DNA from: Nitrosarchaeum sp.
GTDB taxonomy: Archaea; Thermoproteota; Nitrososphaeria; Nitrososphaerales; Nitrosopumilaceae
Assembly: GCA_965223865.1 (NCBI GenBank)
Contig: OZ245020.1
Span: forward strand, 1,536,001-1,600,000
Direction: 5' to 3'
DNA length: 64,000 nt
How positions within the stretch are numbered: position 1 is the first letter of the stretch; every line of letters starts with the position of its first letter. The notes under the pieces were generated by a model. It saw only the letters and a program-made list of their open reading frames with translations, was not told the DNA's origin and searched no databases. Both the position numbers and the translations under genes were made by a program. Shown here piece by piece: positions 1 through 64,000 of this stretch.

Positions 1-1
1 T

Positions 2-418
2 TATTCCAATAAAGTTAACAAATGACAAAGCTACCAAAAGTAAAATTGCAGAGATAGTAATAGACATATCAAAAAACTGTGTTAAATATCCTCCAAACCC
101 TAGCGCAACAGTTGCGCCAACAATCATGGAGGTAATTGCAGTTAGCCAACCAACAATAAATCCAATAAAATTGCTTTTGAATGCGTTTTTGACAAAAACA
201 TATTCTGCAGCTGCTTTTGGAAACAGCACTGCAAGCTCTGAATAACTCAATCCTGCAAACATTGCCACTATTGCTCCAAGTCCAAAGGAGATCCACATTG
301 CGTTGCCGGCAAACCCTGCAGCTTCGCCTATCAAGACATAGATCCCGGCACCAAGAGTCAATCCCACCCCGTACATGGTAAGCTCGAAAAGGCCCATGTG
401 ACGTTTTAATTCAGTCAA
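2..418 (-). CDS. APC-family amino acid permease, N-terminal part (runs off the window start)
   Basis: Manual translation from TTG at 418: LKRHMGLFELTMYGVGLTLGAGIYVLIGEAAG...LSYSELAVLFPKAAAEY, the typical APC TM1-TM2 signature; missed by the ORF track. Confidence 0.88.
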   Translation of the reverse strand, partial: MTELKRHMGLFELTMYGVGLTLGAGIYVLIGEAAGFAGNAMWISFGLGAIVAMFAGLSYSELAVLFPKAAAEYVFVKNAFKSNFIGFIVGWLTAITSMIVGATVALGFGGYLTQFFDMSITISAILLLVALSFVNFIGI

Positions 419-677
419 CTATGTTCCTGCTATCTATCAAAACAATTTTTACGTTTTTGGAATATTTGACATTATAGTTTCTTTAGAGCAGGCGTCATAC
501 TACATGAACTAAACCACCAATACCCACATGTTTGTAAACTAGTACTTTCTTGCCCGATGCAAAAATTATAGTAATTTGTTTTGGATGAATCTTCATTAAA
601 TTCTAAAAATGCGTCAATGTCAGAACCGAAAGTCAAGTTAATATGATTTATTCTCATTTATCAAACTGTGAACAAAA

Positions 678-1403
678 ATGAGTGCAGAAGAAATGCCAAA
701 TGAAAAATTTCTGATAGTCGCATTTCCCAGTGTAGGGTTGGGGGGATCTTTTGCCATATCTTACCTAGCTGCTCAATTGCAAATGAAGGATATTGGGGAG
801 CTGGAACTTGGAGAAATTTCCCCATCATATGTGATTAAAAATGGAGAGATATATGGTCCTATTCGCATATACAACAAAGACAACCTATATGCCATCCTGG
901 CAGGCATTCCCTTGAGTCCTATCTCAACATATGATCTAATTATAAAATCAATAGAGTTTGCAAAAGACAATGGCATCAAAAAAATAATCATTCCAAGGGG
1001 ATTGGAGGTGGATAAAGAATACAAAAATAGACCCATGTCATTTGGTCTGGCAGCTAACAGTAATTCCAAATCTCTTTTGGATGAGTATAATCTGTCAATT
1101 GTTCCGGGAGCTACAATTCTTGGTTCTGATGCAAGTGTAATTTCTGCAATCAAAAATTCTGAAGTTTCATGCATTGTTTTGTACACTACATGCAGAATGA
1201 TGATGCCAGATGATGATGCAATCATAAAATCCATCAACACCCTTGCAGACATCATCAAAGTCAAGGTGGAGACCGAAAAATTTGAGGAGAGGTTAGAAAA
1301 GATAAGCAAAGAAAATGAGAAAGTAATAGAGGAAACTAGAAAATATTATGAAAATCTAGCTGGAAGACCTGCATCTATGCCACAACCACCAGGAGTTGCA
1401 TAA
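678..1403 (+). CDS. PAC2-family proteasome assembly chaperone-like protein
   Basis: AFPSVGLGGSFA motif, GPIRIY, C-terminal coiled coil; paralog at 44536-45249. Confidence 0.8.
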   Translation: MSAEEMPNEKFLIVAFPSVGLGGSFAISYLAAQLQMKDIGELELGEISPSYVIKNGEIYGPIRIYNKDNLYAILAGIPLSPISTYDLIIKSIEFAKDNGIKKIIIPRGLEVDKEYKNRPMSFGLAANSNSKSLLDEYNLSIVPGATILGSDASVISAIKNSEVSCIVLYTTCRMMMPDDDAIIKSINTLADIIKVKVETEKFEERLEKISKENEKVIEETRKYYENLAGRPASMPQPPGVA

Positions 1404-1474
1404 AAGTTGCTTGTCTCAGATAAAAAATGATTTCTGGTTCAAAACTACCTGCTAGTCTTGCAACTAGCCCATAG

Positions 1475-1954
1475 TCAAATTTTTTCCTTTTCTGTTTGCT
1501 TGTTACTGTTTGTTGATTGTGATTTGTCAGATTGTGAGAATGATTTGGCATATGAATCCACCATCATATGAAAATAGCTATCAAATGATCTGATTGCTTC
1601 AATTCTTATTTTTGTATATTGGTCCAAAAGTTTGGATGTGATTTCAATATTCTGAATATAGTTATTCTTGATTGATTCAGAATTTTTCTTAATTTGTTCC
1701 AATATGTCTTGTTCTACATTTAATTTGTCAAAAAATTCCTTTTCAGCAACATAACATGTGCCAAAAATGTCATCTAAAGTATGCAAGTATTGCGTGTAAA
1801 GATTAGAGTAATTCTGGAAAAGCAGAGGTATCTGCGATTCTATTTTTTTGATGACTTCTGAGGTGTTTTCTTTCATTATTTCGCAAATCGATGAATTTTC
1901 TTGGTTGTCTTCAATGTCCTCTTTGATTTGATTTTCTTTTATTTTCATAATCAC
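1475..1954 (-). CDS. All-helical hypothetical protein, possibly phasin-like
   Basis: Amphipathic helices, no TM segment; QNYSNLYTQYL resembles QSVSDLQQEII in 18403-18879; overlaps the USP stop codon. Confidence 0.55.
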   Translation of the reverse strand: MIMKIKENQIKEDIEDNQENSSICEIMKENTSEVIKKIESQIPLLFQNYSNLYTQYLHTLDDIFGTCYVAEKEFFDKLNVEQDILEQIKKNSESIKNNYIQNIEITSKLLDQYTKIRIEAIRSFDSYFHMMVDSYAKSFSQSDKSQSTNSNKQTEKEKI

Positions 1955-2421
1955 TTTACCACCGTTACAGGAATATCTGCATGATGTATAACATGATATG
2001 ACACGCTTCCAAGCAAGACTTCTCCTACATGGCCTTTGCCAGTCATTCCAATCACAATATGATCAAATCCCTTATCATGAGCATATTGAACTACCTTATC
2101 TCCCGGCACTCCTTTTGCAACTATTCCTTGAAAACTGACAGAGTTTTCTTCACATATTTTTTTAGCATCTCCCATTATCCCATTTGCTTCTGCTAGTTGT
2201 TTTTCAGTATAGTTTTTCTCCTCAAGCGATGAAAGAGGTTTCAGTGTTTCTACAAACGACTTTGTACCCTTTTCTGAGGATATTATGTAAATACCAGTAA
2301 TTGAAGCGTTTGAAGGTATTGTAAGAGAGATTGCCTCTATTAGTGCACGTATTGAGTTATCAGAACCATCCAGCGGTACCAATATTTTGGATATCTCTTT
2401 TTGTTTCTTGTTTTTGCTCAT
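1951..2421 (-). CDS. Universal stress protein
   Basis: KILVPLDGS ... IVIGMTGKG...LLGSVS...PVTVVK. Confidence 0.93.
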   Translation of the reverse strand: MSKNKKQKEISKILVPLDGSDNSIRALIEAISLTIPSNASITGIYIISSEKGTKSFVETLKPLSSLEEKNYTEKQLAEANGIMGDAKKICEENSVSFQGIVAKGVPGDKVVQYAHDKGFDHIVIGMTGKGHVGEVLLGSVSYHVIHHADIPVTVVK

Positions 2422-2559
2422 ATCTTCTTCCAGATTTTAGCTATGAAATAACATACCAAAACATAAAGCATGAACACCATTCTCACAACTGAGCATGCTC
2501 TAAAAATCAAGATTGAAAATGAACATTTCATTTATCACCATGACAAAATAATCTAAAGC

Positions 2560-2736
2560 ATGAAAGACGAGGCTGAATCATTGGTGTCAGATGTTCAGAA
2601 TTATGCTGATGGACTTGTTTTGGCAATACAAAAAGGAAGAATCCAGGAGGGTTTGGAGTATGTTCAAAAAATGACCAATCATCTGGATCAAGTCAAACAG
2701 TATCTAGAATTAAAAAAATCCATTCCAGAAAACTAA
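2560..2736 (+). CDS. 58-aa helical hypothetical protein
   Basis: MKDEAESLVSDVQNYADGLVLAIQKG...; stop directly abuts the next ATG; box A ends 42 bp upstream; paralog at 8683. Confidence 0.65.
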   Translation: MKDEAESLVSDVQNYADGLVLAIQKGRIQEGLEYVQKMTNHLDQVKQYLELKKSIPEN

Positions 2737-3693
2737 ATGTCTGAAATCTGGCTAAGCGTAGTTTTGGTGGCAGTTGGCCTAGTGATGATCTACTATGGCG
2801 CAAACTGGCTCATAAACGGCTCAGTTGTAATTGCAAAGAGACTAAACATCAGCCATCTGATTATTGGTTTGACTATAGTCGCCTTTGGAACTTCAACTCC
2901 AGAGCTAACCGTAAGCCTTTCTGCAGTCCTAAGTGGCTACAATGATGTTACAATAGGAAATGTTGTAGGAAGCAACATTGCAAACATAGGATTAATTTTG
3001 GGAATTGCTGCAATTTTGAGTCCGCTGGCTGTAGCAAAAACAACAATTCGAAGAGAAATCCCAATAATGGTAATAGTCTCTGTTTTGATAATACCGCTAT
3101 CCCTTGATAACATGATATCGCAGGTGGAGGGAATTGCCATGATAGCAGGAGTTGTTTTGTTTACTGTTTTCAGTTACAGACAATCAAAAAAAGAGAAAAA
3201 ACCAGACATACCGCTAGAAACTGTTTCAAACGAAAAAGAAGTATCTTACAAAAAATCTGTTCTTAACATTGGAGCTGGGAGCGTATTTCTTATTGTAAGC
3301 TCGTTTATCACAGTGGATAATGCCGTCATTATAGCTGAAAGTTTTGGAGTTCCAAACCTGATAATTGGAATCACCTTGCTTGCAGTAGGCACATCACTTC
3401 CTGAATTGATCACCACAGTCATGGCAATAAAAAAAGGGCATGTTGATTTATCAGTCGGAAACATAATCGGAAGTAACATCTTTAACATTCTTGCAATTGC
3501 AGGGACGTCTGCTGCAGTTACTGGAATCATAGTAAATCCTGAAATTATGAGGGATTATTTGATAATGATCATATTCAGTCTTGCATTGATTCCTATAATG
3601 AAATCTGGCCTTTCAATAAACAAAGTTGAAGGAAGTCTTTTGTTAGGAGGTTACATTGCATATGCTGTGTTTTTGTTTTACACTCTAGTATGA
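2737..3693 (+). CDS. Calcium/sodium antiporter (YrbG/CaCA family)
   Basis: Two alpha repeats: GTSTPEL...GNVVGSNIAN and GTSLPEL...GNIIGSNIFN. Confidence 0.93.
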   Translation: MSEIWLSVVLVAVGLVMIYYGANWLINGSVVIAKRLNISHLIIGLTIVAFGTSTPELTVSLSAVLSGYNDVTIGNVVGSNIANIGLILGIAAILSPLAVAKTTIRREIPIMVIVSVLIIPLSLDNMISQVEGIAMIAGVVLFTVFSYRQSKKEKKPDIPLETVSNEKEVSYKKSVLNIGAGSVFLIVSSFITVDNAVIIAESFGVPNLIIGITLLAVGTSLPELITTVMAIKKGHVDLSVGNIIGSNIFNILAIAGTSAAVTGIIVNPEIMRDYLIMIIFSLALIPIMKSGLSINKVEGSLLLGGYIAYAVFLFYTLV

Positions 3694-3714
3694 GTTCAAA
3701 AAAATAAGAAAGAA

Positions 3715-4155
3715 TTATTGAGATTTTAGGTTAGCTAATGTTTCCATTATGACTTTCATCTGTTCCATAATAATTTGTTGTAGGTCATCTAGTTTTTGAT
3801 TCAGTTGTTTAATCTCATCTCTTAACTGTTGATTTTCTTGTCTTAATTTTTCAAGCTCGGTTGAATCTGAATTACTTATCATCTTATTTCTTGAGGAAGA
3901 AGTATTGTTGTCATCAGAATCAAATCTTAGCTGTTCGTTAATTTGTTCTCTTGTAAGTTGGCTGTTCTTGACTATGGCATCTAGCATTTCTACTCTCTGC
4001 TAGTTGAGTCAATCACTGCCTCAAGTTCAACTTCTACTTTGGATGCGTTGCCTCTTTTTTCAATTTCAACTTCTAATTTATTTTCTAATTTTTGGTCACC
4101 AGAGCGTTCTATTCTTAGTTCCTTGTCTGCCTCTTCTCTAATAAGTGAGAACTTT
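3715..4155 (-). pseudogene. Frameshifted fragment paralogous to the C-terminal half of 34277-35260
   Basis: Peptides KFSLIREEADKELRIERS... and ELEKLRQENQQLRDEIKQLNQKLDDLQQIIMEQMKVIM match the 34-35 kb gene; frameshift near 3990; no own N-terminus. Confidence 0.85.
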
Positions 4156-5178
4156 GTGTTTGTATAGAACGTCACTTACATCACGACGTAGTGTATGTGC
4201 TGTAGTGTCTCCATGGCCCATGCGTAACAAAATTTGTGCAAATCCCTCCTTTTCTATAATTTCCAGTAATTTTGGACGCAGTTCTGCAACTTCTATAGGT
4301 TGGCCAAAGAATGAAGCCCATAGATCTTGGCTGGCTCCGGCAAGCAAGATGTGTGCCAAAGCTTTGCCTGTAAGAACCCAATCTTTTGGCTCATCTGTCT
4401 TTGTTCCCAATATGGCTAAGATTGGAGAACCAGAGGCTAGCTGACGGTCCTTTGCAGCCTCGCCGTTTCCAACATCAAATGTGCGAACAACAAGAGTTCT
4501 AATTGAAGATTCTAAGTCACTTCGTCCATATCCATAGGCAGGTATGCCGTCTTTGCTTTTTGATTTACTGGAGCGAATCCATTTTACCAACTCTCTTCTA
4601 AATTTTCTATCTTTCATCTGTATTTTGTCTCCTTTGGAAATCAAATCGGATATGGCATTCTTTTTTTCGTCTTCTTTGATAATATGAAACCAAGTCTTGT
4701 TCTTTTTTGCAACATCTGCCATATAGTCAAGCAGAGAGTCTTCTACTTTGGTGTCATCAAATGGCATTCTGTTGGTGACTCTTTTTGGGATTGCTTTGAA
4801 TAGTTCCTTGTCTTCATCTGTGGGTTCATGTTTTTCACCTAGTCTTACAGATGCTATAATGTCAGGATTGTGAGGATCTGGAAGGATTTGTTCTTCTGCC
4901 TTGTATCCAAAGTATCTCATGGCCAGTTCAAGATGAAAGATGGCAGCACCGCAGCTAATGACCAGTTCCCTACTGCTAGGGTCTATTACTTCAAGTGCAC
5001 GAGTTTTGTCAGCGTGTAATTCTACCGTGTCGTGAATTATCTTAAAAACCCACGGTTGAGTGTTGTGTGTGGAAGGCGCCAAGATTGCATACTTGAGAAG
5101 AAACTCTAACTTTTCAAAAGGCATTTTATCATGTGGAAAGTCTTTTTCAGGTATTTCCCAGATGTTGAATTCATTCAT
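4138..5178 (-). CDS. Acg/Rv2032-family FMN-binding nitroreductase-like protein
   Basis: AILAPSTHNTQPW, DPSSRELVISCGAA, IPKRVTNRMPF, QILLRMG motifs. Confidence 0.9.
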   Translation of the reverse strand: MNEFNIWEIPEKDFPHDKMPFEKLEFLLKYAILAPSTHNTQPWVFKIIHDTVELHADKTRALEVIDPSSRELVISCGAAIFHLELAMRYFGYKAEEQILPDPHNPDIIASVRLGEKHEPTDEDKELFKAIPKRVTNRMPFDDTKVEDSLLDYMADVAKKNKTWFHIIKEDEKKNAISDLISKGDKIQMKDRKFRRELVKWIRSSKSKSKDGIPAYGYGRSDLESSIRTLVVRTFDVGNGEAAKDRQLASGSPILAILGTKTDEPKDWVLTGKALAHILLAGASQDLWASFFGQPIEVAELRPKLLEIIEKEGFAQILLRMGHGDTTAHTLRRDVSDVLYKHKVLTY

Positions 5179-5426
5179 AGAACAATCATGGTTTTTCAGA
5201 TTAAAATTTATTCTGATTAATTTCTATCTTGGAATGGGTTTTTAATAGAATGTATGATCTTTTAGGATTTTTAATGATCAAACCTTAAATCTGGTTTTGA
5301 TTATCTTTTTAGGTTACGTTTTCGAATTTGATAATACTGTATCTTTTTTTATATCGTTGTGAGAAAATGCATTATGCAAGAAACCAAGTTCGTTTTTTAC
5401 TTTAGGTCTGGTTTAGGGTTGAAAAG

Positions 5427-5804
5427 TTGGCTAGTTTAACTAAAAGAATTGGAAAATCACGAACCATAAAGACAAAGAGTGGAACTAGAGAAATAAAGAC
5501 TAGAGGTAGAGCTTTTAGAGATGTTGAAGGAAAAATCAGAACAGCTAGCCCCACATCTAGAGTAAGACAATCAATATTAGTTCCTCGAGATAAATTTACG
5601 AAAACAGAGGCAATAAAACTTTTAAAAAGAAAAGGCGCAATTACCAAAAAAATTGATGTTACCCAGAATTTCTTTAGATTTCGACAAATTAATCCATCAC
5701 TATTTGAAAAGGAGACCTTTAGAACTGTACAGGCAATAGGGTACCCAAAGGGAGTTCTTGCTGTTGGGGGAAGAATAAAACAAAAGAAAACACCATTCAA
5801 ATAA
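5427..5804 (+). CDS. Very basic 125-aa protein with a virus-like C-terminal domain
   Basis: K/R-rich N-terminus; QSILVPRDKFTKTEAIKLLK...KIDVTQNFFRFRQINP resembles, from memory, a small domain of phage/virophage-type proteins. Confidence 0.55.
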   Translation: MASLTKRIGKSRTIKTKSGTREIKTRGRAFRDVEGKIRTASPTSRVRQSILVPRDKFTKTEAIKLLKRKGAITKKIDVTQNFFRFRQINPSLFEKETFRTVQAIGYPKGVLAVGGRIKQKKTPFK

Positions 5805-5893
5805 TTTGAATTTGTAGCATATTAAAAATTACAAGATAACAGAAAATTCAAACTCCGGTATTTAGTAAAAACTAGTCAGATTGTTTTGGTGAC

Positions 5894-6085
5894 TTGTTAA
5901 ATTGTGCAATAATATTTGCATACGAATTCATCAAGGAAGTAAAAAAAGTTGAAAAGACGTTTGGTGCATACAATGTAGTGATAAAACTAGAGGTTGAATT
6001 CGTCTCAAAGATCAAAAATATAATGTCTGAGAAGATAAGAAATAGGCAAGGAATTCAAAGTACACTGATGGTTGTAACCGTATAG
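5894..6085 (+). pseudogene. Lrp/AsnC ligand-binding domain fragment
   Basis: VKKVEKTFGAYNVVIKLE...KIRNRQGIQSTLM; N-terminus truncated relative to 27971-28231. Confidence 0.65.
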
Positions 6086-6346
6086 ATGCTGCAGCAGCAA
6101 CTCTTTATCAGTAAGATCTATAAGCAAAGATCTTCTTTTTGATTTGAGATGTCTGGTTCTATTTCAAAATGGTGGGAAGGAATAAAAGAATTAAAAGATG
6201 ACATTGAATGCTATGTTTCTAATCCTGATTTGGATGCAAATGTTCTAGATGCTTGAGTATTTCACATGAGTAAAAAATCCAACTTATCATATTCACTATA
6301 GTATTTGCTGCAATGCTAGTTAAAATAAAATGGAGTTAATGGTTGC

Positions 6347-6535
6347 TTATTCCAATTTTGTTTTTGCTTTTTTGATCATTGCCATCTCTTCTTTAAGATG
6401 TTTTTTTAGAATGCGTTCATGGTCTTTTTTGTGCGAACTGTATGCCTTGTTTAATGCCTGTTTTGTTTTTGCTTTTTTTATTGCAGCATTGAATTTTTTG
6501 TGAATTGTGTTCACTTGTGCAGTATAGCTTGCCAT
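6347..6535 (-). CDS. Small Lys/His-rich helical hypothetical protein
   Basis: 62-aa ATG ORF, strongly basic, AT-rich TATA-like sequence upstream. Confidence 0.7.
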   Translation of the reverse strand: MASYTAQVNTIHKKFNAAIKKAKTKQALNKAYSSHKKDHERILKKHLKEEMAMIKKAKTKLE

Positions 6536-6592
6536 GAATGGTTTTTTTATTCATTGTTTAAATTGTATCATTAAAGCAAAAATTAGACATTC

Positions 6593-7495
6593 TTGTCTAG
6601 TTTTACATATTTTGAAAATAACAGAAAAAAAGAACTAGAGTACATTGAAGAATGCCTTAAAGAAGGAAAGAATGTTGTGGTAGATGACACAAACCTCACT
6701 CAAGCAATATGGAAGCAGCACATAGATCTTGTCAAAAGGTACAATGCCAAGGCGATTGGAATTTTCATGAACACCTCTACTGGTATGTTGATTCATTACT
6801 TGGAGTCATTTACAGATTCACTTGTTGTAACAGAAGAAAATGAAAACCCAATTGGGGTAATTGGAGGACGAGAGATAATTGAGAACGTCTTCAAAAACCC
6901 ATCTTCAGAATTTTTTGACAATACTACAGTGGAACAAATTACTGACAAAAATCTAGTAATTTTATCAGACACAACAAGCCTCGGAGAGCTTCTTGAGGCA
7001 TGGAAGAAGACAAGACGTGCATTTTCCATCATTCCAAATAATTTGGGAGGATATTCTGCAATATCTGCAAGAAAGGTACTAGAAATCGGCACAAATTGCA
7101 TTACTGATCTGACCATCTCTGAATTGCCCAAAAAAGAAGTCGTCACATTTGAGCAAGACAGCACTATCAGAGACATCATTGGTTTGATGCTGGAAAAAAA
7201 TACAAGAAAACTAGTTTTAAAAGATACAAACTATTTTATCAGTGATCGCTTGCTGATTCAAAGTATTGCACAGGAATTTGATTTTTTCAGAAATGTAAAA
7301 TTCTTAGAACACAAAGTTGAAAAGTCATTCAAGCTAGAAGAGATAAAAAAGATTTCCAAGGATGTCAATTTGGCAGAACTCTCAAAAATCATGTACACGA
7401 TGGTTCATCCTTATGTGCTTTATCAGGATCAAGTAGTCACTCCTTGGGACATCTGTATGGCATTGCAATCTGACAGGATAGAATTTTTGGGATGA
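6593..7495 (+). CDS. CBS-domain protein with a chimeric AAA_33/PNK-like N-terminal fragment
   Basis: EECLKEGKNVVVDDTNLT (kinase segment, no P-loop) joined near TGML to CBS-like repeats (PIGVIGGREII; IIGLMLEKNTRKLVL). Confidence 0.65.
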   Translation: MSSFTYFENNRKKELEYIEECLKEGKNVVVDDTNLTQAIWKQHIDLVKRYNAKAIGIFMNTSTGMLIHYLESFTDSLVVTEENENPIGVIGGREIIENVFKNPSSEFFDNTTVEQITDKNLVILSDTTSLGELLEAWKKTRRAFSIIPNNLGGYSAISARKVLEIGTNCITDLTISELPKKEVVTFEQDSTIRDIIGLMLEKNTRKLVLKDTNYFISDRLLIQSIAQEFDFFRNVKFLEHKVEKSFKLEEIKKISKDVNLAELSKIMYTMVHPYVLYQDQVVTPWDICMALQSDRIEFLG

Positions 7496-7572
7496 GATAA
7501 ATTTCTAGTCTGGAAAGACAAATAATGTTCAAGCATACAAGAATAGAATTTCTAAATAGCCTATCTTTTGGT

Positions 7573-8574
7573 TTAAGATTTTAATGACAAAAATCCCAGC
7601 AATACACTCATGCCGATAAATACCGCTATGGTAATTATCATGTGTCGTTGAGCCTTTTCTTTTTCATAGAACTTTCTAGGAGAGATGCCACCAATAAAAA
7701 AGACAACCATCATTCCTAAAACCAAGCCAATAATGTTTGCAGCAGTAAGCGTCAATGCGCTTGAAAATATATCAAAATCCCATAATGCAATTCCTATTCC
7801 TGCCACCGCTGCAGGTGGTACCAGGGCAGCTGCAATTGCCACACCTACCAAAATTCCTGGAATGTCAGTAGACATTGCAATGCCTCCTGCCAACCCCAAT
7901 GCTATTGCAACTGCCAAAAATACTGGAGACACTGCTGTTCTGGAAAGGATTTCATCTGTCAATGGCAAGTCTGTAAATTGGATTGCAATTGCAGTCAAAA
8001 AAGCACCCGTACCAATTACAGCTATCAGTAAAATCGAACCAGATGTTAACGCCCTGAGCATCTTGTCTGTTTTTCCAACTGCAGTGTTAAATGAGAAAGC
8101 AGAAATTGGACCTAACAGAGGAGATATCAACATTGCTCCAATTACCAGCGATGCATTATTTGCAAACAGGCCAGCTGTTGCGACACCTGCAGCAATAACA
8201 ATCATGAACAAAAGATTTCTGTTAAAATTTACATTGGGTTCAATTAGGGATTGGTATTCTTCAACTAGTTTTTTCTTTTTTATCTTGACTTGCTTTGCTT
8301 CTATCTCTTTTTCCAGATTTGAGATATAGTCTGATAATGTTGCCTCAATCGACAGACTAGTGATGTATAGTTCCTTTTTACGAGTATCTATTATTTTGTG
8401 CAGTTCATTTGTTAGCGTACTTGATATAGAATCTGGACAAATTCCAGTGTACCGCAAAAGTTTTTCGTCCTCAGATATTGTAAGCTCTGCATTAAATGGA
8501 ATCTTGTATTTTTTAAAAACATACTCTACGCTCTGGCTTTGGGGCTCATAGCAAAGTGCTTCAATTTTTCTCAT
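7573..8574 (-). CDS. TIGR00341/DUF389-family membrane protein
   Basis: LVIGAMLISPLLGP, EILSRT, LVGVAIAAALVPPA. Confidence 0.9.
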   Translation of the reverse strand: MRKIEALCYEPQSQSVEYVFKKYKIPFNAELTISEDEKLLRYTGICPDSISSTLTNELHKIIDTRKKELYITSLSIEATLSDYISNLEKEIEAKQVKIKKKKLVEEYQSLIEPNVNFNRNLLFMIVIAAGVATAGLFANNASLVIGAMLISPLLGPISAFSFNTAVGKTDKMLRALTSGSILLIAVIGTGAFLTAIAIQFTDLPLTDEILSRTAVSPVFLAVAIALGLAGGIAMSTDIPGILVGVAIAAALVPPAAVAGIGIALWDFDIFSSALTLTAANIIGLVLGMMVVFFIGGISPRKFYEKEKAQRHMIITIAVFIGMSVLLGFLSLKS

Positions 8575-8682
8575 ATCTTGCCTTCCTTGGTTTCTTTTTA
8601 CGCAACATCTTTATTTCTTGTTAAAGGTTTCTTGAATGAAATTTGACAAATACTTTATCTGCAAGAGAACCATTCCATATCC

Positions 8683-8808
8683 ATGAAAGACATAATTGAT
8701 TTTTTTATAAGTGATGTGAAAATTTATTCAAGCGGACTCTTCACTTCACTTGAAAACAATAGACATTATGAGGTTCAAGATTATTTACAAAATATGAATG
8801 ATGCATAA
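8683..8808 (+). pseudogene. Short (probably truncated) paralog of 2560-2736
   Basis: MKDIIDFFISDVKIYSSGL...YLQNMNDA aligns with MKDEAESLVSDVQNYADGL...YVQKMTNH; box A ends 42 bp upstream. Confidence 0.5.
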
Positions 8809-8987
8809 ATTCTAAATCTCCAGATTCATCTACACATACATAGAGTTTAGGCAAATTACTAAAAATTATGTATTATGAATTTAGCTGTTATCATAATATC
8901 AAAAAGAGCTTGTCTTGCAAAGATGTAATGATGTAAATCAAAATAAAATAAACTCAAAAATTTTTTGATTAGAAAAAAAATGGGCGG

Positions 8988-9551
8988 CTATGGGATTGCT
9001 CTGCTGTACAATTTGCCTTCTAAAGCCATCTTGTACATTTCTGCAACATATGGATTCTCACCAGGAGTTTCTGCACCAAGTTCTACGAGTCTAGCATATA
9101 CTCTGACTACGTATGCTAATGCACCCATGAATGCAACTACCACACCCATGTTAAACATCCAGTGATTTGGAACTGCAAAGATTTCCTCTACGAACCAAAA
9201 GTGCCACATCTCATTGACTCCAATTGTAAACATGGTTGCAAGGTAACCAAGAATGGTCATCTTCAATCCAGTGTTAATTGAGTTATTTGGACCTCTAAGA
9301 ACTGGAACTTTTCTATCATACATAGCTGCTGCTGCCCATCCAAGAGGTAATGTAATGAAGTGGGAGTATAGCCACCAGTGTGCTGGTGTAAATGCACTAT
9401 CTCTGATAGAGGTTTGATGTAAAGAACCATCAACGAAGTTGTCTACTTCGACTGATGCTGCAGTGGATCCCATAGCAATAACGATGAGCCAGATTTTCTT
9501 TAGTCTCTGAATCTCAACTTCTTTTGGGATTAATGCGGGCATCTGTGCCAT
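8988..9551 (-). CDS. amoC: Archaeal ammonia monooxygenase subunit C (solitary copy)
   Basis: MAQMPALIPKEVEIQRLKKIW...VDGSLHQTSIRDSAFTPAHWW...NEMWHFWFVEEIFAVPNHW; start placed at ATG 9551 (187 aa). Confidence 0.97.
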   Translation of the reverse strand: MAQMPALIPKEVEIQRLKKIWLIVIAMGSTAASVEVDNFVDGSLHQTSIRDSAFTPAHWWLYSHFITLPLGWAAAAMYDRKVPVLRGPNNSINTGLKMTILGYLATMFTIGVNEMWHFWFVEEIFAVPNHWMFNMGVVVAFMGALAYVVRVYARLVELGAETPGENPYVAEMYKMALEGKLYSRAIP

Positions 9552-9719
9552 GGTATTAATCAAGTAAATTCGGAATATAAAGAGAAAGATAAAAAATTTA
9601 CAAATTCTTTTCAAGATTTACATCAATTATTAAGAAAATTTTTAGAAATTTTTACTAATTAAAACTCAATTATAAAATAATTAGATGGTTTAGACATGGC
9701 AATCAATTGTTAAGCATTA

Positions 9720-9950
9720 ATGTTAAACAAACAAGTTCAACATTTTTTTACCAAATGCATGAGTCTGGCATGACAATCATCGATAGTTAGACAAAAGATG
9801 GTAATGAGATTTTTTATCATTATTTGGTTGATCAGAGTTTGGTAGATATTATGTTAGTTTGTGCATTTATTTCAATTTCTGTAATAATGTGCTCAGGAAT
9901 TCTAAGAGAAACAGTTCTTGATGTATGTCTTTTTTCTTTTTTTGTACTCT
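9720..9950 (-). pseudogene. Remnant of an RHH-type regulator like 36849-37376
   Basis: KKEKRHTSRTVSLRIPEHIITEIE...LINQI with frameshifts/stops; boundaries approximate. Confidence 0.45.
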
Positions 9951-9967
9951 ATGGTTTTAACAAATCA

Positions 9968-10478
9968 CTAAAGCATTAATTCTATTTTCCTAAAAATCAA
10001 AATATGTAATAAAATATTCATCTTCCAGCAAATCCTGACCACTGCTCTTAGAATCTCAATTATCTTCCAAGCAAATCTGTCAATATTGATGTTTGGTTCT
10101 GCAATTATTGCTATTGCATTTTTGTATATCGGAAAACTCATTATCACGACATCTTCTCGACGCGATGCTGAATACTTTACCCGCCCAAGATCATTATCAT
10201 GCTTTTTTCTTTTTGACACTGGCAGATATCTCTTTGAGTATATCATCTAGATACACTTGACTTAACAAAGTCTGCCTTCTTGCTTTCTTATCTCCTAAAA
10301 AGCCACCTGCGACTATCTTGCCAGATTCGTTTATCATTGCAGCAAATCTTATGTATTGCATTTTCAGTATTTTTTTGCATTTTTGGCCATACATCTCTTG
10401 GTACATGTTATTGTAGGAAGGTTCTTTTTTCAGACTAAATGAAGTTCTTGGTTCTTCTTCTACTAATGTCATTATCAA
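9968..10478 (-). pseudogene. Split roadblock-like (DUF6659-type) gene
   Basis: IRFAAMINESGKIVAGGF in one frame and HDNDLGRVKYSASRREDVVIMSFP in another; intact paralog at 29888-30277. Confidence 0.75.
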
Positions 10479-10576
10479 CCCTTCAAGAAGAATACCAAGG
10501 CTGCAATACCGACAACAATGCCTATGAAAATCAGCGTATTTCTTGTTGAATAATTTCTTATCAGTTCGCTCATCAT
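10475..10576 (-). CDS. 33-aa single-TM peptide
   Basis: MMSELIRNYSTRNTLIFIGIVVGIAALVFFLKG; its stop overlaps the next start (TTGA). Confidence 0.45.
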   Translation of the reverse strand: MMSELIRNYSTRNTLIFIGIVVGIAALVFFLKG

Positions 10577-10723
10577 TCTAACACCCCTATAATCTACCCA
10601 AAAATAGATTAATAAGACATTCATAAAAAATATTTTAAATTTATTTAGTATTAATGATTAAATTCAACCATTTATTAAGTAAAAATTGAAATTACTTATA
10701 ATATTGTTTTGCCTCGTCTCTGT

Positions 10724-10891
10724 ATGATGTACAAACTATCATTCAAAGAAAATGACGACAATAACGATGATTACTATACTGACTGCCAACGATGTCATAA
10801 TCCGTTGCCTCACTGTCATTGCACATGTCCATACTGTGGGGAGCGTGACGAATGCGAATGTGCATTGTTTGATGCAGCTACTGGAGGATAA
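10724..10891 (+). CDS. Cys/His-rich zinc-binding microprotein ending in Gly-Gly
   Basis: [26 protein letters not shown]...FDAATGG*; ends 8 bp before the korB-like gene. Confidence 0.7.
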
Positions 10892-10899
10892 ACAACAGT

Positions 10900-11865
10900 A
10901 TGGCTCTAAAGATGTCAGATTACAAGACAAGCGTACATAATGACTGGTGTCCAGGATGTGGGGATTTTGGAATTCTCAATGCAATTCAGATGGCATTGGC
11001 AAAATTGCAGATAAAAAGAGATAAGGCCGTAATTTTTTCTGGAATTGGATGTTCAGGAAAGACCTCCCATTTTGTAAATGTCAACGGGGTCCACTTTCCG
11101 CATGGAAGATTGCTGACTGCTGCACAGGGAGCAAAAATTTGTAACCCAGAGCTTACGGTAATTGGCACTGCAGGAGACGGAGATGGTTTGGGAATTGGGG
11201 CAGGTCATTTTGTTGCTGCAGGACGGCGAAACATCGACATTACCTACCTTATCTTTGATAATGGGGTTTATGGTTTAACCAAGGGACAGGCATCACCAAC
11301 GCTAAAGCTAGGAGAAAAGACAAAGTCTCTTGAAAATCCAAATCCAAATTATGGTGTTAATCCAATTGGCCTTGCACTAGCAAGTGGATATACATTTGTC
11401 GCACGTAGCTACTCCTACAGCATGAAGCATCTTGTAGATGTCATAATGAAAGGAATAAAACACAAGGGTCTTTCTTTCATCCAGGTTTTACAGCCATGCC
11501 CTACCTACAATGATGTCAATACGAGGGATTGGTATGCAGGGTTAGACAACACGGATCCCAAAACCAACAAGTCCATACCAAGAATATACGAGCTTGAACA
11601 GACAGGATATGAACCGGTTGTAAGACAAAATACTCGGTTAGAACTGCATGAAAAACTAACTCAGGCATTAGTCAGATCACTAGAGTGGTGAGACAAGATT
11701 CCAACTGGAGTGTTCTACCAAAATCCATTCATTTCAACATATGACAGAAGAATTGAGGAAATCATTCCAAATTACATCGAAAATCCTCCAACAAAGCAGA
11801 GAATCGAAGATAGTGGAAGAACATTGACATCTGTTTCCAAACTGCTCGATTCGTTGAAAGTTTAA
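10900..11865 (+). pseudogene. korB: 2-oxoacid:ferredoxin oxidoreductase beta subunit with an internal nonsense codon
   Basis: [32 protein letters not shown]; in-frame TGA at 11689 followed by DKIPTGVFYQN... to TAA 11865; no alpha subunit nearby. Confidence 0.88.
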
Positions 11866-12277
11866 AATTTTGAAGAGAAGATAAATTTTGTGCTACCAGT
11901 ATTCTTGATATGTGCAAATAACATTCAGATCCTGCTTGTTCTACCGTTTAATTTTAGATATTCCCGTAATTCTGAGAGAGACTTGAATTTGTCATACTCA
12001 TTGGGTTGTTATAACAGCATCCTTTAATTTTTTTCCTAAAAACATTTCTGTTTGATTACAGAAATTATTATCAATAGTCACGCTAATAGTCTAGAGCCGC
12101 AACATCTTAATCCTCAATAAATTGTGGATTTTAATTGTCCAGACAATCTTTAATAAAAAAATTTCAGAGATCCTTGAAAGATGTGATATTAAAAAGATGA
12201 TAAAATTCTAACATTTCTTGAAATCAATAATGAGAATATCAGTGGTAGTTTAAAGAATGCCAATCTTACTTTTAAGT

Positions 12278-12592
12278 ATGAAAAAACTTGAAGTGATTGT
12301 TCGGCCTGAACTAAAAGACAAGACTGTTTCTGCAATCAAAAAGAAGGGAGTTGGAGGGGTTACTACCTATCCTGTACAAGGTCTGGGCTCTGAAGACCCA
12401 CCACTGGTGGGCCAGTACTTTTCTAAAGACAAGATAATCTGTATTGTTGATGATCCTAAAGTAGATGGCATTCTTGATGCAATTGCTAATGTAGCATGCA
12501 CAGGTGAAAAAGGAGATGGTAAAGTCTTTGTAGTTCCTGTAGAAGATGCGCTTGACATTTGTACAAAGAAGCGTGGAATAGATTCTATCTAA
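12278..12592 (+). CDS. P-II family signal transduction protein
   Basis: MKKLEVIVRPE, VGGVT..PVQGLG, TGEKGDGKVFVVPVEDA; box A ends 43 bp upstream of ATG 12278. Confidence 0.9.
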   Translation: MKKLEVIVRPELKDKTVSAIKKKGVGGVTTYPVQGLGSEDPPLVGQYFSKDKIICIVDDPKVDGILDAIANVACTGEKGDGKVFVVPVEDALDICTKKRGIDSI

Positions 12593-12599
12593 TTATGCA

Positions 12600-12792
12600 A
12601 AAAGATCAAGCATCATAAATGCCAGGCCAAAGATAATCATAGTCAAAAGGTATGGGACAAGAAATGAACCCACACCGTTTGTTCCCACAAGATATTGAAA
12701 TCACCATATGTTGCCAATCCTACAGCAGAGTAAATTGCTGCAAGCAAAAATTCCCAATATGACTGCCAGTGTTCTCTGTATGTTTATCTCAT
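12600..12792 (-). pseudogene. N-terminal remnant of an NSS/SNF sodium-dependent transporter
   Basis: REHWQSYWEFLLAAIYSAVGL/GNIW*FQYLVGTNGVGSFLVPYLL matches the NSS TM1-TM2 signature, with a frameshift and stops. Confidence 0.75.
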
Positions 12793-12841
12793 TTTTCTAT
12801 TGAGAAAATAATACAATATACCAAATTTGATAATCGTATAT

Positions 12842-13279
12842 TCATTTTGTACCTTTGGTAATCAGTACGGGGCACTTTGCATGTCCTAGCACTCCATTTG
12901 CAACACTTCCCAAAACAATCTTTCTAAAACCGGTTCTTCCATGAGAACCCATTACAATAAGATCAATTCTGTTGGCATCTGCAAAAGACACTATTCCATC
13001 TGAAGACGAGGGATTGTGAACTACCTTAATTGAGAGCTGTACGTTTTTGGCTTTTGCCTGATCTTCTAGTTTTTTGAGCATGGAAGTGGCAATATCTTCT
13101 TCTTCATCCTGGATTTCTTGCATTCGCGTAATAGAAATTCCAGTCGAATCAGACACCTTGGATTGTATGACAGTCATTACTATTAGTTTGGATTCAAACT
13201 TTGCTGCAATCTCCAGTGCTTTCTCAAATGCCTTTTGGGAATATCCAGAACCATCAAATGGTACAAGAATCTTTTTCAA
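12842..13279 (-). CDS. Universal stress protein
   Basis: KILVPFDGS, DLIVMGSHGRTG..LGSVANGV..CPVLI. Confidence 0.95.
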   Translation of the reverse strand: MKKILVPFDGSGYSQKAFEKALEIAAKFESKLIVMTVIQSKVSDSTGISITRMQEIQDEEEDIATSMLKKLEDQAKAKNVQLSIKVVHNPSSSDGIVSFADANRIDLIVMGSHGRTGFRKIVLGSVANGVLGHAKCPVLITKGTK

Positions 13280-13326
13280 TATGAAACGAGATAGACTTTC
13301 TAGAATTTATATCCTGTAATTGATTT

Positions 13327-14643
13327 TCAGGTTGAATGTTCTTTAAGCCACTTGCCGACTTCTGGCCAAAGTTTTTTGTAAGCCGTCTTGCTAATACACA
13401 GCCCTACATGACCTGTTGGAAATTCCAGAGTTTTCTTGTCATTACTAGAAATAACATCAGTTATTGTTCTGCTTGATTCTGCAGAAACCAGATCATCGTT
13501 TGTTCCAACTATGTTCAACACGGGCATGGTAATTTTTTTGAGGTCTATCAGCTTATTTCCTAGCATCATCTTGTTTTGAATCAACAGATTATTTTTGTAA
13601 ATGTCATTTATGATCTGCTCAAAAGCCTTTCCAATGATTGGCACACTGTCATAAAGCCAAGACTCTACTGCTAAAAACTGTTTAATTTCGTTTGCACTTC
13701 TAGGCTGGCTAAAGTAAAAGAAATACTTGGAGGCAGCTTCCAGTGGATTGCGCAACCAGAATGCGATATTGAGAAACGATGATGGGACATTTCCAAACGT
13801 ATCTACAAACTTTTTGACATCAAGTTCTCTGATCCATGACTCAAGTACTGTTGGAGATTTATCAAAATCAGCTGGTGTTGCATGCAGAACAAGACTCTTT
13901 ACGTCTTTTGGGTGTAATGCAGAATAAATCAAAGACAGTATTCCGCCCCAGCAGTACCCAAACAGAATCACATTTCTAGAACCTGTAATTTCTTCTACCT
14001 TGTCTACTGCATTTTCAAGATAGTCATGTGCATAGCTTGCAAGCGACATGTTCTCCTCCTTGGCTGTGGGCATTCTCCAGTCAGTAGCGTACACATCAAA
14101 TCCTAGCTGTTGGAATTGTCTTATTACACTTGTTTGTGGAAGCAAATCCAGTATGTAGTGCCTGTTTATCAAGGAACCTACCACCAAAATTGGTGTCTTG
14201 AATTTTTGTGGCGAGTCTGTTTTGTAATGATGAACCTCGAATCTTCCCTTCATCGGGATTACCTCAGAAGGTGTTCGATTTATCGCATCTCTGACAGGTT
14301 CTACTATATTATCATAATTATAGATTACATTTTCAAGATGCTTGTATAATTTATCATGATGTATTGAAGTGGCAAATCTTGTGTATGATTTAATAAAATT
14401 TGATAGTGTTTTTGAAAAATCAGATTTTTTTAAATGATTTTGTATTTCAGCGTCAAAAATGCCTCTAACCTCGTCTTGAATCTTTTTGCCAGTAGGTTCT
14501 TCTAAATTGGAAACACGTTCTACAGCTTTGGACCAAGAATGAAAAAGTGCCATACTATATTGCATTTGAAGATTCAACGAGTTTGAAAGAAAGTTATCGT
14601 AAAGTGAAAATACATTATCAGAAATATTCTTCGAGTCTGTCAA
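13327..14643 (-). CDS. phaC: Class III-type polyhydroxyalkanoate synthase with a ~115-aa PhaE-like N-terminal extension
   Basis: TPILVVGSLINRHYILDL, lipase box GYCWGG, catalytic Asp (NDDLV) and His (TGHVG). Confidence 0.9.
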   Translation of the reverse strand: MTDSKNISDNVFSLYDNFLSNSLNLQMQYSMALFHSWSKAVERVSNLEEPTGKKIQDEVRGIFDAEIQNHLKKSDFSKTLSNFIKSYTRFATSIHHDKLYKHLENVIYNYDNIVEPVRDAINRTPSEVIPMKGRFEVHHYKTDSPQKFKTPILVVGSLINRHYILDLLPQTSVIRQFQQLGFDVYATDWRMPTAKEENMSLASYAHDYLENAVDKVEEITGSRNVILFGYCWGGILSLIYSALHPKDVKSLVLHATPADFDKSPTVLESWIRELDVKKFVDTFGNVPSSFLNIAFWLRNPLEAASKYFFYFSQPRSANEIKQFLAVESWLYDSVPIIGKAFEQIINDIYKNNLLIQNKMMLGNKLIDLKKITMPVLNIVGTNDDLVSAESSRTITDVISSNDKKTLEFPTGHVGLCISKTAYKKLWPEVGKWLKEHST

Positions 14644-14745
14644 TTCCTACTGCTACTACGAATTATCAATATAATGTTATTTCTTATTGCCAAGCTTGAC
14701 TTTGGTTTAATAATCTAATTATCCAGTTCTTTGTAGAATATCATA

Positions 14746-17487
14746 TTGCAAGATACATCAAAAACAGAGTGGCATACATTGACAGAAGAGCAGATTGCAA
14801 CGATGCTAAGTGTCGATACTGAAAAAGGCCTTAGTACAGATGAGGCAAGCAACAGACTGCAAAAGTTTGGACCAAATACAATATCTGTAAAAAAAGAGCA
14901 AAGTTCTGTAATTTCGTTTCTTTTGCAGTTCAAGCAGCCACTGGTTTTGATTCTGATAATAGCTGGTTCCATAACTGCAATGCTGCAAGAGTGGGTTGAT
15001 ACTGGGGTAATTTTTGGTGTAGTCATAGCCAATGCGACAATTGGTTTTATTCAGGAACACAAGGCAAGTAGGGCAATTCAGGCCCTTGCGCAAATTGTAA
15101 AAACTGAAAATGTTGTAATAAGAAATGGCGAGAAGACAAGACTGCTCTCATACGAGATCGTTCCAGGAGATGTGGTTCAGCTGCGTTCAGGAGACAAGAT
15201 TCCAGCTGATATGAGACTAGTTCACACAAAGGATCTAAAAATTGACGAGTCGGTCTTGACTGGAGAATCAATCTCAGTCCAAAAGCAGACAGAGGTTTTC
15301 CCATCAAGTGCAATGTTGGCAGAACGAAAAAACATGGCTTATGGTGGAACCTTGGTCACCAACGGTTACGGCATTGGAATAGTGGTGGTTACTGGCAATG
15401 AGACTGAGACGGGTAAAATATCTCAGACTATGCGCAAGGCAGAAGAGCTGGAGACGCCCCTAACAAGAAGAATATCTCATTTTAGCAAAAATCTTCTTTT
15501 TGTAATACTTGGCCTGTCTGTTTTGACGTTTGCTTTTGGGATTTTGGTAACTCAAAGATCAGCTACAGAGCTGTTCATGGAGGTAGTTGCTCTGTCAGTG
15601 TCTGTGATTCCTGAAGGACTGCCAGCTGCAATGACCATTACGCTTGCCATAGGCGTAGGATATATGGCAAAAAGGAACTCCATAATCAGAAAACTTCCTG
15701 CAGTAGAGACACTTGGCAGTACCACAATAATCTGCTCAGACAAGACTGGCACCATCACTGAGAACCAGATGACAGTTTCTGAGATTTATGCTGGTGGCAA
15801 ATGTTACGAAGTATCAGGAACCGGTTTTCAACCAATAGGTGAAATCAAACACAATCAAGTTAACGTCAATCTCAATGAACATGAATCATTAAGAGAATGC
15901 CTGATAGCAGGATTGCTCTGCAACGATTCTGAGTTAATTCAAAAAGAGAATCTCTGGGAGGCAAAAGGTGATCCTACAGAGGTTGCCTTAATCACAGCAG
16001 CCCACAAGGCAAACCTAAAACAAACCCTAAAAGAGTCACTCTACAGGATAGATGCCATCCCATTTGAGTCACATCTCCAGTTTATGGCCACACTGCATGA
16101 TGATAATGACAATTCAAACGAAGGGAGAGTAGTCTATGTCAAGGGCTCTGTTGAAAAAATTCTTGCAATGTCAACATTCCAACTAAATGATAATGCAGAA
16201 GATGAATCCTTGACAGAAGACAACATTGCAAAATTGCATGAAACAGCAGACAGTCTGGCATCCAAAGGTCTACGGGTATTGGCATTTGCAAAAAAGAAAA
16301 CGTCAAATCAAAATCATAATGTAGAAATTTCTGATGTGAATACAGGTCTTGTTTTTCTAGGATTTCAGGCAATGATGGATCCACCAAGGCCCGAAGTGAT
16401 TGAAGCCATAAAAAAATGCCAGAACGCTGGAATACGTGTAAAAATGATAACAGGGGATAATCTAAAGACTGCAATTAGCATAGGCAAACAAATTGGTCTG
16501 AATCAAACATCTACAAAAAATAAATTGGACATAACTGCAATTACAGGCAAAGAACTGCAAGAGCACTCAGAAAAAGACCTGGCAGAAATTGCAAACAAAA
16601 CAGATGTGTTTGCAAGAGTCTTGCCAGAACAAAAATTTTCCTTGGTAAAGGCACTTCAATCCAAAGGAAACATAGTTGCCATGACCGGTGACGGAGTAAA
16701 TGATGCGTCTGCATTAAAGCAGGCAGATGTGGGAATCGCAATGGGAATAACTGGAACCGAGGTTGCAAAGGAGGCATCAGATGTGATTTTAACTGACGAT
16801 AACTTTGCATCAATCGAGGCAGCAGTCGAAGAGGGAAGAAGAATCTTAGATACTCTAATCAAGTTCATCGTCTGGACTCTTCCTACGAACTTTGGTGAGG
16901 GTTTGGTCGTATTGGCATCGATATTTGCTGGCATGCTGATGCCAATTCTGCCTGTTCAGATTTTATGGATCAACATGACTACTGCTTTGGCATTAGGGAT
17001 GATGCTCATCTTTGAGCCAAAAGAGTCCGACGTTATGGAACGGCCTCCTAGAAAACCACACTCTCCAATTCTTACAAGAGATCTGATAGTTCAGATAATC
17101 GTTGTTAGTGCATGCATTCTGATTTCAGTATATGGTCTGTTTGAGTGGTCAATTGCAGATGGCAGCACTGAAGATGAGGCAAGAACAATTGCAGTAAATA
17201 CAATTGTCATGATTGAGTTGTTCTATCTCTTTAATTGTAGATCTCTAACTAAATCCATTTTAAGAATAGGATTTTTTTCAAACAAGTTGATTTTTCTTGG
17301 AGTTGCAGTCATGATTCTATTGCAGATTACCTTCACGTATGTTCCAACAATGAATGAGATTTTCCATAGTCATCCAATTGGAATTGAATCATGGATGAAA
17401 ATAATTGGAGTGTCTCTTGTTGTTTTTATTATAATTGAATTCAAGAAATTCATTAGCAATAAAATACACTTGGTTCAGAAAACATAG
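14746..17487 (+). CDS. Type II cation-transporting P-type ATPase (CtpF/Ca2+-ATPase-like)
   Basis: TGES, IPEGL, DKTGT, TGDN, MTGDGVND, QILWIN motifs. Confidence 0.95.
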   Translation: MQDTSKTEWHTLTEEQIATMLSVDTEKGLSTDEASNRLQKFGPNTISVKKEQSSVISFLLQFKQPLVLILIIAGSITAMLQEWVDTGVIFGVVIANATIGFIQEHKASRAIQALAQIVKTENVVIRNGEKTRLLSYEIVPGDVVQLRSGDKIPADMRLVHTKDLKIDESVLTGESISVQKQTEVFPSSAMLAERKNMAYGGTLVTNGYGIGIVVVTGNETETGKISQTMRKAEELETPLTRRISHFSKNLLFVILGLSVLTFAFGILVTQRSATELFMEVVALSVSVIPEGLPAAMTITLAIGVGYMAKRNSIIRKLPAVETLGSTTIICSDKTGTITENQMTVSEIYAGGKCYEVSGTGFQPIGEIKHNQVNVNLNEHESLRECLIAGLLCNDSELIQKENLWEAKGDPTEVALITAAHKANLKQTLKESLYRIDAIPFESHLQFMATLHDDNDNSNEGRVVYVKGSVEKILAMSTFQLNDNAEDESLTEDNIAKLHETADSLASKGLRVLAFAKKKTSNQNHNVEISDVNTGLVFLGFQAMMDPPRPEVIEAIKKCQNAGIRVKMITGDNLKTAISIGKQIGLNQTSTKNKLDITAITGKELQEHSEKDLAEIANKTDVFARVLPEQKFSLVKALQSKGNIVAMTGDGVNDASALKQADVGIAMGITGTEVAKEASDVILTDDNFASIEAAVEEGRRILDTLIKFIVWTLPTNFGEGLVVLASIFAGMLMPILPVQILWINMTTALALGMMLIFEPKESDVMERPPRKPHSPILTRDLIVQIIVVSACILISVYGLFEWSIADGSTEDEARTIAVNTIVMIELFYLFNCRSLTKSILRIGFFSNKLIFLGVAVMILLQITFTYVPTMNEIFHSHPIGIESWMKIIGVSLVVFIIIEFKKFISNKIHLVQKT

Positions 17488-17815
17488 CAGCATCCATACT
17501 TGGATTTTTTAGTTGAGATGTTATCAAAGAACGACTCTAAAATTATCTATACATGTTGCTAATGTTAATTAGTGTAACAAGACATGTATGTTTTTAATCA
17601 TTTTCATGATGATAATGCACATATGTTTGATTACAGTTAATTGAATTTTTTCTTATTCTCCAAAACAGAATTGACGATCTTCATAAAATCAATATGGTTT
17701 ATTTTATTTGGCATTATTACAAAGACGATACCAGTGAATGTACATATTGAAAGAAACGTCAAGTTACCACTTTCAATCAAAGTATGATTGACTTTAATTA
17801 TTTTAGAATCCAGTA

Positions 17816-18247
17816 TTATTTTACCACCAATACCTGAACCTTTGAATTATTTACTATTCCATGTGCAACGCTTCCAACATAACTTGCCTTTGATGATCCC
17901 AAACCTCTTGAACCTATAACTATGATATCAAATTTGTTCCTTGTTGCAAAGCCAACTATGGTATCTACTGCATTTTTTGATGACGCAATTTTTTCATTGA
18001 ACTCTATTCCATGACGGGCTGCGCTGATCTTGGCCGATTCCATGAACTTTTTTGCTAGTTTGCTCAAGTGTGCCCTGTAAGATTTGACATTTACTTCGTA
18101 TGATGGAGGAAATTCTGGCAGTACATGCATACCGGTAATAATTCCTTGCGATTGCCTTGCAAGCGATATGGCATGGTTTAACCCTCTAATGGAGTTTGGA
18201 GAGCCATCCAGGCCAACAAGTATTTTTTTGAATTTGTTTTGTAACAT
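17816..18247 (-). CDS. Universal stress protein
   Basis: KKILVGLDGS, IIVIGSRGLG...GSVAHG; start placed at ATG 18247 (box A-like site 42 bp upstream). Confidence 0.92.
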   Translation of the reverse strand: MLQNKFKKILVGLDGSPNSIRGLNHAISLARQSQGIITGMHVLPEFPPSYEVNVKSYRAHLSKLAKKFMESAKISAARHGIEFNEKIASSKNAVDTIVGFATRNKFDIIVIGSRGLGSSKASYVGSVAHGIVNNSKVQVLVVK

Positions 18248-18402
18248 AAATACAGATCGAATTAGCAAGATAATAGCATAAGCATAAATCTCAACATGGA
18301 ATCTGGCCCTATCTTTCTCATGTATTGCCACCTGCAAACCAGATCATTTCATTTTGCTTTCCAATGACATGGTAATTTTTCTTCATGTTTCTTGTATTGT
18401 TA

Positions 18403-18879
18403 TTATTCTCTAGATGTTTGCTTGATTATTGAGGCCCAGTAATCAATTAGGTTTTTGTTTATTTTTTCAAAAGATACTGAATTTTTATTGAATGCCTCGA
18501 TATTTTTGGAAAGAATCTCAAGAGATTTGAGCACCAGTTGGTTTTGCAGATTCCAAGACATTGTAGTTTGGTCTGCAAATGACTTTGCAATCTCCATTGT
18601 TGCATCTGAGGAACTGTCGGGATTTATTCCTAGTTGTTCTGATACGGTTTGCTGAAGCAAAAGTGCATGCTCTACATTTTTTTTTCTTGATTCAATTATC
18701 TCTTGTTGAAGATCAGATACTGACTGAAGATAACTTGCAGCGTTTGCCTTTACTTCATTGAGGTATCTAGAAAGGCTGTTTTCAAAAGCGGCATATACGT
18801 CCTGGGAAATTTCTTTGGATTTTGATGATTCTTCTAATTTTTTAGGATGTTGTGGTGATGGGGATGAGGTAACGCTCAA
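18403..18879 (-). CDS. All-helical hypothetical protein, possibly phasin-like
   Basis: Amphipathic helices, no TM segment; weakly similar to 1475-1954. Confidence 0.55.
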   Translation of the reverse strand: MSVTSSPSPQHPKKLEESSKSKEISQDVYAAFENSLSRYLNEVKANAASYLQSVSDLQQEIIESRKKNVEHALLLQQTVSEQLGINPDSSSDATMEIAKSFADQTTMSWNLQNQLVLKSLEILSKNIEAFNKNSVSFEKINKNLIDYWASIIKQTSRE

Positions 18880-19438
18880 TTTGGAGAATATAATGTAATT
18901 TTAAAATTTAAAGTTTGACTAGATTTTCATTTTTGGTTTTAATTCAACCAGATGAACTCATCGAATATATTGTATCAATTTTTCAAAAGGCGAATAACAG
19001 TTTTCCAAGTATAGTACAATCCAAAGATCACACAGTTGAGGAGATTGCTCCGGTCAACTTTCCTCTTGGTTGACTGTTATTCAATAGTGTTACAGCAATG
19101 TACCTATTACAGATATTCATAAATTTCAAGAGTGAAAATATTTGATACATTGTGATACATTGTTGCGATATCTCTCAATAGTGAAAATTGTATGTCATGA
19201 TTAAGAAATGCAATAGAATATTGAAAGCGATGAGGATGTAATGCTATTTCTCCGCCATTCATAAAGTGGATTTGAGACGATTTACATTTTTGACCTTGTG
19301 ATGTGCTTCTGACGTATCTTCCTTATTCACTTGGCAGTCCTCATCAGTTTTCATAATTATAATCAGAATAGAATTCATTGTTTTTGTTTGATATTTTCAA
19401 GTTAACCTAACTAAAAATTCCCAATAATTGAGAAAGCA

Positions 19439-19954
19439 TCAAGAAATATTGAAGCTTAAATGGTCATCGTTTATCTCAAACTCCTTAACTGGGCGATTAA
19501 TTGAGTCCATGATGTCTTCTATTGCATATTTTTGAATCATACTCCACTTGTTGCCTAAACTGTGAACCATAGTATATCTTGCATCTCCTTCATCTGATTT
19601 TTTTATCTTAAATGGAATACCATGAGAGATACAGTTTTTTTTAATCGTTGCCAATGCAGACTCTAAAGTGATTTGACCGTGACGGCACATGATCTGTTTT
19701 TTCAGATCATCGGCACATATACTGCCCAATTTGTTAATGTCTTTCTTGTTTACTGAATTAACACATGTTTTGATAAATTCTGGACTCAGCCAAACATAAC
19801 GCAGATCCTGAAAATTACTATACACTTCGTTATGTCTTGCTAAAATGTTGTTGACATGGTTGTTCAGCGTTATTCTTTTTTCACGTGACTCTGTTTTAAG
19901 ACCATCTAAGGTGTCATTGTCTATTCTGAATCCCTTGACAGTATTATTGCCCAT
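19439..19954 (-). CDS. RHH-domain regulator with a C-terminal ligand-binding (V4R-like) domain
   Basis: GFRIDNDTLDGLK..ITLNNHVNNIL; HSLGNKWS motif shared with 36849 and 59451. Confidence 0.7.
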   Translation of the reverse strand: MGNNTVKGFRIDNDTLDGLKTESREKRITLNNHVNNILARHNEVYSNFQDLRYVWLSPEFIKTCVNSVNKKDINKLGSICADDLKKQIMCRHGQITLESALATIKKNCISHGIPFKIKKSDEGDARYTMVHSLGNKWSMIQKYAIEDIMDSINRPVKEFEINDDHLSFNIS

Positions 19955-20182
19955 TTATGAAATTAGGGAGTTAGACACTGAAAAGTCTGTTGGTATGGAG
20001 ACTTAATTAAATAGGTTGCAGTAGTGTTGGGTTGCGGTTATGTTTTTGAGAGATTTTGTCAAATCAGAGTTATTTTGAAGCGTGTGTGATCTCAAACCCA
20101 TGGATTCTTTTTGTCATAATAGATTACCCTACAACTCTCAGAGCAAAAATATCTGGAATTTTCAAGTTCTTTTCCGCAGTTT

Positions 20183-20563
20183 TTACACTTTTGGTTCTTC
20201 ATTAAAGGCCCTACTTCTAACTATCACAATCTCTGTATCAGAACCATTCATTTTGGCATGAATCTCTTTTACGTTGCTTTTGTACAAAAAGAGCTTTTTC
20301 CCATCATCATGTATCATTCCAGAGACATCAAGCAGTTTTGCATCAATCAAGCTTTGCAGCCTTCTATAAACAGTGCTGATTGGTATTTTTGTTTCAGAGG
20401 CAAGAACAGATGCACATTTTGACTCTGACCTTGTCACATCAAGAATCTGTCTGCAATACTTGTCAGAAAGTATGTTCAAAATTTTTTCATTTAACTCTTC
20501 ATCTGTATGGTTACTAATGTAGAATGTTTTTTCTTTTGGTTTTTCAAGATATGATATCTGCAT
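20183..20563 (-). CDS. ArsR-like winged-helix regulator
   Basis: LSDKYCRQIL...IPISTVYRRLQSL...DGKKLFLYKS; start placed at ATG 20563. Confidence 0.85.
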   Translation of the reverse strand: MQISYLEKPKEKTFYISNHTDEELNEKILNILSDKYCRQILDVTRSESKCASVLASETKIPISTVYRRLQSLIDAKLLDVSGMIHDDGKKLFLYKSNVKEIHAKMNGSDTEIVIVRSRAFNEEPKV

Positions 20564-20606
20564 GGAAGAGTAACAGTAAATGAAATTTATTAAATTAGTA
20601 TACACT

Positions 20607-20620
20607 TTCCAACCTTGGAA
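20607..20620. promoter_or_regulatory. Box A palindrome TTCCA-ACCT-TGGAA
   Basis: Perfect 5-4-5 palindrome 44 bp upstream of the wHTH start, on the far side of a TTTAATAA box. Confidence 0.7.
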
Positions 20621-20732
20621 GCTACTGCAACTTTGTGATACATTGTATATACAAAATTAGAGATTTTGATTTTCTTAAAAACCATAACAGAAATATGAAA
20701 AAGGTAAAAAAGAAAAAGTCAGATAAAAAAAA

Positions 20733-21035
20733 TTAGCTTGTTGGAGTCATCATAGCAGCACGTTCTTTGGCTTTCTTATCAACGGGCGCATCTATGTACT
20801 GCCCAGGTTTTGCTTGACAGTCACCTACATTTACTGAATATCCATCCAAGGTTTCAGCAATACATCCCTTGTCAGTAACTGCTATCACTTTTACCATCTC
20901 GATATTTTCTTCAGGTGCCACATACCACATTAAATATGCAAAAAGTATAACTGCACCTACACCAATAACTCCACCTATAATAAATAGGGAATTCTTACTA
21001 GATGATTTTTTTGGTTGCCTTTTGATTGCAGACAT
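20733..21035 (-). CDS. Small single-TM protein with a two-Cys soluble domain
   Basis: TM helix then VIAVTDKGC...CQAKPG...ERAA; paralog of 38332-38655. Confidence 0.75.
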   Translation of the reverse strand: MSAIKRQPKKSSSKNSLFIIGGVIGVGAVILFAYLMWYVAPEENIEMVKVIAVTDKGCIAETLDGYSVNVGDCQAKPGQYIDAPVDKKAKERAAMMTPTS

Positions 21036-21170
21036 GAGGCAAAATTACGTGAATATCAAATAAAAAATAATAAGACATTTTCCACTAATGATTTTCATCT
21101 ATGAAAATTACAACTTAAACCATTTGGATATTGTATGTAATGCAATAACTATAAAACAAAAAAAAGAAGG

Positions 21171-21530
21171 TTATTGAACCTTCACTGAAATTGGCTGCTC
21201 TATCTTTGTAGGAGTCTTCTTTAGAAGTTCAACAGTGAGGATTCCGTTGTTCATTTTTACACTAACCTTAGAGCAGACAATCTCCTCAGGTAGTATCATC
21301 GTTCTGTAATACTTGAGGTGAGATCTCTCACTTCTGATCTGTCCTTTCTTTTTTTCTTCTTTTGATTCCTTGTGTTCAGCAGTGATTTCTATCTGGGAAC
21401 CAAAACGTTGACACTTATCTCCTCTTTTTCCATGCCTGGAATGTCTGCAGTCAGGACAAACTTGTCTCCACGATCATCTAGATCGCAAGATGTCTCTTGT
21501 GAGTTTTTGGGTAGATTCTTCCAGATTTGG
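21171..21530 (-). pseudogene. Hsp20/alpha-crystallin remnant
   Basis: CDLDDRGDKFVLTADIPGMEKEEISVNV, frameshift, then RSERSHLKYYRTMILPEE...KMNNGILTVEL. Confidence 0.85.
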
Positions 21531-21547
21531 AAAATGGCTTCCCATGT

Positions 21548-21911
21548 AATCAGAGTCAATGCATAAGCAGACTTTGTCTCGCCCTTGTAGTTTTTTTGGG
21601 ATATTATTTTAGACAAGACAGACTCGCAGTGAGATTTTTTTGCATTCTTTAGCTTGATGTCTAATTTTGCAAACTCTTCAAGCAGCAGAGCAATACGGTC
21701 TGCATAGTAGCAGATACGGCCGTCTGAGTCCCATCAGTTTTAGCTTTTCAAGGAATTGGATTGATTTTGGACCTTCAGGTATTTTTGAAAGACGCCTTTT
21801 TGTGCATGCGATCTTTTTGGAATAGTTGTGAATGTCAAAGTCTGTATCATATGCATTATCAAGAGCAGTATTGTTGGCATTATCACTATGATTATCATCA
21901 TTGTCAGACAT
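21548..21911 (-). mobile_element. Tyrosine integrase N-terminal remnant (frameshifted, catalytic domain absent)
   Basis: DIHNYSKKI...FLEKLKLMGL/SDGRICYY...LKNAKKSHCESVLSKI...YKGETKSAYALTL resembles the N-terminal binding domain of archaeal XerD-like integrases. Confidence 0.65.
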
Positions 21912-21961
21912 TTGATCATCTACAAATGGCTGGTTTTCATTTAAGGCCGGAATTTTGCCAG

Positions 21962-22102
21962 AAGGGCGCCGCAACATAATACTATACGCCAGGTAAGCGA
22001 TATAAGGTTTATGTTGTGACGCTCTTGTCACCAATGATTTTAGAAAATCAAAATTGGTTTTCTATATGATATAATACAATTACAACTTGAAAAAGTTTTC
22101 TA
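21962..22102 (+). repeat. Direct repeat copy 1, containing an 18-bp inverted repeat
   Basis: 21987-22102 matches 32529-32644 at 114/116 positions; similarity extends about 25 bp further left. Confidence 0.95.
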
Positions 22103-22122
22103 AATTAAGACAGATATTTCAA

Positions 22123-22146
22123 GTTCAAATCCCATTCGGTCTACCA
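22123..22146 (+). other. tRNA 3'-end remnant (att-like)
   Basis: GTTCAAATCCCATTCGGTCTACCA = T-loop, 3' stem and CCA, with no 5' half. Confidence 0.6.
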
Positions 22147-22260
22147 ACGTTATTTTACCATTTTTTCGGTAAAATAATGAAACTAAAAATAGATACACCA
22201 TAATTGTGGAATTCATTAGATTATAATTGTCAACAATATGGCATCTCAGAATATTTTATT

Positions 22261-23211
22261 TTATTGTTTTATTCCATATCCCATCAGTACAGAATAGCAT
22301 CCGAGTCCACATTGCTCACATATTGGTTTCATAGAATCTTTTTCTGCACTACCAATACAACATGGAAGTTTTTCTCTACCTTGGTGATCAACTGAGATTA
22401 TGGCCCAGGTAGGGCAATCAACAGGAGTTGTTCCTTTTCCGCCCCAGCTTTTCTTCATTATTTCTAGCTGGTGTTTTGGATTTACGATATAATCTTTATA
22501 TTGATTTGATTTTAGTTCTAGCAATCTATCTATTACTCTATCTCGTTCTTTTCCAAATGGCATCCATAATGGATCGTTTTTCATAAATGGAGTGTGAAAT
22601 TGGAATCCAATTTTATTGGAATAATCCTTCCAATCATCAATTACATTTTCTATGGTTTTGTAGTTTTTAGAGTTAATAGTCATGGTTATCCAGATGTCTT
22701 TCCATGCATTTTTGCCATTTGATTGAACATAATCAATAACATTTTTCCTAGTGTTCTCCCATGCATTATCGCCACGAATTTGATTGTGAATTTTTTTGTC
22801 GCCATCAATTGATATCCAATAAAAGTAGATGTTTTTGAGATATGGAATTGGGTATGTTCCATTTGTAACAACGCATGCTCTTTTTGGGAATTCCTTTACA
22901 AACAACTCTACAACGTCCTTTCTCATCAGAGGCTCACCTCCCACAAGGGTCAACATAAAGACATGATTTTTCTTAAATTTCTCATCGATGATGCTTTTCC
23001 ATTGCTCCAGAGTCAGATCTTTTTCTTCCTTTCTATTTAGCCACCAGTAACAGTGCTCACAGTGTAAATTGCATACGTTGATTATATCAGCAGACCCATA
23101 AAACGGACTTTTTTTGTTAAACAGTTTGTAACCTGCAAACTTTAACCCAAGATGAAAATACAAAGGAGACTCTTGAAGAATCTGTTTGAAGCCACGACCC
23201 ATTATCTCCAT
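22261..23211 (-). CDS. Radical SAM protein with a Cys-rich C-terminal domain
   Basis: CNLHCEHC, GGEP, VTNG, ISIDG; C-terminal CPTW..CC..CEQCGLGC. Confidence 0.9.
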   Translation of the reverse strand: MEIMGRGFKQILQESPLYFHLGLKFAGYKLFNKKSPFYGSADIINVCNLHCEHCYWWLNRKEEKDLTLEQWKSIIDEKFKKNHVFMLTLVGGEPLMRKDVVELFVKEFPKRACVVTNGTYPIPYLKNIYFYWISIDGDKKIHNQIRGDNAWENTRKNVIDYVQSNGKNAWKDIWITMTINSKNYKTIENVIDDWKDYSNKIGFQFHTPFMKNDPLWMPFGKERDRVIDRLLELKSNQYKDYIVNPKHQLEIMKKSWGGKGTTPVDCPTWAIISVDHQGREKLPCCIGSAEKDSMKPICEQCGLGCYSVLMGYGIKQ

Positions 23212-23370
23212 TATTCTTTTTTTGGAATTTCAAAAATTTAACACTTGTTCAAAAATACGACTAAAATGATCCTTATCTTAAAGATTTTCAAATAGTGAAG
23301 ATATTTTTTCAACTTTTGTTTTTAATGAAAAATTTTCTTTCCTTAAATATCAATTAATGTATCATAATGT

Positions 23371-23508
23371 ATGCCACAACTACAAATTACTAAAGCAACG
23401 ATGACTCGAATGAAGGATATTGTAGGAACGATCAATGTACACGATGGGGACTATCTGGTAAACGAAATGATTGACATTTTTGAAAAGAAAATCAGGAATT
23501 TGAGCTAG
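23371..23508 (+). CDS. 45-aa RHH/antitoxin-like microprotein
   Basis: MPQLQITKATMTRMKDIVG...LVNEMIDIFEK; TTAAATA box about 28 bp upstream. Confidence 0.5.
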   Translation: MPQLQITKATMTRMKDIVGTINVHDGDYLVNEMIDIFEKKIRNLS

Positions 23509-23570
23509 ATAATGCTACAATTTCTTGCACTCTTATTACCTCTAAATTTCATAAAAGAAGGAATCAACTA

Positions 23571-23666
23571 ATGGTAATTTGCAACAAATGCTATAATGCT
23601 CATCATGATCAGTGCATGGGAAAAGCTGGAATGTTTGACTGTGGTTGCAAGTGTTTTAAAAAATAA
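23571..23666 (+). CDS. 31-aa Cys/His micropeptide, copy 1
   Basis: MVICNKCYNAHHDQCMGKAGMFDCGCKCFKK; paralog at 28863 differs mainly at synonymous positions. Confidence 0.8.
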   Translation: MVICNKCYNAHHDQCMGKAGMFDCGCKCFKK

Positions 23667-23811
23667 AGTCAAATCTATCATAAGGTAATTCGATGATATG
23701 TTTACGATGAAATTTAGTATTGCTTGTTTTAATTACATTCATTTTGATCAAACATAACGACTTATTACGCCATAGTCAAGAAACCATGTGAATGATTTTC
23801 TTGGAGATTAA

Positions 23812-24051
23812 ATGCCTTCAGAGATAGACAGATTTCTACAAGATTGTTTTAAAAAAACCATTTTGATAAAACTCAAAGATAACCGGATTATTCGTGGAAC
23901 TTTGCATTCCTTTGATGAACAGATGAATCTTTCCTTGATTAATGCAGAAGACATTACAGAAAAAAACAAGCCTGTAAATCTTAATAAGATAATACTGCGA
24001 GGAAGTATGATTATGACTGTATCTACTTTAGATAAATCAAGTCAATCATAA
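23812..24051 (+). CDS. Sm/Lsm-family RNA-binding protein
   Basis: ILIKLKDNRIIRGTLHSFDEQMNLSL...IILRGS. Confidence 0.9.
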   Translation: MPSEIDRFLQDCFKKTILIKLKDNRIIRGTLHSFDEQMNLSLINAEDITEKNKPVNLNKIILRGSMIMTVSTLDKSSQS

Positions 24052-24105
24052 TCTGAGTAGTGAATAACAATTACTGTTTGATAATTTTGATAAGGAAAAT
24101 ACTGA

Positions 24106-24204
24106 TTATTTTCCAATTTCTCCAGCACATTTTGATGAACATGTTGAATCGTCAATCAAACTTTCATATTCCCTACCGCAATGAACGCATTTTCTAAAAG
24201 ACAT
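24106..24204 (-). CDS. 32-aa zinc-finger microprotein
   Basis: MSFRKCVHCGREYESLIDDSTCSSKCAGEIGK (CxxC...CSxxC). Confidence 0.6.
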   Translation of the reverse strand: MSFRKCVHCGREYESLIDDSTCSSKCAGEIGK

Positions 24205-24351
24205 GTATTGTTTACGTATTCATTCTATAAAAGAAAACAAAATTTCTCAGTTGAATTTATTTATCTAATTCTATGTGCAAGGGGCAAAAAATCTTTTTTT
24301 CAAATACAAAATATGTAAGACCAAGTGCATTCTTCCATTTTTAATGTAAAA

Positions 24352-24667
24352 TTAACTCGTTTTGTGGCTTTTTTCATGTTCTAGAACTTTATCAAAAGTA
24401 TCGATAAACCTATCCACCGGAATTTGCATTTTGGGCAATTCCAATTCAATTTTTATTCTTTCCTTGCGTGAGACAATTAATACATAATGCCTGAATGTTT
24501 GTTTTTGCATTGTTTCTAACATCTCCATCAATATATCCAAATTCTGGCAAGTTTGATATGTTGAATTTTTTTTCACATTTTTTACATTTGTGTTTTTGTA
24601 ATGACAAGACAGTCTGTTTTTGAGTATTGTTAAATTCTTTTTGTATCATAATGTTGTCTATTTCCAT
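24352..24667 (-). pseudogene. Degenerate HNH endonuclease-like gene
   Basis: CKKC..EFGYIDGDVRNNAKTNIQALCINC; catalytic His positions replaced; probable frameshift into the 24352 frame. Confidence 0.6.
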
Positions 24668-25218
24668 ACTATAATAGAGTGCTGGTTGAGATGAGATTAC
24701 TTTTTTAATTTTTTCAAAAACAAAATGAAAATAAATTTTATTTTATTTCATAAAATATTGTTAGGCTAGTTATGCAATGTTTCTTTGATACCTAACAGAA
24801 CTGTTTCCCTTTCAAAGTTTTCAGGGATTGATTTTAGAATTTGTTTTGCTTTCATCTCAATACTGTATGGGTGTTGCACAGTAATATACCACACACATTA
24901 GTCACTTTACTACGGGATTTACTTTTACACAAGTATCAATCAAGATGTGATTTAGGCACAATCATCTGCCATTTCTTCATCTTTGATATTTTTTGGATCT
25001 AAAATATTGAGATGATACAGAATTGATTTTCTGTGAGACATTTTACATCAAATTATGGCTATGATGCCCAGTAAAACAATAAACGGGATACCAAATGCCA
25101 TTCCTACTTTTTTATTTTTCATATCCTTATCTTTTCTTCTGTTATATTAACAGGACGAACCAATGATATTTTTGTAAAAATACCAACCCTTCTTATAGTT
25201 GAGACATCCTGCAAAGAT

Positions 25219-25359
25219 ATGTCACAAGACAGAAAAATGTACAAATGTACATGCAATGACTGCGGCAAAGATTCAGAAGTTCCTTTTGAACCAAAACAAG
25301 GAAGACCTGTATATTGTCGAGAATGTTTTCCAAAACATCGTAATAGTAGAAGATTTTAG
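25219..25359 (+). CDS. CxxC-x17-CxxC domain protein
   Basis: CNDCGKDSEVPFEPKQGRPVYCRECF; missed by the ORF track (46 aa). Confidence 0.92.
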   Translation: MSQDRKMYKCTCNDCGKDSEVPFEPKQGRPVYCRECFPKHRNSRRF

Positions 25360-25573
25360 ATTGGTTTTGTTTAATTAATTTTGAACTCAATTATTTCAGA
25401 TATTCTCAAAACCTCTTTTCTTTTTGATTTATGGAATATGAATTTATTATTTAAACGAAAGAAATTTTCTTGCACATTCAATACAACAAAACTCTCTATT
25501 TTTGCTTTCTAGTTCTTTTTTTACAAGTCAAACAATTTCGCATATCTAGTAATTTTTCCTCAATTTTAGAAGG

Positions 25574-27778
25574 TTATCCATAATATGATGCCGGAATTTT
25601 TTCCATGATCTTCAGGTCTTTTTGTACTCTCACTTTTTTTGTGGCTTCCTCAAAATGTCTCGAAGTTACTTTGATTTTTTCTATGTGTTTTTCTACATCT
25701 TTCTGACCAATGTGTTTTGCAAGAAACTCATGGATGACAAGAGATACTGCAGTGTTTGCAATTGATGCGACATCTGCTCCACTTAGACCATCAGTTGTAC
25801 CTGCAATCTTTTCTAGATCTACATAGTCTGGATTGATTCCAGATTCATTCTTTGTATTTCTGTCAATAGGAATTACTTTTGTGGTTATCTCCAGTATCTT
25901 CTTTCTACCTTCTTTATCTGGTATTGGTACAAGTATTATTTTGTCAAACCGTCCTGGTCTAAGGAGAGCTGTATCAAGCATATCTGCTCTATTTGTTGCT
26001 GCTAACACTACAACTCCGTAAAGGCTTTCCATGCCATCCATCTCAGTTAAGAGTTGACTGACAACTCTTTCAGTGCCTGCAGCATCTCCACCTCCGCCTC
26101 TAATTGGAGCAATAGAGTCAATTTCATCAAAAAATACGACACATGGCGAGGCCTGTCTTGCTCTTTTGAAAATTTCTCTTATTCCACGTTCTGATTCTCC
26201 AACCCATTTTGATAGTAATTCAGGACCTTTTACTGAGATAAAATTAGATTCGCTTTCTGTTGCTATTGCTTTTGCCAACATGGTTTTTCCAGTTCCACTT
26301 GATCCGTGAAGCAAAATTCCTCGCGGCATCCTATGATTCATCTTACTGTAAAGATTTGGATACTTTAATGGCCACTCTACTGCCTCCTGTAGCTCACGCT
26401 TGATATTGTGTAGTCCTCCTATATCATCCCAAGATACATCCGGACTTTCAATAAAGACTTCGCGCATTCCAGCTGGTGTAACTTCTTGTAGGGCGTTTTG
26501 ATAATCTTCATAATTTACAACAAGTTTTTCCAAAACTTTAGCTGATATTTTTTCATCTGCTAAATCAATTTCTGGCAATAGTCTTCTCAAACACTTCATT
26601 GCTGCTTCTTTACACAGATATTCTAAATCAGCTCCCACGTGTCCATGACTTATTGCAGCAATTTTTTTCAAGTTTACATTTTCTGCAAGTGGCATATTTC
26701 TGGTATGGATTAAGAGTATGTCATACCTTCCTTTCTTGTCAGGTATTCTGATCTCAATTTCTCTATCAAATCTACCTGGCCTTCTAAGGGCAGGATCTAA
26801 TGCGTTTGGTCTGTTTGTAGCTGCAATGACAATTACCTTGCCTCTTGCTTCCAAACCATCCATTATCGAAAGAAGCTGGGAAACCACTCTTCTTTCAACT
26901 TCTCCTGATACTTCATCTCTTTTTGGAGCGATGGAATCAATCTCATCAATAAAGATAATTGAAGGAGCATTTGCTTTTGCTTCTTTGAAAATTTCTCGTA
27001 CCCTTGCCTCACTATCTCCATAAAATTTACTCATGATTTCAGGACCAGAGATGCTGATAAAGTGAGCGTTGCTCTCGTTTGCTACCGCTTTTGCCAAAAG
27101 AGTTTTGCCGGTTCCAGGAACTCCAAAAAGCAATACTCCTTTTGGAGCTTCAACCCCAAGCTTTTCGAAAATTTCTGGGTGTCTTAGTGGAAGCTCAATC
27201 ATTTCTTTTATTTTTTTTACCTCATCAGTCAAACCGCCAATATCTTCATATGATATTAGTGGGACACCTCGCAAAGATTCGGTTTTTTCCTCAATCTGAA
27301 ATAATGTCTTGGGAGTAACAATTACTGCCTCAGCATTTTTAGGAATGACTCCCAATACCTGAAATGCCAATCTTCCCCCAAAGTATGGCACCATTATGTT
27401 ATCGTCTTTTATCAGAGGTATGTTTTCTAGACAGTCTGCAAGGTACTTTTCATCAATTGATGGAATAGAGTCAAGTGGTGCAACTATGATTTTTTCTGCA
27501 GGAACTGCCTTTATTTTTTGAACTTGAATGCTGTCAGATATTGCTGTTCCAGAATTGTTTCTTGTAAGGCCTTCAAGTCGAGCGATTCCCTTTTTTTCAT
27601 CTGCTGGATATAGCGGTAGGCATTTTGCAACGGTTCTTCTTTTCCCTTTTATTTCTACAACATCACCTGTTGCTGCACCAAGTAAACCCATAGAATCGTA
27701 ATCAATACGGACTATGCTTCTTCCAACATCACGAGAATATGCTTCAAGTACTTTGAGTGAAATAGAATTTTTAGTTAT
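25574..27778 (-). CDS. cdc48: CDC48/VCP-family AAA+ ATPase
   Basis: Two Walker A motifs ([16 protein letters not shown]), two RPGRFD motifs; the conserved N-terminus [13 protein letters not shown] extends in frame to ATA at 27778. Confidence 0.93.
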
Positions 27779-27970
27779 ATGTTATACTCTTGTTCCTGAG
27801 CATTATACCTTGCTATCTTGATATTCTTACCCTTTTCCACTGTGAGATGTTAATTATCTAGTATTTCGCATGTCCTCTAAGATAGTATTCATTGAGGCAT
27901 TCAATACAGCAAAATTCGCTATTGAACAGCTCGAATTCTTTGTCACAGTTTTTGCATTTAAGATTCATAA

Positions 27971-28231
27971 TCATTGCAGAGTTGGTTCATAATGTAATGT
28001 CAAAGTACTTTTTACATTTGCCAATGTTCTAATTTTTTGCATGATGAATCTCTGTAAATGAATCGATGTGATTGACTCAGCTTTTGCTATGATATCATAT
28101 GCACCACATGTTCCTTGAATTTCCTTGATGTAATCAAATTGTTTGATCTGAGTTATTACGTCATTAACTTTATCATTATGACAAGTAATCAACAAGTATG
28201 CAGTGTTAGAGGTTATGATGAGAACACCCAC
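27971..28231 (-). CDS. Lrp/AsnC ligand-binding domain protein
   Basis: AYLLITC..IQGTCGAYDIIAKAE..KIRTLANVKSTLTL. Confidence 0.85.
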   Translation of the reverse strand: MGVLIITSNTAYLLITCHNDKVNDVITQIKQFDYIKEIQGTCGAYDIIAKAESITSIHLQRFIMQKIRTLANVKSTLTLHYEPTLQ

Positions 28232-28303
28232 GTGAGTGCCATTATTACACCAACACTTGATAGATAAAATGTGTAATAGCTTTTCTTGTGTCTAAATATC
28301 ATT

Positions 28304-28447
28304 TTAAGAAATCACTACTTTTTTGATTTGGTTCTTACACAATCCTATGCTACAGTTGTGACAAAAATATTCACCGCAGAAATTATTGCATCCGCAATTA
28401 CATGTACATGAATAATCATTCAAGAGTTGAGCCTTCTTTGATGTCAT
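28304..28447 (-). CDS. Cys-rich microprotein (CxCNCGC type)
   Basis: ...YSCTCNCGCNNFCGEYFCHNCSIGLCK..., 8 Cys; start uncertain. Confidence 0.55.
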   Translation of the reverse strand: MTSKKAQLLNDYSCTCNCGCNNFCGEYFCHNCSIGLCKNQIKKVVIS

Positions 28448-28524
28448 GGTTTGCAATTGATACTGCAACTGCTCTTGTTGTTTTATTTTCTTTGTTTTTC
28501 ATATCATATATAGAAACTTCTTCT

Positions 28525-28615
28525 TATATATACCGGCATATGAAAATTTATAGAATCTTATAAAAATATATAGAAAATTAGGCATAAAATCTGGAAATAA
28601 AGCCGGTATATATCC
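28525..28615. promoter_or_regulatory. Divergent promoter pair, each reading GCCGG-TATATA
   Basis: TATATACCGGC at about 28527-28537 and GCCGGTATATA at 28602-28612, in inverted orientation. Confidence 0.6.
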
Positions 28616-28753
28616 AAGATAAAGTCAATCTATCCAGGTTAAGAAAAATTATTGAAAAACTGAAATTTGGCTCTTGTAAAAATGAGACACTTGATAACGT
28701 AGACACAGGCAAAAAATCTGAAAAAAAACAAATAACGGATGTGGAAGAATAAA

Positions 28754-28873
28754 ATGAAATATCATTGCAAGCAATGCAATTTTCAGTGGGAAGGATGGAT
28801 GGATACGTTTGAAAAAGTAATCATCCATGAAAAGACCCACATAAAGAAGGACTTGACAAACAATGATTTGTAA
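28754..28873 (+). CDS. Single C2H2 zinc-finger microprotein
   Basis: MKYHCKQCNFQW...HEKTH; paralog at 29690. Confidence 0.75.
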   Translation: MKYHCKQCNFQWEGWMDTFEKVIIHEKTHIKKDLTNNDL

Positions 28874-28955
28874 TAAATGCTACAATGAGCACCATGATCA
28901 GTGCATGGGAAAAGCTGGAATGTTTGATTGTAGCTGCAAATGTTTTAAAAAATGA
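28863..28955 (+). CDS. 30-aa Cys/His micropeptide, copy 2
   Basis: MICNKCYNEHHDQCMGKAGMFDCSCKCFKK. Confidence 0.8.
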   Translation: MICNKCYNEHHDQCMGKAGMFDCSCKCFKK

Positions 28956-29291
28956 TCTGAAATATGTTACCAACATGTATGCACTATGCATCATTTGACA
29001 ATCATAAATAGAGTCATAAATTATCCGTCAAATGGTTAATGGTCAGGAGGATAATCCAGAACCACTAACTATAGAAGTAATCCCTTTATGGCATGTATCA
29101 TGGTATAAAAGAATGGTCAGGCAAACACCAAACAAATTTTAAAAAAAACTGTTCTTTTTACCCTATTTTGTGATGTTTTTGAAGTTATGATTGTTGGGCA
29201 TGCTCTTTTAATTTTGAGAACGGATTTTCGTGATAACTTTTATCAAATTAGTGTAATTTAGACAAATAATCAATATCTTATAGTACTTTCA

Positions 29292-29489
29292 ATGTTATAC
29301 AATATGGCAAACTATTTGGGAGATAACAACAAAAGGCAAGTTCATGATCTTCTTAATCAAAAAGAAAATTGTCAAATTGATGAAATCATGATAGTACACA
29401 AGCGGCGTTTCATTCCAGATACTTTTACGCAGGCAAATTCTGAAGGATATGAAAGTTGTATTTGGTGCATTGGTAACTCTCAAGAGTAA
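29292..29489 (+). CDS. Small Ada-metal-binding-like protein
   Basis: YLGDNNKRQVHDL...CQIDEI...QANSEGYESCIWC. Confidence 0.6.
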   Translation: MLYNMANYLGDNNKRQVHDLLNQKENCQIDEIMIVHKRRFIPDTFTQANSEGYESCIWCIGNSQE

Positions 29490-29689
29490 CACAATTATCG
29501 AAAATAATGTGAAATTTAGGTATAAAACTACAAAATTACGTTGATATATATCAAAGAGAAGCATTGTCAAAGTCATGTTTAAAAAAATAATTAAAAAATT
29601 AGAATTTGGTTTTTGCAAGACGAAAGTTACCGATGATATGGATAAAAGCAAAAATTTGAAAAAAGAGACCAGAGGAAAAAGTGAAATAA

Positions 29690-29806
29690 ATGAAATATCA
29701 ATGTAAATATTGTAGTTTTCATTGGGTAGGAACTTCGTATAGTTTTGATGAGGTACGTGATCATGAAAAAACTCATTTGGAAAAAGCAAGTAAATCTGAT
29801 TTATGA
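29690..29806 (+). CDS. Single C2H2 zinc-finger microprotein
   Basis: MKYQCKYCSFHW...HEKTH. Confidence 0.75.
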   Translation: MKYQCKYCSFHWVGTSYSFDEVRDHEKTHLEKASKSDL

Positions 29807-29887
29807 TACAAAGAAATAATTTCAGCTTGCCGTAAAGTTTGTAATTGTACCTAAAGGTTTCATTTAATTTTTAAGGCGAATTATCTG

Positions 29888-30277
29888 TTATTGTGGTTTG
29901 TTGAGAATCTTCAATTTTTGCAGAATATCTTCAATGATAGGTTCAATCTTTGCATTGGGCTCTACAGATATCAACACAAGATAATCACTAACTGGAATTG
30001 TGATTATTGCTACATTCTTTCTCTTTGATACAATGTAATCTAGTGGTCCTAATGTGCCATCAAGATCTTTTTTCATGAATAATTCCAGTGCATGCTCCAT
30101 ACACATCTTGTACTGATCAATCTCTGCAATTGGAACAATTCCTTTTTTGTAATCTCCTATCACAAGATGACCCATATCGTTTATGACTCCAACAAACCTG
30201 ATCTCTGGCAAACTCAAAATGTACTTGCTTGCAGATTCCCAATCTGAAGTATCTTCAAAGAATAATTTTGACATCAC
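29888..30277 (-). CDS. Roadblock-like (DUF6659-type) protein
   Basis: IRFVGVINDMGHLV...DLDGTLGPLDYIVSKRKNVAIITIP. Confidence 0.8.
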   Translation of the reverse strand: MMSKLFFEDTSDWESASKYILSLPEIRFVGVINDMGHLVIGDYKKGIVPIAEIDQYKMCMEHALELFMKKDLDGTLGPLDYIVSKRKNVAIITIPVSDYLVLISVEPNAKIEPIIEDILQKLKILNKPQ

Positions 30278-30364
30278 ATTGTATGGTTGTTGTTTGTATT
30301 AAGGCTTTAATTGATTTTTCAGAAAGTGGTTATCATCAACAAGGGTCATAATTACTACTTCAAT

Positions 30365-30677
30365 CTAAAAATCTACTGGAATGTGCTTGCTTTGCTTTAA
30401 CCACTCAACTTGCGGCAAGGTATAGCGCCATAAAATATCTCCTCGTCCTTCTGCACCAAAATCCCATGGTGCAATAATAACAATGTCATTGTCTCTTATC
30501 CAAACTCTTCTCTTCAATTTTCCTCGAATTCTTCCTCTTCTAGCAACGTCATCACCACACTTTACCATGACATTTTCTCCACCCATCATTTTGATTACTC
30601 TTCCAAACATCTCAACCTTCTTCAGGCAGTCTTATTTCTTTTAATGCACTTTCATTTTTTACTTGACGTTTACCCAT
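30365..30677 (-). pseudogene. eif1a: Translation initiation factor aIF-1A with a +1 frameshift
   Basis: MGKRQVKNESALKEIRLPEEG then an extra T (GGTTGAGATG); continues MFGRVIKMMGG...RGRIRGKLKRRVWIR. Confidence 0.88.
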
Positions 30678-31056
30678 AAGGAAAAAATTACTGTAATCGC
30701 AGTTAATAGTGTTTCATTTTGAAATTTTGATCAATTCAAAATTTACTTTCAGTTTATCACATGAAAATTTCATCAATATACTGAACATAATTCTACTTCA
30801 TAATTCGGCAGGTAATATTCATCATGTTTTGAGGAAAATCAGAGAGAACCCGTTGATATAATCATTAGCACAACTCTATAATTCTCAAAGTACATAACAC
30901 TTTGTCATACAAGATATCATCAACTCAAAAGATTACATTACTAATCTAGAAAAACATAATTCAAAAAAGAAAATTCAGATTATCCTTATGGCAACTACAA
31001 AAAAACCATTTGATAATGCAAATTATCACAAATCCATTCAGGAATTATAGTATTAT

Positions 31057-31980
31057 CTACAGATTTTTGTTCTGGTCTAATCTTAGACCCTTGTATCGAT
31101 TTCTGATAGTTACCTCAGTAACGTTTGCAGCTTCGGCAATATCTCGTTGAGTTATATTTTCACCATTTTTTACACATGACAGATAAAGTGCAGCTGCTGC
31201 AAGTCCCATTGGATCCTTGCCTGATGATTCTTCATGTTCTTTGGCAATTTTGAGTACTTTGGATGCATTCCGTTTTGTCTTTTCTGCTATTCCAAGCTTG
31301 CTTGCAATCTTTGCAATACATTGAATTGGATCAACAACTGGCATCTTTAGTTCCAATTCATGATATATCATTCTGTAACATCTGGCAATGTCTTTTTTTG
31401 GAATATTTCCTGCATCTGAAACGTCCTTTAGTGTTCTAGGGGTTTCTGTATCTCTGCATGCAGCATAAAGTGCAGATGCAATAAGTGCTGAGATTGAACG
31501 GCCTCTTACAAGACCCTTGTCAAGGGCTTTTCTGTAGATATATGACGCCTTTTCTATTACTGCATCAGAAAGAGAAAGTTTGTCTTTTAGTCGAGACAAT
31601 TCAGTTAATGCTTGCCTGAGATTTCTGTCTGTAGATGCATTAACTTTACTTCTACTGTCCCAGGTTCTCAACCTCTCAATGGTACTTTTCATAGTAGATG
31701 TGAGTGGCTTTCCAGACGAATCTCGATTTAGAGGATTGATTGTGGTGGCAAGTCCTCTATCATGCATGGCAAGGGATGTTGGAGCCCCGGTTCTTGTGGG
31801 ATCTGTACTGTTGCCATCTTTAGAAAATGATCTCCATTCGGGTCCAGAATCTTGCAACATCTCAGAAATGACATATCCGCATTTTCCGCAAAATCTTTCT
31901 CCCGTATCTCCATCAGTTAACATGGAATTTTTCCCACAGCGTTTGCAGACAGTATCAGTATTGATAATTTTTAGTACCAT
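31057..31980 (-). CDS. tfb: Transcription initiation factor IIB
   Basis: Zn ribbon CKRC..CGKC, GPEWRSF B-reader, two cyclin repeats, VTEVTIRNRY. Confidence 0.97.
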   Translation of the reverse strand: MVLKIINTDTVCKRCGKNSMLTDGDTGERFCGKCGYVISEMLQDSGPEWRSFSKDGNSTDPTRTGAPTSLAMHDRGLATTINPLNRDSSGKPLTSTMKSTIERLRTWDSRSKVNASTDRNLRQALTELSRLKDKLSLSDAVIEKASYIYRKALDKGLVRGRSISALIASALYAACRDTETPRTLKDVSDAGNIPKKDIARCYRMIYHELELKMPVVDPIQCIAKIASKLGIAEKTKRNASKVLKIAKEHEESSGKDPMGLAAAALYLSCVKNGENITQRDIAEAANVTEVTIRNRYKGLRLDQNKNL

Positions 31981-32493
31981 AAATAAGATCAATGTGAGTC
32001 ATTCTTCTTCCTATAATAACCGGCTTATTTCGTGATTTTTCATGAAAATGTACAAAATTAAAAATTTCAGAATATTTTACATCCAGAATGACATACTTGT
32101 AGGATTTACTTTGATAGCATCCATTTTTGTAACAATTTTGATTTCAAAAAGCAGATTAATGAAAATAAATAGACGGCTGTGAGGTAACAGTCGGGAAAGA
32201 AACCTCCAACCTGTCTATTTTCTGTTTTTGTGTTTGAGGATTTTACATAAAAGCAACTCGTAGAAATTATCAGTATTTTATGGGGTTTGTCTCTGGTATC
32301 TTCATTGTTTTTTCTTGTCATTGTCGCAATAATTTCCAAACTCCGATTCCACCTACAATAATTGCAAGTCCAATCAAAATCCACATTACTGTCTTATTCC
32401 AATTCATGTTGCTTCCAATGTCAACTCCTTTCTTTTCTAGTATGTATCGTCTTAGCTCTTCGTGGAATTTGTCTTCAAACATAAATTCGTTGA

Positions 32494-32644
32494 AAGGGCG
32501 TTACAACATAATCATATGCGCCTTTGCGCGCCAGGTAAGCGATATAAGGTTTATGTTGTGACGCTCTTGTCACCAATGATTTTAGAAAATCAAAATTGGT
32601 TTTCTATGTGTTATAATACAATTACAACTTGAAAAAGTTTTCTA
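32494..32644 (+). repeat. Direct repeat copy 2, containing an 18-bp inverted repeat
   Basis: Matches 21962-22102; arms AAGGGCGTTACAACATAA and TTATGTTGTGACGCTCTT. Confidence 0.95.
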
Positions 32645-32801
32645 GAGGATTCAAATTTGGCTGGGAGCATGCATGTGATGCATGTATAGAAGTTGGCCGA
32701 TTTTGTTCACAGAAATTAGAAAATTCTCATAAACTAACCAAATACTTTTGTCTATTGAACTCATGTAAAATGAAGTGATAAAAATAAACCAGATGTGAGT
32801 A

Positions 32802-33230
32802 TCATCGTTGTTTTCTCACATTGGGTATGTCTTCATGTTGTAGCCATGCTTCCTTCTTGGTCTGTATCAGTGCCCAAACAGATCCAATTACGACTCCAAC
32901 TTGAACTATTTTGGATACCATACCTAGATGTCCGATCTTTCCTGCGTGCTCCAAACCAAATGCGATTGCGCCTGCATCAGTTCTGGTAACTGCATACAGT
33001 GCGATTATTCCAATGGTTCCTGCTATGGTTACAAGATACGGAGCAGAACTGTTTGGACTCTTTAGCATCCAAAACGCAACTGGAATGTATGCTATTGCCA
33101 CCACCAAAAAGAATGGTCCTTTTATCATGTCTTGCTCTTCAAATAGTTCTTCAGATGTCTCAACAAAGTAAACGGCAGAAGTTGCTATCATAAGACCAAC
33201 GACAATCCCGACTAAAGATTTTTTGTTCAT
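32802..33230 (-). CDS. 4-TM membrane protein
   Basis: Four hydrophobic segments; LYAVTRT and SKIVQ motifs. Confidence 0.75.
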   Translation of the reverse strand: MNKKSLVGIVVGLMIATSAVYFVETSEELFEEQDMIKGPFFLVVAIAYIPVAFWMLKSPNSSAPYLVTIAGTIGIIALYAVTRTDAGAIAFGLEHAGKIGHLGMVSKIVQVGVVIGSVWALIQTKKEAWLQHEDIPNVRKQR

Positions 33231-33266
33231 GTATCAGATATGGTTGAATTTGGATATATTGAGGAA

Positions 33267-33288
33267 GTTTAGACTGCAATCATTTGCA
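33267..33288 (-). promoter_or_regulatory. Box B (TGCAAATGATTGCAGTCTAAAC)
   Basis: 7 bp before ATATATC, upstream of the 33230 start. Confidence 0.6.
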
Positions 33289-33375
33289 ATTATTGTTCTA
33301 AAGACAAATGCCCATTAGACCTAGATTTGCAATCCAAAGAAACTACAGCGGTGTAGTTGTATTCAGTAAAAATAT

Positions 33376-33897
33376 TCAATCATCTCCAACAACAATATGT
33401 AATGTTACCAATGAAGCAAGCAGCATGACAAGACCAAACTGGCCATGAAGAAGCTTGCCAAACAATTTGGAATTTCTAGACGATGTGTATTTTAGCAACA
33501 GTCCGCTTACCGTCATCACACTCATTACAATAGCCAAGGACAAAGAAACCGAATCTAGGTGTCTTGACAGCATAAAACCATGTGTCATTCCCGCAAAATA
33601 CCCTATCGAATTGAGCATTATGTGAAAATTAAGCAATGGTCTGTAGACAGTTCTAATTTGTTTTGCAACTTGCATTGTTGAATTGCCTGTCTTTATGGCA
33701 TATCTTCGGATTTTATTCATTGCAATAAATGGGATATTTGCAACTATTCCTGCTCCAACTGCAATCCATCCTAGGTTTTCTGCAACATCTTCTGCTTCAT
33801 CATCGTCATCTGCGTACGCTAGTGTGGGAGTCATAACTAACAAAGACAGTAGTGAGAAAACCAGAAGCGATTTTGGGGTGATTTTTTTGATTGTCAT
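33376..33897 (-). CDS. Membrane protein with four TM histidines (cytochrome b561/ferric-reductase-like)
   Basis: Signal peptide, acidic patch, then LNFHIML, MTHGF, LLHGQ, VTLHI. Confidence 0.6.
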   Translation of the reverse strand: MTIKKITPKSLLVFSLLSLLVMTPTLAYADDDDEAEDVAENLGWIAVGAGIVANIPFIAMNKIRRYAIKTGNSTMQVAKQIRTVYRPLLNFHIMLNSIGYFAGMTHGFMLSRHLDSVSLSLAIVMSVMTVSGLLLKYTSSRNSKLFGKLLHGQFGLVMLLASLVTLHIVVGDD

Positions 33898-34160
33898 GGT
33901 TTTGCTTTTTTCTTTGATGAGATCTTAAAAGCGGTGTAAGCTACTGAGACCACAATTGCTGCAATAGTTCCATACAAAATTACATTTCCCATTTCCGTGC
34001 CTAATGGAATTCCTTCATCTTGGTGTTCTCTTTCTCTTTTCATTTCTCCAAAACCAATTCTGTCCTCATCATTATCATCTTCTTCAGCATATGTAATTGG
34101 AATTACAAGCGTACCTGAAACTACAATTAAAAGTAAAAACATAATTGATATTAATTTCAT
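33894..34160 (-). CDS. Small secreted, C-terminally anchored acidic protein
   Basis: Signal peptide, EEDDNDED..REREH, C-terminal TM plus KKK; ATGA overlap with the next gene. Confidence 0.75.
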   Translation of the reverse strand: MKLISIMFLLLIVVSGTLVIPITYAEEDDNDEDRIGFGEMKREREHQDEGIPLGTEMGNVILYGTIAAIVVSVAYTAFKISSKKKAKP

Positions 34161-34207
34161 GAATTATTCTGACCCGTTACTTTATGGATTTAAAGAAATA
34201 ATAGAAT

Positions 34208-34234
34208 TTCCACAAATGAAATCCAGTCATGGAA
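34208..34234. promoter_or_regulatory. Tandem box A between divergent genes
   Basis: TTCCACAAATGAAA / ATCCAGTCATGGAA; 48 and 43 bp from the two starts. Confidence 0.7.
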
Positions 34235-34276
34235 AATACAGTCGATCTTATATTGATTTATCACACTTCTAAAGTA

Positions 34277-35260
34277 ATGAAAAAATACGATACTGCCATA
34301 TTCTTTCTTTTAGCTGTTCTGGTACTTTCGATACCAACTAGTTTTGTTTTTGCCAGTGAAGACAATGATGATGACAGGTATGACGATGACCGAGATGATG
34401 ACAGGTATGACGATGACCGAGATGATGACAGGTATGACGATGACCGAGATGATGACAGGTATGACGATGACCGAGATGATGACAGGTATGACGATGACCG
34501 AGATGATGACAGGTATGACGATGACCGAGATGATGACAGGTATGACGATGACCGAGATGATGACAGGTATGACGATGACCGAGATGATGACAGGTATGAC
34601 GATGACCGAGATGATGACAGGTATGACGATGACCGAGATGATGACAGGTATGACGATGACCGAGATGATGACAGAATCAGTGATGGTTCCAAGACATCCG
34701 ATTTCTTCAAAAGAGAAGTAAGAGCTGAAACCCTTGGTTTTCAGACTGAGATAAAAATAGAGATAGAGTTTGTCAGCAATACGACAGATACAAATCAACT
34801 AATTGATCAAATCATTGACAAATTCTCACTTACCAGAGAAGAGGCAGACATGGAACTGAGAATAGAACGTTCTGATGACCAAAGATTAGAAAAAAAATTA
34901 GAAGTTGAAATTGAAAAGAGAGGCAACACATCCAAAGTTGAAGTTGAACTTGAGACAGTAATTGACTCAACTAGCAGAGGAGCAATACTAGATGCTATTG
35001 TAAAAAACAGCCAGCTTACTAGAGAACAAATTAACGAACAACTCCAATTTGATTCTGATGATAATGACAACAATGACTTTTCAAGAAATGAAATGAGAAC
35101 CAATTCAGATTCAACCGAGCTTGAAAAACTAAGACAGGAAAATCAACAACTAAGAGATGAGATTAAGCAACTCAATCAAAAACTAGATGACCTGCAGCAA
35201 ATCATTATGGAACAGATGAAGGTCATAATGGATACTCTCAAAAATCTAAAATCTCAATAA
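34277..35260 (+). CDS. Secreted protein with an (RYDDDRDDD)n repeat and a C-terminal coiled coil
   Basis: Signal peptide MKKYD...VFA, 11 repeats, duplicated beta-rich module, coiled coil; start placed at ATG 34277. Confidence 0.8.
   Translation: MKKYDTAIFFLLAVLVLSIPTSFVFASEDNDDDRYDDDRDDDRYDDDRDDDRYDDDRDDDRYDDDRDDDRYDDDRDDDRYDDDRDDDRYDDDRDDDRYDDDRDDDRYDDDRDDDRYDDDRDDDRYDDDRDDDRISDGSKTSDFFKREVRAETLGFQTEIKIEIEFVSNTTDTNQLIDQIIDKFSLTREEADMELRIERSDDQRLEKKLEVEIEKRGNTSKVEVELETVIDSTSRGAILDAIVKNSQLTREQINEQLQFDSDDNDNNDFSRNEMRTNSDSTELEKLRQENQQLRDEIKQLNQKLDDLQQIIMEQMKVIMDTLKNLKSQ
34367..34674 (+). repeat. 27-bp perfect tandem repeat, 11.4 copies
   Basis: Unit GATGATGACAGGTATGACGATGACCGA. Confidence 0.98.
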
Positions 35261-35298
35261 TTTTTTCTTTTTTGTTTTTTTATTTTAGGATAATTGTT

Positions 35299-35976
35299 CT
35301 AAATTCTTATTATTCCATTTACAATCATAAATTGAATACTTTGTGCAAATTCTTCATCTGATGTGAGTCCTTGGGCCCACCAACCTGCATTCTTCCTTAA
35401 CCATTCAGGTATCTGTGTTTCAGATTCAACTTTCTCTGAATTTGTATTCTGTGGAATGATTATTACTCTAATCTTGATCAGATGTTCTAATCCTTTTGCA
35501 AAATCAGAATCAGATATTTGATTGGAAGACCACCATCCTGCATTGATTTTAATCCATTCTGGGATTTTTAACGAATCCTCTTGGTCATCCTTATTTTGTT
35601 GTGTTGAAACAACAATTACCTTTCCTATCATCCAGGGATGAATTGTACAAAAATAGTCAAAGGTTCCAGATTCCATAAAAGTAAATGACCAAGATTCGCC
35701 TGGACTATATAAGCCACTATCAAATTTCTGATCCATTGCGCCAGGCTTTCCACTTGTAACTGAATGAGGTTCAGAGTCATTATTTGGCCATGTTATTGTA
35801 TCTCCAACATTAATCTTAATTTCTTCAGGAGAATAACAATTATGGAAAGTCGCACATAATCGATTGTGAGCACCCTGTGGGATATTGACTACATGTTCTG
35901 TTGCATATACAAAACTAGGAGGGATTAAAAATACTAAAAACAGCAGGATTAGAATAACTTTTTTTGAATTATTCAT
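35299..35976 (-). CDS. Plastocyanin-like blue copper protein with thaumarchaeal IPxWIKxNAGWW surface repeats
   Basis: PHSVTSG, YFCTIHPWMIG copper ligands; two NAGWW repeats. Confidence 0.92.
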   Translation of the reverse strand: MNNSKKVILILLFLVFLIPPSFVYATEHVVNIPQGAHNRLCATFHNCYSPEEIKINVGDTITWPNNDSEPHSVTSGKPGAMDQKFDSGLYSPGESWSFTFMESGTFDYFCTIHPWMIGKVIVVSTQQNKDDQEDSLKIPEWIKINAGWWSSNQISDSDFAKGLEHLIKIRVIIIPQNTNSEKVESETQIPEWLRKNAGWWAQGLTSDEEFAQSIQFMIVNGIIRI

Positions 35977-36053
35977 ATTTCAATCTACAAAATTTAGTCT
36001 TGTAAAGATTAAAATCAATTTGCATAATTGAAAGAATGAATTTCTTGTCTTGG

Positions 36054-36752
36054 CTAACCAAACAGTTTTCCTCTTTTAGTTAGAGATACTATTGCCAAAA
36101 CTACTCCTGCAGCCCCCAGAGACAATCCAAACACTGCAAAGTCGTATGCTCTACCAGTATCAGATTTTATCTCAATTCCAGAACCAGATCTGATTTCATT
36201 AACATCTCTTTGAATCTGAGATATTGCATTTTTTAGTGCAGCAACATCCGTGTTTGATGATGAACCGCTAGAAGGTGGAAAGTCAAGTATTGCAGTTGTC
36301 TCTACATCTTCTATTGGAACTTGTACATCCACTTGAATTCCTTCAACTTCTCCTTTCAAATCAATTGAGATACTGCCTGTCTTTGTTGGGATTACATGAG
36401 AATAATAGTGTCCAGGTCTTGGATCAGAGCCAATATCTAATACTTTGGTGACTCCTCCATATTTTGCAGTTACCTCTAAATTCTTAAAGGCGTTTTTTAT
36501 TCCCGTTCGTACTCCTTCGGTTTCACCAAGCTCGCTTATCTTAAAGACAAAATCATTTCTGTACCCTACTATTGGCGGCTCGATTCCCCACCCAACATCA
36601 ATCTCAATATTTTCAACTTCTATAGTAGTGTGTGCTGATGCTGGAGTCGTTGATCCGAGAACAAGAAATAGGACCAACAATACAGAAGCGGTAAAATATT
36701 TTCCGCATAGTTCGGATCGAGGAATAACAATTTTGACCATATCAGCACACAT
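36054..36752 (-). CDS. Secreted, C-terminally anchored protein with a His at the mature N-terminus
   Basis: Signal ..ASA|HTT, VGWGIEPP, coiled coil, C-terminal TM. Confidence 0.75.
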   Translation of the reverse strand: MCADMVKIVIPRSELCGKYFTASVLLVLFLVLGSTTPASAHTTIEVENIEIDVGWGIEPPIVGYRNDFVFKISELGETEGVRTGIKNAFKNLEVTAKYGGVTKVLDIGSDPRPGHYYSHVIPTKTGSISIDLKGEVEGIQVDVQVPIEDVETTAILDFPPSSGSSSNTDVAALKNAISQIQRDVNEIRSGSGIEIKSDTGRAYDFAVFGLSLGAAGVVLAIVSLTKRGKLFG

Positions 36753-36784
36753 TTCATTATGTCTCCAAACAATATAACAACAAA

Positions 36785-36806
36785 GACTACAATGTGGTCA
36801 ATTGCA
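36785..36806 (-). promoter_or_regulatory. Box B (TGCAATTGACCACATTGTAGTC)
   Basis: 7 bp before TTATATT; lies between 36054-36752 and the divergent RHH regulator. Confidence 0.65.
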
Positions 36807-36848
36807 GCTAAACTGATAAACTAGTAAAATTGCAAAATCATTAGAAAA

Positions 36849-37376
36849 ATGAGCAGCAAAAAGACATCTAGCATCTCATTTAGAATAGATGAAGAATATG
36901 AAAAAGTGCTAAGAGATATAGCTGAGGAGAACAAAACAAGCCTAAACACTCTTGCAAACCAGATTTTTGGTCAATATGTAGAGTTTGAACTTTATGCCAA
37001 GAAATTTGGTACACTAAGAATGAGCACAGACACCTTTCGTAGAATGCTAAACAGTATAGATGAGAAAAATCTAATTGAGATTGCCACAAGATGTGGAAGT
37101 CAAGAAGTTAAAGAATTCATTTTGTTCAAATGGAAGAGACTTGACTCAAAGACTGTGACTGATTTTATTAAAATCTATTTTGATTTGTGCGGTTATGGAA
37201 GATGTAGTTTAGATAAAACAGAAGGCAATGTCATGTTTAGTGTACATCATGATCTTCAGGAGAAAGGATCCTTGTTTTTAAAACATCTCTTTGAGTCCTT
37301 AATTAGGACAGCACTAGACAAAGATTGCAAAACTGAGATGACTAGTGATACAATAACAGTTAGTTTTCAACCATAA
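36849..37376 (+). CDS. RHH-domain regulator with a V4R-like C-terminal domain
   Basis: TSSISFRIDEE..TSLNTLANQIF; HHDLQEKGS. Confidence 0.8.
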   Translation: MSSKKTSSISFRIDEEYEKVLRDIAEENKTSLNTLANQIFGQYVEFELYAKKFGTLRMSTDTFRRMLNSIDEKNLIEIATRCGSQEVKEFILFKWKRLDSKTVTDFIKIYFDLCGYGRCSLDKTEGNVMFSVHHDLQEKGSLFLKHLFESLIRTALDKDCKTEMTSDTITVSFQP

Positions 37377-37385
37377 TGCTTTGAG

Positions 37386-37407
37386 TGCAATTGACTACAT
37401 TGTAAAC
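37386..37407 (+). promoter_or_regulatory. Box B (TGCAATTGACTACATTGTAAAC)
   Basis: 7 bp before TTATATC, which starts 29 bp before ATG 37444. Confidence 0.65.
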
Positions 37408-37443
37408 TGACCTGTTATATCAAATTCTGCCAATATTATACAC

Positions 37444-37617
37444 ATGGCTAGAACATGTAGAGGAGTATGCATTGAATCAAAAGGAATTCCGATGAGTAAT
37501 AGTATCAGATATCAAAATGGGCAAAAACGATGTACTTTTTGCAGTATATTTTTAGAAGTGTCTAGTATTAGATGCCCCTGTTGCAAAGCAATCCTACGCA
37601 CAAAACCTCGTGGGTAA
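37444..37617 (+). CDS. 57-aa zinc-finger protein (CxGxC...KRCxxC...RCPCC family)
   Basis: MARTCRGVC...GQKRCTFC...RCPCCKAILRTKPR; paralogs at 38070, 40132, 45527. Confidence 0.85.
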   Translation: MARTCRGVCIESKGIPMSNSIRYQNGQKRCTFCSIFLEVSSIRCPCCKAILRTKPRG

Positions 37618-37649
37618 AATCATGAATTTAGTTGAGGACATGACAAAAA

Positions 37650-37766
37650 ATGGAAAAAATAATCTGCGTCAGTTGCAGAGTCGAAATAATTCAATACTAC
37701 AATCACAATTACAATGGGGAAAGAGGTCTCTGTCCAATTTGTAAGACAGACTTTCCACTAGAATAA
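37650..37766 (+). CDS. 38-aa zinc-ribbon microprotein
   Basis: MEKIICVSCRVE...GLCPICKTDFPLE. Confidence 0.7.
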   Translation: MEKIICVSCRVEIIQYYNHNYNGERGLCPICKTDFPLE

Positions 37767-37846
37767 TTATTGATTTGTACATGCATAATTTTATGCAATC
37801 TATGTTCCAAGAAATTTTTTCATAAGTGTTCTACTGTTTCTTTAGC

Positions 37847-37868
37847 TGCAATTGATTGCAGAGTAATC
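37847..37868 (+). promoter_or_regulatory. Box B (TGCAATTGATTGCAGAGTAATC)
   Basis: 7 bp before TTAAATC, upstream of ATG 37907. Confidence 0.6.
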
Positions 37869-37906
37869 TTTCTAGTTAAATCAAATCCATACCAAGTATC
37901 AATGAT

Positions 37907-38086
37907 ATGTTACAATTAGTTACTATTCTAAAAGAAAGTAAGGATGACAAGTTTGCAAAAAGAGGGGTAAAAATTTGCCTTGATTGCGGTAGCTCTAATA
38001 CTTGTTATAATCATAATGGCATTTTTTGCAAAAAATGTGGTAATATTAGAAGGTACGAGTGGGAGAAAAATGGGTACGAGTTGTAA
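37907..38086 (+). CDS. 59-aa zinc-ribbon protein
   Basis: ICLDCGSSNTCYNHNGIFCKKCG; paralog of 39955-40125; overlaps the next start. Confidence 0.7.
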   Translation: MLQLVTILKESKDDKFAKRGVKICLDCGSSNTCYNHNGIFCKKCGNIRRYEWEKNGYEL

Positions 38087-38258
38087 AGGTATTTGTGTAC
38101 AGCTAAAAAGTAGCAGTGTAAGCAACGGCCAAAAATATCTAAAAGGACACAAAAGATGCACATATTGCAGTACGTTTTTGATTACCTCTGAGATCAGGTG
38201 CCCATGTTGTAAGACTATTTTGAGAACCAAGTCTCGTCATCGAAAACATTTTTCTTAA
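38070..38258 (+). CDS. Zinc-finger protein (RCPCC family)
   Basis: MGTSCKGIC...KRCTYC...RCPCCKTILRTK; start placed at ATG 38070. Confidence 0.85.
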   Translation: MGTSCKGICVQLKSSSVSNGQKYLKGHKRCTYCSTFLITSEIRCPCCKTILRTKSRHRKHFS

Positions 38259-38266
38259 AATTTAAT

Positions 38267-38288
38267 TGCAAATAACCACAATGTAATC
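38267..38288 (+). promoter_or_regulatory. Box B (TGCAAATAACCACAATGTAATC)
   Basis: 7 bp before TTATATC, upstream of 38332. Confidence 0.6.
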
Positions 38289-38331
38289 TTCTTGATTATA
38301 TCTCATTGTTGTAAAGTTAAGTTGAAGAGAA

Positions 38332-38655
38332 ATGTCTCAATCAAAACAACAAGAAAAAAAGATGCCATGGAAGTGGTATGTTGGATTTGTGCTAGCAGGA
38401 CTGGCAATACTGTTGATGGTTACTCTTGTACCAATCTGGCATTGGTTTCCAGTAGAGATTACAGAACAGGGAACTGTAGTGGCTATTGTAGATAGAGGAT
38501 GTGTGATTGATACTCCCTCAGTGTCCATGCCAGTGATTCAGGAATGTAGTGCACAGCCAGGAGAAACAGTTGAAGTAACTTACTTTGTTCCTGCAAAGGT
38601 TACAAGTGGATACTTTGAGAGAATGCAAGAAAGAGCTGCACTAGTCCAACCGTAG
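38332..38655 (+). CDS. Small single-TM protein, paralog of 20733-21035
   Basis: VVAIVDRGC...CSAQPG...ERAA. Confidence 0.75.
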   Translation: MSQSKQQEKKMPWKWYVGFVLAGLAILLMVTLVPIWHWFPVEITEQGTVVAIVDRGCVIDTPSVSMPVIQECSAQPGETVEVTYFVPAKVTSGYFERMQERAALVQP

Positions 38656-38661
38656 ATTTTT

Positions 38662-38802
38662 TTATTTTTTCCAAATTTGGTGCTGATCACAGATATACCT
38701 GTTATTTTCCTTGTCATACATACAAACCATTCCACCAATATCTGCATCACACAATGAACATTTGGTGCCTTTTTTTGCTGTGACAATATGTGGTTTTACC
38801 AT
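38662..38802 (-). CDS. 46-aa zinc-finger microprotein
   Basis: MVKPHIVTAKKGTKCSLCDADIGG...YICDQH; ends approximate. Confidence 0.55.
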   Translation of the reverse strand: MVKPHIVTAKKGTKCSLCDADIGGMVCMYDKENNRYICDQHQIWKK

Positions 38803-38877
38803 CTTTAAGCACTAGTTTTCAAGTAGACTAGTGTATATGCATTATCAAAGATAAAAAAAAAGAGAGAAGAGGAATTA

Positions 38878-39843
38878 CTAATGATCTGGAAGCTCATGAA
38901 CATTTAGTATGTATGGCTCTCCAATTGGATATGTGTCCCCATAGCTCCAAAAGTAGTACACTTTACCATATGTTTCATCCAGAATCGGAATAATTGATTC
39001 TAATTCCTTATCGGTGAGTTCCGGAAATGTTGCCTCTGCTCTTGGAAATTCTGTTTTGTGATAATGCCAGTATTGTTTTTCTTCTTCTGGAAGTTCATTA
39101 TATTGCTCTGTTGTTATGACATATTCTATTCCGTATGGTTTGTCTTGGTCAGTCATTCCATATGGATATAGAAGACAAGATGCTGTCATGTCATCATAGA
39201 CTTTGCAGTGATGATGAACTATGGTCTGCAAAAGATGGTCTACTGATCCAAGTGATCTTTCTGGATCAAGATGTCTGTTTGCATGAATGTGCAGATCATT
39301 GAAACCTAGAATGTTTGGATAGTCAATCTGTCTTGGATTCAATGTTTCATTGTATGCTGGTTCTTTTTGCATCATCATTTTTTGACCGTGTTGCATGTGC
39401 TGTTTGTCCTTCATCATGTCTCCCATCATGCTCATGTGCTGAGTCATGTCCATTGACTCCATCTTTTCTATCATCTGACTCATTTTCTGAATCATTTGGG
39501 ACTGTTCTTGTGGAGTCATTGTCTGCCACATCTGCATCATTTGTGTTTGATGCTTCTCGTGAACTTTATCCATCCTATCTAAAACATCATTTAGATTTGT
39601 TTGAGATGACGAATCACTTTTAGGAGTAATTTTTTGCTTCATGTTTTGCCTTTCTTCAGGTGGCATCTCAGAGCATAGTCTGTCTCCACAAACCTGGTTT
39701 TGGGTTGCCTGGCCGTATTTTGATGTGTATGTGCCTTTTGCTTTTGCGGCATCTGCTGTCTGTGTAAAATCAACTGGGATTGTCATTGTTACAGCAAACA
39801 GGATTGTTGTTGCCGTGATTGCTGCAATCATTGTTTTTCTCAT
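38878..39843 (-). CDS. Secreted protein with a Met/Gln-rich linker and a DUF1264 (OBAP-like) domain
   Basis: Signal peptide, VCGDRLCSE motif, Met-rich helices, VHHHCK..CLLY..GIEYVI..LPEEEKQYWHYH. Confidence 0.8.
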   Translation of the reverse strand: MRKTMIAAITATTILFAVTMTIPVDFTQTADAAKAKGTYTSKYGQATQNQVCGDRLCSEMPPEERQNMKQKITPKSDSSSQTNLNDVLDRMDKVHEKHQTQMMQMWQTMTPQEQSQMIQKMSQMIEKMESMDMTQHMSMMGDMMKDKQHMQHGQKMMMQKEPAYNETLNPRQIDYPNILGFNDLHIHANRHLDPERSLGSVDHLLQTIVHHHCKVYDDMTASCLLYPYGMTDQDKPYGIEYVITTEQYNELPEEEKQYWHYHKTEFPRAEATFPELTDKELESIIPILDETYGKVYYFWSYGDTYPIGEPYILNVHELPDH

Positions 39844-39954
39844 TATCTGCAGAACTTGAAATTTCATATATAACCAAAACACACAGTTTCCGATGCCGAT
39901 TTCCGCATATGGTAATCGTATATGGAAATTGTCTTTTTCTGCATATATTGTGAA

Positions 39955-40125
39955 ATGATTTTACAGACCATGAGACAAGTTTTAGATGTTCCCAGACACC
40001 CACAAAACCATTGCCACAAGAACCTACAAACACGAACATGTCTTGTTTGTAAAAGTAACAGCACCTGTGTAAACCAAGGGATGTATTGCAAATCATGTGG
40101 ATTTTTGTGGGACATGAAAAAATGA
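39955..40125 (+). CDS. Zinc-ribbon protein
   Basis: TCLVCKSNSTCVNQGMYCKSCG; start placed at ATG 39955. Confidence 0.65.
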   Translation: MILQTMRQVLDVPRHPQNHCHKNLQTRTCLVCKSNSTCVNQGMYCKSCGFLWDMKK

Positions 40126-40131
40126 TGAACC

Positions 40132-40332
40132 ATGGCAACTGCGTGCAAGGGAGTATGTCATCACTACAAAAGTAAAGGCATCTCAACTAAAGACAAATAT
40201 CAACCAGGTCAAAAGAGATGCTCATACTGCAATGTCTTTTTGTCTTATGATGGGCTGCGTTGTCCATGTTGTGAAATGATACTCAGAACACATTCACATG
40301 GTACAAAACACAAGTCTACCAATAAGAACTAG
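40132..40332 (+). CDS. Zinc-finger protein (RCPCC family)
   Basis: MATACKGVC...GQKRCSYC...RCPCCEMILRT. Confidence 0.85.
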   Translation: MATACKGVCHHYKSKGISTKDKYQPGQKRCSYCNVFLSYDGLRCPCCEMILRTHSHGTKHKSTNKN

Positions 40333-40666
40333 TTCCCATTCCATCATTGTCTACAATTTGCACATCCAAAGCATCCAGTCCAAACACCACGTAGATTGCC
40401 TTGATTCTACTCTGGTAAAGAAAGTATTTTTTTCCGTCATCAGTAACAATTGAACCTGTAACCTTTAGGATCTTGTTTTCTTCTAGTTCATGAACACGTC
40501 TGTATGCGGTAGTCATTGGAATGTTGCAGTCTTTGACAATATCTACTACCGATTTTGGTTTTTCAATGGCATAATTCATGATGGTTCTAGAATATTCATC
40601 AGACAAGGCCTTTAGAATCGCCTTTCTAAAATTTGAATCCCTTGGAAGGATCTTAAAATCCGCCAT
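40316..40666 (-). CDS. ArsR-like winged-helix regulator
   Basis: LSDEYSRTI...IPMTTAYRRVHEL...DGKKYFLYQS. Confidence 0.85.
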   Translation of the reverse strand: MADFKILPRDSNFRKAILKALSDEYSRTIMNYAIEKPKSVVDIVKDCNIPMTTAYRRVHELEENKILKVTGSIVTDDGKKYFLYQSRIKAIYVVFGLDALDVQIVDNDGMGTSSYW

Positions 40667-40735
40667 AGTAGTCTGTTATGGTGCAATCCTTATTGCATAT
40701 AATCTTGGTTTTGTAAAAACAAAAAATAATGGAAT

Positions 40736-41488
40736 TTACATTCCCATCTGTTTAATGTCAGAGTTCCATGCCTTCATGCCGCCTTCTAGAACTTGAAAGT
40801 CAATATTTTCTTGGGCAAGTGCATATGTAGCAATTGTTGCCCTATTTCCTGAACCACAGATAACTATTACTGGTTTGTCAGTAGGAATTTCATCTGCACC
40901 ATTAGGCTCAAATATTTGTGACAAAGGTATGTTTACTGCGCCATCTATCTTGGATTGAAGTAATTCATCAGGTTCCCTTACATCTAGCAGATAAATATCC
41001 TCATTTGCAGTAATTTTCTGCATCAGTTCTTCAGAATCAATTACAGCTTGAGAACTAGATACAAGATTTTCAGACAAATGATTCATGCCTCCATTGAGAT
41101 AGAACGTCTTGATTCCCATCTGAGTCATGGTTTGCGCTGCCTGCTTTGCTTTTGTACCATCCTCATCAACTAAAACAAGATTGTATTGTGATGCAACATC
41201 AGGCAGCCTATTTTGGATTGTAGCCACTCGTTTTTCTAGTGTTGCTGAATCCACATAGTTATCATGAGATGCACCATTCAGATGTCCTGCTTGGTATTGT
41301 TCTGCAGTTCTAATATCGACAACCAAGACAGGTTCATTGTTTTGAAGCTGTGCAAAAACTGTTGTTTGGTCAATTGCATATTTGTCAACAGCATATTGAG
41401 AACTGTACTGTTCTATAGATAATAATACTCCAATTACTGCCACTCCGATGACAATTGATGCAATAATTCCTATTTTTTTAATTTGCAT
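40736..41488 (-). CDS. Membrane-anchored tandem rhodanese
   Basis: VVDIRTAEQYQAGHL; LLDVREPDE...ICGSGNRA...LEGGMKAW (catalytic Cys only in domain 2). Confidence 0.9.
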   Translation of the reverse strand: MQIKKIGIIASIVIGVAVIGVLLSIEQYSSQYAVDKYAIDQTTVFAQLQNNEPVLVVDIRTAEQYQAGHLNGASHDNYVDSATLEKRVATIQNRLPDVASQYNLVLVDEDGTKAKQAAQTMTQMGIKTFYLNGGMNHLSENLVSSSQAVIDSEELMQKITANEDIYLLDVREPDELLQSKIDGAVNIPLSQIFEPNGADEIPTDKPVIVICGSGNRATIATYALAQENIDFQVLEGGMKAWNSDIKQMGM

Positions 41489-41530
41489 AGATTAACAGAG
41501 ATGCTGACTGCTATTATACCAAAACACATT

Positions 41531-41557
41531 TTTCAGAAATAGTTTTCAGGTGTGGAA
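41531..41557. promoter_or_regulatory. Tandem box A between divergent rhodanese and DUF302 genes
   Basis: TTTCAGAAATAGTT / TTTCAGGTGTGGAA; 43 bp from each start. Confidence 0.65.
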
Positions 41558-41599
41558 ATCGTATTTCTGTAATATATTCATTTGAAATGTAAGTGAGCC

Positions 41600-41986
41600 A
41601 TGAGCTTTTCTCACACTGTAAAAACCCAAAAAAGTATTGATGAGGCAATTGCAAGTCTCACTGAAAATCTTAAAGATATTGGTTTTGGAGTTTTAGAAAT
41701 TTTGGATTTTAAGAAAATTCTATCAGAGAAAGGATTAGAATTTTCTGATAATTACAGGCTAATGGAAGTGTGTAATCCCAATCTCGCAAAACAAGTTTTA
41801 GAATCTAATCCTGATCTTGGACTATTATTGCCATGTACCATTGCGGTATATCAAAAAGAAAATGAAAATTATATTAGTTTAGCGAGGCCTACATCTTTGT
41901 TAGCAATGGCATCAGAACAAAATTTTCAGTTTACAGGAGAAGAGATTGAAAGTAATCTCATCAAAATTATAGATAGTGCAAAATAG
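41600..41986 (+). CDS. DUF302 domain protein
   Basis: GFGVL..D, EVCNP..A, GLLLPCTIAVY. Confidence 0.9.
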   Translation: MSFSHTVKTQKSIDEAIASLTENLKDIGFGVLEILDFKKILSEKGLEFSDNYRLMEVCNPNLAKQVLESNPDLGLLLPCTIAVYQKENENYISLARPTSLLAMASEQNFQFTGEEIESNLIKIIDSAK

Positions 41987-42002
41987 AAAAAGGATAGATG
42001 GT

Positions 42003-42518
42003 ATGTCTTTTTTTAAAACTGTTGAAAAGAGACGCTCAATCAGATCATTTTCTAATAAACCTGTAGAAAAATCAAAAATTCAGAAAATACTCAATACCTC
42101 AATGGCTAGCCCTTCTGCAAAAGGACTGCAAAGTTACAGAGTATATGTAGTCGAAGATGACAAGAAAAAGAAAAAACTGGTACCTGCATGTCATGATCAA
42201 GAATATGTTGATACCTCATTACTTTTGATATTTTGCACCGAATCCACAAAAATTAGAAAGGAAATGGGAGTAAGAGGAGAAAGATTACTGTCAGTCCAAG
42301 ATGCTACAATTGCTGCAAGTTATGCACAGCTAGCTGCAACTTCACTAGGATTGTCCAGTGTCTGGATTGGAAATTTTAATGAAAAACAGGTTGCCAAAAT
42401 CATTAGAACCAAACTACGTCCTGTAGTTGTTCTTCCAATTGGCTATGAAAAAAAATCCAACAAGAAACATTTTCCTCCTGAAAAGAAAAAGATTCAAGAC
42501 ATGATAAAAATGGTGTAA
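42003..42518 (+). CDS. Nitroreductase family protein
   Basis: KRRSIRSF, SPSAKGLQ, QDATIAASY..LGLSSVWIG; start placed at ATG 42003. Confidence 0.9.
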   Translation: MSFFKTVEKRRSIRSFSNKPVEKSKIQKILNTSMASPSAKGLQSYRVYVVEDDKKKKKLVPACHDQEYVDTSLLLIFCTESTKIRKEMGVRGERLLSVQDATIAASYAQLAATSLGLSSVWIGNFNEKQVAKIIRTKLRPVVVLPIGYEKKSNKKHFPPEKKKIQDMIKMV

Positions 42519-42526
42519 AACAAATA

Positions 42527-42889
42527 ATGAAAGGCACCTATGCATTGATTCTAAATGTTAGAAAAGAATTTTCTTCTGATGTCGGTAGTCTAAAAAACAT
42601 GAAATTCAAGAAAGGAAATTACATCTATGTAGGATCTGCTTTAAATTCTCTGGAGAAAAGAGTACAAAGGCACATCAGAAAAGAGAAAAAGATTCATTGG
42701 CACATAGACCGTTTAACCACATCTCAGCATTCATCAATTAAAAAAATACTATATCTAAAAACAGAGTCAAGACTAGAATGCAAACTAAGCCAGAATGTTG
42801 CAAAGTTACCAAATGTTATGCCAGTGCAGAAATTTGGTTCGACCGACTGTAGATCAGGATGTAAGTCTCATCTGTATTATGTCAATTGA
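42527..42889 (+). CDS. DUF123/GIY-YIG (Uri) superfamily nuclease
   Basis: KGTYAL..YIYVGSA..RVQRH..HWHID..FGSTDC..CKSHL. Confidence 0.9.
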   Translation: MKGTYALILNVRKEFSSDVGSLKNMKFKKGNYIYVGSALNSLEKRVQRHIRKEKKIHWHIDRLTTSQHSSIKKILYLKTESRLECKLSQNVAKLPNVMPVQKFGSTDCRSGCKSHLYYVN

Positions 42890-42988
42890 ATCTGATTGCA
42901 TGTTCAGAGATAGTGGTTATAATAGTGTGTTTGGTCTGAATCAAAAAGAATAACCAAATCAAATCATACTTTTTTTCTTGACAGGGAA

Positions 42989-43147
42989 CTATCTGCTCTT
43001 CAAACCATCTCTTAAGACAGAATTTACCACGTGAGAAAAACTGACGTTTCTTTTTGTTTTTCTTATCATGTTGGCCTGTCTCTCTCTTAGCGCATCTTCA
43101 ATTTCTCTGTCAATCATAACCGAGATTCTACTTGTTTCTGGTTTCAT
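42989..43147 (-). CDS. 52-aa ribbon-helix-helix protein
   Basis: RISVMIDREIEDALRERQA...VSFSHVVNSVLRDGL; missed by the ORF track. Confidence 0.75.
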   Translation of the reverse strand: MKPETSRISVMIDREIEDALRERQANMIRKTKRNVSFSHVVNSVLRDGLKSR

Positions 43148-43176
43148 GCTAAATTCACCAAAAAAGAAAAGAGAGG

Positions 43177-43713
43177 CTAGTAGTCTAGCACTACATCAGC
43201 TTCGGCCAGAACTCTCTGAAGTTTTGGCATGTACGGATGTGGATCAATCTCTACTCCGCGGAGAAGATTATCGACATCAAAGCTTCCAATACAGTGCTCA
43301 CATGCAATCACTCGTCCACCATCGTTGATGAATGCCTTTAGAGCCTCATACTGTACAGTCAATGCAGTTGGTCTGTCATCGTCTGCAATTCGAACTCCGT
43401 CAACATCCAATAGTACTACAACATGTTTCCCGGCATCCTGAAATGCCTTGGCATGTTGAATTCCCATCATGGCCGAATGTCTTTCATGCTGACTATCAGG
43501 ATCTCCACTGGTTATGTGAACAACATATAACCTGTCCATACCTGTGCTTAATCCTGCATGTAGTCTTTCTATCTCAAGGCCTTCTTGAGGCGCACCCTCT
43601 GGATAGACATAAGCATCTGCATCAAAACCTCCACTTTGAACAGAAATTGCCGCAACGATCAAAAGAGTTGCAAGGGCAGATCCCGTAATGGAATATTTCA
43701 GAATTGATTTCAT
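43177..43713 (-). CDS. Secreted or anchored DsrE-family protein
   Basis: VVHITSG..VVVLLDVDGVR..GGRVIACEHC..ADVVLDY. Confidence 0.85.
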   Translation of the reverse strand: MKSILKYSITGSALATLLIVAAISVQSGGFDADAYVYPEGAPQEGLEIERLHAGLSTGMDRLYVVHITSGDPDSQHERHSAMMGIQHAKAFQDAGKHVVVLLDVDGVRIADDDRPTALTVQYEALKAFINDGGRVIACEHCIGSFDVDNLLRGVEIDPHPYMPKLQRVLAEADVVLDY

Positions 43714-43774
43714 TGATTGTATAATGGAACAATATTAAAAAACAAAATTGGGAGGTTCATCGAATGTACCAATA

Positions 43775-44272
43775 TTACAATGCCAAAAAAATATCCTCAG
43801 AATGTTCTTTTTTATTATTGAGTAGTTTTGAAAACTCTTTTCTAAATGTGTATTTTAGCAATCCCATATTTTTTATCTCATAGTATGTTTTTTTGTCATT
43901 TGTTATTTTTTCTATTATGTCATTTTTTATTAATTCCGAAATATTCCACGATGTTGTCGCAGGACTCTTGCCAATTTTGGATACAATCTCCCTGAAAGTG
44001 GGAGTTCCTTTCACTATTATTGTAAAGAGGATTTTCTTTTTCGTAGGTTTTCTCAAGTTTCTTATAATATCAAATTCTTCTTCATCTATATCTAGAGAAA
44101 AATATCGGTGATACCTTGTGTATTTTTTTGATTTTATCTTTCCTTCTTTTTCTAATTTTCGCAGGTAATGCTCAGTTACACCCTTTTCTAGTCCAGTTTC
44201 ATTAATTATACCACAGAAATGAATCCCAGGATTATCCTTGATGGTCTCCAGTATGAGATCTGATCTTTTCAA
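43775..44272 (-). CDS. Double winged-helix regulator
   Basis: IKDNPGIHF..HYLRKLE; second HTH SPATTSWNISEL. Confidence 0.85.
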   Translation of the reverse strand: MKRSDLILETIKDNPGIHFCGIINETGLEKGVTEHYLRKLEKEGKIKSKKYTRYHRYFSLDIDEEEFDIIRNLRKPTKKKILFTIIVKGTPTFREIVSKIGKSPATTSWNISELIKNDIIEKITNDKKTYYEIKNMGLLKYTFRKEFSKLLNNKKEHSEDIFLAL

Positions 44273-44300
44273 CCTAGGTTTTGTTGATGTTTATCAATAT

Positions 44301-44429
44301 CTAAGATTTTTGATGTATCTTGTATCTGGTTCCATCTTCATGGATGCATTCATCTCCGATGTGATGATGATTTTCATGTCCTTTGTGTTTGTGATGTTCT
44401 TGGTCTTCACAGTTGCAGGTTTTTTCCAA
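44301..44429 (-). CDS. 42-aa His/Cys-rich micropeptide, copy 1
   Basis: MEKTCNCEDQEHHKHKGHENHHHIGDECIHEDGTRYKIHQKS (TTG start); paralog at 58073; box A 44 bp upstream. Confidence 0.8.
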   Translation of the reverse strand: MEKTCNCEDQEHHKHKGHENHHHIGDECIHEDGTRYKIHQKS

Positions 44430-44472
44430 TGTTTGATGGCATCAAACTTGCTATTAATAATAAAAATATGAT

Positions 44473-44486
44473 TTCCAATATTGAAA
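44473..44486. promoter_or_regulatory. Box A (TTCCA-ATAT-TGAAA)
   Basis: 44 bp upstream of TTG 44429. Confidence 0.65.
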
Positions 44487-44535
44487 TCAAAAATATTAAA
44501 AATTGATTTGATTCCAACCAACTACATTCAAAAAA

Positions 44536-45249
44536 CTAGCCATAGATAGTATCTCTAATCTGTTCTGTCTCTTTTTGTGTTTTTTTGATTCTTTTTTCAG
44601 CCTTGGCAGACTCATTTTTTATTATTTTAAGATTGCACGGTAGTTTTGGTATGAACATTCCCATTGTAAGGCATAATTTTGCTCCAGATTCAAAATCTGG
44701 ACTATTCTTTGTTTTAGGAAAAAATAGCAAAACTATGACCCCTTGATTAGAAAATCTTCCTTGGTTTAACAACATACCTGGAATTCCGGGTATTGTAAGA
44801 TCCAAGGACATCTCAATTCCAAGAGATTTTATCTCGTTTCTTGCATTCTCAGTACTGCCAATTGCAGCTATGTCTTTAGTGAGTTTTGGATTCATTACCA
44901 TTCCTACAGTGCTGATTATCTTCTTGCAATGATGTTTTTTTGCATATTCTAACATTACCTTTGCAATTGCTCGTGAAAATGATTCGGGTAAAGACAGATG
45001 TGACAAAAATACTGCAACTTTGAGTTTTTCATTTACAAAGATGTTTACTGGATAATATGGAATACCACCTCTTACTAGACTTATTGGAGGAAAATCTACT
45101 GAGTTTAAAAAACCTGCAAGTTTAAAATCGGATGTACTTGTCATTGATTCTGCAGCAATACTGCCTGCAAGACCCACATTTGGAAAACCATCTATTACGT
45201 AGCCCCCTTCCAGATCACAATCCAGAAGTTCTGTTATTTCGATGATCAT
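44536..45249 (-). CDS. PAC2-family proteasome assembly chaperone-like protein
   Basis: IDGFPNVGLAGSIA, PDFESGA, C-terminal IYG (HbYX-like). Confidence 0.85.
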   Translation of the reverse strand: MIIEITELLDCDLEGGYVIDGFPNVGLAGSIAAESMTSTSDFKLAGFLNSVDFPPISLVRGGIPYYPVNIFVNEKLKVAVFLSHLSLPESFSRAIAKVMLEYAKKHHCKKIISTVGMVMNPKLTKDIAAIGSTENARNEIKSLGIEMSLDLTIPGIPGMLLNQGRFSNQGVIVLLFFPKTKNSPDFESGAKLCLTMGMFIPKLPCNLKIIKNESAKAEKRIKKTQKETEQIRDTIYG

Positions 45250-45468
45250 GAGATCAGTTATGCATTATAATCTAAAAGAAAGCAAGAACAATATCAAAGG
45301 TGAAAATGAACAAGACAAGATACATGAAAAATTATCTCAAATTTATTATTTGCATGCATGTATTTTCTGTAACAAATTATAGATAACCCACAATATTGTT
45401 TTGGGATGATTGCAAAACTGAAATGACTTGTGACACAATTAAGGTTGGTTTTCAGTCACAATTATAAT

Positions 45469-45696
45469 TGCAATTCAACACATTGCAAACGGACCTATTA
45501 TATCAAATTCTGCCAATATCTACTGTATGACCATAATCTGTAAGGGATATGCATTGAATCAAAGGGAATTCCTATGAGTAACAGTAAAAGATATCAAAAT
45601 GGGTAAAGACGATGTACATTTTGTAGTATATTCTTAGTAGCAGGTATTAGATGCCCTTGTTGTAAAGCAATATTGCGAACAAAACCACGCACTTGA
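45469..45696 (+). pseudogene. Decayed duplicate of 37386-37617 (box B promoter plus RCPCC zinc-finger gene)
   Basis: Clear DNA similarity; 1-nt deletion in codons 7-8 and a CAA>TAA change. Confidence 0.85.
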
Positions 45697-45788
45697 AATT
45701 TAATTTCAATTAACCAAGCACGCTACCGGATTATGTTTTATAATTATAAAATTAATTTGAAGAAAAATTAAAATCAGATGTTGAACAT

Positions 45789-46118
45789 TTATTGGTTGAA
45801 AATTAATTCTACTTCCATCTGACCTTTTTTGAATTGGCTTTGAATTCCTTTTATTTTACTCTTGTACAAGAAAAATTTCTTTCCATCCTCATTTATCATG
45901 CCAGACGTTTGGAGCAGTTTATTGTCATGAAGTGTTTGTATTCGTCTATATACAGTGCTGATTGGAATGTGAGTTTCTGTAGCTATTTCCATTGCTGATT
46001 TTGGCACATTCAAAATTGTTTTTATGATGGAGCGACAATATTTGTCTGAAACAACTGAGAGTATTGCATCTTTTGTAATGTCTTCTTCTATTTTGAATGC
46101 AGATTGTAACTCTTGCAT
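45789..46118 (-). CDS. ArsR-like winged-helix regulator
   Basis: VSDKYCRSII...IPISTVYRRIQTL...DGKKFFLYKS; start placed at ATG 46118, tandem box A at 46160-46186. Confidence 0.85.
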   Translation of the reverse strand: MQELQSAFKIEEDITKDAILSVVSDKYCRSIIKTILNVPKSAMEIATETHIPISTVYRRIQTLHDNKLLQTSGMINEDGKKFFLYKSKIKGIQSQFKKGQMEVELIFNQ

Positions 46119-46311
46119 GATTATACTTAACAGGCTATGATAAATTATGGATACATATTTTCTGAATTTGGTTTTCAACAATGGAAATCGTAGTGGGAAA
46201 TTGTCTATTTCTTTTGATGCCGTCCATAGATTTGAGGATCCAGATGTATTTATTGAGAATTGAATATGAAAATGAGTTTAATTTTTGAGAATATTTTATA
46301 CTTTTTTTCTA

Positions 46312-46893
46312 TTAATCATTAGCATATCCTCTAAGTTGATCATACAATGAAATCTGTTCTAAGCTTAAAACATCTGCTGTCTTAAGGTGAGCCTGAAGAT
46401 GGATATTTCTTAGTTGCCACTTTATCTCGCTGCTATTTTTTAGAAGTTCACTTAACTCCTCAGAAGTTATAGATTTGTCCACAAACTTTCCATCAATTTC
46501 TCTTTCAATTTCAATAAATTGCTGGCCAAGTGGCACTGCTTGTTGAGACATTTCCTGATAGAATAATTCAATTTGTTCTTTCTGTTCAGGGGTCAAATTA
46601 AGTTCTTCAGACAAATCTAAAACGTGTCTTGGTCCTGGATAGCTATTCAATTCAGCTGGTAAAGCCATTCCTACTCCATGACCTTTTGGAATTCCTGTCA
46701 ATTCTCTAGCAGTCAATGACTTTATTTCTCTTGTTTGCTCTCCTGCCCAAGGAGAATGAGTCATTGGTGTACTAGACATTTCTTCCTGATGGCCTTTTGG
46801 GTCTTCAGTTTCAAACATGATATATCCTACACCGATTCCAACAAGAAATACTCCAACTACGATTGGAATCCATAAAACCTGATTAAACGACAT
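46312..46893 (-). CDS. Membrane-anchored Spy/CpxP (LTXXQ)-like protein
   Basis: SPWAGEQTREIKSL..AELNSYPGPRHVL..LNLTPEQ..LSLEQISLYDQLRGY. Confidence 0.75.
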   Translation of the reverse strand: MSFNQVLWIPIVVGVFLVGIGVGYIMFETEDPKGHQEEMSSTPMTHSPWAGEQTREIKSLTARELTGIPKGHGVGMALPAELNSYPGPRHVLDLSEELNLTPEQKEQIELFYQEMSQQAVPLGQQFIEIEREIDGKFVDKSITSEELSELLKNSSEIKWQLRNIHLQAHLKTADVLSLEQISLYDQLRGYAND

Positions 46894-46914
46894 TTTATTC
46901 CCGATGTTTCAGAT

Positions 46915-47382
46915 TCAAGAATGCGAATACCCACGTAAAATGTCGTATTGCCTGATTTGTTCAGGATCTAGGATTTTTTTTGTAGCTAAATGACATCGTA
47001 AATGTGTAAAACGAAGTTTTCCCCATAATTCTCCTGATTTTTTCAGATACTCTTGCAATTGTTGCTCAGTCATCTCTTCTTTTGCAAATCCATCATCAAT
47101 CATTTTTTCCGTTTTGATAAACTCTTCACCTAATTCTTTTGCATCTTTTTCCATCTCATCGTAGATTTCTTGAGTCTGTTTTCTTTGCTCATTTGTTATG
47201 CCAAGTTGTTCACCTAGTTCTAAGACATGAATAGGTCCAGGATGGTGGTTTAACTCAGCAAGAATTGCCATTCCACCAAAAATTCCACCTCTTCCTCTTC
47301 GAATGATTTGAATATCTTTTTCAGAAAGGGATTTGATTTCTCTAGTTTCAAGACCAGAATATTTTGATTTTGTTTCACTCAT
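46915..47382 (-). CDS. Soluble Spy/CpxP-like paralog
   Basis: YSGLETREIKSLS..AELNHHPGPIHVL..LDPEQIRQYDILRGY; no signal peptide. Confidence 0.75.
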   Translation of the reverse strand: MSETKSKYSGLETREIKSLSEKDIQIIRRGRGGIFGGMAILAELNHHPGPIHVLELGEQLGITNEQRKQTQEIYDEMEKDAKELGEEFIKTEKMIDDGFAKEEMTEQQLQEYLKKSGELWGKLRFTHLRCHLATKKILDPEQIRQYDILRGYSHS

Positions 47383-47446
47383 GATATACTATTGTTACAA
47401 TTATGAAATTAAAACATCAGTACAATTTCCAAAGTTGGTTTTTGTT

Positions 47447-48325
47447 TCATAACAATAATGCAGCTTTACTTAGAAGGAAAATACCTGATGAAAATATTAT
47501 TAGAGAAAATACAAGTATGAGTTTTCTTGTGCTTATTTTATCAACTAATTTCACACCTAAAATTGAACCTGGAATAGAACCAATCAGTAACAGAAGAAGC
47601 GATGTGAATGAAATAGTATCCATCGAGTAGTGTAAAGTAGTTCCGACAAATGCCGCTACGATTCCAAATAATGCCATGGTTCCAGCAGCAATTTTAGGAG
47701 AATGTAATGTCTTTACCAAAACGGGAAGCATCATAGAAACTGCACCTAGTCCAGAAATTTGATAAATCAGGCTAATCGGGCTGCCTGAGAAAAGCCATGT
47801 AATGATGTTTTTCTTTGATGTGATTTCAGATTTTTGTGATGAATGATTTTCTTTAGTAATAAAATCAAGATGTTCAAAATCCTTTTTCAAAACATGAAAT
47901 TTTATCAGGTACAGAGTCAATCCCATGAAGATCATTCCCAGAAGTAGAAAGATCATATTGTCTAACACTTGAGAACCTTGAGTTGTTTCAACATACTCCC
48001 AGATAATTTTTCCTAAAAACATTGATGGAGGGACTGGAATTATCATTACTGCCAATGCTTTCCAATTTACATTGTGGTTTTTTGCATGAATCGTTGCAGC
48101 TGAAATTCTAGTAAATGCAAGAAATGCAATACTTGTTCCAACAACAGCCTGTGCAGGCATTCCAAGAATAATGAGAACTGGAAAAAGCATAGGAGCCCCA
48201 ATTCCAGATATTCCAATTGCAATGCCAATGCTAAAACCCACTATTATCAGGATAATTGCAATGATTGGCTCTGAAATTGCAGATACAAATTCTCCATTAA
48301 AAAAAAGCGTAAAATTTTCAATCAT
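47447..48325 (-). CDS. TauE/SafE-family exporter
   Basis: About 8 TM segments; GISGIGAP..P, VVGTS, AAGT, GSIPGSILG. Confidence 0.85.
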   Translation of the reverse strand: MIENFTLFFNGEFVSAISEPIIAIILIIVGFSIGIAIGISGIGAPMLFPVLIILGMPAQAVVGTSIAFLAFTRISAATIHAKNHNVNWKALAVMIIPVPPSMFLGKIIWEYVETTQGSQVLDNMIFLLLGMIFMGLTLYLIKFHVLKKDFEHLDFITKENHSSQKSEITSKKNIITWLFSGSPISLIYQISGLGAVSMMLPVLVKTLHSPKIAAGTMALFGIVAAFVGTTLHYSMDTISFTSLLLLLIGSIPGSILGVKLVDKISTRKLILVFSLIIFSSGIFLLSKAALLL

Positions 48326-49773
48326 CTAAAAATCGCAGGGACAAGAGTAGTCATAAGTATCGTCAAAACTACCACCATTATCAGAGTAAGAGGTAACCCC
48401 ACTTTGGCTAGTTGTTTTGTAGTTACATACCCACTCCCTAAAACAACTATGTTTGGAGGAGTACCCACAGGCAGAATAAATCCATAGCTAGTTGCAATGG
48501 CAACTGGAATCATGAATAGTAGTGGGTCCATATTTAATGATGTAGACAATGCAGCAGCTACAGGAATCAAAAGTGCCGCAGTTGCAGTATTGACTACAAA
48601 TTGAGTCGTAATCATAGCAACTACCACCAACACCAGAACTATGACAAAGGGTGGGAAATTTTCAAGAAATTCCAATTGGGTTGCCATCCATTGGTCAACA
48701 CCTGTAGATGTAAATCCAGCTGCTAAAGCAAGACCGCCACCTATCAGTAACAAAACGCCCCATGGAATTTTGATTCCTTCATCCTTTGATAAGATCCTTC
48801 CATTTTCTTTTGAGGGTAAAACAAAAAATGACATTGCAGCAATTATTGCAATTACCGCATCATCTATCATTGGAAGGTACGGCTTCCACAAAATATGAGT
48901 AATCCAAGCAGTTGCAGTAGCTCCAAATACTGCTAGGACTAATTTTTGATCACGTGTAATACTACCTAACTCTTTTAATTTTTTTACAATGACTTCTTTT
49001 TCATCAATAATGTTTGTTGATTTTAGTTTAAAACCAACATTAGTCAAATACCATCCCGCAATAATTAATGAAATTATTGTAACAGGAATTCCAATCATCA
49101 TCCATGATGAAAAATTAATGTCAATCTCAAACATTTTGTCAGCTACAGAAGAACAGATGATGTTTGGTGGAGTTCCAACCAATGTTGCAATTCCTCCTAT
49201 ACTTGCAGCAAATGCAATCGAAATCATCAGGGAACTTCCAAATTTTCCTCGTTCCTCTGGTTGTTTTACCTGGCTAATCACGGCCAAGGCAATCGGCAAT
49301 ATCATCAAAGTTGTTGCAGTATTACAAATCCATGCACTAATTGATGCAGTAACTACCATGAATGCAAAAATAATTAGTTTGGGACTGCCATTGGGAATAA
49401 TCTTTAAAGTTGTCAGAGCAAATCGTTCATGAAGATTGGTTTTCTGAATTGCTTTAGCTAAAATAAAACCTCCCAAAAGCAGGAAAACTAACCGATGAGC
49501 ATAATTTGTGGCAGTATCTGAAAGAGGAGTTACCTGCATTACTGGAAAAAGCACTATGGGCAAAAGTGCTGCAACATAAAGTGGAACTGCCTCTGTGACC
49601 CACCAGGTTGCCATCCAAATGGCAGTTCCCAGGACAATTTGACCTTCAAAAGAAAGTCCCTCTATTGGCAAAAAAATGGTAATTAGGAATAATATGGGTC
49701 CTAAAATCAAACCAATTCTGCTGATCTGATTTCCTGTTTTACCAAGAATTTCAATCGGCCTTTTTTTAAGCAA
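48322..49773 (-). CDS. DASS/SLC13 sodium:anion symporter
   Basis: WWVTEAVP, SAWICNTATT, GGIATLVGTPPN, FILPVGTPPN. Confidence 0.93.
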   Translation of the reverse strand: MLKKRPIEILGKTGNQISRIGLILGPILFLITIFLPIEGLSFEGQIVLGTAIWMATWWVTEAVPLYVAALLPIVLFPVMQVTPLSDTATNYAHRLVFLLLGGFILAKAIQKTNLHERFALTTLKIIPNGSPKLIIFAFMVVTASISAWICNTATTLMILPIALAVISQVKQPEERGKFGSSLMISIAFAASIGGIATLVGTPPNIICSSVADKMFEIDINFSSWMMIGIPVTIISLIIAGWYLTNVGFKLKSTNIIDEKEVIVKKLKELGSITRDQKLVLAVFGATATAWITHILWKPYLPMIDDAVIAIIAAMSFFVLPSKENGRILSKDEGIKIPWGVLLLIGGGLALAAGFTSTGVDQWMATQLEFLENFPPFVIVLVLVVVAMITTQFVVNTATAALLIPVAAALSTSLNMDPLLFMIPVAIATSYGFILPVGTPPNIVVLGSGYVTTKQLAKVGLPLTLIMVVVLTILMTTLVPAIFR

Positions 49774-52219
49774 TTTTTGCCTCCCTGACCTTGCTTGGAG
49801 GAGTCCATCTCTTTAGGAGTAGAGAGCTAGATACAACAGAGACAGAACTTGCAGCCATTGCTAATCCTGCAAGTGCAGGATAGAGCAATCCAATTCCGGC
49901 TACAGGAATCAAAATTGTATTGTAAACAAATGCATAAAACAAATTGTATTTTATTTTGCTGATTGTTTTTTTGCTGATTTCTATTGCAGAAACCACATCT
50001 TTTAGCTCTTCTCTTACAAGAATAATCATTCCAGCTTCCAAAGCAATGTCTGTACCACCTCCAATTGCAATTCCAACATCAGATTGAGTAAGTGCTGGAG
50101 CATCATTGATACCATCCCCAACCATTGCAACAATTTTTCCTTGATCCTGAATTTTTTTTACTTCATCAACTTTTTCTGAGGGAATAACGTTTGCCACAAT
50201 TTTTTCAATACCCAAGTCCTTCCCAATTGTCTTTGCAGTTTTTTCATTATCGCCTGTTAGCATTACAACTTCAATTCCTAACTTTTTTAACAAAGAAACA
50301 GTTTCTTTGGAGTCTCTTTTTGGCATATCTAAAAATGAGATAATACCTATCGGTTTGTTATCCAATGCGATTATTGAAACAGTCTTTCCTTGTTCTTGCA
50401 GTTTGATAACATCTTGCATTGCATTTTTGATTTCAATTTTTTCTTTTTCAAACAACTTTGGATTTCCAACAACAATTGTTTTATTTTCAAAAGTAGCTCT
50501 TACCCCACCTCCTGGAATGGATTCAAATGTGTCAGGATCTTTTACATCAATTTTGTTTTTTATTGCTTGTTTGACTACTGATTTTGATAGAGGATGCTCA
50601 GAATTTTTTTCGGCAATAGCTGCAAATCGTAAAACATCAGATTTTTCAATTGGCACATCTTGTTTCACAGTAAGAATATCTGAAATCTTTGGTTTTCCTT
50701 CTGTCAGAGTTCCTGTTTTATCAAAAACAATTGTCTGAACTTTGCCCAACAATTCAAGTCCTTGACCACCCTTGAAAATTACTCCATTTTGGGCAGCTTT
50801 TCCCATCCCCACCATGACTGCTGTAGGGGTTGCCAACCCCAATGCACATGGACATGCTACCACAAGGATAGCCACAGTAGGAATAATTGCAGCCAATATC
50901 AAGCCAGGAGCTCCAAAGAAATACCATGCAAGAAAAGTAATTATTGCCACGCCTATTACAATGAATGAAAAATATCCTGCAATTTTGTCTACCATCTTTT
51001 GCATTGGAGGTTTTCGGCCCATTGCGTCTTCAACCAATCCAACAACTTGAGAAAGGAACGTGTCACTTCCAACTTTGAGTGTCTTTAACAATAACGAACC
51101 TTCTTTGTTGATAGTTCCCCCAATGACTTTGTCATTGATCTTTTTAGTTACGGGCAAGGACTCGCCAGTTACCATGGATTCATCCACTGCTGAAATTCCT
51201 TCAATTACAATAGAATCTACGGGGATTTTTTCTCCAGGCTTAACAATTACAATATCTCCTTGCTGTAATAGTTCAATGGGAATATCTTCTTCGTTTTCTC
51301 CTCTTTTCACTCTAGCAACCTTTGGTTGAAGCTCTAACATTTTTCGGATAACTGAGGATGCCTTTCCTTTGGTTTTGTTTTCCAGATATTTTCCCAATAA
51401 AATGAATGTGATCACCATGACTGCTGCCATGTAATGAATATTTTCCCATACTGGAATAGGAAATGTGTTGACTGCGCTGAAAACATAAGCAGTTGTTGTT
51501 CCAAGAACAATCAGGGTATCCATGTTTGCTGATTTCATTTTGGCCATCTTGAAGGCACCGACATAAAATCGCCAGCCCATTCCAATCTGAACTACACTTG
51601 CGCATGCAAAAGAAAAGTAGGCTCCCTCAATTGTTCCTGCGTAAGGAAATCCAAGATACATTCTGGAGAGCTCACCTAAGAGTACAACAGGAATTGAAAA
51701 AATCACCCCAATAATAAACAGCCGTTTGATTTTTTTTGCTTCAATCTCTTCAGCAGAAGCTGAGAGATCTTCACTGAGAATTTCAAAACCTGAATCTGTG
51801 ACATATTTTCGAATGTCTGATAATGAAAGCAAGGCGGGATTGTATTCAACACGAATTTGCCCTGTTCCAAAATTTACGGATGAGAATCGTACACCTTCTT
51901 TTTTTGCCAACAAAGTTTCTAACTTTTGAGCATCACTGGCATCAGATATTCCTGATACTACCAACATCAATTTTTCATAAACTACTTTGTATCCTGCATC
52001 AGTAACTGCTTTTTCAAGTATGTCTAGGTTAACTTTAGATGGATCATATTGCATGACGGCTTTTTCAGCACCTAAATTAACATCACATTTTTCTACGCCT
52101 GGAATATTTGAAACATGTTTTTGGATTGCAGAAACACACCCTGCACAGGTCATTCCACCAATTTTTACTACTGCCCTTTTTTGAGACTCTAATTTTGATT
52201 TATTCATTTTATCCACCAT
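49766..52219 (-). CDS. copA: Cu(I)-translocating P1B ATPase
   Basis: GMTCAGC HMA domain plus a second Cys-less HMA, TGES, CPC, DKTGT, SEHP, YN and MAASS. Confidence 0.93.
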   Translation of the reverse strand: MVDKMNKSKLESQKRAVVKIGGMTCAGCVSAIQKHVSNIPGVEKCDVNLGAEKAVMQYDPSKVNLDILEKAVTDAGYKVVYEKLMLVVSGISDASDAQKLETLLAKKEGVRFSSVNFGTGQIRVEYNPALLSLSDIRKYVTDSGFEILSEDLSASAEEIEAKKIKRLFIIGVIFSIPVVLLGELSRMYLGFPYAGTIEGAYFSFACASVVQIGMGWRFYVGAFKMAKMKSANMDTLIVLGTTTAYVFSAVNTFPIPVWENIHYMAAVMVITFILLGKYLENKTKGKASSVIRKMLELQPKVARVKRGENEEDIPIELLQQGDIVIVKPGEKIPVDSIVIEGISAVDESMVTGESLPVTKKINDKVIGGTINKEGSLLLKTLKVGSDTFLSQVVGLVEDAMGRKPPMQKMVDKIAGYFSFIVIGVAIITFLAWYFFGAPGLILAAIIPTVAILVVACPCALGLATPTAVMVGMGKAAQNGVIFKGGQGLELLGKVQTIVFDKTGTLTEGKPKISDILTVKQDVPIEKSDVLRFAAIAEKNSEHPLSKSVVKQAIKNKIDVKDPDTFESIPGGGVRATFENKTIVVGNPKLFEKEKIEIKNAMQDVIKLQEQGKTVSIIALDNKPIGIISFLDMPKRDSKETVSLLKKLGIEVVMLTGDNEKTAKTIGKDLGIEKIVANVIPSEKVDEVKKIQDQGKIVAMVGDGINDAPALTQSDVGIAIGGGTDIALEAGMIILVREELKDVVSAIEISKKTISKIKYNLFYAFVYNTILIPVAGIGLLYPALAGLAMAASSVSVVSSSLLLKRWTPPSKVREAKIA

Positions 52220-52291
52220 TGATTCTTCGCAATTCGTGTTGTTTTGGAAGTCAAAAAGAAAAAAAGAATTTACGCATATACACTTCTGAAT

Positions 52292-52588
52292 TTAGCTTGA
52301 ACCAGCAACAGAATTGAAGAATTTAGGTCCTTCAGGATCTCTCTCCATGTAACTTCTGGCTTGCTCATGCATTTTACCATGAGTTTCACTAGAATGTAGT
52401 TTGTCAAACTGTTCTTTGCTGTCCCATTCGGCTACAATTGTATATGTGCCCTCTTCGGATTCCAAAAGCCTTCTGGATACAAATCCATCATTTTTTGAAA
52501 TCTCCTTGTTTGATTCATTAAACCAATTCTTAAAATCAGCAATAGAATCTTTCTTTATTGGTACGTTGCTATGAATTGCTACGAACAT
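52292..52588 (-). CDS. ABM (antibiotic biosynthesis monooxygenase)-fold protein
   Basis: DGFVSRRLL..YTIVAEWDSKE..HSSETHGKMH; box A at 52631-52644. Confidence 0.85.
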   Translation of the reverse strand: MFVAIHSNVPIKKDSIADFKNWFNESNKEISKNDGFVSRRLLESEEGTYTIVAEWDSKEQFDKLHSSETHGKMHEQARSYMERDPEGPKFFNSVAGSS

Positions 52589-52757
52589 GTTGTAATTGTC
52601 ACATTTCCATAATTAAGGAAGTATCACAATTTCCAATGTTGGTTGTAGTGTTGGTTCATTCGATAAAAGTACCAAAAAGCTAAAGAAGGATTTGTGAGAC
52701 AGCAAGGTCTTAGCTATTTTTTGCTCTAACTTTTTGTTTAATTTTAAAATAATATCG

Positions 52758-54272
52758 TCATTTTATAATCATATCCAAAAAGATTGTTTTTACTACAAGT
52801 CCGTTTGATGCGCTAATTGCAAGTGTATGATTGCTTGATGACATGTTATCATTGGTCAGTGTCAAGTTTATGATCTTTGAATTTTCTATTTCGTTTAGAT
52901 CAATAGTATCCGAAGGAAATGATGATGTCATATTTACCAGCTTCCCTGAAATTCCTATCGAACTTGATGTAGTTAAGTGAATTTTGGAATGGTCACCATA
53001 GCTCCATAAATTTTCAAATTCTGTATTTTTTGATAATGTGATTTTTACCGTCTTTTTGGATTTGTCAAGTGGAGATTCAAACTCTATTATGTTAGTATCT
53101 GAGCTAATCTCAAAGGGAAGCAGCAAACTTTTATCCACAACCCCAATCTTTCCAAGATTCCACTCAGAAAACCAAAGGTTATCGTGATTGGTAGGATCCG
53201 TATCTATGTTAAGAATCTGAACCAAAAAACCATCTTTGGGCCTACTTTGAATCTCGTATTCTGTTAATGTGTTATCTGTCAAATTGAAAAAAGCCACTCT
53301 GTTTCCAGTGTGTTCATTGAACCATATCCCTTCATTATCGCCGCTTGCTCTTAGCCAAAAAGGCAGTGATGTTCCAACCTGTGATAGTGGAGAGGTGGGA
53401 TATCTCTTCCATTCTTTTGTACTCATATCATATTCAGTCAGAAAACTGGTTCCATGCTCAGTAGTCCATAATGTGTCATTTAGAATCAGAATATCTGTGG
53501 GGGATGCTGGAAAAAGACTTTCATGGTCGGGGATTTCAAGGGATTTCTTTAGATCTAAAACATCACCAAATTCATCTCTAATCACTAAAAATTTTACAAT
53601 CTTGTTATCTGTTATTTGAGAGACCCATACAGCATCTTCTGATTTATCTAAAACTATTCCACTGGGTCCTGTATTTTCTCCAACATCAAATTCTGAAATC
53701 TCAAATATGTCTAGATTAGGATTTTTTTGTACAACTCCAACTTTGTTACTTTGCAAAGCAGTGTACCAGATTTCCCCTGTATTAAGATCGGACTTCATCT
53801 GAAAGGGAGCAACACTTGTGTAATTGAAAGATGTAAATTTTTTTGTTTCAGGATTGAATTGCAGTAGGTGATTAGCACCTGTTCTTGAAAACCAAATTGT
53901 TCCATCATTATTTTGTAGTATTGACCATGTCATCTAGTTATTGTCATTTTGATCAATATTGTTTTGATTGATCAAATATGATGCAATTATCTTCTCACTT
54001 GCAGGATCAAAATGCACCAATCGAGGAAGATTTGTGTCTGTAATCCAAATTGTACCTTTTTCATCTATCTCAATTGCATTGGGAAATACATTTTCTTGTA
54101 ACTGATATTCTTTTACATATGAGATTTTTTGCTTTGGCTCATTGAAATGTGGCACATTTATTGGAATAGATTCAATATCATCCGATTCTTGTGATGTTAA
54201 TTCATCAGCAATAAAGTATGAAACAATTGCAATAATGCCAATCATTATTGCAATAGCCTGAACTCTTCTCAT
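52758..54272 (-). pseudogene. Vgb-like beta-propeller surface protein interrupted by an in-frame TAG
   Basis: ORFs 53934-54272 and 52758-53933 are in the same frame, separated only by TAG; WFNEHTGN-type blades. Confidence 0.75.
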
Positions 54273-54293
54273 TTAGTATGCCTCATTAGATAT

Positions 54294-54410
54294 TCAATCA
54301 TGACTAATTTTGATTTTTATGACCTGCAAGCAAAAGATACAAACATCATAGTAAACATTCCAGATTTTTCGTTCACATCCACAATTACAACAACATTTCT
54401 TGTCTTGCAA
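54294..54410 (-). CDS. Cys-rich microprotein (CxCNCGC type)
   Basis: MQDKKCCCNCGCERKIWNVYYDVCIFC... (TTG start); directly downstream of the CBS gene. Confidence 0.45.
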   Translation of the reverse strand: MQDKKCCCNCGCERKIWNVYYDVCIFCLQVIKIKISHD

Positions 54411-54419
54411 GGCTAGCTT

Positions 54420-54938
54420 TTACTCATTGTATTCAAAAAATTCTTCACATTTGTAACAGTATAATCTATGTGTACCATCAGTCAGTTCTGTCTTGACAAG
54501 ATCAACTTCAGTATGAAGAGGACAGGTTCCCTTGATTTGTTCATTTGTTGAGAATCTAAAAAAACGCAAAATATCGGTTGCTGTAATGATGCCGGAAATC
54601 TCTCCTGCATCAAAAACTGGAATCTTTCTTATCTTTTTTTCAATCATGATATCAGATACTTGCAAAACTGACTCTTCAGGTGAAACATGAATAACAGGTG
54701 AAGTCATTACTTCAGAAATTTTTGTAGATGGAGAAATTTCATTGGAAATTACTTTGACTGCAAAATCTCTTTCAGTCATAATTCCAACAGGTTTGCTATT
54801 CTTCATTATTACTACTGAACCAACTCCATCATCTTCCATTATTTTTGCTGCTTGTTGTATGGTGTGTTCTGAATGAACCATCTCCACATCTTTTGTCATT
54901 AAATTTTTCACTGGAATTTTTGAAGGATCATTTCTCAA
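54420..54938 (-). CDS. CBS-pair protein with a C-terminal zinc ribbon
   Basis: PVGIMTERDF, GIITATDI; CPLH...CYKC; start placed at TTG 54938 (box A 45 bp upstream). Confidence 0.9.
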   Translation of the reverse strand: MRNDPSKIPVKNLMTKDVEMVHSEHTIQQAAKIMEDDGVGSVVIMKNSKPVGIMTERDFAVKVISNEISPSTKISEVMTSPVIHVSPEESVLQVSDIMIEKKIRKIPVFDAGEISGIITATDILRFFRFSTNEQIKGTCPLHTEVDLVKTELTDGTHRLYCYKCEEFFEYNE

Positions 54939-55015
54939 GATAAACAAGATATACTTCAAATCAATTTAACATACAAGATAATTTTCAAACTTGAAAGAAA
55001 CTATATGCTGTACAA

Positions 55016-55321
55016 TTACTCTTGAAAATAAAAAGTATCGTATTTTTCATGTAATTTTCTTACTTGTTTTTTACAAATAATCCAGAATTGTTTGTATTCT
55101 CCGTCAGTCATTGAACGTCCGTAACTGGAATAAAACCACTTTACAAACTCATCTTCTATTTTGCCAAACACAAATCCCAGATGAAAGTCCTCTGAGATTT
55201 TTATTCCAAATTGTCTTTTTGGTTGTAAATCGTCCCATCTTGAAGACATTCCTTCAAAGGAGTACTGAGAATTTTCAAGTAGGTTTTCTAGATATTTTAT
55301 TGCAGTATCTTCAAGTTTCAT
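55016..55321 (-). CDS. Hypothetical protein
   Basis: 101-aa ATG ORF starting about 10 bp after the upstream gene's stop. Confidence 0.7.
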   Translation of the reverse strand: MKLEDTAIKYLENLLENSQYSFEGMSSRWDDLQPKRQFGIKISEDFHLGFVFGKIEDEFVKWFYSSYGRSMTDGEYKQFWIICKKQVRKLHEKYDTFYFQE

Positions 55322-55331
55322 GCTTATGATA

Positions 55332-56912
55332 TTATTCTAGAATTGTTCCCCAACCACGCTCAGCAAGCTTCTTTGCAGTGGCAGGAAGGGTGCATGCAAT
55401 CTTGCCCTTTATGCTCTCAATCCAAACTTTACCTTCACAGATAATGTCTTTTGACATCATTTCAGGCTCTGTAGTCATTGTGCTTTGTAATGATTCACCT
55501 ATCTCTTGTGCAGATATGGTTCCAGAAACTGTCATGGTTTGTGCATTTTTTGGTATTTGAAGCGAGATCATACGTGTCTTTTCGCCCAGTTTGAATTCCT
55601 CATGAGTGATAGAATTTCCATCTAATCTTACATCAAACTTTGCGTCATCGCCATCACTTTGTTTTGCATCCAAGACATTTCGTGGAATTTGTATGGCAAC
55701 TTTTCCTCCATCTTCTGTTTCTAGATTTAGCATAAGCATGTTTGATTGAGTGTTAACAAATGCATCAGATGCTGTGACATCCTGTCCATGAAAGTGAATC
55801 AAATCCAAAAAGACAGCCGGGGTCTCGAGTGTAACTACAGGCAATGAAATAGAAATTGATTCAGGTCCCAATATCAAAATCTCATCAGTTGCCTTTAAGG
55901 ATGCATAAAACTTGTGTGTGTTTGGATTTACTTCAAGATCCCATGATTTAGAGTCAACATCCCAACTTGAGACAATCTCATTTGTGTTGCCATCTATTTT
56001 TACAATCTTGTTTTGTGTAAGATAAGAAGCAAAAATTTGGTGTTCTGCCGTATCCACCGCAATTGCTTGTGCCCTATCACCTAGAGAAATAGTATCAACA
56101 ACTTCTTTTTCTAAAATGTTGATAACTGTAATACAGTCGCAGCCTCGATTAGTTACATAAGCTAGATGCCATAATGGATCAATATCTAAACCCCAAGGAG
56201 CTCCCAAAACTTGAATAGTTTCAGTAATTTGATGTACTGGAGTAGAAGAGTGTTGTGTACGCGGCACTTGCTCTAAAAATGAAATTTCATTTCCTGCAAG
56301 ACTTGCAACGATTACGGTATTAGTTATAGGGTCTGCACGTACAGTAAATGGATGTCTTGGCACAGGCACAGTTTCAATTACTTCATCGTTATTTCCGTCT
56401 ATGACGTAAATCAAATGTGAGTTGTAATCGGCCACGTAAAGTAGTTGGTTTGTTGGGTTGTAATCAATCGACCAACCACCTGTTAGAAAGTGCAAATCTG
56501 ATCTATGTCCATAAGGTTGGTTTGATGTGGTCTGAATTGTAATCTCAGATTCTGGCAAAGGAATGGTCTTTATGAGTAGTTTTGTGCTTAATGCGTAGAC
56601 GTCAATGCCTCCACTCTCAAATGCAGCAACGTAAATCTTATTTTTATCAGGAACTGGCTTGATGTCCATTATTCCTGATGAGGACGTGGTGATAAAACCA
56701 GCATCTTTGTTATTTTTTATATCAATTATTGATACTCGTGGATACTCAAAACTTGACACATAGAGGGAATCATCTACTAGTGCCATGTTCATTGGAGTAC
56801 CTGTAACAGGGATTTTTTCTAAGACATGATGAGCAAAAGCACTTTCTTCTTGATTAGCATAAACTGAGAATGTAATTACAAAAATTAAGATACTTACTAG
56901 AAGAATTTTCAT
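55332..56912 (-). CDS. Secreted YVTN/YncE beta-propeller protein with thaumarchaeal C-terminal domains
   Basis: Signal ..AFA|HH, YVAD/YVTN blades, IPRNVLDAK domain, KKLAERGWG tail; start placed at ATG 56912. Confidence 0.88.
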   Translation of the reverse strand: MKILLVSILIFVITFSVYANQEESAFAHHVLEKIPVTGTPMNMALVDDSLYVSSFEYPRVSIIDIKNNKDAGFITTSSSGIMDIKPVPDKNKIYVAAFESGGIDVYALSTKLLIKTIPLPESEITIQTTSNQPYGHRSDLHFLTGGWSIDYNPTNQLLYVADYNSHLIYVIDGNNDEVIETVPVPRHPFTVRADPITNTVIVASLAGNEISFLEQVPRTQHSSTPVHQITETIQVLGAPWGLDIDPLWHLAYVTNRGCDCITVINILEKEVVDTISLGDRAQAIAVDTAEHQIFASYLTQNKIVKIDGNTNEIVSSWDVDSKSWDLEVNPNTHKFYASLKATDEILILGPESISISLPVVTLETPAVFLDLIHFHGQDVTASDAFVNTQSNMLMLNLETEDGGKVAIQIPRNVLDAKQSDGDDAKFDVRLDGNSITHEEFKLGEKTRMISLQIPKNAQTMTVSGTISAQEIGESLQSTMTTEPEMMSKDIICEGKVWIESIKGKIACTLPATAKKLAERGWGTILE

Positions 56913-57246
56913 GATTTTTGTAAAAAAATACAAAATAAAAGAGAGCATCACAATTTCCAATTTTGGGTTTTAGAAGATATTCGGATTTGAAAACTCTGAA
57001 AATAAAAAAACAGATCCGTTATATCTAGAATCAAGCATATTATTTTGATGATAATACACTGTGAATGTGGAATTTGTAGACACCAAGTTGAACCTGAATG
57101 CATCGAAAAAGAATGTCAGTGTTGTTCTAATTTCCACTTGCGTTCTGGATAACACGCTGAAATTTTAATTATAATCAGAACTTGTAGTTTTACAAGTTTT
57201 ACTAAAAAGAATTATTTCATCTGTTATCCACTAGATCTGAAATTTC

Positions 57247-57597
57247 TTAACTTCGGATAATCGGACTTGCTCTACCAGATATTTTCACAATATCAGAATC
57301 AGATGCAATTTTAGCTACTTGTTCTAAGTTCAACCTACTCATTGCAAGAAGAGCAGTTTCAGCCGTGGATTCTGCTTCCAATGCAAACTTGTCTCTTAAT
57401 TCATTGAGTTTCCTATTCATATCCAAACCTGATTTGTATTCTATGACAAGAGTCACTTGAGGTTCTTTGACGTATTCCGAAGCCAGTTTTCTTTCCAGAT
57501 ACATTACTCTATGTACAAAATTAGGATCTACATTTGGTAATTTGCTTTGCAGGTTTGACAAGTACTGATCGTAAATAGATTCTATTTCTTGACTCAT
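57247..57597 (-). CDS. Hypothetical protein
   Basis: 116-aa ATG ORF; box A-like site 43 bp upstream. Confidence 0.7.
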   Translation of the reverse strand: MSQEIESIYDQYLSNLQSKLPNVDPNFVHRVMYLERKLASEYVKEPQVTLVIEYKSGLDMNRKLNELRDKFALEAESTAETALLAMSRLNLEQVAKIASDSDIVKISGRASPIIRS

Positions 57598-57678
57598 GAC
57601 ATATCAACCATTTCGATAATTATAAAACAAATTGATGAATATCACATATGATTTTCAAATTACAATAAATGCTATGGT

Positions 57679-58086
57679 TTAGAACCAAAAAGTATTTCCA
57701 TTTTTCATTACTGACAATTGCGAAGAACTTTGATATTCTGATGCACCATGCCAGTGAATAGTGCCAGAAGGAATCAACACTGCATCATTTTCTTCTAATT
57801 CAATTGATTTTTCTATTCTGAGATTTGCCTTTGTATTGTCACTGATGGGGTCAATTCCAGAATATGCAACAAGATGACCTTTTCCTTTAATGGCAACAAT
57901 AATCTGATCAGAGTCATGAAGGTGGAGTTTTGATCTTGAACCCTTCTCAAAATCAATAAAGTACATCTTTAATTCTGATGTGGATAGTTTTTCAGATAAT
58001 CTGTTTAGTCTAATTTTGCCTAGCTTGTGACCCGTTTTATCAATTTCTAACTTTTGATTGATTTTGATTTTCTTAATGCTGTTCAT
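57679..58086 (-). CDS. Cupin-domain protein
   Basis: SKLHLHDSDQII..G.G, IPSGTIHWHGA; start placed at ATG 58086. Confidence 0.88.
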   Translation of the reverse strand: MNSIKKIKINQKLEIDKTGHKLGKIRLNRLSEKLSTSELKMYFIDFEKGSRSKLHLHDSDQIIVAIKGKGHLVAYSGIDPISDNTKANLRIEKSIELEENDAVLIPSGTIHWHGASEYQSSSQLSVMKNGNTFWF

Positions 58087-58204
58087 GAATTGGGTGTCTT
58101 GTTCCATCTGGATGAATGCATTCGCCATTCTCATGTTTATGGGTACTCTTATCTCCCTTGCAATGCTCATCTGAGCAGTTACATTCAGTTGCCATGTGTG
58201 CCAT
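58073..58204 (-). CDS. 40-43-aa His/Cys-rich micropeptide, copy 2
   Basis: (MAH)MATECNCSDEHCKGDKSTHKHENGECIHPDGTRHPIHEQH; box A is 43 bp from the second ATG (58195). Confidence 0.8.
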   Translation of the reverse strand: MAHMATECNCSDEHCKGDKSTHKHENGECIHPDGTRHPIHEQH

Positions 58205-58237
58205 GAAGCTAATGTATTATTAAAAAAGATTTATGAT

Positions 58238-58264
58238 TTCCACCAATGATTTCCAAAAAAGGAT
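58238..58264. promoter_or_regulatory. Tandem box A between divergent genes
   Basis: TTCCACCAATGATT / TTCCAAAAAAGGAT; 43 bp from ATG 58195 and from ATG 58307. Confidence 0.6.
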
Positions 58265-58306
58265 TTTGTGTCTCTGTTCTAAATATGGTATTTTACAATT
58301 TTCTAC

Positions 58307-58564
58307 ATGATTCGAGGAGCCCCAAAATTTGTAATGATTGCGTTTTTTGCAATAGGAGTGCTGTTCATTGGATTCTCATTATGGGCCTTGTATCTGACTG
58401 ATATTCCACAAGAACAATTCCTAGAAGATCCGAGATTTGAAGAGGAGTACGTCAAATATTATCAATGGTTGACAATATTTGGGATCGTATTGGTAGCAAT
58501 AGGAGGAGTTTTAGCAGTTCTAGGACGCAAAATGATAGGCAATAAACGATTTAAATTGCAATAA
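58307..58564 (+). CDS. 2-TM membrane protein
   Basis: Two hydrophobic helices flanking an acidic loop. Confidence 0.75.
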   Translation: MIRGAPKFVMIAFFAIGVLFIGFSLWALYLTDIPQEQFLEDPRFEEEYVKYYQWLTIFGIVLVAIGGVLAVLGRKMIGNKRFKLQ

Positions 58565-59053
58565 ATTATTTTATTACCATTTGTTTAATGCATTTCTTTT
58601 TCAGAAAATCTTTAGTAAAATCATAGGAATAGACAGTTGTGAGGCCTCATTGCGAAAAAATCTGGTGGCAGATGAGGTCAAAAACAAATTCTAACCATAT
58701 TATTTTTTATTTTTCTCGATGTCATCAACAAGCAACTCATCTCCAACATAGATGTACGCAAAAAGCTCCTGGTTTCCAGTTGTCTCTATTGTCATCCATC
58801 CTGTGGGACCAAGTCCCTCCAGAACATACATTGTCTCTACCTTGGATGTGTTTCTGTCAATTACCTTGACCCTTGTCCTCTGTATGATTATCTCTTCAGA
58901 ATGTGAAAAGATCCGGATCGGCTCCTGTTTGCCGTCCTTGTTAATTCTGACTAGTTGAATCTTCAGTTAGCAGCACCTTCATTGAATGCAAAGTTAATGC
59001 CATCTTGTTTGAGACAAACCAAATTCAGATTATCCAAACCACTCATTGTTGTG

Positions 59054-59095
59054 GTATACTATTAGTATACTATTGCATATATACTTTTAGTATAC
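59054..59095. promoter_or_regulatory. Paired GTATAC-N5-GTATAC palindromes
   Basis: GTATACTATTAGTATAC and ATATACTTTTAGTATAC between divergent starts. Confidence 0.6.
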
Positions 59096-59103
59096 CGGGA
59101 TTT

Positions 59104-59256
59104 ATGGGCATTGTGAAGAGCATAGAGATTGTTACTAGAGTTTCCAACATGGGAGACAAAAAGATCATAATTATACCAAAACACTATCATGAACTACTGA
59201 AAAAACGCAATCTTTTGGACAAGGAAATAGCTGTTACACTGGAACAGCTTACCTAA
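59104..59256 (+). CDS. AbrB/SpoVT-like small DNA-binding protein
   Basis: TRVSNMGDKKIIIIPK...LLDKEIAVTLEQL. Confidence 0.65.
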   Translation: MGIVKSIEIVTRVSNMGDKKIIIIPKHYHELLKKRNLLDKEIAVTLEQLT

Positions 59257-59450
59257 TTAGTGTTAACATAATCAAGTAGGAACATACAGTGTTAACATAA
59301 GCAATTGAATTTGTGCGCAATTCTTATCTACGATCATTGTGTTATTACTGTCTCATGAGGGAAAGCATGTCAACCCAATTAGAATTCCATATAAAAAACA
59401 GCAAGATGTCAACGCTGAGGCTTACCTATATTCAGAGGTAGGTAATCAAG

Positions 59451-60005
59451 CTGCCTGGCAAAAAGATACACCAGTTAAACATACGGTTAAACCAGAACAA
59501 TTACGACATGCTAAACAAAATATCAAAGGATAAAAACCAAAGCCCAAGCACAGTGGGTTCACAAATAATATCACAGTGGATTGAGTTCTACTATTACAAG
59601 ATACATCGGGGCGATGTAATTTTTTCAAGACATGTAATCAAAAAGTTAATCAGTATTTTGGACAAGTCAAAGATTGAAAAGGTTTCTGAATTTATGGCAA
59701 ACCATATCATAAAAGAGATACGACTACAGGAAGGCAATGTCACATATCCTGTATTGACTGAGCACATTCTAAAATGGAACAGGGGAAACAGTCTAAAACT
59801 AAACAAGATAACAAAAAAAGATGCTGGCAACTACAATGATTCCTCAGACATGTTTATCTCAAAACACAGCCTTGGATGCAACTGGTCTGAGCTAGAATGC
59901 AAGACATACACAAAAGCCTTTGAGAAGATAGGACAAACGGTGACATCAATCGAATATGATGAGGATAGTTTTTGTTTTAGTATAACCAACAGATATAACA
60001 AATAA
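59451..60005 (+). CDS. RHH plus V4R-like regulator, probable CTG start
   Basis: In-frame extension KKIHQLNIRLNQNNYD supplies the RHH strand; KHSLGCNWS motif. Confidence 0.65.
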   Translation: MPGKKIHQLNIRLNQNNYDMLNKISKDKNQSPSTVGSQIISQWIEFYYYKIHRGDVIFSRHVIKKLISILDKSKIEKVSEFMANHIIKEIRLQEGNVTYPVLTEHILKWNRGNSLKLNKITKKDAGNYNDSSDMFISKHSLGCNWSELECKTYTKAFEKIGQTVTSIEYDEDSFCFSITNRYNK

Positions 60006-60045
60006 TAAAACACAACAATTTTTTGCAAAAAATTATGCGTAAATG

Positions 60046-60081
60046 CTAGCATTTGTAGCATTTCTAGCATTTGTAGCAAAG
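60046..60081 (+). repeat. Four 9-bp tandem repeats (STAGCATTT)
   Basis: ctagcattt gtagcattt ctagcattt gtagcaaag, just upstream of a TTATAT box and ATG 60125. Confidence 0.8.
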
Positions 60082-60124
60082 ATAACATGGGTGGTTATAT
60101 GCAATTGGCACCATACCATGTTGC

Positions 60125-60982
60125 ATGACATATTCACAAACACAAAACATCAAAACAAATCGCACGATAAATAGAACAGAAAGATTACAAGCATCATCGA
60201 CACAAGACATATGTCTATGTCAAAACAAAGAACGTCAATTAGTCACAACAGTTGAGGAAAGTGAGATTGTCTGCAAGAATTGTGGAGTTGTTTTTGGTTT
60301 TGATGAGGAGGACAACAGCAACATCATTTCGTATCAACACTTTACAAGATCCAAAATCAACTTGTATCAAAAAAGACAAAAGGGTGGAAATCCACATGAT
60401 GTAAAAAAGATAACACATATTCCCAATCTAAGATTGGAGAAAAGTAACAACTCAGACATCATTGCATTTGCAGATATTTGTGACAAGCTAAAACTATCTG
60501 ATGTCATATCTGAGAACTGCTGGAAGTTATACTGTGATTTGAAAAGGCATACAGGGAAATTTACCCGAGCAAAGGTGATGTGTCTTGCCATTTACCAGAC
60601 CTGCATGGACAGCTGCATTCCCTTTGATGAGGGAAAAATCCGAGACATGGTGTGCCAAAGCTTGGGAGTCAAAAATGCACCAATGCTAAAAAGCATTATC
60701 TTCAAGAGAGAAAAAGGAAAATACGGCATAAAATCAAACAATAAGGAGACATTCTATCTGAATTTGCATCTCTCCCAGGCACAACAAGACCATGATATCA
60801 AGGATATTACCATGCTAAGACGGATTGCAGCAAGATACTATGAAACCATTATAAAGCCGGCCTCTTCTTCTTCCTTAAAAAATAACGGATTATCACCTGT
60901 AATGAGAAATAATAATTCAGACTACAACACACTGGCCAAAAGGGCTGTGACACTGGCAATTCAGAGGTGTGCCATACAATGA
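60125..60982 (+). CDS. Divergent TFB-like protein (Zn ribbon plus one recognisable cyclin fold)
   Basis: CLC..LVTTVEESEIVCKNCGVV; ICDKLKLSDVISE..LAIYQTC; no EWR B-reader. Confidence 0.7.
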   Translation: MTYSQTQNIKTNRTINRTERLQASSTQDICLCQNKERQLVTTVEESEIVCKNCGVVFGFDEEDNSNIISYQHFTRSKINLYQKRQKGGNPHDVKKITHIPNLRLEKSNNSDIIAFADICDKLKLSDVISENCWKLYCDLKRHTGKFTRAKVMCLAIYQTCMDSCIPFDEGKIRDMVCQSLGVKNAPMLKSIIFKREKGKYGIKSNNKETFYLNLHLSQAQQDHDIKDITMLRRIAARYYETIIKPASSSSLKNNGLSPVMRNNNSDYNTLAKRAVTLAIQRCAIQ

Positions 60983-62145
60983 GCAGCAACATACCATTAA
61001 AGACTAGAGTAGGGATTTCAGAGATACTTTCACCACCTGTAAGTGTGGGAATATGCACTCAATCTAACATTGACAAGTTTGCATATATTGCAAGGAATGA
61101 TCCAGAGTCATTGCCTGAAATCAAGCTAACAAAAGTAGATGGAAAACTCTATGCAATTAATCATCACGATGTCATATTGGGATGTATGCAGGCAGGTCCA
61201 AGTGTTATCTCAGAGATTAATGGAGTAATCACAGATGAGAATTGTAAAGGATCTCATGATATTTTACTTGCACATTTCAAAGAGATTCTGGAAAACGAGG
61301 TGCTTAATCCAGTGTCAGTCTTTGATAGCATATACTATCTAGAAGAGAAGATGCAATTACAAAAACAAGACATACTTGAGATGTTGCATATCAGTGGGAC
61401 ACCATTTGAGAAAATAATTCTCTCCAAAAATAACAACCACATCTATGCAAAATCAATTGAACAGTTACAACTAATTGTAAACCAACTATCTCATAGAAAG
61501 AATCTGATACCATCCCAGGTATGTGTCCCGTTGTATGTAATATCAAGAATCTCAAGACTGAATGAAGAGTCGCATCAGTTGCAGCTGATAACTCAGATTC
61601 ATTCAGATCTTGATGCAATGAGTGATGGCTCCTTTGCATGGACTACACCTGAACAGATTGATTCCATGATAAGATACATCAGACAGGATGCAACACACGA
61701 GGAAAACAACAGGGAAGAATCAACTATAGCCAACATGACAAAAACAAAAGACATAGGAATACCAGAAAAGAAATCAAAAAAAGAGAACAAGGACACAAAG
61801 CCCCAACCTGAAAAGACAGACCCTGAAACCCTTATGGTAAAAAAGTCAATACCCAACATGATAATCATCCCCGATGAAAAGACAGGCAAGCCTCAGATTC
61901 TTGTAAACAAGAGGACCGGCGCAGTATCAAAGATAGAGCCATCAGACAACCACAATATCATAAAGACCACTTCTGTAGGCACAAAACCACTCTATTCCAT
62001 CCCGCTTGATGTCATAAATCACCTGAAATTTGACAAATCCCAGATAAAGCACAAGAACCTCGAGTCGCCAAGGCAGCTAATTGATGCATTGAAGACATTT
62101 CCAAAGGGTACAAGACTGTCCGTATTCTGGAGCGTTGCGCAATAG
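60979..62145 (+). CDS. Protein with a degenerate ParB/Srx-like N-terminal domain
   Basis: LPEIKLTKVDGKLYAINHHDVI; EVLNPV..IYYL..ILEML helical region; ATGA overlap with the upstream gene. Confidence 0.55.
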   Translation: MSSNIPLKTRVGISEILSPPVSVGICTQSNIDKFAYIARNDPESLPEIKLTKVDGKLYAINHHDVILGCMQAGPSVISEINGVITDENCKGSHDILLAHFKEILENEVLNPVSVFDSIYYLEEKMQLQKQDILEMLHISGTPFEKIILSKNNNHIYAKSIEQLQLIVNQLSHRKNLIPSQVCVPLYVISRISRLNEESHQLQLITQIHSDLDAMSDGSFAWTTPEQIDSMIRYIRQDATHEENNREESTIANMTKTKDIGIPEKKSKKENKDTKPQPEKTDPETLMVKKSIPNMIIIPDEKTGKPQILVNKRTGAVSKIEPSDNHNIIKTTSVGTKPLYSIPLDVINHLKFDKSQIKHKNLESPRQLIDALKTFPKGTRLSVFWSVAQ

Positions 62146-62156
62146 TAGTTCCATGA

Positions 62157-62882
62157 ATGACGCACAAAACCACACTGTCAGAGCTTGACAGAAAGATAAA
62201 GGGTTTTTTGCTCTACAAGAAAAAAATTCACAGAAATTCCACATGCAGCAACATTATGGATATGTTGTATCCGGATGTATGGCTTGCCGTTTCACAAATA
62301 GCATCAAGGACACGCAAGCCGTACCTTTACACAAAAAAGATTGTATTGCAGATGCACTCAGACGGATATCTACTCCATGATGAAAAAAGATACAACAGAA
62401 AATATTTCCTATCAGATGCAGGACGATGGTTTGCAGTATGTGTGCAGTTGGATTACATATCATTTCAGTCATTGTGTATTTTGTCTCAGACATACTGCAA
62501 AGTCAAAAGGAACCCAAACAGCAAGGCAAGCTGCTACATGATATCAAAGTTCAGAGATGTATTTGACAAGTCACACGATGATGAAGATGGTATATGTGCA
62601 AGTGCAGTGTATACGCCAAGAAACATTTCACAGTCAATTAGAATGCTGACTGACAGGAATTTATTATATTGGGCAAACGAGGATTTTGTAAGGATCAGCC
62701 CAGAAATTTTTGTTTACTTGCAAAAATATGATAGGGACTTTGTATCTCTTGTGTCATGGCAGAGAAGAATGGTTGAAAAATGCCGAAAGGAACAATTCAA
62801 AGCTGTCATGACTAGTCCAGAAAAAAATAATCTGTTCTCATTAATTGGCCAAATCAATGAACAATTGAAAGGTCCACTCTGA
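62157..62882 (+). CDS. Winged-helix domain protein
   Basis: VSQIASRT..VLQMHSDGYL..YFLSDAGR; second wHTH-like region. Confidence 0.6.
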   Translation: MTHKTTLSELDRKIKGFLLYKKKIHRNSTCSNIMDMLYPDVWLAVSQIASRTRKPYLYTKKIVLQMHSDGYLLHDEKRYNRKYFLSDAGRWFAVCVQLDYISFQSLCILSQTYCKVKRNPNSKASCYMISKFRDVFDKSHDDEDGICASAVYTPRNISQSIRMLTDRNLLYWANEDFVRISPEIFVYLQKYDRDFVSLVSWQRRMVEKCRKEQFKAVMTSPEKNNLFSLIGQINEQLKGPL

Positions 62883-62915
62883 CTTCCAGAAATTTGGAAG
62901 TGAGACTGGACCTTT
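62868..62915. terminator. 21-bp inverted repeat (hairpin) at the operon end
   Basis: AAAGGTCCACTCTGACTTCCA-GAAATT-TGGAAGTGAGACTGGACCTTT, 19/21 paired. Confidence 0.5.
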
Positions 62916-62945
62916 TGGGTTTCAGAGTTTTATTGTTATTTCTGG

Positions 62946-63647
62946 TTGTTCTTTGTGGAAACAGAACTACGTATCATTTTGCTGATATCAATGTTGGGCA
63001 TTGCAGCAACATTTGATGTAAAGTCAAGAAAGATTCCCGATGCAATATGGCTGGTTTTTGGTGGGATTGGGGCTGTATTGTATATCTGGGACTATGATGA
63101 TGGAATGACCTCATACCATGTCATTACTATTCTTACATCAGTCTTTGCAGGAATGATGTTATGGAAATGGAAAATAGCAGGCTTGGCTGATACGTTTGCT
63201 GTTCTTGCAATGGCCGTAATCCTGCCAGTTCATTACGAATTTGTAATGATGCCAATAATGATTCTGGTAACGGCATTTCTTTTGATGGTGGTTTTTGTTA
63301 CTTTGTACAACGTGTCTCTGAATGTATTTGATATCCTCAGGTCAAGAAAGATGTGTATATTCTCTGAATTTTCAGAACCAAGATACAAAAAGGTTTTTGC
63401 ATTTCTTGTTGTTCACAGAAAAAGAAGATTTGAAAAATTTGTCATTCCAGTGGAGAATTCAATGAGCATAACGCCTTATGTCAAGTCATTTGCGTTTCTA
63501 TTATCTAGAAACAGAGTAAAAAGAGACAGCCAGTTACTGCAATCAAATGGAATGTATGTGCAAAGCATACCACCGCTAACAGTTTACATGTTTGGGGTTG
63601 ATTTGTTTTTGTTGTTACCTGAAATTCTAAGTATCTTGTTTTCTTAA
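62946..63647 (+). CDS. A24-family prepilin/preflagellin peptidase
   Basis: ATFDVKSRKIPDAIW, AGLAD (GxxD), C-terminal IPPL. Confidence 0.85.
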   Translation: MFFVETELRIILLISMLGIAATFDVKSRKIPDAIWLVFGGIGAVLYIWDYDDGMTSYHVITILTSVFAGMMLWKWKIAGLADTFAVLAMAVILPVHYEFVMMPIMILVTAFLLMVVFVTLYNVSLNVFDILRSRKMCIFSEFSEPRYKKVFAFLVVHRKRRFEKFVIPVENSMSITPYVKSFAFLLSRNRVKRDSQLLQSNGMYVQSIPPLTVYMFGVDLFLLLPEILSILFS

Positions 63648-63869
63648 TTTATATTATAAAATTAATTTCTAATTGATCTAAGATTTTTTTGTAATGTTGC
63701 GACCTGCAGGATTTGAAGGTTTTTGGGATTGTTTTGGTATCAGTACATACAAAATGAATTCTTAGTGAGATAAATTTGGATTAGATTGAACTTTTAGATC
63801 CATTTAACATCTTATGAATGAAGATAGATTCAGGTGGTCATGAAAAATAAAAAAAGAGGAGATGAATTT

Positions 63870-64000
63870 CTAGTCGTCTTCGTCATTACTATTTTGATGA
63901 TCTAGAATTTTTTTGCATATTTTTTCTCCATTTTTAGTTGGCTCTAAAAGCATCTTAACATAGGGCGCTTTATGATCTGGTCTATCTTCAAGTTCACCAT
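63870..64000 (-). CDS. C-terminal end of a gene running off the window
   Basis: ...RPDHKAPYVKMLLEPTKNGEKICKKIL...EDD*, followed by a T-rich tract. Confidence 0.5.
   Translation of the reverse strand, partial: GELEDRPDHKAPYVKMLLEPTKNGEKICKKILDHQNSNDEDD

Follow-up and report, generated by a model that had tools for sequence, protein, structure and literature searches.

Box B, a promoter element at a fixed distance from TATA, is a putative operator of RHH regulators in Nitrosarchaeum

The placement of Box B, a 22-bp promoter element in Nitrosarchaeum sp., and its association with genes for RHH proteins suggest that it is the operator of the regulator R1 and its paralogue R2, and that the bound regulator aids TFB/TBP assembly. 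Confidence in this reading is about even. R1 is a protein of 175 aa (36849..37376, plus strand) with an RHH (residues ~4-54) and a Bet3/V4R/H-NOX-like sensor domain (~55-175); R2 (C1:364666-365187) is 52% identical to it. Coordinates without a contig name refer to the window, the whole stretch of 64,000 nt that was analyzed.

Six Box B sites are present in the window, each with the same spacing to TATA. The window was searched for TGCAAWTNAYYRCANNNTARNC with up to two mismatches allowed, and shuffled sequences were used as background. Seven matches were found versus 0.62 expected (the largest number in any shuffle was 3). Five have no mismatches (33267-, 36785-, 37386+, 37847+, and 38267+), and 45469+ has two. 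These are the six sites that the initial annotation had described with the consensus TGCAAwTnAyyrCAntgTAAwC-N7-wTAwAT, and all of them have TTATAT, ATATAT, or TTAAAT exactly 7 nt downstream of the box and an ATG 20-33 nt from the TATA hexamer. The seventh match, 48065-, has two mismatches and lacks a TATA, and it is probably a chance match rather than a Box B site.

The sites and their predicted targets are as follows. On the minus strand, the site at 33254..33288 (box 33267-33288, N7 33260-33266, TATA ATATAT 33254-33259; PWM score 49.8) precedes the gene for a 142-aa membrane protein without a family (32802..33230, minus strand), whose ATG is 23 nt after the TATA. The second minus-strand site, at 36772..36806 (box 36785-36806, TATA TTATAT 36772-36777; score 40.9), is divergent from the R1 gene and 43 nt from its ATG. 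Its predicted target is a 228-aa secreted, C-terminally anchored protein (36054..36740, minus strand), followed on the same strand by a cupredoxin gene (35299-35976). The residues AHT after the signal peptide of the 228-aa protein are invariant, and its beta-sandwich weakly resembles copper-binding CrdA and P19/FetP. On the plus strand, the site at 37386..37420 (score 48.9) begins 10 nt past the R1 stop codon and precedes a 57-aa zinc-ribbon gene (37444-37617, plus strand; ATG 23 nt after TATA), and it probably also drives 37650-37766. The site at 37847..37881 (plus strand, TATA TTAAAT; score 43.1) precedes a 59-aa zinc-ribbon gene (37907-38086, plus strand) and an overlapping 62-aa zinc-ribbon gene (38070-38258, plus strand). 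The site at 38267..38301 (plus strand; score 48.6) is upstream of the gene for a 107-aa membrane-anchored two-cysteine protein (38332-38655, plus strand), which belongs to the target family with the widest conservation among the genomes. Four of the sites are thus within ~1 kb of the R1 gene, as had been claimed, at distances of 43, 10, 471, and 891 nt. The last site, at 45469..45503 (plus strand; score 40.8), is within 45403-45700, a decayed copy of 37320-37625 that includes the tail of the R1 gene, Box B, and the zinc-ribbon gene, the frame of which is broken in the copy by a 1-nt deletion and an in-frame stop. Since the site at 45469 is part of this duplicate, the earlier count of five independent sites in the window is fair.

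The targets had been summarized as zinc-finger microproteins and membrane proteins. Both kinds are present, but the list is incomplete. Box B is found upstream of at least eight unrelated gene families. Further targets are an operon encoding a rhodanese-rhodanese-MBL protein and TauE, acidic secreted proteins, and a winged-helix regulator, and in one relative a multicopper oxidase. In G004 the orthologue of the 142-aa membrane protein also follows a Box B, and it heads an operon with an acidic protein and a cytochrome-b-like membrane protein.

The spacing of Box B is constant in the genome. There are 12 sites in three clusters. Among 16 matches to the strict core, WTWWAT is at exactly +7 in 11, TCTTAT is at +7 in one, and neither is present in four; the background frequency of WTWWAT is 0.0052 per position. 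PWM scores are bimodal genome-wide, with the 12 sites at 35.6-50.6, the next best at 16.9, and shuffles at 15.7 or below, a separation that is to some extent built in, since these 12 sites served to train the PWM. No spacing other than N7 was found at any true Box B site genome-wide. The strict box-N7-TATA pattern is present in 6 of 61 relatives, in which the reversed-pattern control had no matches. Within the family it is found in 37 of 251 genomes (35 of 249 without the unpublished G229 and G251), with 54 matches versus one for the reversed-pattern control; such site counts overstate the number of independent events, because the genes downstream of many sites are paralogues or orthologues and some promoters are duplicated. 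Sites span 9 of the 27 genera and also reach a second family. Spacing at other genomic matches had been named as a check on the original proposal, and N7 is kept at every additional true site in the genome and in relatives.

Similar promoters could also arise without a dedicated factor, if one promoter cassette was repeatedly duplicated along with small genes that are paralogous. Several sites are clear copies of one another and also share the sequence downstream (in this genome 37386/45469/185409 and 364241/367439), and many of the targets are paralogous, particularly in the zinc-ribbon and two-cysteine membrane protein families. However, flanks, N7 sequences, and leaders diverge while 11 core box positions are invariant over the 9 genera and the second family, at sites whose proteins are only ~45-60% identical, and at least eight of the gene families that carry the box are unrelated. 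Inheritance by duplication alone is therefore very improbable.

Adjacency supports the link between the regulator and Box B. Among 34 other genomes, 31 have a Box B site at most 153 bp from an R1-family gene, and in 30 of them it is within ~50 bp. The site adjoins the R1 orthologue in G001, G003, G004, and G020, and also in G050, which is from a different family and has one mismatch. In the 29 further genomes, an R1-family gene is at most 31 bp from the site in 25 and 153 bp from it in one, and three have none. The regulators that adjoin the box form two clades that are only ~30% alike in the sensor domain, yet they have a common strand, KKTS[ST][IM][ST]FRIDE, which is the putative DNA-reading strand of both. 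Other paralogues in the genome differ at this strand and have no box nearby. From these associations we infer that proteins of the R1 family bind Box B. At the regulator gene, Box B adjoins or overlaps the promoter, so the regulator would also control itself. Such a location of the gene next to its operator is just as characteristic of repressors.

Another protein might read the box, either a small winged-helix (ArsR/TrmB-like) protein or a specialized TFB paralogue, with the RHH gene as a mere neighbor or target. Of the 44 loci with a box, 18 also have a winged-helix homologue. In the second regulator clade it is directly driven by the box, which at 15 loci lies between the RHH gene and the winged-helix regulator gene, so adjacency there cannot tell the two proteins apart. 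Cluster 1 of the genome (184-186 kb) contains boxes together with a winged-helix gene and lacks an RHH gene, and conservation continues through TATA to ~+10 beyond it (C36, A39, C46), which looks like a whole promoter cassette. On the other side, the winged-helix gene is absent from 26 of the 44 loci, including most first-clade loci (L001, L002, L009-L011, L013, L044-L051, L056, L071, and L073). At these an RHH-family gene is at most 31 bp away; the exception is L049, which is the second site of G239 and has no RHH-family gene in the stretch examined. A spacing of one helical turn between tandem half-sites suits RHH dimers, and the conserved core of the box has a counterpart in the beta-strand that is conserved in the two otherwise divergent RHH clades. 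A different reader is improbable.

R1 belongs to a large family that lacks a name. It matched no Pfam or NCBIfam family (Pfam at E 0.01 or better), and the sources call its members only 'hypothetical', in keeping with the initial description of the family as uncharacterized. R1-type proteins form 773 clusters at 50% identity. A profile of 63 members matches AvtR (E 1.1e-4) and, more weakly, MazE7, Arc, NikA, and CopG, in each case over residues ~3-54. Individually, 29 of the 63 members have weak Pfam matches to HicB, 12 to CopG_antitoxin, and 5 to RHH_1, all under the curated cut-offs. In the AF2 model of R1 (pLDDT 94.8), residues 4-56 align with Rv0298 (Z 7.6, rmsd 1.3, 50 residues), TacA1, SvtR, PutA-RHH, and NikR, with Z scores of 5.5-7.6. 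Profile and fold matches thus bear out the N-terminal RHH that had been proposed. The homodimer model has an ipSAE of 0.86 versus 0.00 for the best control, where the calibration mark is reached by 20 of 30 solved pairs and 1 of 23 single chains; since RHH dimers are among solved structures, this result may reflect likeness to them. At least 98% of contacts recur between runs, the partner pLDDT is 91, and the interface includes residues 4-18.

The C-terminal domain was expected to be V4R-like, and V4R-type proteins are among its best fold matches, but its sequence has no match to Pfam V4R. VIA-align matches are to BcsD (Z 8.8), the VirS N-terminal domain (8.6), DmpR (8.5, 130 residues), Bet3 (8.3-8.4), PoxR (8.0), H-NOX (7.4), and the V4R protein MJ1460 (7.2); the matched families agree with each other, but Z 7-8 is middling and Z 7-9 is common for models without a true relative. 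The best fold matches are among V4R-type phenol sensors, Bet3, H-NOX, and BcsD, with Foldseek TM scores of 0.40-0.48. Pfam V4R (PF02830) did not match R1 at E 0.01 or better, and it is absent from the 25 most frequent of the 50 Pfam families matched by the 63 members at E 0.1 or better. In R1, the alignment of NikR chains is confined to the RHH part (residues 4-51). The listed matches of the C-terminal domain belong to another fold class, but the missing NikR match there is not proof of another fold. Overall the modeled R1 is an RHH dimer that carries a Bet3/V4R/H-NOX-like sensor fold. The fold suggests that the predicted regulator senses a ligand, and a signal received by the sensor domain may determine whether the protein binds DNA or activates. 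H134 is invariant across the family. CGYGxC (C113, C119) and H133 are conserved in the R1 clade, and the combination CGYGxC...HH is found only there.

The layout of Box B is as expected for a pair of RHH dimers bound along one face of the double helix. Two half-sites, TGCAnnTnA and yrCAnnnTA, are arranged in tandem ~10 bp apart, and a conserved TAAwC comes after them. We read the half-sites as ~10-11 bp units abutting an A-poor BRE position. A third repeat unit upstream is not firm, as the T at position -4 is found at 24 of 24 sites in a first set but only 22 of 31 in a second. An RHH dimer is the predicted DNA-reading unit, as in NikR, MetJ, Arc, CopG, and AvtR, whose operators likewise have half-sites about one helical turn apart and bind two or more dimers. 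Like NikR, R1 has a C-terminal domain after the RHH, but in NikR this is a ligand/metal domain, while that of R1 best matches V4R, Bet3, H-NOX, and BcsD folds. The half-sites of NikR are inverted, whereas those of Box B are tandem.

The position of the box points to activation by recruitment of TFB/TBP. Box B spans ~-58 to -37 at these promoters, most of which are leaderless, and borders the BRE position on its upstream side; it ends 7 nt before TATA at 12 of 12 genome sites and at all true sites in relatives. The BRE position is pyrimidine-rich and A-poor. A is found at 4 and at 3 nt before TATA in one of 25 sites each, a set that is not independent and includes one chance match, versus fractions of 0.43 and 0.39 at 288 leaderless-type promoters of the same genome. 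The BRE signal is itself weak in a crude promoter set of the genome (A 0.49 and 0.43), which makes a poor BRE at Box B promoters a soft argument. The bound regulator would help TFB/TBP assemble at promoters with a good TATA and a poor BRE. To our knowledge the DNA-binding domain of TFB-RF1, the closest parallel in placement, is not an RHH. In Pyrococcus furiosus, TFB-RF1 (PF1088) occupies DNA immediately upstream of weak BREs, with a footprint at -47 to -70 relative to the start codon, and its recruitment of TFB gives about six- to seven-fold activation; like R1 it is encoded at its own target locus (PMC5937170). It reads a palindrome, TCTG-N5-CAGA, rather than tandem half-sites, and two targets are known for it versus 12 Box B sites, with activation demonstrated there and predicted here (PMC5937170). 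In Methanococcus, deletion of the BRE bypasses the need for the activator EarA (PMC5512572).

The same protein and operator could instead function in repression. Two dimers, perhaps with a third on the TAAwC-N7 stretch, would hinder TFB/TBP at BRE/TATA until a signal releases the protein through its C-terminal domain, by analogy with bacterial metal or persulfide sensors encoded beside their targets. Most characterized RHH regulators are repressors, and the regulator gene is beside its putative operator in the 31 of 34 genomes. The N7 sequence is semi-conserved (TTCTTGA or TTCTTCA at many sites), so the regulator may cover the BRE and block TFB. In the R2 promoter, the 3' part of the box read backwards appears as AAGAA-GTTTATAC, 29 nt before the R2 ATG, and binding there would cover R2's own TATA. 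The targets also look related to stress or detoxification (rhodanese-MBL, TauE, cupredoxins, LTXXQ). However, the conserved half-sites are upstream of the TBP/TFB seats, and a fixed spacing upstream of the BRE differs from the usual placement of repressors. Occlusion would not need one invariant spacing, yet the 7 nt are kept at every true site, and the absence of the A-rich pre-TATA positions usual in the genome fits dependence on a helper. Box position and the A-poor BRE favor TFB/TBP-recruiting activation over ligand-relieved repression, which is possible but rather doubtful.

Copper and thiol/persulfide chemistry are leads as candidate signals. R1 would be similar to MsvR and to DmpR/PoxR/MopR in coupling a sensor, in R1 a candidate V4R-type domain, to a DNA-binding output, but its DNA-binding part is an RHH instead of an HTH or a sigma-54 activator module. 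In MsvR of methanogens, an HTH-V4R protein, cysteines of the V4R domain make binding redox-sensitive (PMC3729527). Copper-responsive genes of Nitrososphaera viennensis have shared motifs at ~-35 to -70 relative to the start codon, with copper-related genes and an ArsR-type regulator nearby; no regulator is assigned to the motifs in the accessible portion of that study (PMC7785015). Box B is similarly a shared upstream motif in an ammonia-oxidizing archaeon, but the consensuses given there, TTCSGSMTTTGWACYANT and RATTTAAABATAGATTTAAATAATAAS, are different from it (PMC7785015).

A broader hypothesis, which is tentative and on balance unlikely, is that this unnamed RHH + Bet3/V4R-like one-component family includes register-locked activators. 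Two dimers on tandem half-sites exactly 7 nt from TATA would recruit TFB without a usable BRE, and the interface-touching CGYGxC...HH cluster of one clade would sense copper or thiol/persulfide stress and switch on mobile secreted, membrane, and sulfur-transfer genes. If true, ammonia-oxidizing archaea would have their first defined regulator-operator-signal system, and an RHH protein would be acting as a promoter-proximal activator. We know of almost no gene switches in this archaeal group, and Box B with its putative regulator is a testable one in an ammonia-oxidizing archaeon.

Six promoters in the window carry Box B, a 22-bp motif that ends 7 nt (N7) before a TATA hexamer. A search of the 64 kb with the pattern TGCAAWTNAYYRCANNNTARNC, allowing two mismatches or fewer, gave seven matches, against an expectation of 0.62 and a maximum of three in shuffled sequences. 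The perfect matches start at 33267 (-), 36785 (-), 37386 (+), 37847 (+) and 38267 (+). The match at 45469 (+) has two mismatches, and the seventh, at 48065 (-), is without promoter context. All six sites claimed in the initial annotation are present, with the hexamer (TTATAT at four sites, ATATAT and TTAAAT at one each) starting exactly 7 nt past the box and an ATG 20-33 nt past the hexamer. Genome-wide, TTATAT before long open reading frames peaks 22-24 nt upstream of the ATG, so the Box B promoters are ordinary leaderless or near-leaderless promoters, and with this layout the box covers about -58 to -37. The sequencing runs listed as containing the stretch are four from a single study, none of them an RNA run. 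The 45469 site had been read as a duplicate of 37386, and it does lie within a decayed copy of 37320-37625; this copy runs from the final ~45 nt of the regulator gene across the box into the zinc-ribbon gene, which has a 1-nt deletion and a stop.

The pattern is real, and it is stronger than the initial annotation had known. In the source genome (2.01 Mb, 34% GC), of which the window is C1:1536001-1600000, a mismatch scan found six further sites. They form two other clusters, and each has N7: C1:184606-, C1:185409-, C1:364241-, C1:364290+, C1:365202+ and C1:367439+. The sites 364241- and 364290+ are arranged back to back, 27 bp apart (C1:364228-364324), driving divergent operons, and the TATA of 364290+ is degenerate (TCTTAT). 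Strict-core matches number 16 in the genome; WTWWAT stands at exactly +7 in 11 of them and TCTTAT in one, and the other four have neither. The background frequency of WTWWAT is 0.0052 per position. Every true site has N7, as had been claimed for the window, and the strict-core scan gave no true site with an alternative spacing. In a PWM scan of the genome the 12 sites score 35.6-50.6 bits, the next best match 16.9 and shuffles 15.7 or less, a separation that is partly circular because the PWM was trained on the same sites. No weaker PWM sites were found upstream of other cluster genes, among them the 33376-34160 operon, a plastocyanin-like gene, DUF1264, and the rhodanese gene 40736-41488. The sole score above 12 beyond the 12 sites belongs to a distinct sister box (TGCAsTGCAwkGCAaaGTrTTC) at C1:421016-421050, outside the window, which has the N7-TTATAT(C) layout of Box B. 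The gene it drives (420648-420980) encodes a winged-helix protein of 110 aa. No RHH (ribbon-helix-helix) gene adjoins this sister box, which is also found in relatives (G001:C12:16599, G001:C161:8299 and G003:C2:94414). It may be the operator of another regulator paralogue.

The box consists of two tandem half-sites followed by TAAwC. Among 24 true, non-identical sites from seven genomes, T1 G2 C3 A4, T7, C13 A14, A19 and C22 are invariant. The half-sites are seen in a 10-bp repeat, with TGCA (1-4) and yrCA (11-14) 10 bp apart and T7-n-A9 and T18-A19 likewise. N7 is T/C-rich, often TTCTTGA or TTCTTCA. An A at the positions 4 and 3 nt before TATA occurs in one site each in a table of 25 (the 24 plus one chance match), compared with fractions of 0.43 and 0.39 in 288 of 1761 genome promoters, those with a TATA-like hexamer 21-25 nt upstream of the ATG. 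A third, upstream repeat unit marked by T at -4 is not relied on here; the T is present in 24 of 24 first sites, yet in only 22 of 31 later ones. A lone half-site-like TGCAAAAT is found at 36831-36838, 11-18 nt before the ATG of the window regulator gene, in the presumed leader/TSS region. It might have a role in autoregulation.

The distribution of boxes and regulator genes gives good support to the view that Box B belongs to the neighbouring RHH-sensor regulator. The window regulator (R1) is encoded at 36849-37376 (+). Its paralogue R2 (C1:364666-365187), 52% identical to it, belongs to the second box cluster and is separated from a site by 14 nt. Among 61 relatives, close R1 orthologues (E 1e-50 or better) are found in G001, G003, G004, G020 and G050, and the strict box-N7-TATA pattern in G001, G003, G004, G020 and G015 as well as the source genome (G000); a reversed control gave 0 matches in all 61. 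G050, a genome of another family, has a site at one mismatch, 50 nt from its R1 orthologue. The pattern is present in 37 of 251 genomes of the source organism's family and in 9 of 27 genera (54 matches vs. 1 control match). The 37 include two unpublished genomes (G229 and G251) left out of further analysis. From 29 other new genomes 32 loci were fetched, and their open frames were searched with an HMM of the regulator family. A family gene lies 31 bp or less from a site in 25 of the 29 and at 153 bp in one, distances that run to stop-to-stop frames, so that true gaps to start codons are somewhat larger. The fetched loci of three genomes gave no family gene; in two of these the matches are atypical and probably due to chance, and the site in G197 looks real. 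With five genomes examined earlier, a family gene adjoins a site in 31 of 34, a count that overstates the independent events because the genomes are related. A different reader of Box B is improbable, and mere inheritance of the box sequence is highly improbable.

The box lies in three arrangements relative to the regulator gene: divergent from it, just past its stop codon, or overlapping its promoter. The box-adjacent regulators form two clades. Clade 1 (R1, R2 and relatives) has CGYGxC and HH (C113, C119, H133 and H134). Clade 2 (genus g10) has no cysteines at those positions, and its sensor domain is only about 30% identical to that of clade 1. A strand, KKTS[ST][IM][ST]FRIDE, is common to both, which matches the conserved cores of the boxes with their variable non-core positions. 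Six other family paralogues in the source genome differ in that strand, and no similar box was seen in their flanks by reading or by PWM scan. Two distant R1 paralogues in the window, 19484-19933 (-) and 59457-59726 (+) (E 2.5e-5 and 8.3e-5 to R1), have no Box B near them.

R1 combines an RHH domain with a sensor domain of probable Bet3/V4R/H-NOX-like fold. The 175-aa product matches no Pfam or NCBIfam family, and every relative is a protein of Nitrosarchaeum or Nitrosopumilus labelled 'hypothetical', in agreement with the earlier description of the family as uncharacterised. The family comprises 773 clusters at 50% identity (E 0.001 or better), and H134 is invariant throughout. A 63-member profile matches RHH proteins over residues about 3-54 (AvtR, 1.1e-4; more weakly MazE7, Arc, NikA and CopG), and single members give weak Pfam matches to HicB, CopG and RHH. 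In the AlphaFold model (pLDDT 94.8), residues 4-56 superpose on RHH structures with Z scores of 5.5-7.6; for Rv0298 the rmsd is 1.3 Å. The stretch from about residue 42 to 175 matches BcsD (Z 8.8), VirS (8.6), the DmpR phenol sensor (8.5, 130 residues), Bet3 (8.3-8.4), PoxR (8.0), H-NOX (7.4) and the V4R protein MJ1460 (7.2), and Foldseek agrees; Z values of this size rate as middling, which makes the fold probable, not certain. The RHH part of the initial RHH+V4R-like description thus holds by profile and fold, and the V4R likeness is probable by fold at middling Z, with no match to Pfam V4R in sequence. Modelled as two copies, the protein scores 0.86 (best control 0.00) and passes; in calibration the pass mark was reached by 20 of 30 solved pairs and by 1 of 23 single chains. 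Contacts are at least 98% the same between runs, and the partner pLDDT is 91. The modelled interface takes in residues 4-18 (the N-terminal strand) and 113-116, along with the linker and the RHH helices. Because the RHH dimer is a well-established structure, the model may have passed through likeness to it.

The predicted targets are mostly proteins without NCBIfam or Pfam matches. In the window, one is a membrane protein of 142 aa and another a secreted protein of 228 aa with a cupredoxin gene behind it; two operons encode four zinc-ribbon microproteins, and the last target is a 107-aa membrane-anchored two-cysteine protein, for which the protein atlas gave only unnamed thaumarchaeal clusters. 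Elsewhere in the genome the boxes precede genes for two further two-cysteine proteins and one further zinc-ribbon protein, for an acidic secreted protein together with a membrane protein resembling cytochrome b, for a secreted protein rich in D and H, and for a rhodanese-rhodanese-MBL protein, the last followed by TauE. Zinc-finger microproteins and membrane proteins, the targets first named, are thus present in the window, and the full set also includes secreted proteins, rhodanese-MBL/TauE and a winged-helix regulator, the last driven by clade-2 sites in relatives. The commonest target in relatives is the two-cysteine protein. The rhodanese-MBL gene lies behind an R2-type site in G000, G004 and G050 and in six newly fetched loci, in these with its ATG 22 nt past TATA. 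One G003 site (one mismatch) is upstream of a multicopper oxidase. The 228-aa protein has an invariant AHT after its signal peptide, and its model, of medium confidence (pLDDT 64.7), has weak matches to copper-binding CrdA and P19/FetP (best E 9e-4, TM 0.28/0.51), which serve as a lead only. Seven-cysteine zinc-ribbon microproteins of 57-66 aa (M[AG]xxC[KR]G[IV]C...RCPCC), encoded for example at 40132-40332 and 38070-38258 in the window and in fetched loci L071 and L073, have at least five copies in the genome, and several lie behind Box B in different genera. Between two box-driven operons, 34229-35260 encodes a secreted protein; a 36-bp unit in this gene, coding for DDDRYDDDRDDD, is repeated perfectly about eleven times, and the G004 orthologue has a longer repeat unit (DDRYDDNDRDDD...).

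The targets, together with neighbouring genes for cupredoxins, Met/His-rich DUF1264, LTXXQ, DsrE-like and rhodanese proteins, hint at copper or reactive-sulfur stress as the signal, as a lead only. A sulfur/redox-flavoured stretch without Box B, 40736-43713, has genes for a double rhodanese, DUF302, a nitroreductase, a DUF123/GIY-YIG protein and a weakly DsrE-like secreted protein. Two LTXXQ (Spy/CpxP-like) paralogues are found at 46312-47382. Beside the G003 orthologue (locus L011, G003:C1:25367-28891), the neighbours are copper- or metal-flavoured: a Dps-like ferritin, a Met/Gln/His-rich secreted protein, and an Lrp-HTH + TRASH-domain regulator.

Activation is favoured by the layout, in which the box stands directly upstream of the BRE (TFB recognition element) position at one invariant spacing, on target promoters with a good TATA and an A-poor stretch before it. 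The chance that the regulator activates its targets is put at about even. TFB-RF1 is described as binding just upstream of weak BREs and activating through TFB recruitment, the same placement as that of Box B, directly upstream of the BRE (PMC5937170), and EarA as an activator bypassed by BRE deletion (PMC5512572). Pure repression by the Box B regulator is less likely. It would be consistent with the semi-conserved N7, by which the protein may reach the BRE, and RHH proteins are for the most part repressors. In addition, the reverse complement of box positions 15-22 plus N7 (AAGAA-GTTTATAC) lies 29 nt before the R2 ATG, so that binding would cover R2's own TATA. The regulator could repress its own gene while activating its targets, as LysR-type regulators of bacteria combine self-repression with target activation.

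Ammonia-oxidising archaea drive much of global nitrification, and no regulator assigned to an operator in them, nor any report on this regulator family or Box B, was found in the literature covered, which takes in few subscription journals. Motifs given for copper-responsive genes of Nitrososphaera viennensis in the main text of one study differ in sequence from Box B (PMC7785015). MsvR of methanogens is described as joining a V4R domain, whose cysteines are redox-active, to an HTH (PMC3729527). The system found here pairs an RHH one-component regulator, whose sensor domain is undescribed, with a predicted operator that is locked to the BRE/TATA. For testing it offers a single protein of 175 aa and a 22-bp site whose invariant bases are known, together with 12 predicted targets in the genome and a strict rule for the spacing. 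The system also picks out a large unannotated regulator family that has no Pfam or NCBIfam model, and it suggests that RHH proteins are able to act beside the BRE, in a position of the activator type. The predicted regulon gives a first common functional context to zinc-ribbon microproteins, to secreted and membrane proteins that are uncharacterised, and to a rhodanese-MBL/TauE operon.

Follow-up and report, generated by a model that had tools for sequence, protein, structure and literature searches.

A conserved family of small His/Cys-rich proteins, hidden beneath longer reading frames in ammonia-oxidising archaea, with a plausible role as a metal buffer

Introduction

Hpn of Helicobacter pylori is nearly half histidine, with long His runs and Cys-Cys pairs, and Hpn-like proteins store nickel and show nickel-responsive expression. 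In SWIM zinc fingers, strands lie before the CxC and a helix follows the CxH, and in the DosR-type dormancy regulon of mycobacteria, Usp and CBS genes stand under one palindromic site. Ammonia-oxidising archaea rely on metalloenzymes and inhabit waters and sediments poor in oxygen, yet our literature search found for them neither a metallothionein-like store nor an oxygen-responsive operator.

In this study, we analyzed a window of 64,000 nucleotides of Nitrosarchaeum DNA, in which two masked ORFs had been predicted to encode a new archaeal family of His/Cys-rich peptides related to Hpn or metallothionein.

Results

Two genes beneath longer reading frames

As the original prediction held, peptide 1 and peptide 2 are each masked by a longer ORF in another frame (Table 1). 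Their compositions agree with the predicted counts, namely 9 His and 3 Cys in peptide 1 (His 21%) and 7 His and 4 Cys in peptide 2 (His 18%), both with a longest His run of 3 and no Cys-Cys pair, and the motifs CNC.D.EH and ECIH.DGTR..IH are present in both. The first residue of peptide 1 had been given as Met, but the actual start codon is TTG. For peptide 2, a further upstream ATG at position 58204 would give a 43-aa product, but it mismatches the promoter spacing. The two peptides are 45% identical; their alignment scores 94, whereas the best of 5000 shuffles reaches 64.

Table 1. Features of the two loci and their surroundings, in window coordinates
Feature	Position	Strand	Remarks
Peptide 1 (type B)	44301..44429	-	42 aa; TTG start; Tyr replaces conserved His34
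Box A (TATA)-like A/T stretch, peptide 1	44453..44464	-	about -35 to -24
Conserved palindrome, peptide 1	44470..44488	-	at -59; score 16.2; putative regulator site
Double winged-HTH gene	43775..44272	-	28 nt after peptide 1; Pfam HTH_24 and HTH_HVO_0163_N
CopA-type copper ATPase	49766..52219	-	TIGR01511 above cut-off; between both genes, 5-6 kb from each; context only
Cupin gene	57679..58086	-	135 aa; Pfam Cupin_1; ATG overlaps last 14 nt of peptide 2
Peptide 2 (type A)	58073..58195	-	40 aa; ATG start
Apparent N-terminal extension of cupin ORF, masking peptide 2	58087..58170	-	not under coding selection
Box A (TATA)-like stretch, peptide 2	58217..58226	-	about -31 to -22
Conserved palindrome, peptide 2	58235..58253	-	at -58; score 17.7; putative regulator site

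The longer ORF over peptide 1 spans 44294-44521, while peptide 2 is covered by the cupin frame if the latter is opened to the ATG at 58170. Compared with L019, the peptide 2 frame carries 14 synonymous changes over 21.6 sites and 6 non-synonymous changes over 95.4 sites, and the cupin-extension frame 2 synonymous and 18 non-synonymous changes. Across 11 type A genes, dN/dS is 0.09 in the peptide frame and 1.3 in the cupin-extension frame; across 23 type C genes (L035 left out), it is 0.078 in the peptide frame. These ratios show coding selection on the type A and type C genes. The longer overlapping ORFs were rejected as true genes because the substitution patterns favor the peptide frame. Both window ORFs are real.

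Each peptide leads, as predicted, into a second gene, a co-oriented double winged-HTH gene after peptide 1 and a cupin gene after peptide 2. We infer that peptide 1 is co-transcribed with the former, an arrangement unique to the window among the loci examined, and that peptide 2 is translationally coupled to the latter; the overlap of 14 nt between peptide and cupin recurs in L012 and L066 and persists as a remnant in L048.

A family in Nitrososphaerota and DPANN

Family members comprise 79 database proteins as well as 59 genes across 43 Nitrososphaerota and 6 DPANN genomes; a family gene is present, for example, in Nitrosarchaeum sp. BD3 at locus L063. The search pattern used here recovers 67 of 81 known family proteins; the pattern originally proposed, CxC-x(15,25)-ECIHxDGT, does find homologues but catches only 28 of the 81. 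Seven bacterial pattern matches were rejected, since they lack both the CxC and start codons in place. The expectation of an archaeal peptide family was borne out, as a real, conserved, and unannotated family of ammonia-oxidising archaea, although its presence in DPANN shows that it is not confined to them. At a minimum, the family and the neighboring micro-proteins are conserved genes hidden from annotation by longer shadow ORFs.

The family is defined by seven Cys/His positions, a CxC, one Cys/His, and then H-x4-C-x-H-x-DG-x2-H; of 136 distinct sequences, 122 retain all seven. Among these cores, His21 is conserved in 136, Cys26 in 134, His28 in 135, His34 in 133, and the CxC in 125. Moreover, Cys and His exchange at the N-terminal positions between subfamilies, as would be expected of metal ligands.

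Comparison with described families

Neither window peptide matches any Pfam family at E 0.1 or NCBIfam family at E 1, and no Pfam, NCBIfam, or PDB entry matches the family; the single match among PDB sequences has an E of 0.36. With Pfam run over 77 members, the most frequent match is Tcp10_C (9 members, with a best E of 0.0018), interpreted here as a resemblance to the PDG hairpin, and a metallothionein model is absent among the best 25 of the 31 families matched. PHROGs gave weak, scattered matches, mainly to fused tails, and phage records, plasmid records, and Rfam gave no match to the family. The two AlphaFold models place the same three strands, with pLDDT of 75.7 and 60.5 and pTM of 0.44 and 0.34. 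Foldseek found no match at E 0.001 and VIA-align one chain (Z 2.1, rmsd 2.7, 33 residues aligned), neither of which shows that the fold is new; the ESM Atlas yielded a single lead (0.76) and, for a type C peptide, no usable match. Collectively, the family is apparently undescribed.

Like Hpn, the family is small and His-rich, with at most 4 Cys and no signal peptide. In contrast to Hpn, its mean His content is about 16%, without long runs or Cys-Cys pairs, and its His residues are fixed in a predicted beta-meander; neither window peptide has an Hpn-like composition. With the bacterial metallothioneins (SmtA of Synechococcus, Pseudomonas metallothionein, and MymT), the family shares small size, mixed Cys/His ligands, CxC, and few aromatic residues. 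However, it has a median of 3 Cys (range 1-6) and more His than Cys, whereas the section of PMC7387436 cited here describes Cys9His clusters for metallothioneins; against the approximately nine Cys of such a cluster, the window peptides have 3 and 4. Neither matches a curated metallothionein model in Pfam or NCBIfam. Furthermore, no divergent SmtB-type repressor, a trait of cyanobacterial SmtA, was found in the window; the winged-HTH gene is downstream and co-oriented and scores 26.1 bits against an ArsR/SmtB cut-off of 55. The proposed kinship with Hpn or metallothionein therefore fails in both composition and HMM tests.

The spacing C5-x-C7-x18-C26-x-H28 fits the SWIM signature CxCxnCxH as given in the cited part of PMC10236294, and the counts at the CxC, Cys26, and His28 show that nearly all cores carry it. 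Nevertheless, neither peptide matches the Pfam SWIM model (0 matches at E 10 for peptide 2), and the family has three further conserved ligands. In SWIM a helix follows the CxH; the family models tentatively place the CxH in a strand and turn, with strands around it, at the low pTM given above. Finally, the Haloferax C(P)XCG micro-proteins, as presented in the cited part of PMC11241148, are similarly archaeal, shorter than 70 aa, and equipped with predicted metal sites, whereas the family lacks their paired C(P)XCG motifs, which are absent from both window peptides, and has mostly His ligands.

A conserved palindrome upstream of box A

Box A had been placed 43-44 bp upstream of both genes; positions -43/-44 instead fall within an arm of a separate conserved palindrome, which occupies -58 to -40, and box A lies nearer the start at a spacing from which we infer a leaderless transcript. 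The palindrome matrix was built from 23 orthologous type C sites and 3 others, and the peptide 1 site was scored with a matrix trained without the window sites. A score of at least 9 is reached upstream of 33 of 60 genes, 7 of those outside the training set. The same score is reached upstream of 10 of 29 Usp/CBS-cluster ORFs versus 1 of 225 housekeeping ORFs, counts that include orthologues, and the palindrome also precedes Hsp20 and P-II genes. It is missing from all 7 Nitrososphaeraceae/Nitrososphaerales genes, all 6 DPANN genes, and all 5 type E genes. In the window itself, the scores upstream of the three Usp genes are just 6.7, 4.1, and -3.3.

As in the DosR regulon, Usp and CBS genes share one palindromic site here, but both the organism and the site are different. 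According to the cited part of 10.1101/2023.02.27.530229, the gene classes induced by hypoxia in two thaumarchaeal symbionts of sponges were UspA, HSP20, CBS, and P-II. This link to hypoxia is drawn at the level of gene classes from organisms other than this one, and those classes respond to further stresses as well. Sequence and model evidence points to a stress-type promoter and a fixed fold rather than a metal-sensing operon. In a wider version, which we consider distinctly unlikely, the palindrome would be the operator of a Nitrosopumilaceae low-oxygen regulon (Usp, CBS, Hsp20, and P-II, along with numerous Cys-rich micro-proteins that lack annotation), and the family a His-dominated archaeal counterpart of metallothionein that has a two-metal fold of its own and is common to ammonia oxidisers and DPANN. 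If true, the site would open a direct way to study the sensing of declining oxygen by these archaea. The palindrome predicts which genes rise jointly under hypoxia and could serve as bait for the regulator.

Discussion

The best reading, which we hold tentatively, is that the family is a stress-induced, probably low-oxygen-induced, cytoplasmic zinc buffer. The seven kept positions around a predicted three-stranded beta-meander suggest a folded two-zinc mini-domain, neither a poly-His protein of the Hpn kind nor a Cys-rich metallothionein. The family probably binds zinc, and a role as a metal buffer is plausible. Gene context favors zinc, with a ZIP gene 17 nt downstream of the family gene in L041, ZIP in 3 of 6 DPANN loci, and ZnuABC in one. 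Each gene would be read from a promoter of its own, probably a leaderless one, and yield a cytoplasmic protein of ~40 residues. At its N-terminus, a CxC-x(2-6)-Cys/His knuckle would pack against one face of the meander, which would carry His21, Cys26, His28, and His34, so as to hold two Zn(II) with one bridging thiolate; this ligand geometry depends on the strand register of the predicted models. Variable extra histidines may add weaker, exchangeable metal sites. In Nitrosopumilaceae, a putative activator would bind the palindrome, which lies immediately ahead of box A, to turn on the peptide genes jointly with Usp, CBS, Hsp20, and P-II under stress, the trigger most likely being low oxygen or energy shortage. 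The protein may then act as a small redox-labile metal store, supplying or shielding metalloproteins (e.g., the coupled cupin) during stalled growth, and the promoter signal shared with stress genes may point to metal handling at low oxygen. Pseudomonas metallothionein, which according to the account cited from PMC7387436 is induced by entry into stationary phase rather than by metal, provides a precedent for the non-metal induction of a metal store. Seven fixed ligands give a low capacity for a store, and the fusions suggest a structural domain. Predictions of zinc binding can fail; in the cited part of PMC11241148, only 5 of 14 Haloferax micro-proteins with a predicted zinc finger lacked zinc, but these show the point. 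As the peptide is short enough to synthesize, metal identity, stoichiometry, and fold are quickly accessible.

The main rival is a structural zinc-finger-like module, in which metal would only hold the fold and the protein would act by binding another protein or a nucleic acid, serving the coupled gene as a small adaptor or regulator. It is the main rival because the domain is also fused to other domains, namely to NitrOD1 in P0064 and L001 and to a four-Cys zinc-ribbon-like tail in P0057, P0080, L022, and L062; longer fusions sought among proteins of 208-2000 aa were not found. NitrOD1 is a putative signaling output domain in the cited part of PMC5847659. The fixed ligand set, the modeled fold, and the SWIM-like spacing also favor such a module, as does a 62-aa ORF whose start spans the peptide stop codon in 20 of 23 type C loci. 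However, the downstream partner varies with the subfamily (cupin, Usp, ZIP, 62-aa ORF, wHTH, or ATPase) and many copies have none, 2 of the 23 type C loci keep the peptide after loss of the partner, and few surface residues are conserved besides the ligands and the DG turn. We regard a structural module as somewhat unlikely.

Rather unlikely, too, is a real family in which copy 1 of the window is decaying or mis-sequenced. Its TTG start and the change of His34 to Tyr raise this suspicion, as P0003, 86% identical, has an in-frame Met and the His, and peptide 1 is among only 3 of 136 distinct cores without His34. Nevertheless, its frame, palindrome, and box A are all intact, TTG or GTG starts also occur in L001, L002, L029, and L033, and His37 might replace His34.

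The original prediction also proposed a metal chaperone. Cys/His sites can bind Cu(I), and a copper (or nickel) buffer or chaperone that serves CopA together with the copper proteins used in ammonia oxidation would accord with the location of CopA between both window genes, with cupredoxin-like cluster proteins in 12 of 28 non-type-C loci of ammonia-oxidising archaea, and with the palindrome upstream of two cupredoxin-type genes. However, copA is near the genes only in the window: no CopA, HMA, or CPC motif occurs in any other fetched archaeal locus, many on short contigs. Moreover, the copA start has no palindrome (motif score 0.3), and both peptides lack the MxCxxC motif of CopZ/Atx1 and match no CopZ model, with 0 NCBIfam families. 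In N. viennensis, two promoter motifs of the copper response are given in the cited part of PMC7785015, and both differ by eye from the palindrome. In addition, the DPANN members lie in zinc and Fe-S gene clusters; a NikR-like gene occurs in 1 of the 6 DPANN loci as context. A copper role is therefore improbable. An Fe-S link through ABCE1 was also dropped, since a small ORF on the opposite strand lies between ABCE1 and the type C unit.

Finally, a leader peptide, whose translation or nascent-chain metal binding would control re-initiation at the coupled downstream gene, is highly improbable. The peptide gene is the promoter-proximal one and, in many loci, runs into or adjoins the start of the next gene, but conservation concerns the spacing of ligands and a turn rather than runs of codons, and the family also occurs alone and as a fused domain.

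Coding frames and start sites of the two peptide genes

The two His/Cys-rich ORFs of the original prediction are both present on the minus strand (table), and both ORFs are real. Peptides 1 and 2 are 45% identical, with an alignment score of 94 against a maximum of 64 over 5000 shuffles. They belong to different sequence types (B and A, respectively) and so did not arise by a recent duplication. In a tree, the closest relatives of peptide 2 are Nitrosarchaeum records, with weak support. The window has a G+C content of 35% and contains amoC; its host is therefore an ammonia-oxidising archaeon (AOA).

As predicted, peptide 2 is masked by a longer overlapping ORF, an extension of the cupin frame. 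Among the 11 type A genes, pooled dN/dS over pairs that are not independent is 0.09 in the peptide frame versus 0.24–2.1 in the other five frames; among the 23 type C genes, it is 0.078 versus 0.27–3.1, again over non-independent pairs. The cupin-extending frame is open in 11/11 type A cores, but its dN/dS of 1.3 marks it as an evident shadow ORF. The cupin gene starts at 58086, overlapping the final 14 bases of peptide 2, as it does in the fetched loci L012 and L066 and in a remnant in L048.

Box A had been placed 43–44 bp upstream of both genes. The A/T box actually lies at about −35 to −24 for peptide 1 and −31 to −22 for peptide 2, while positions −43/−44 belong to a separate palindrome. 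The corrected spacing would fit leaderless transcripts of both genes and suggests that peptide 2 begins at 58195 rather than at 58204. Peptide 1 starts with TTG and carries Tyr at the His34 position; a relative that is 86% identical to it has Met and His at these two sites, so the gene of peptide 1 may be decaying.

Features of the window
Feature	Coordinates	Strand	Description
Peptide 1	44301–44429	−	TTG start, 42 residues, 9 His, 3 Cys
Peptide 2	58073–58195	−	ATG start, 40 residues, 7 His, 4 Cys
Palindrome sites	12220–12238 (+), 41542–41560 (+), 47424–47442 (−), 56952–56970 (−), 21077–21095 (−), 18922–18940 (−)		Matrix scan; 58–61 nt before P-II, DUF302, Spy-like, beta-propeller and two unannotated genes
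TTGAT-N4-ATCAA	44284–44297	−	Perfect palindrome between peptide 1 stop and wHTH start
Cys/His ORF	39970–40125	+	51 aa, unannotated; palindrome at −58, score 15.7
Small ORF	2560–2736	+	58 aa, unannotated; palindrome at −57, score 16.7
7-Cys ORF	57045–57152	+	34–35 aa, unannotated
7-Cys ORF	54294–54410	−	38 aa, directly 3′ of CBS gene
Cys-rich family, four copies	37444–37614, 38070–38258, 40132–40332, 45544–45690	+	About 60 aa; one copy interrupted by a stop
6-Cys ORF pair	23571–23666, 28863–28955	+	30–31 aa, 90% identical
9-Cys, 3-His ORF	10709–10891	+	60 aa, 5′ of 2-oxoacid oxidoreductase beta-subunit fragment
Repeat ORF	34229–35260	+	Long tandem repeat of Asp/Arg-rich unit
Apparent split beta-propeller gene	52758–54272	−	Adjacent 391 and 112 aa ORFs, one in-frame stop between
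Right end	59005–63647	+	TFB-like zinc-ribbon protein, unannotated ORFs, A24 prepilin peptidase-like gene

Family members and distribution

Successive protein searches yielded 9/9 candidates and then 65/1543 at E 10 or better, and a search of 1.84 billion representatives gave 23 family proteins at E 0.001. The database total is 79, with names, where shown, never going beyond 'hypothetical protein'; alignment A3 holds 75 of them, four with internal repeats or truncation being omitted. A DNA pattern that recovers 67/81 known family proteins matched 66 stretches in GTDB, 53 of them in Nitrososphaerota; two overlap, and there are 53 distinct genes in 43 genomes, as counted by accession prefixes. 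These proteins and genes bear out the predicted homologs in AOA. The other archaeal stretches come from Micrarchaeota (5) and Pacearchaeota (1), and seven bacterial matches, all without CxC, were rejected as chance. One genome carries four copies. The GTDB matches include neither N. maritimus nor N. viennensis among their record titles, an absence for which the pattern's misses could account. The genes were sorted into five sequence types, the tree, built on few columns, giving good support for types C and E only.

Ligand pattern and predicted fold

Among 136 distinct cores, His21 is found in 136, His28 in 135, Cys26 in 134 and His34 in 133, with the turn residues Asp30 in 134 and Gly31 in 132; CxC is present in 125. 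All seven positions occur in 122 cores when Cys/His swaps are permitted in the N-terminal knuckle, the seventh being loosely defined because the linkers there are His-rich. Each core has between 3 and 9 other histidines. A pair of tetrahedral ions that share one bridging thiolate needs seven ligands. The AlphaFold model (pLDDT 75.7, pTM 0.44) contains strands 20–22, 25–27 and 33–35, and a type C model shows the same meander (pLDDT 60.5). The strand register would place His21, Cys26 and His34 in one row and His19 and His28 in the next, on a single face. Micrarchaeota forms have an extra C-terminal CxxC.

We tentatively favour a stress-induced cytoplasmic mini-protein: under stress, the peptide would be made in the cytoplasm, hold two zinc ions and act as a labile store. 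The genes, their ligand pattern and the palindrome they share are established; the metal, its stoichiometry, the trigger and the role are inferred. A close rival, possible but rather doubtful, is a structural adaptor module. The unit also occurs fused to NitrOD1 or to a zinc-ribbon-like tail and thus behaves as a domain.

Gene neighbourhoods and comparison with known families

In Nitrosopumilaceae, type C genes lie between leucyl aminopeptidase and ABCE1. In 20/23 loci, they are coupled to a conserved, unannotated 62-aa ORF (e.g., L015:6803–6988 (−); mean column identity 89%), and an opposite-strand ORF stands between this unit and ABCE1. A small opposite-strand ORF after the 62-aa ORF has C2H2-like spacing. 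Across 28 non-type-C AOA loci, often on short contigs, raw counts without genome background give Usp in 9, CBS in 6 and a cupredoxin-like cluster in 12, and a CopA or HMA motif in none. Neighbours of the DPANN copies include DUF134 (4/6), NifX-like (3/6), ZIP (3/6), MinD-ferredoxin, ZnuABC and NikR-like genes, and in L041 a ZIP gene directly follows the peptide. The metal signal in the gene context thus reads as zinc or general rather than copper. A copper chaperone is improbable, ranking after the adaptor module, and a leader peptide is very improbable.

The proposed Hpn/metallothionein-like kinship is not supported. The peptides may work similarly to metallothioneins, but their Cys content differs and the metallothionein model gave no match; the family likewise does not fit Hpn, CopZ or the C(P)XCG proteins. 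SWIM spacing is present, but the SWIM model gives no match. Literature searches, with subscription papers mostly outside their coverage, found no description of the family or the palindrome site, in line with the predicted novelty. We place the family, real and apparently undescribed, among small Cys/His proteins with predicted metal binding.

A palindrome shared with stress genes

The promoter lead may prove of greater worth than the peptide. The palindrome at −58, ATW(A/T)TCA-N4-TGRAAAT, was modelled from 26 sites outside the window, 23 of them from type C genes and 3 from others, and the resulting matrix scores 17.7 for peptide 2 and 16.2 for peptide 1. Three window sites reach at least 16, versus 0.23 per shuffle (30 shuffles), in a test not fully blind, since both the window and the loci had been inspected before the seed pattern was drawn up. 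Scores of at least 9 precede 33/60 family genes (type C 23/23, type A 7/14, type B 3/12), with 0/6 in DPANN, 0/5 in type E and 0/7 in Nitrososphaeraceae/Nitrososphaerales.

Counting orthologues, 22/532 neighbour ORFs have the palindrome upstream versus 4–14 at six shifted positions, and it precedes 10/29 Usp/CBS-cluster ORFs versus 1/225 housekeeping ORFs. It also lies upstream of Hsp20, DUF1059 and a cupredoxin-domain gene. In the window, 6/70 ORFs score at least 11, versus 0–2 at eight shifted positions, P-II, DUF302, Spy-like and beta-propeller genes among them; the CBS gene reaches 9.3 and the copA start 0.3, and none of the three Usp genes exceeds 6.7. Two further unannotated small ORFs have high-scoring sites (table).

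A different palindrome, TTGAT-N4-ATCAA, follows peptide 1; its sequence is that of the bacterial FNR box, and its chance expectation in the window is about 0.2 by hand estimate.

Its position directly upstream of box A, given general knowledge of archaeal promoters, suggests that the −58 palindrome is an activator site; it may instead be a variant basal element that an alternative TFB uses. In two sponge thaumarchaeal symbionts, hypoxia-induced genes reportedly include UspA, HSP20, CBS and P-II (10.1101/2023.02.27.530229). The copper-response motifs reported for N. viennensis (PMC7785015) look unlike the palindrome.

Other small ORFs and window features

The plus-strand 7-Cys ORF, without a Pfam match, is 72–90% identical to ORFs in L012/L030, L041, L048 and L066, and the minus-strand 7-Cys ORF is 64–75% conserved in L012/L030, L036, L041 and L066. 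The four-copy family, also without a Pfam match, has relatives in L038 and L055. Among the fetched loci, the 6-Cys pair has no clear relative and the 9-Cys ORF none; the latter is closer to metallothionein in composition than peptides 1 and 2 are.

Positions 1–58000 resemble an accessory stress island, with three Usp, CBS proteins, nitroreductases, PhaC, a cation P-type ATPase, an extra TFB and an amoC copy, next to which no amoA or amoB was seen. The C-terminal part of the repeat ORF resembles an ORF at 3715–3987. At the right end, the gene content changes, possibly at the edge of an integrated element.
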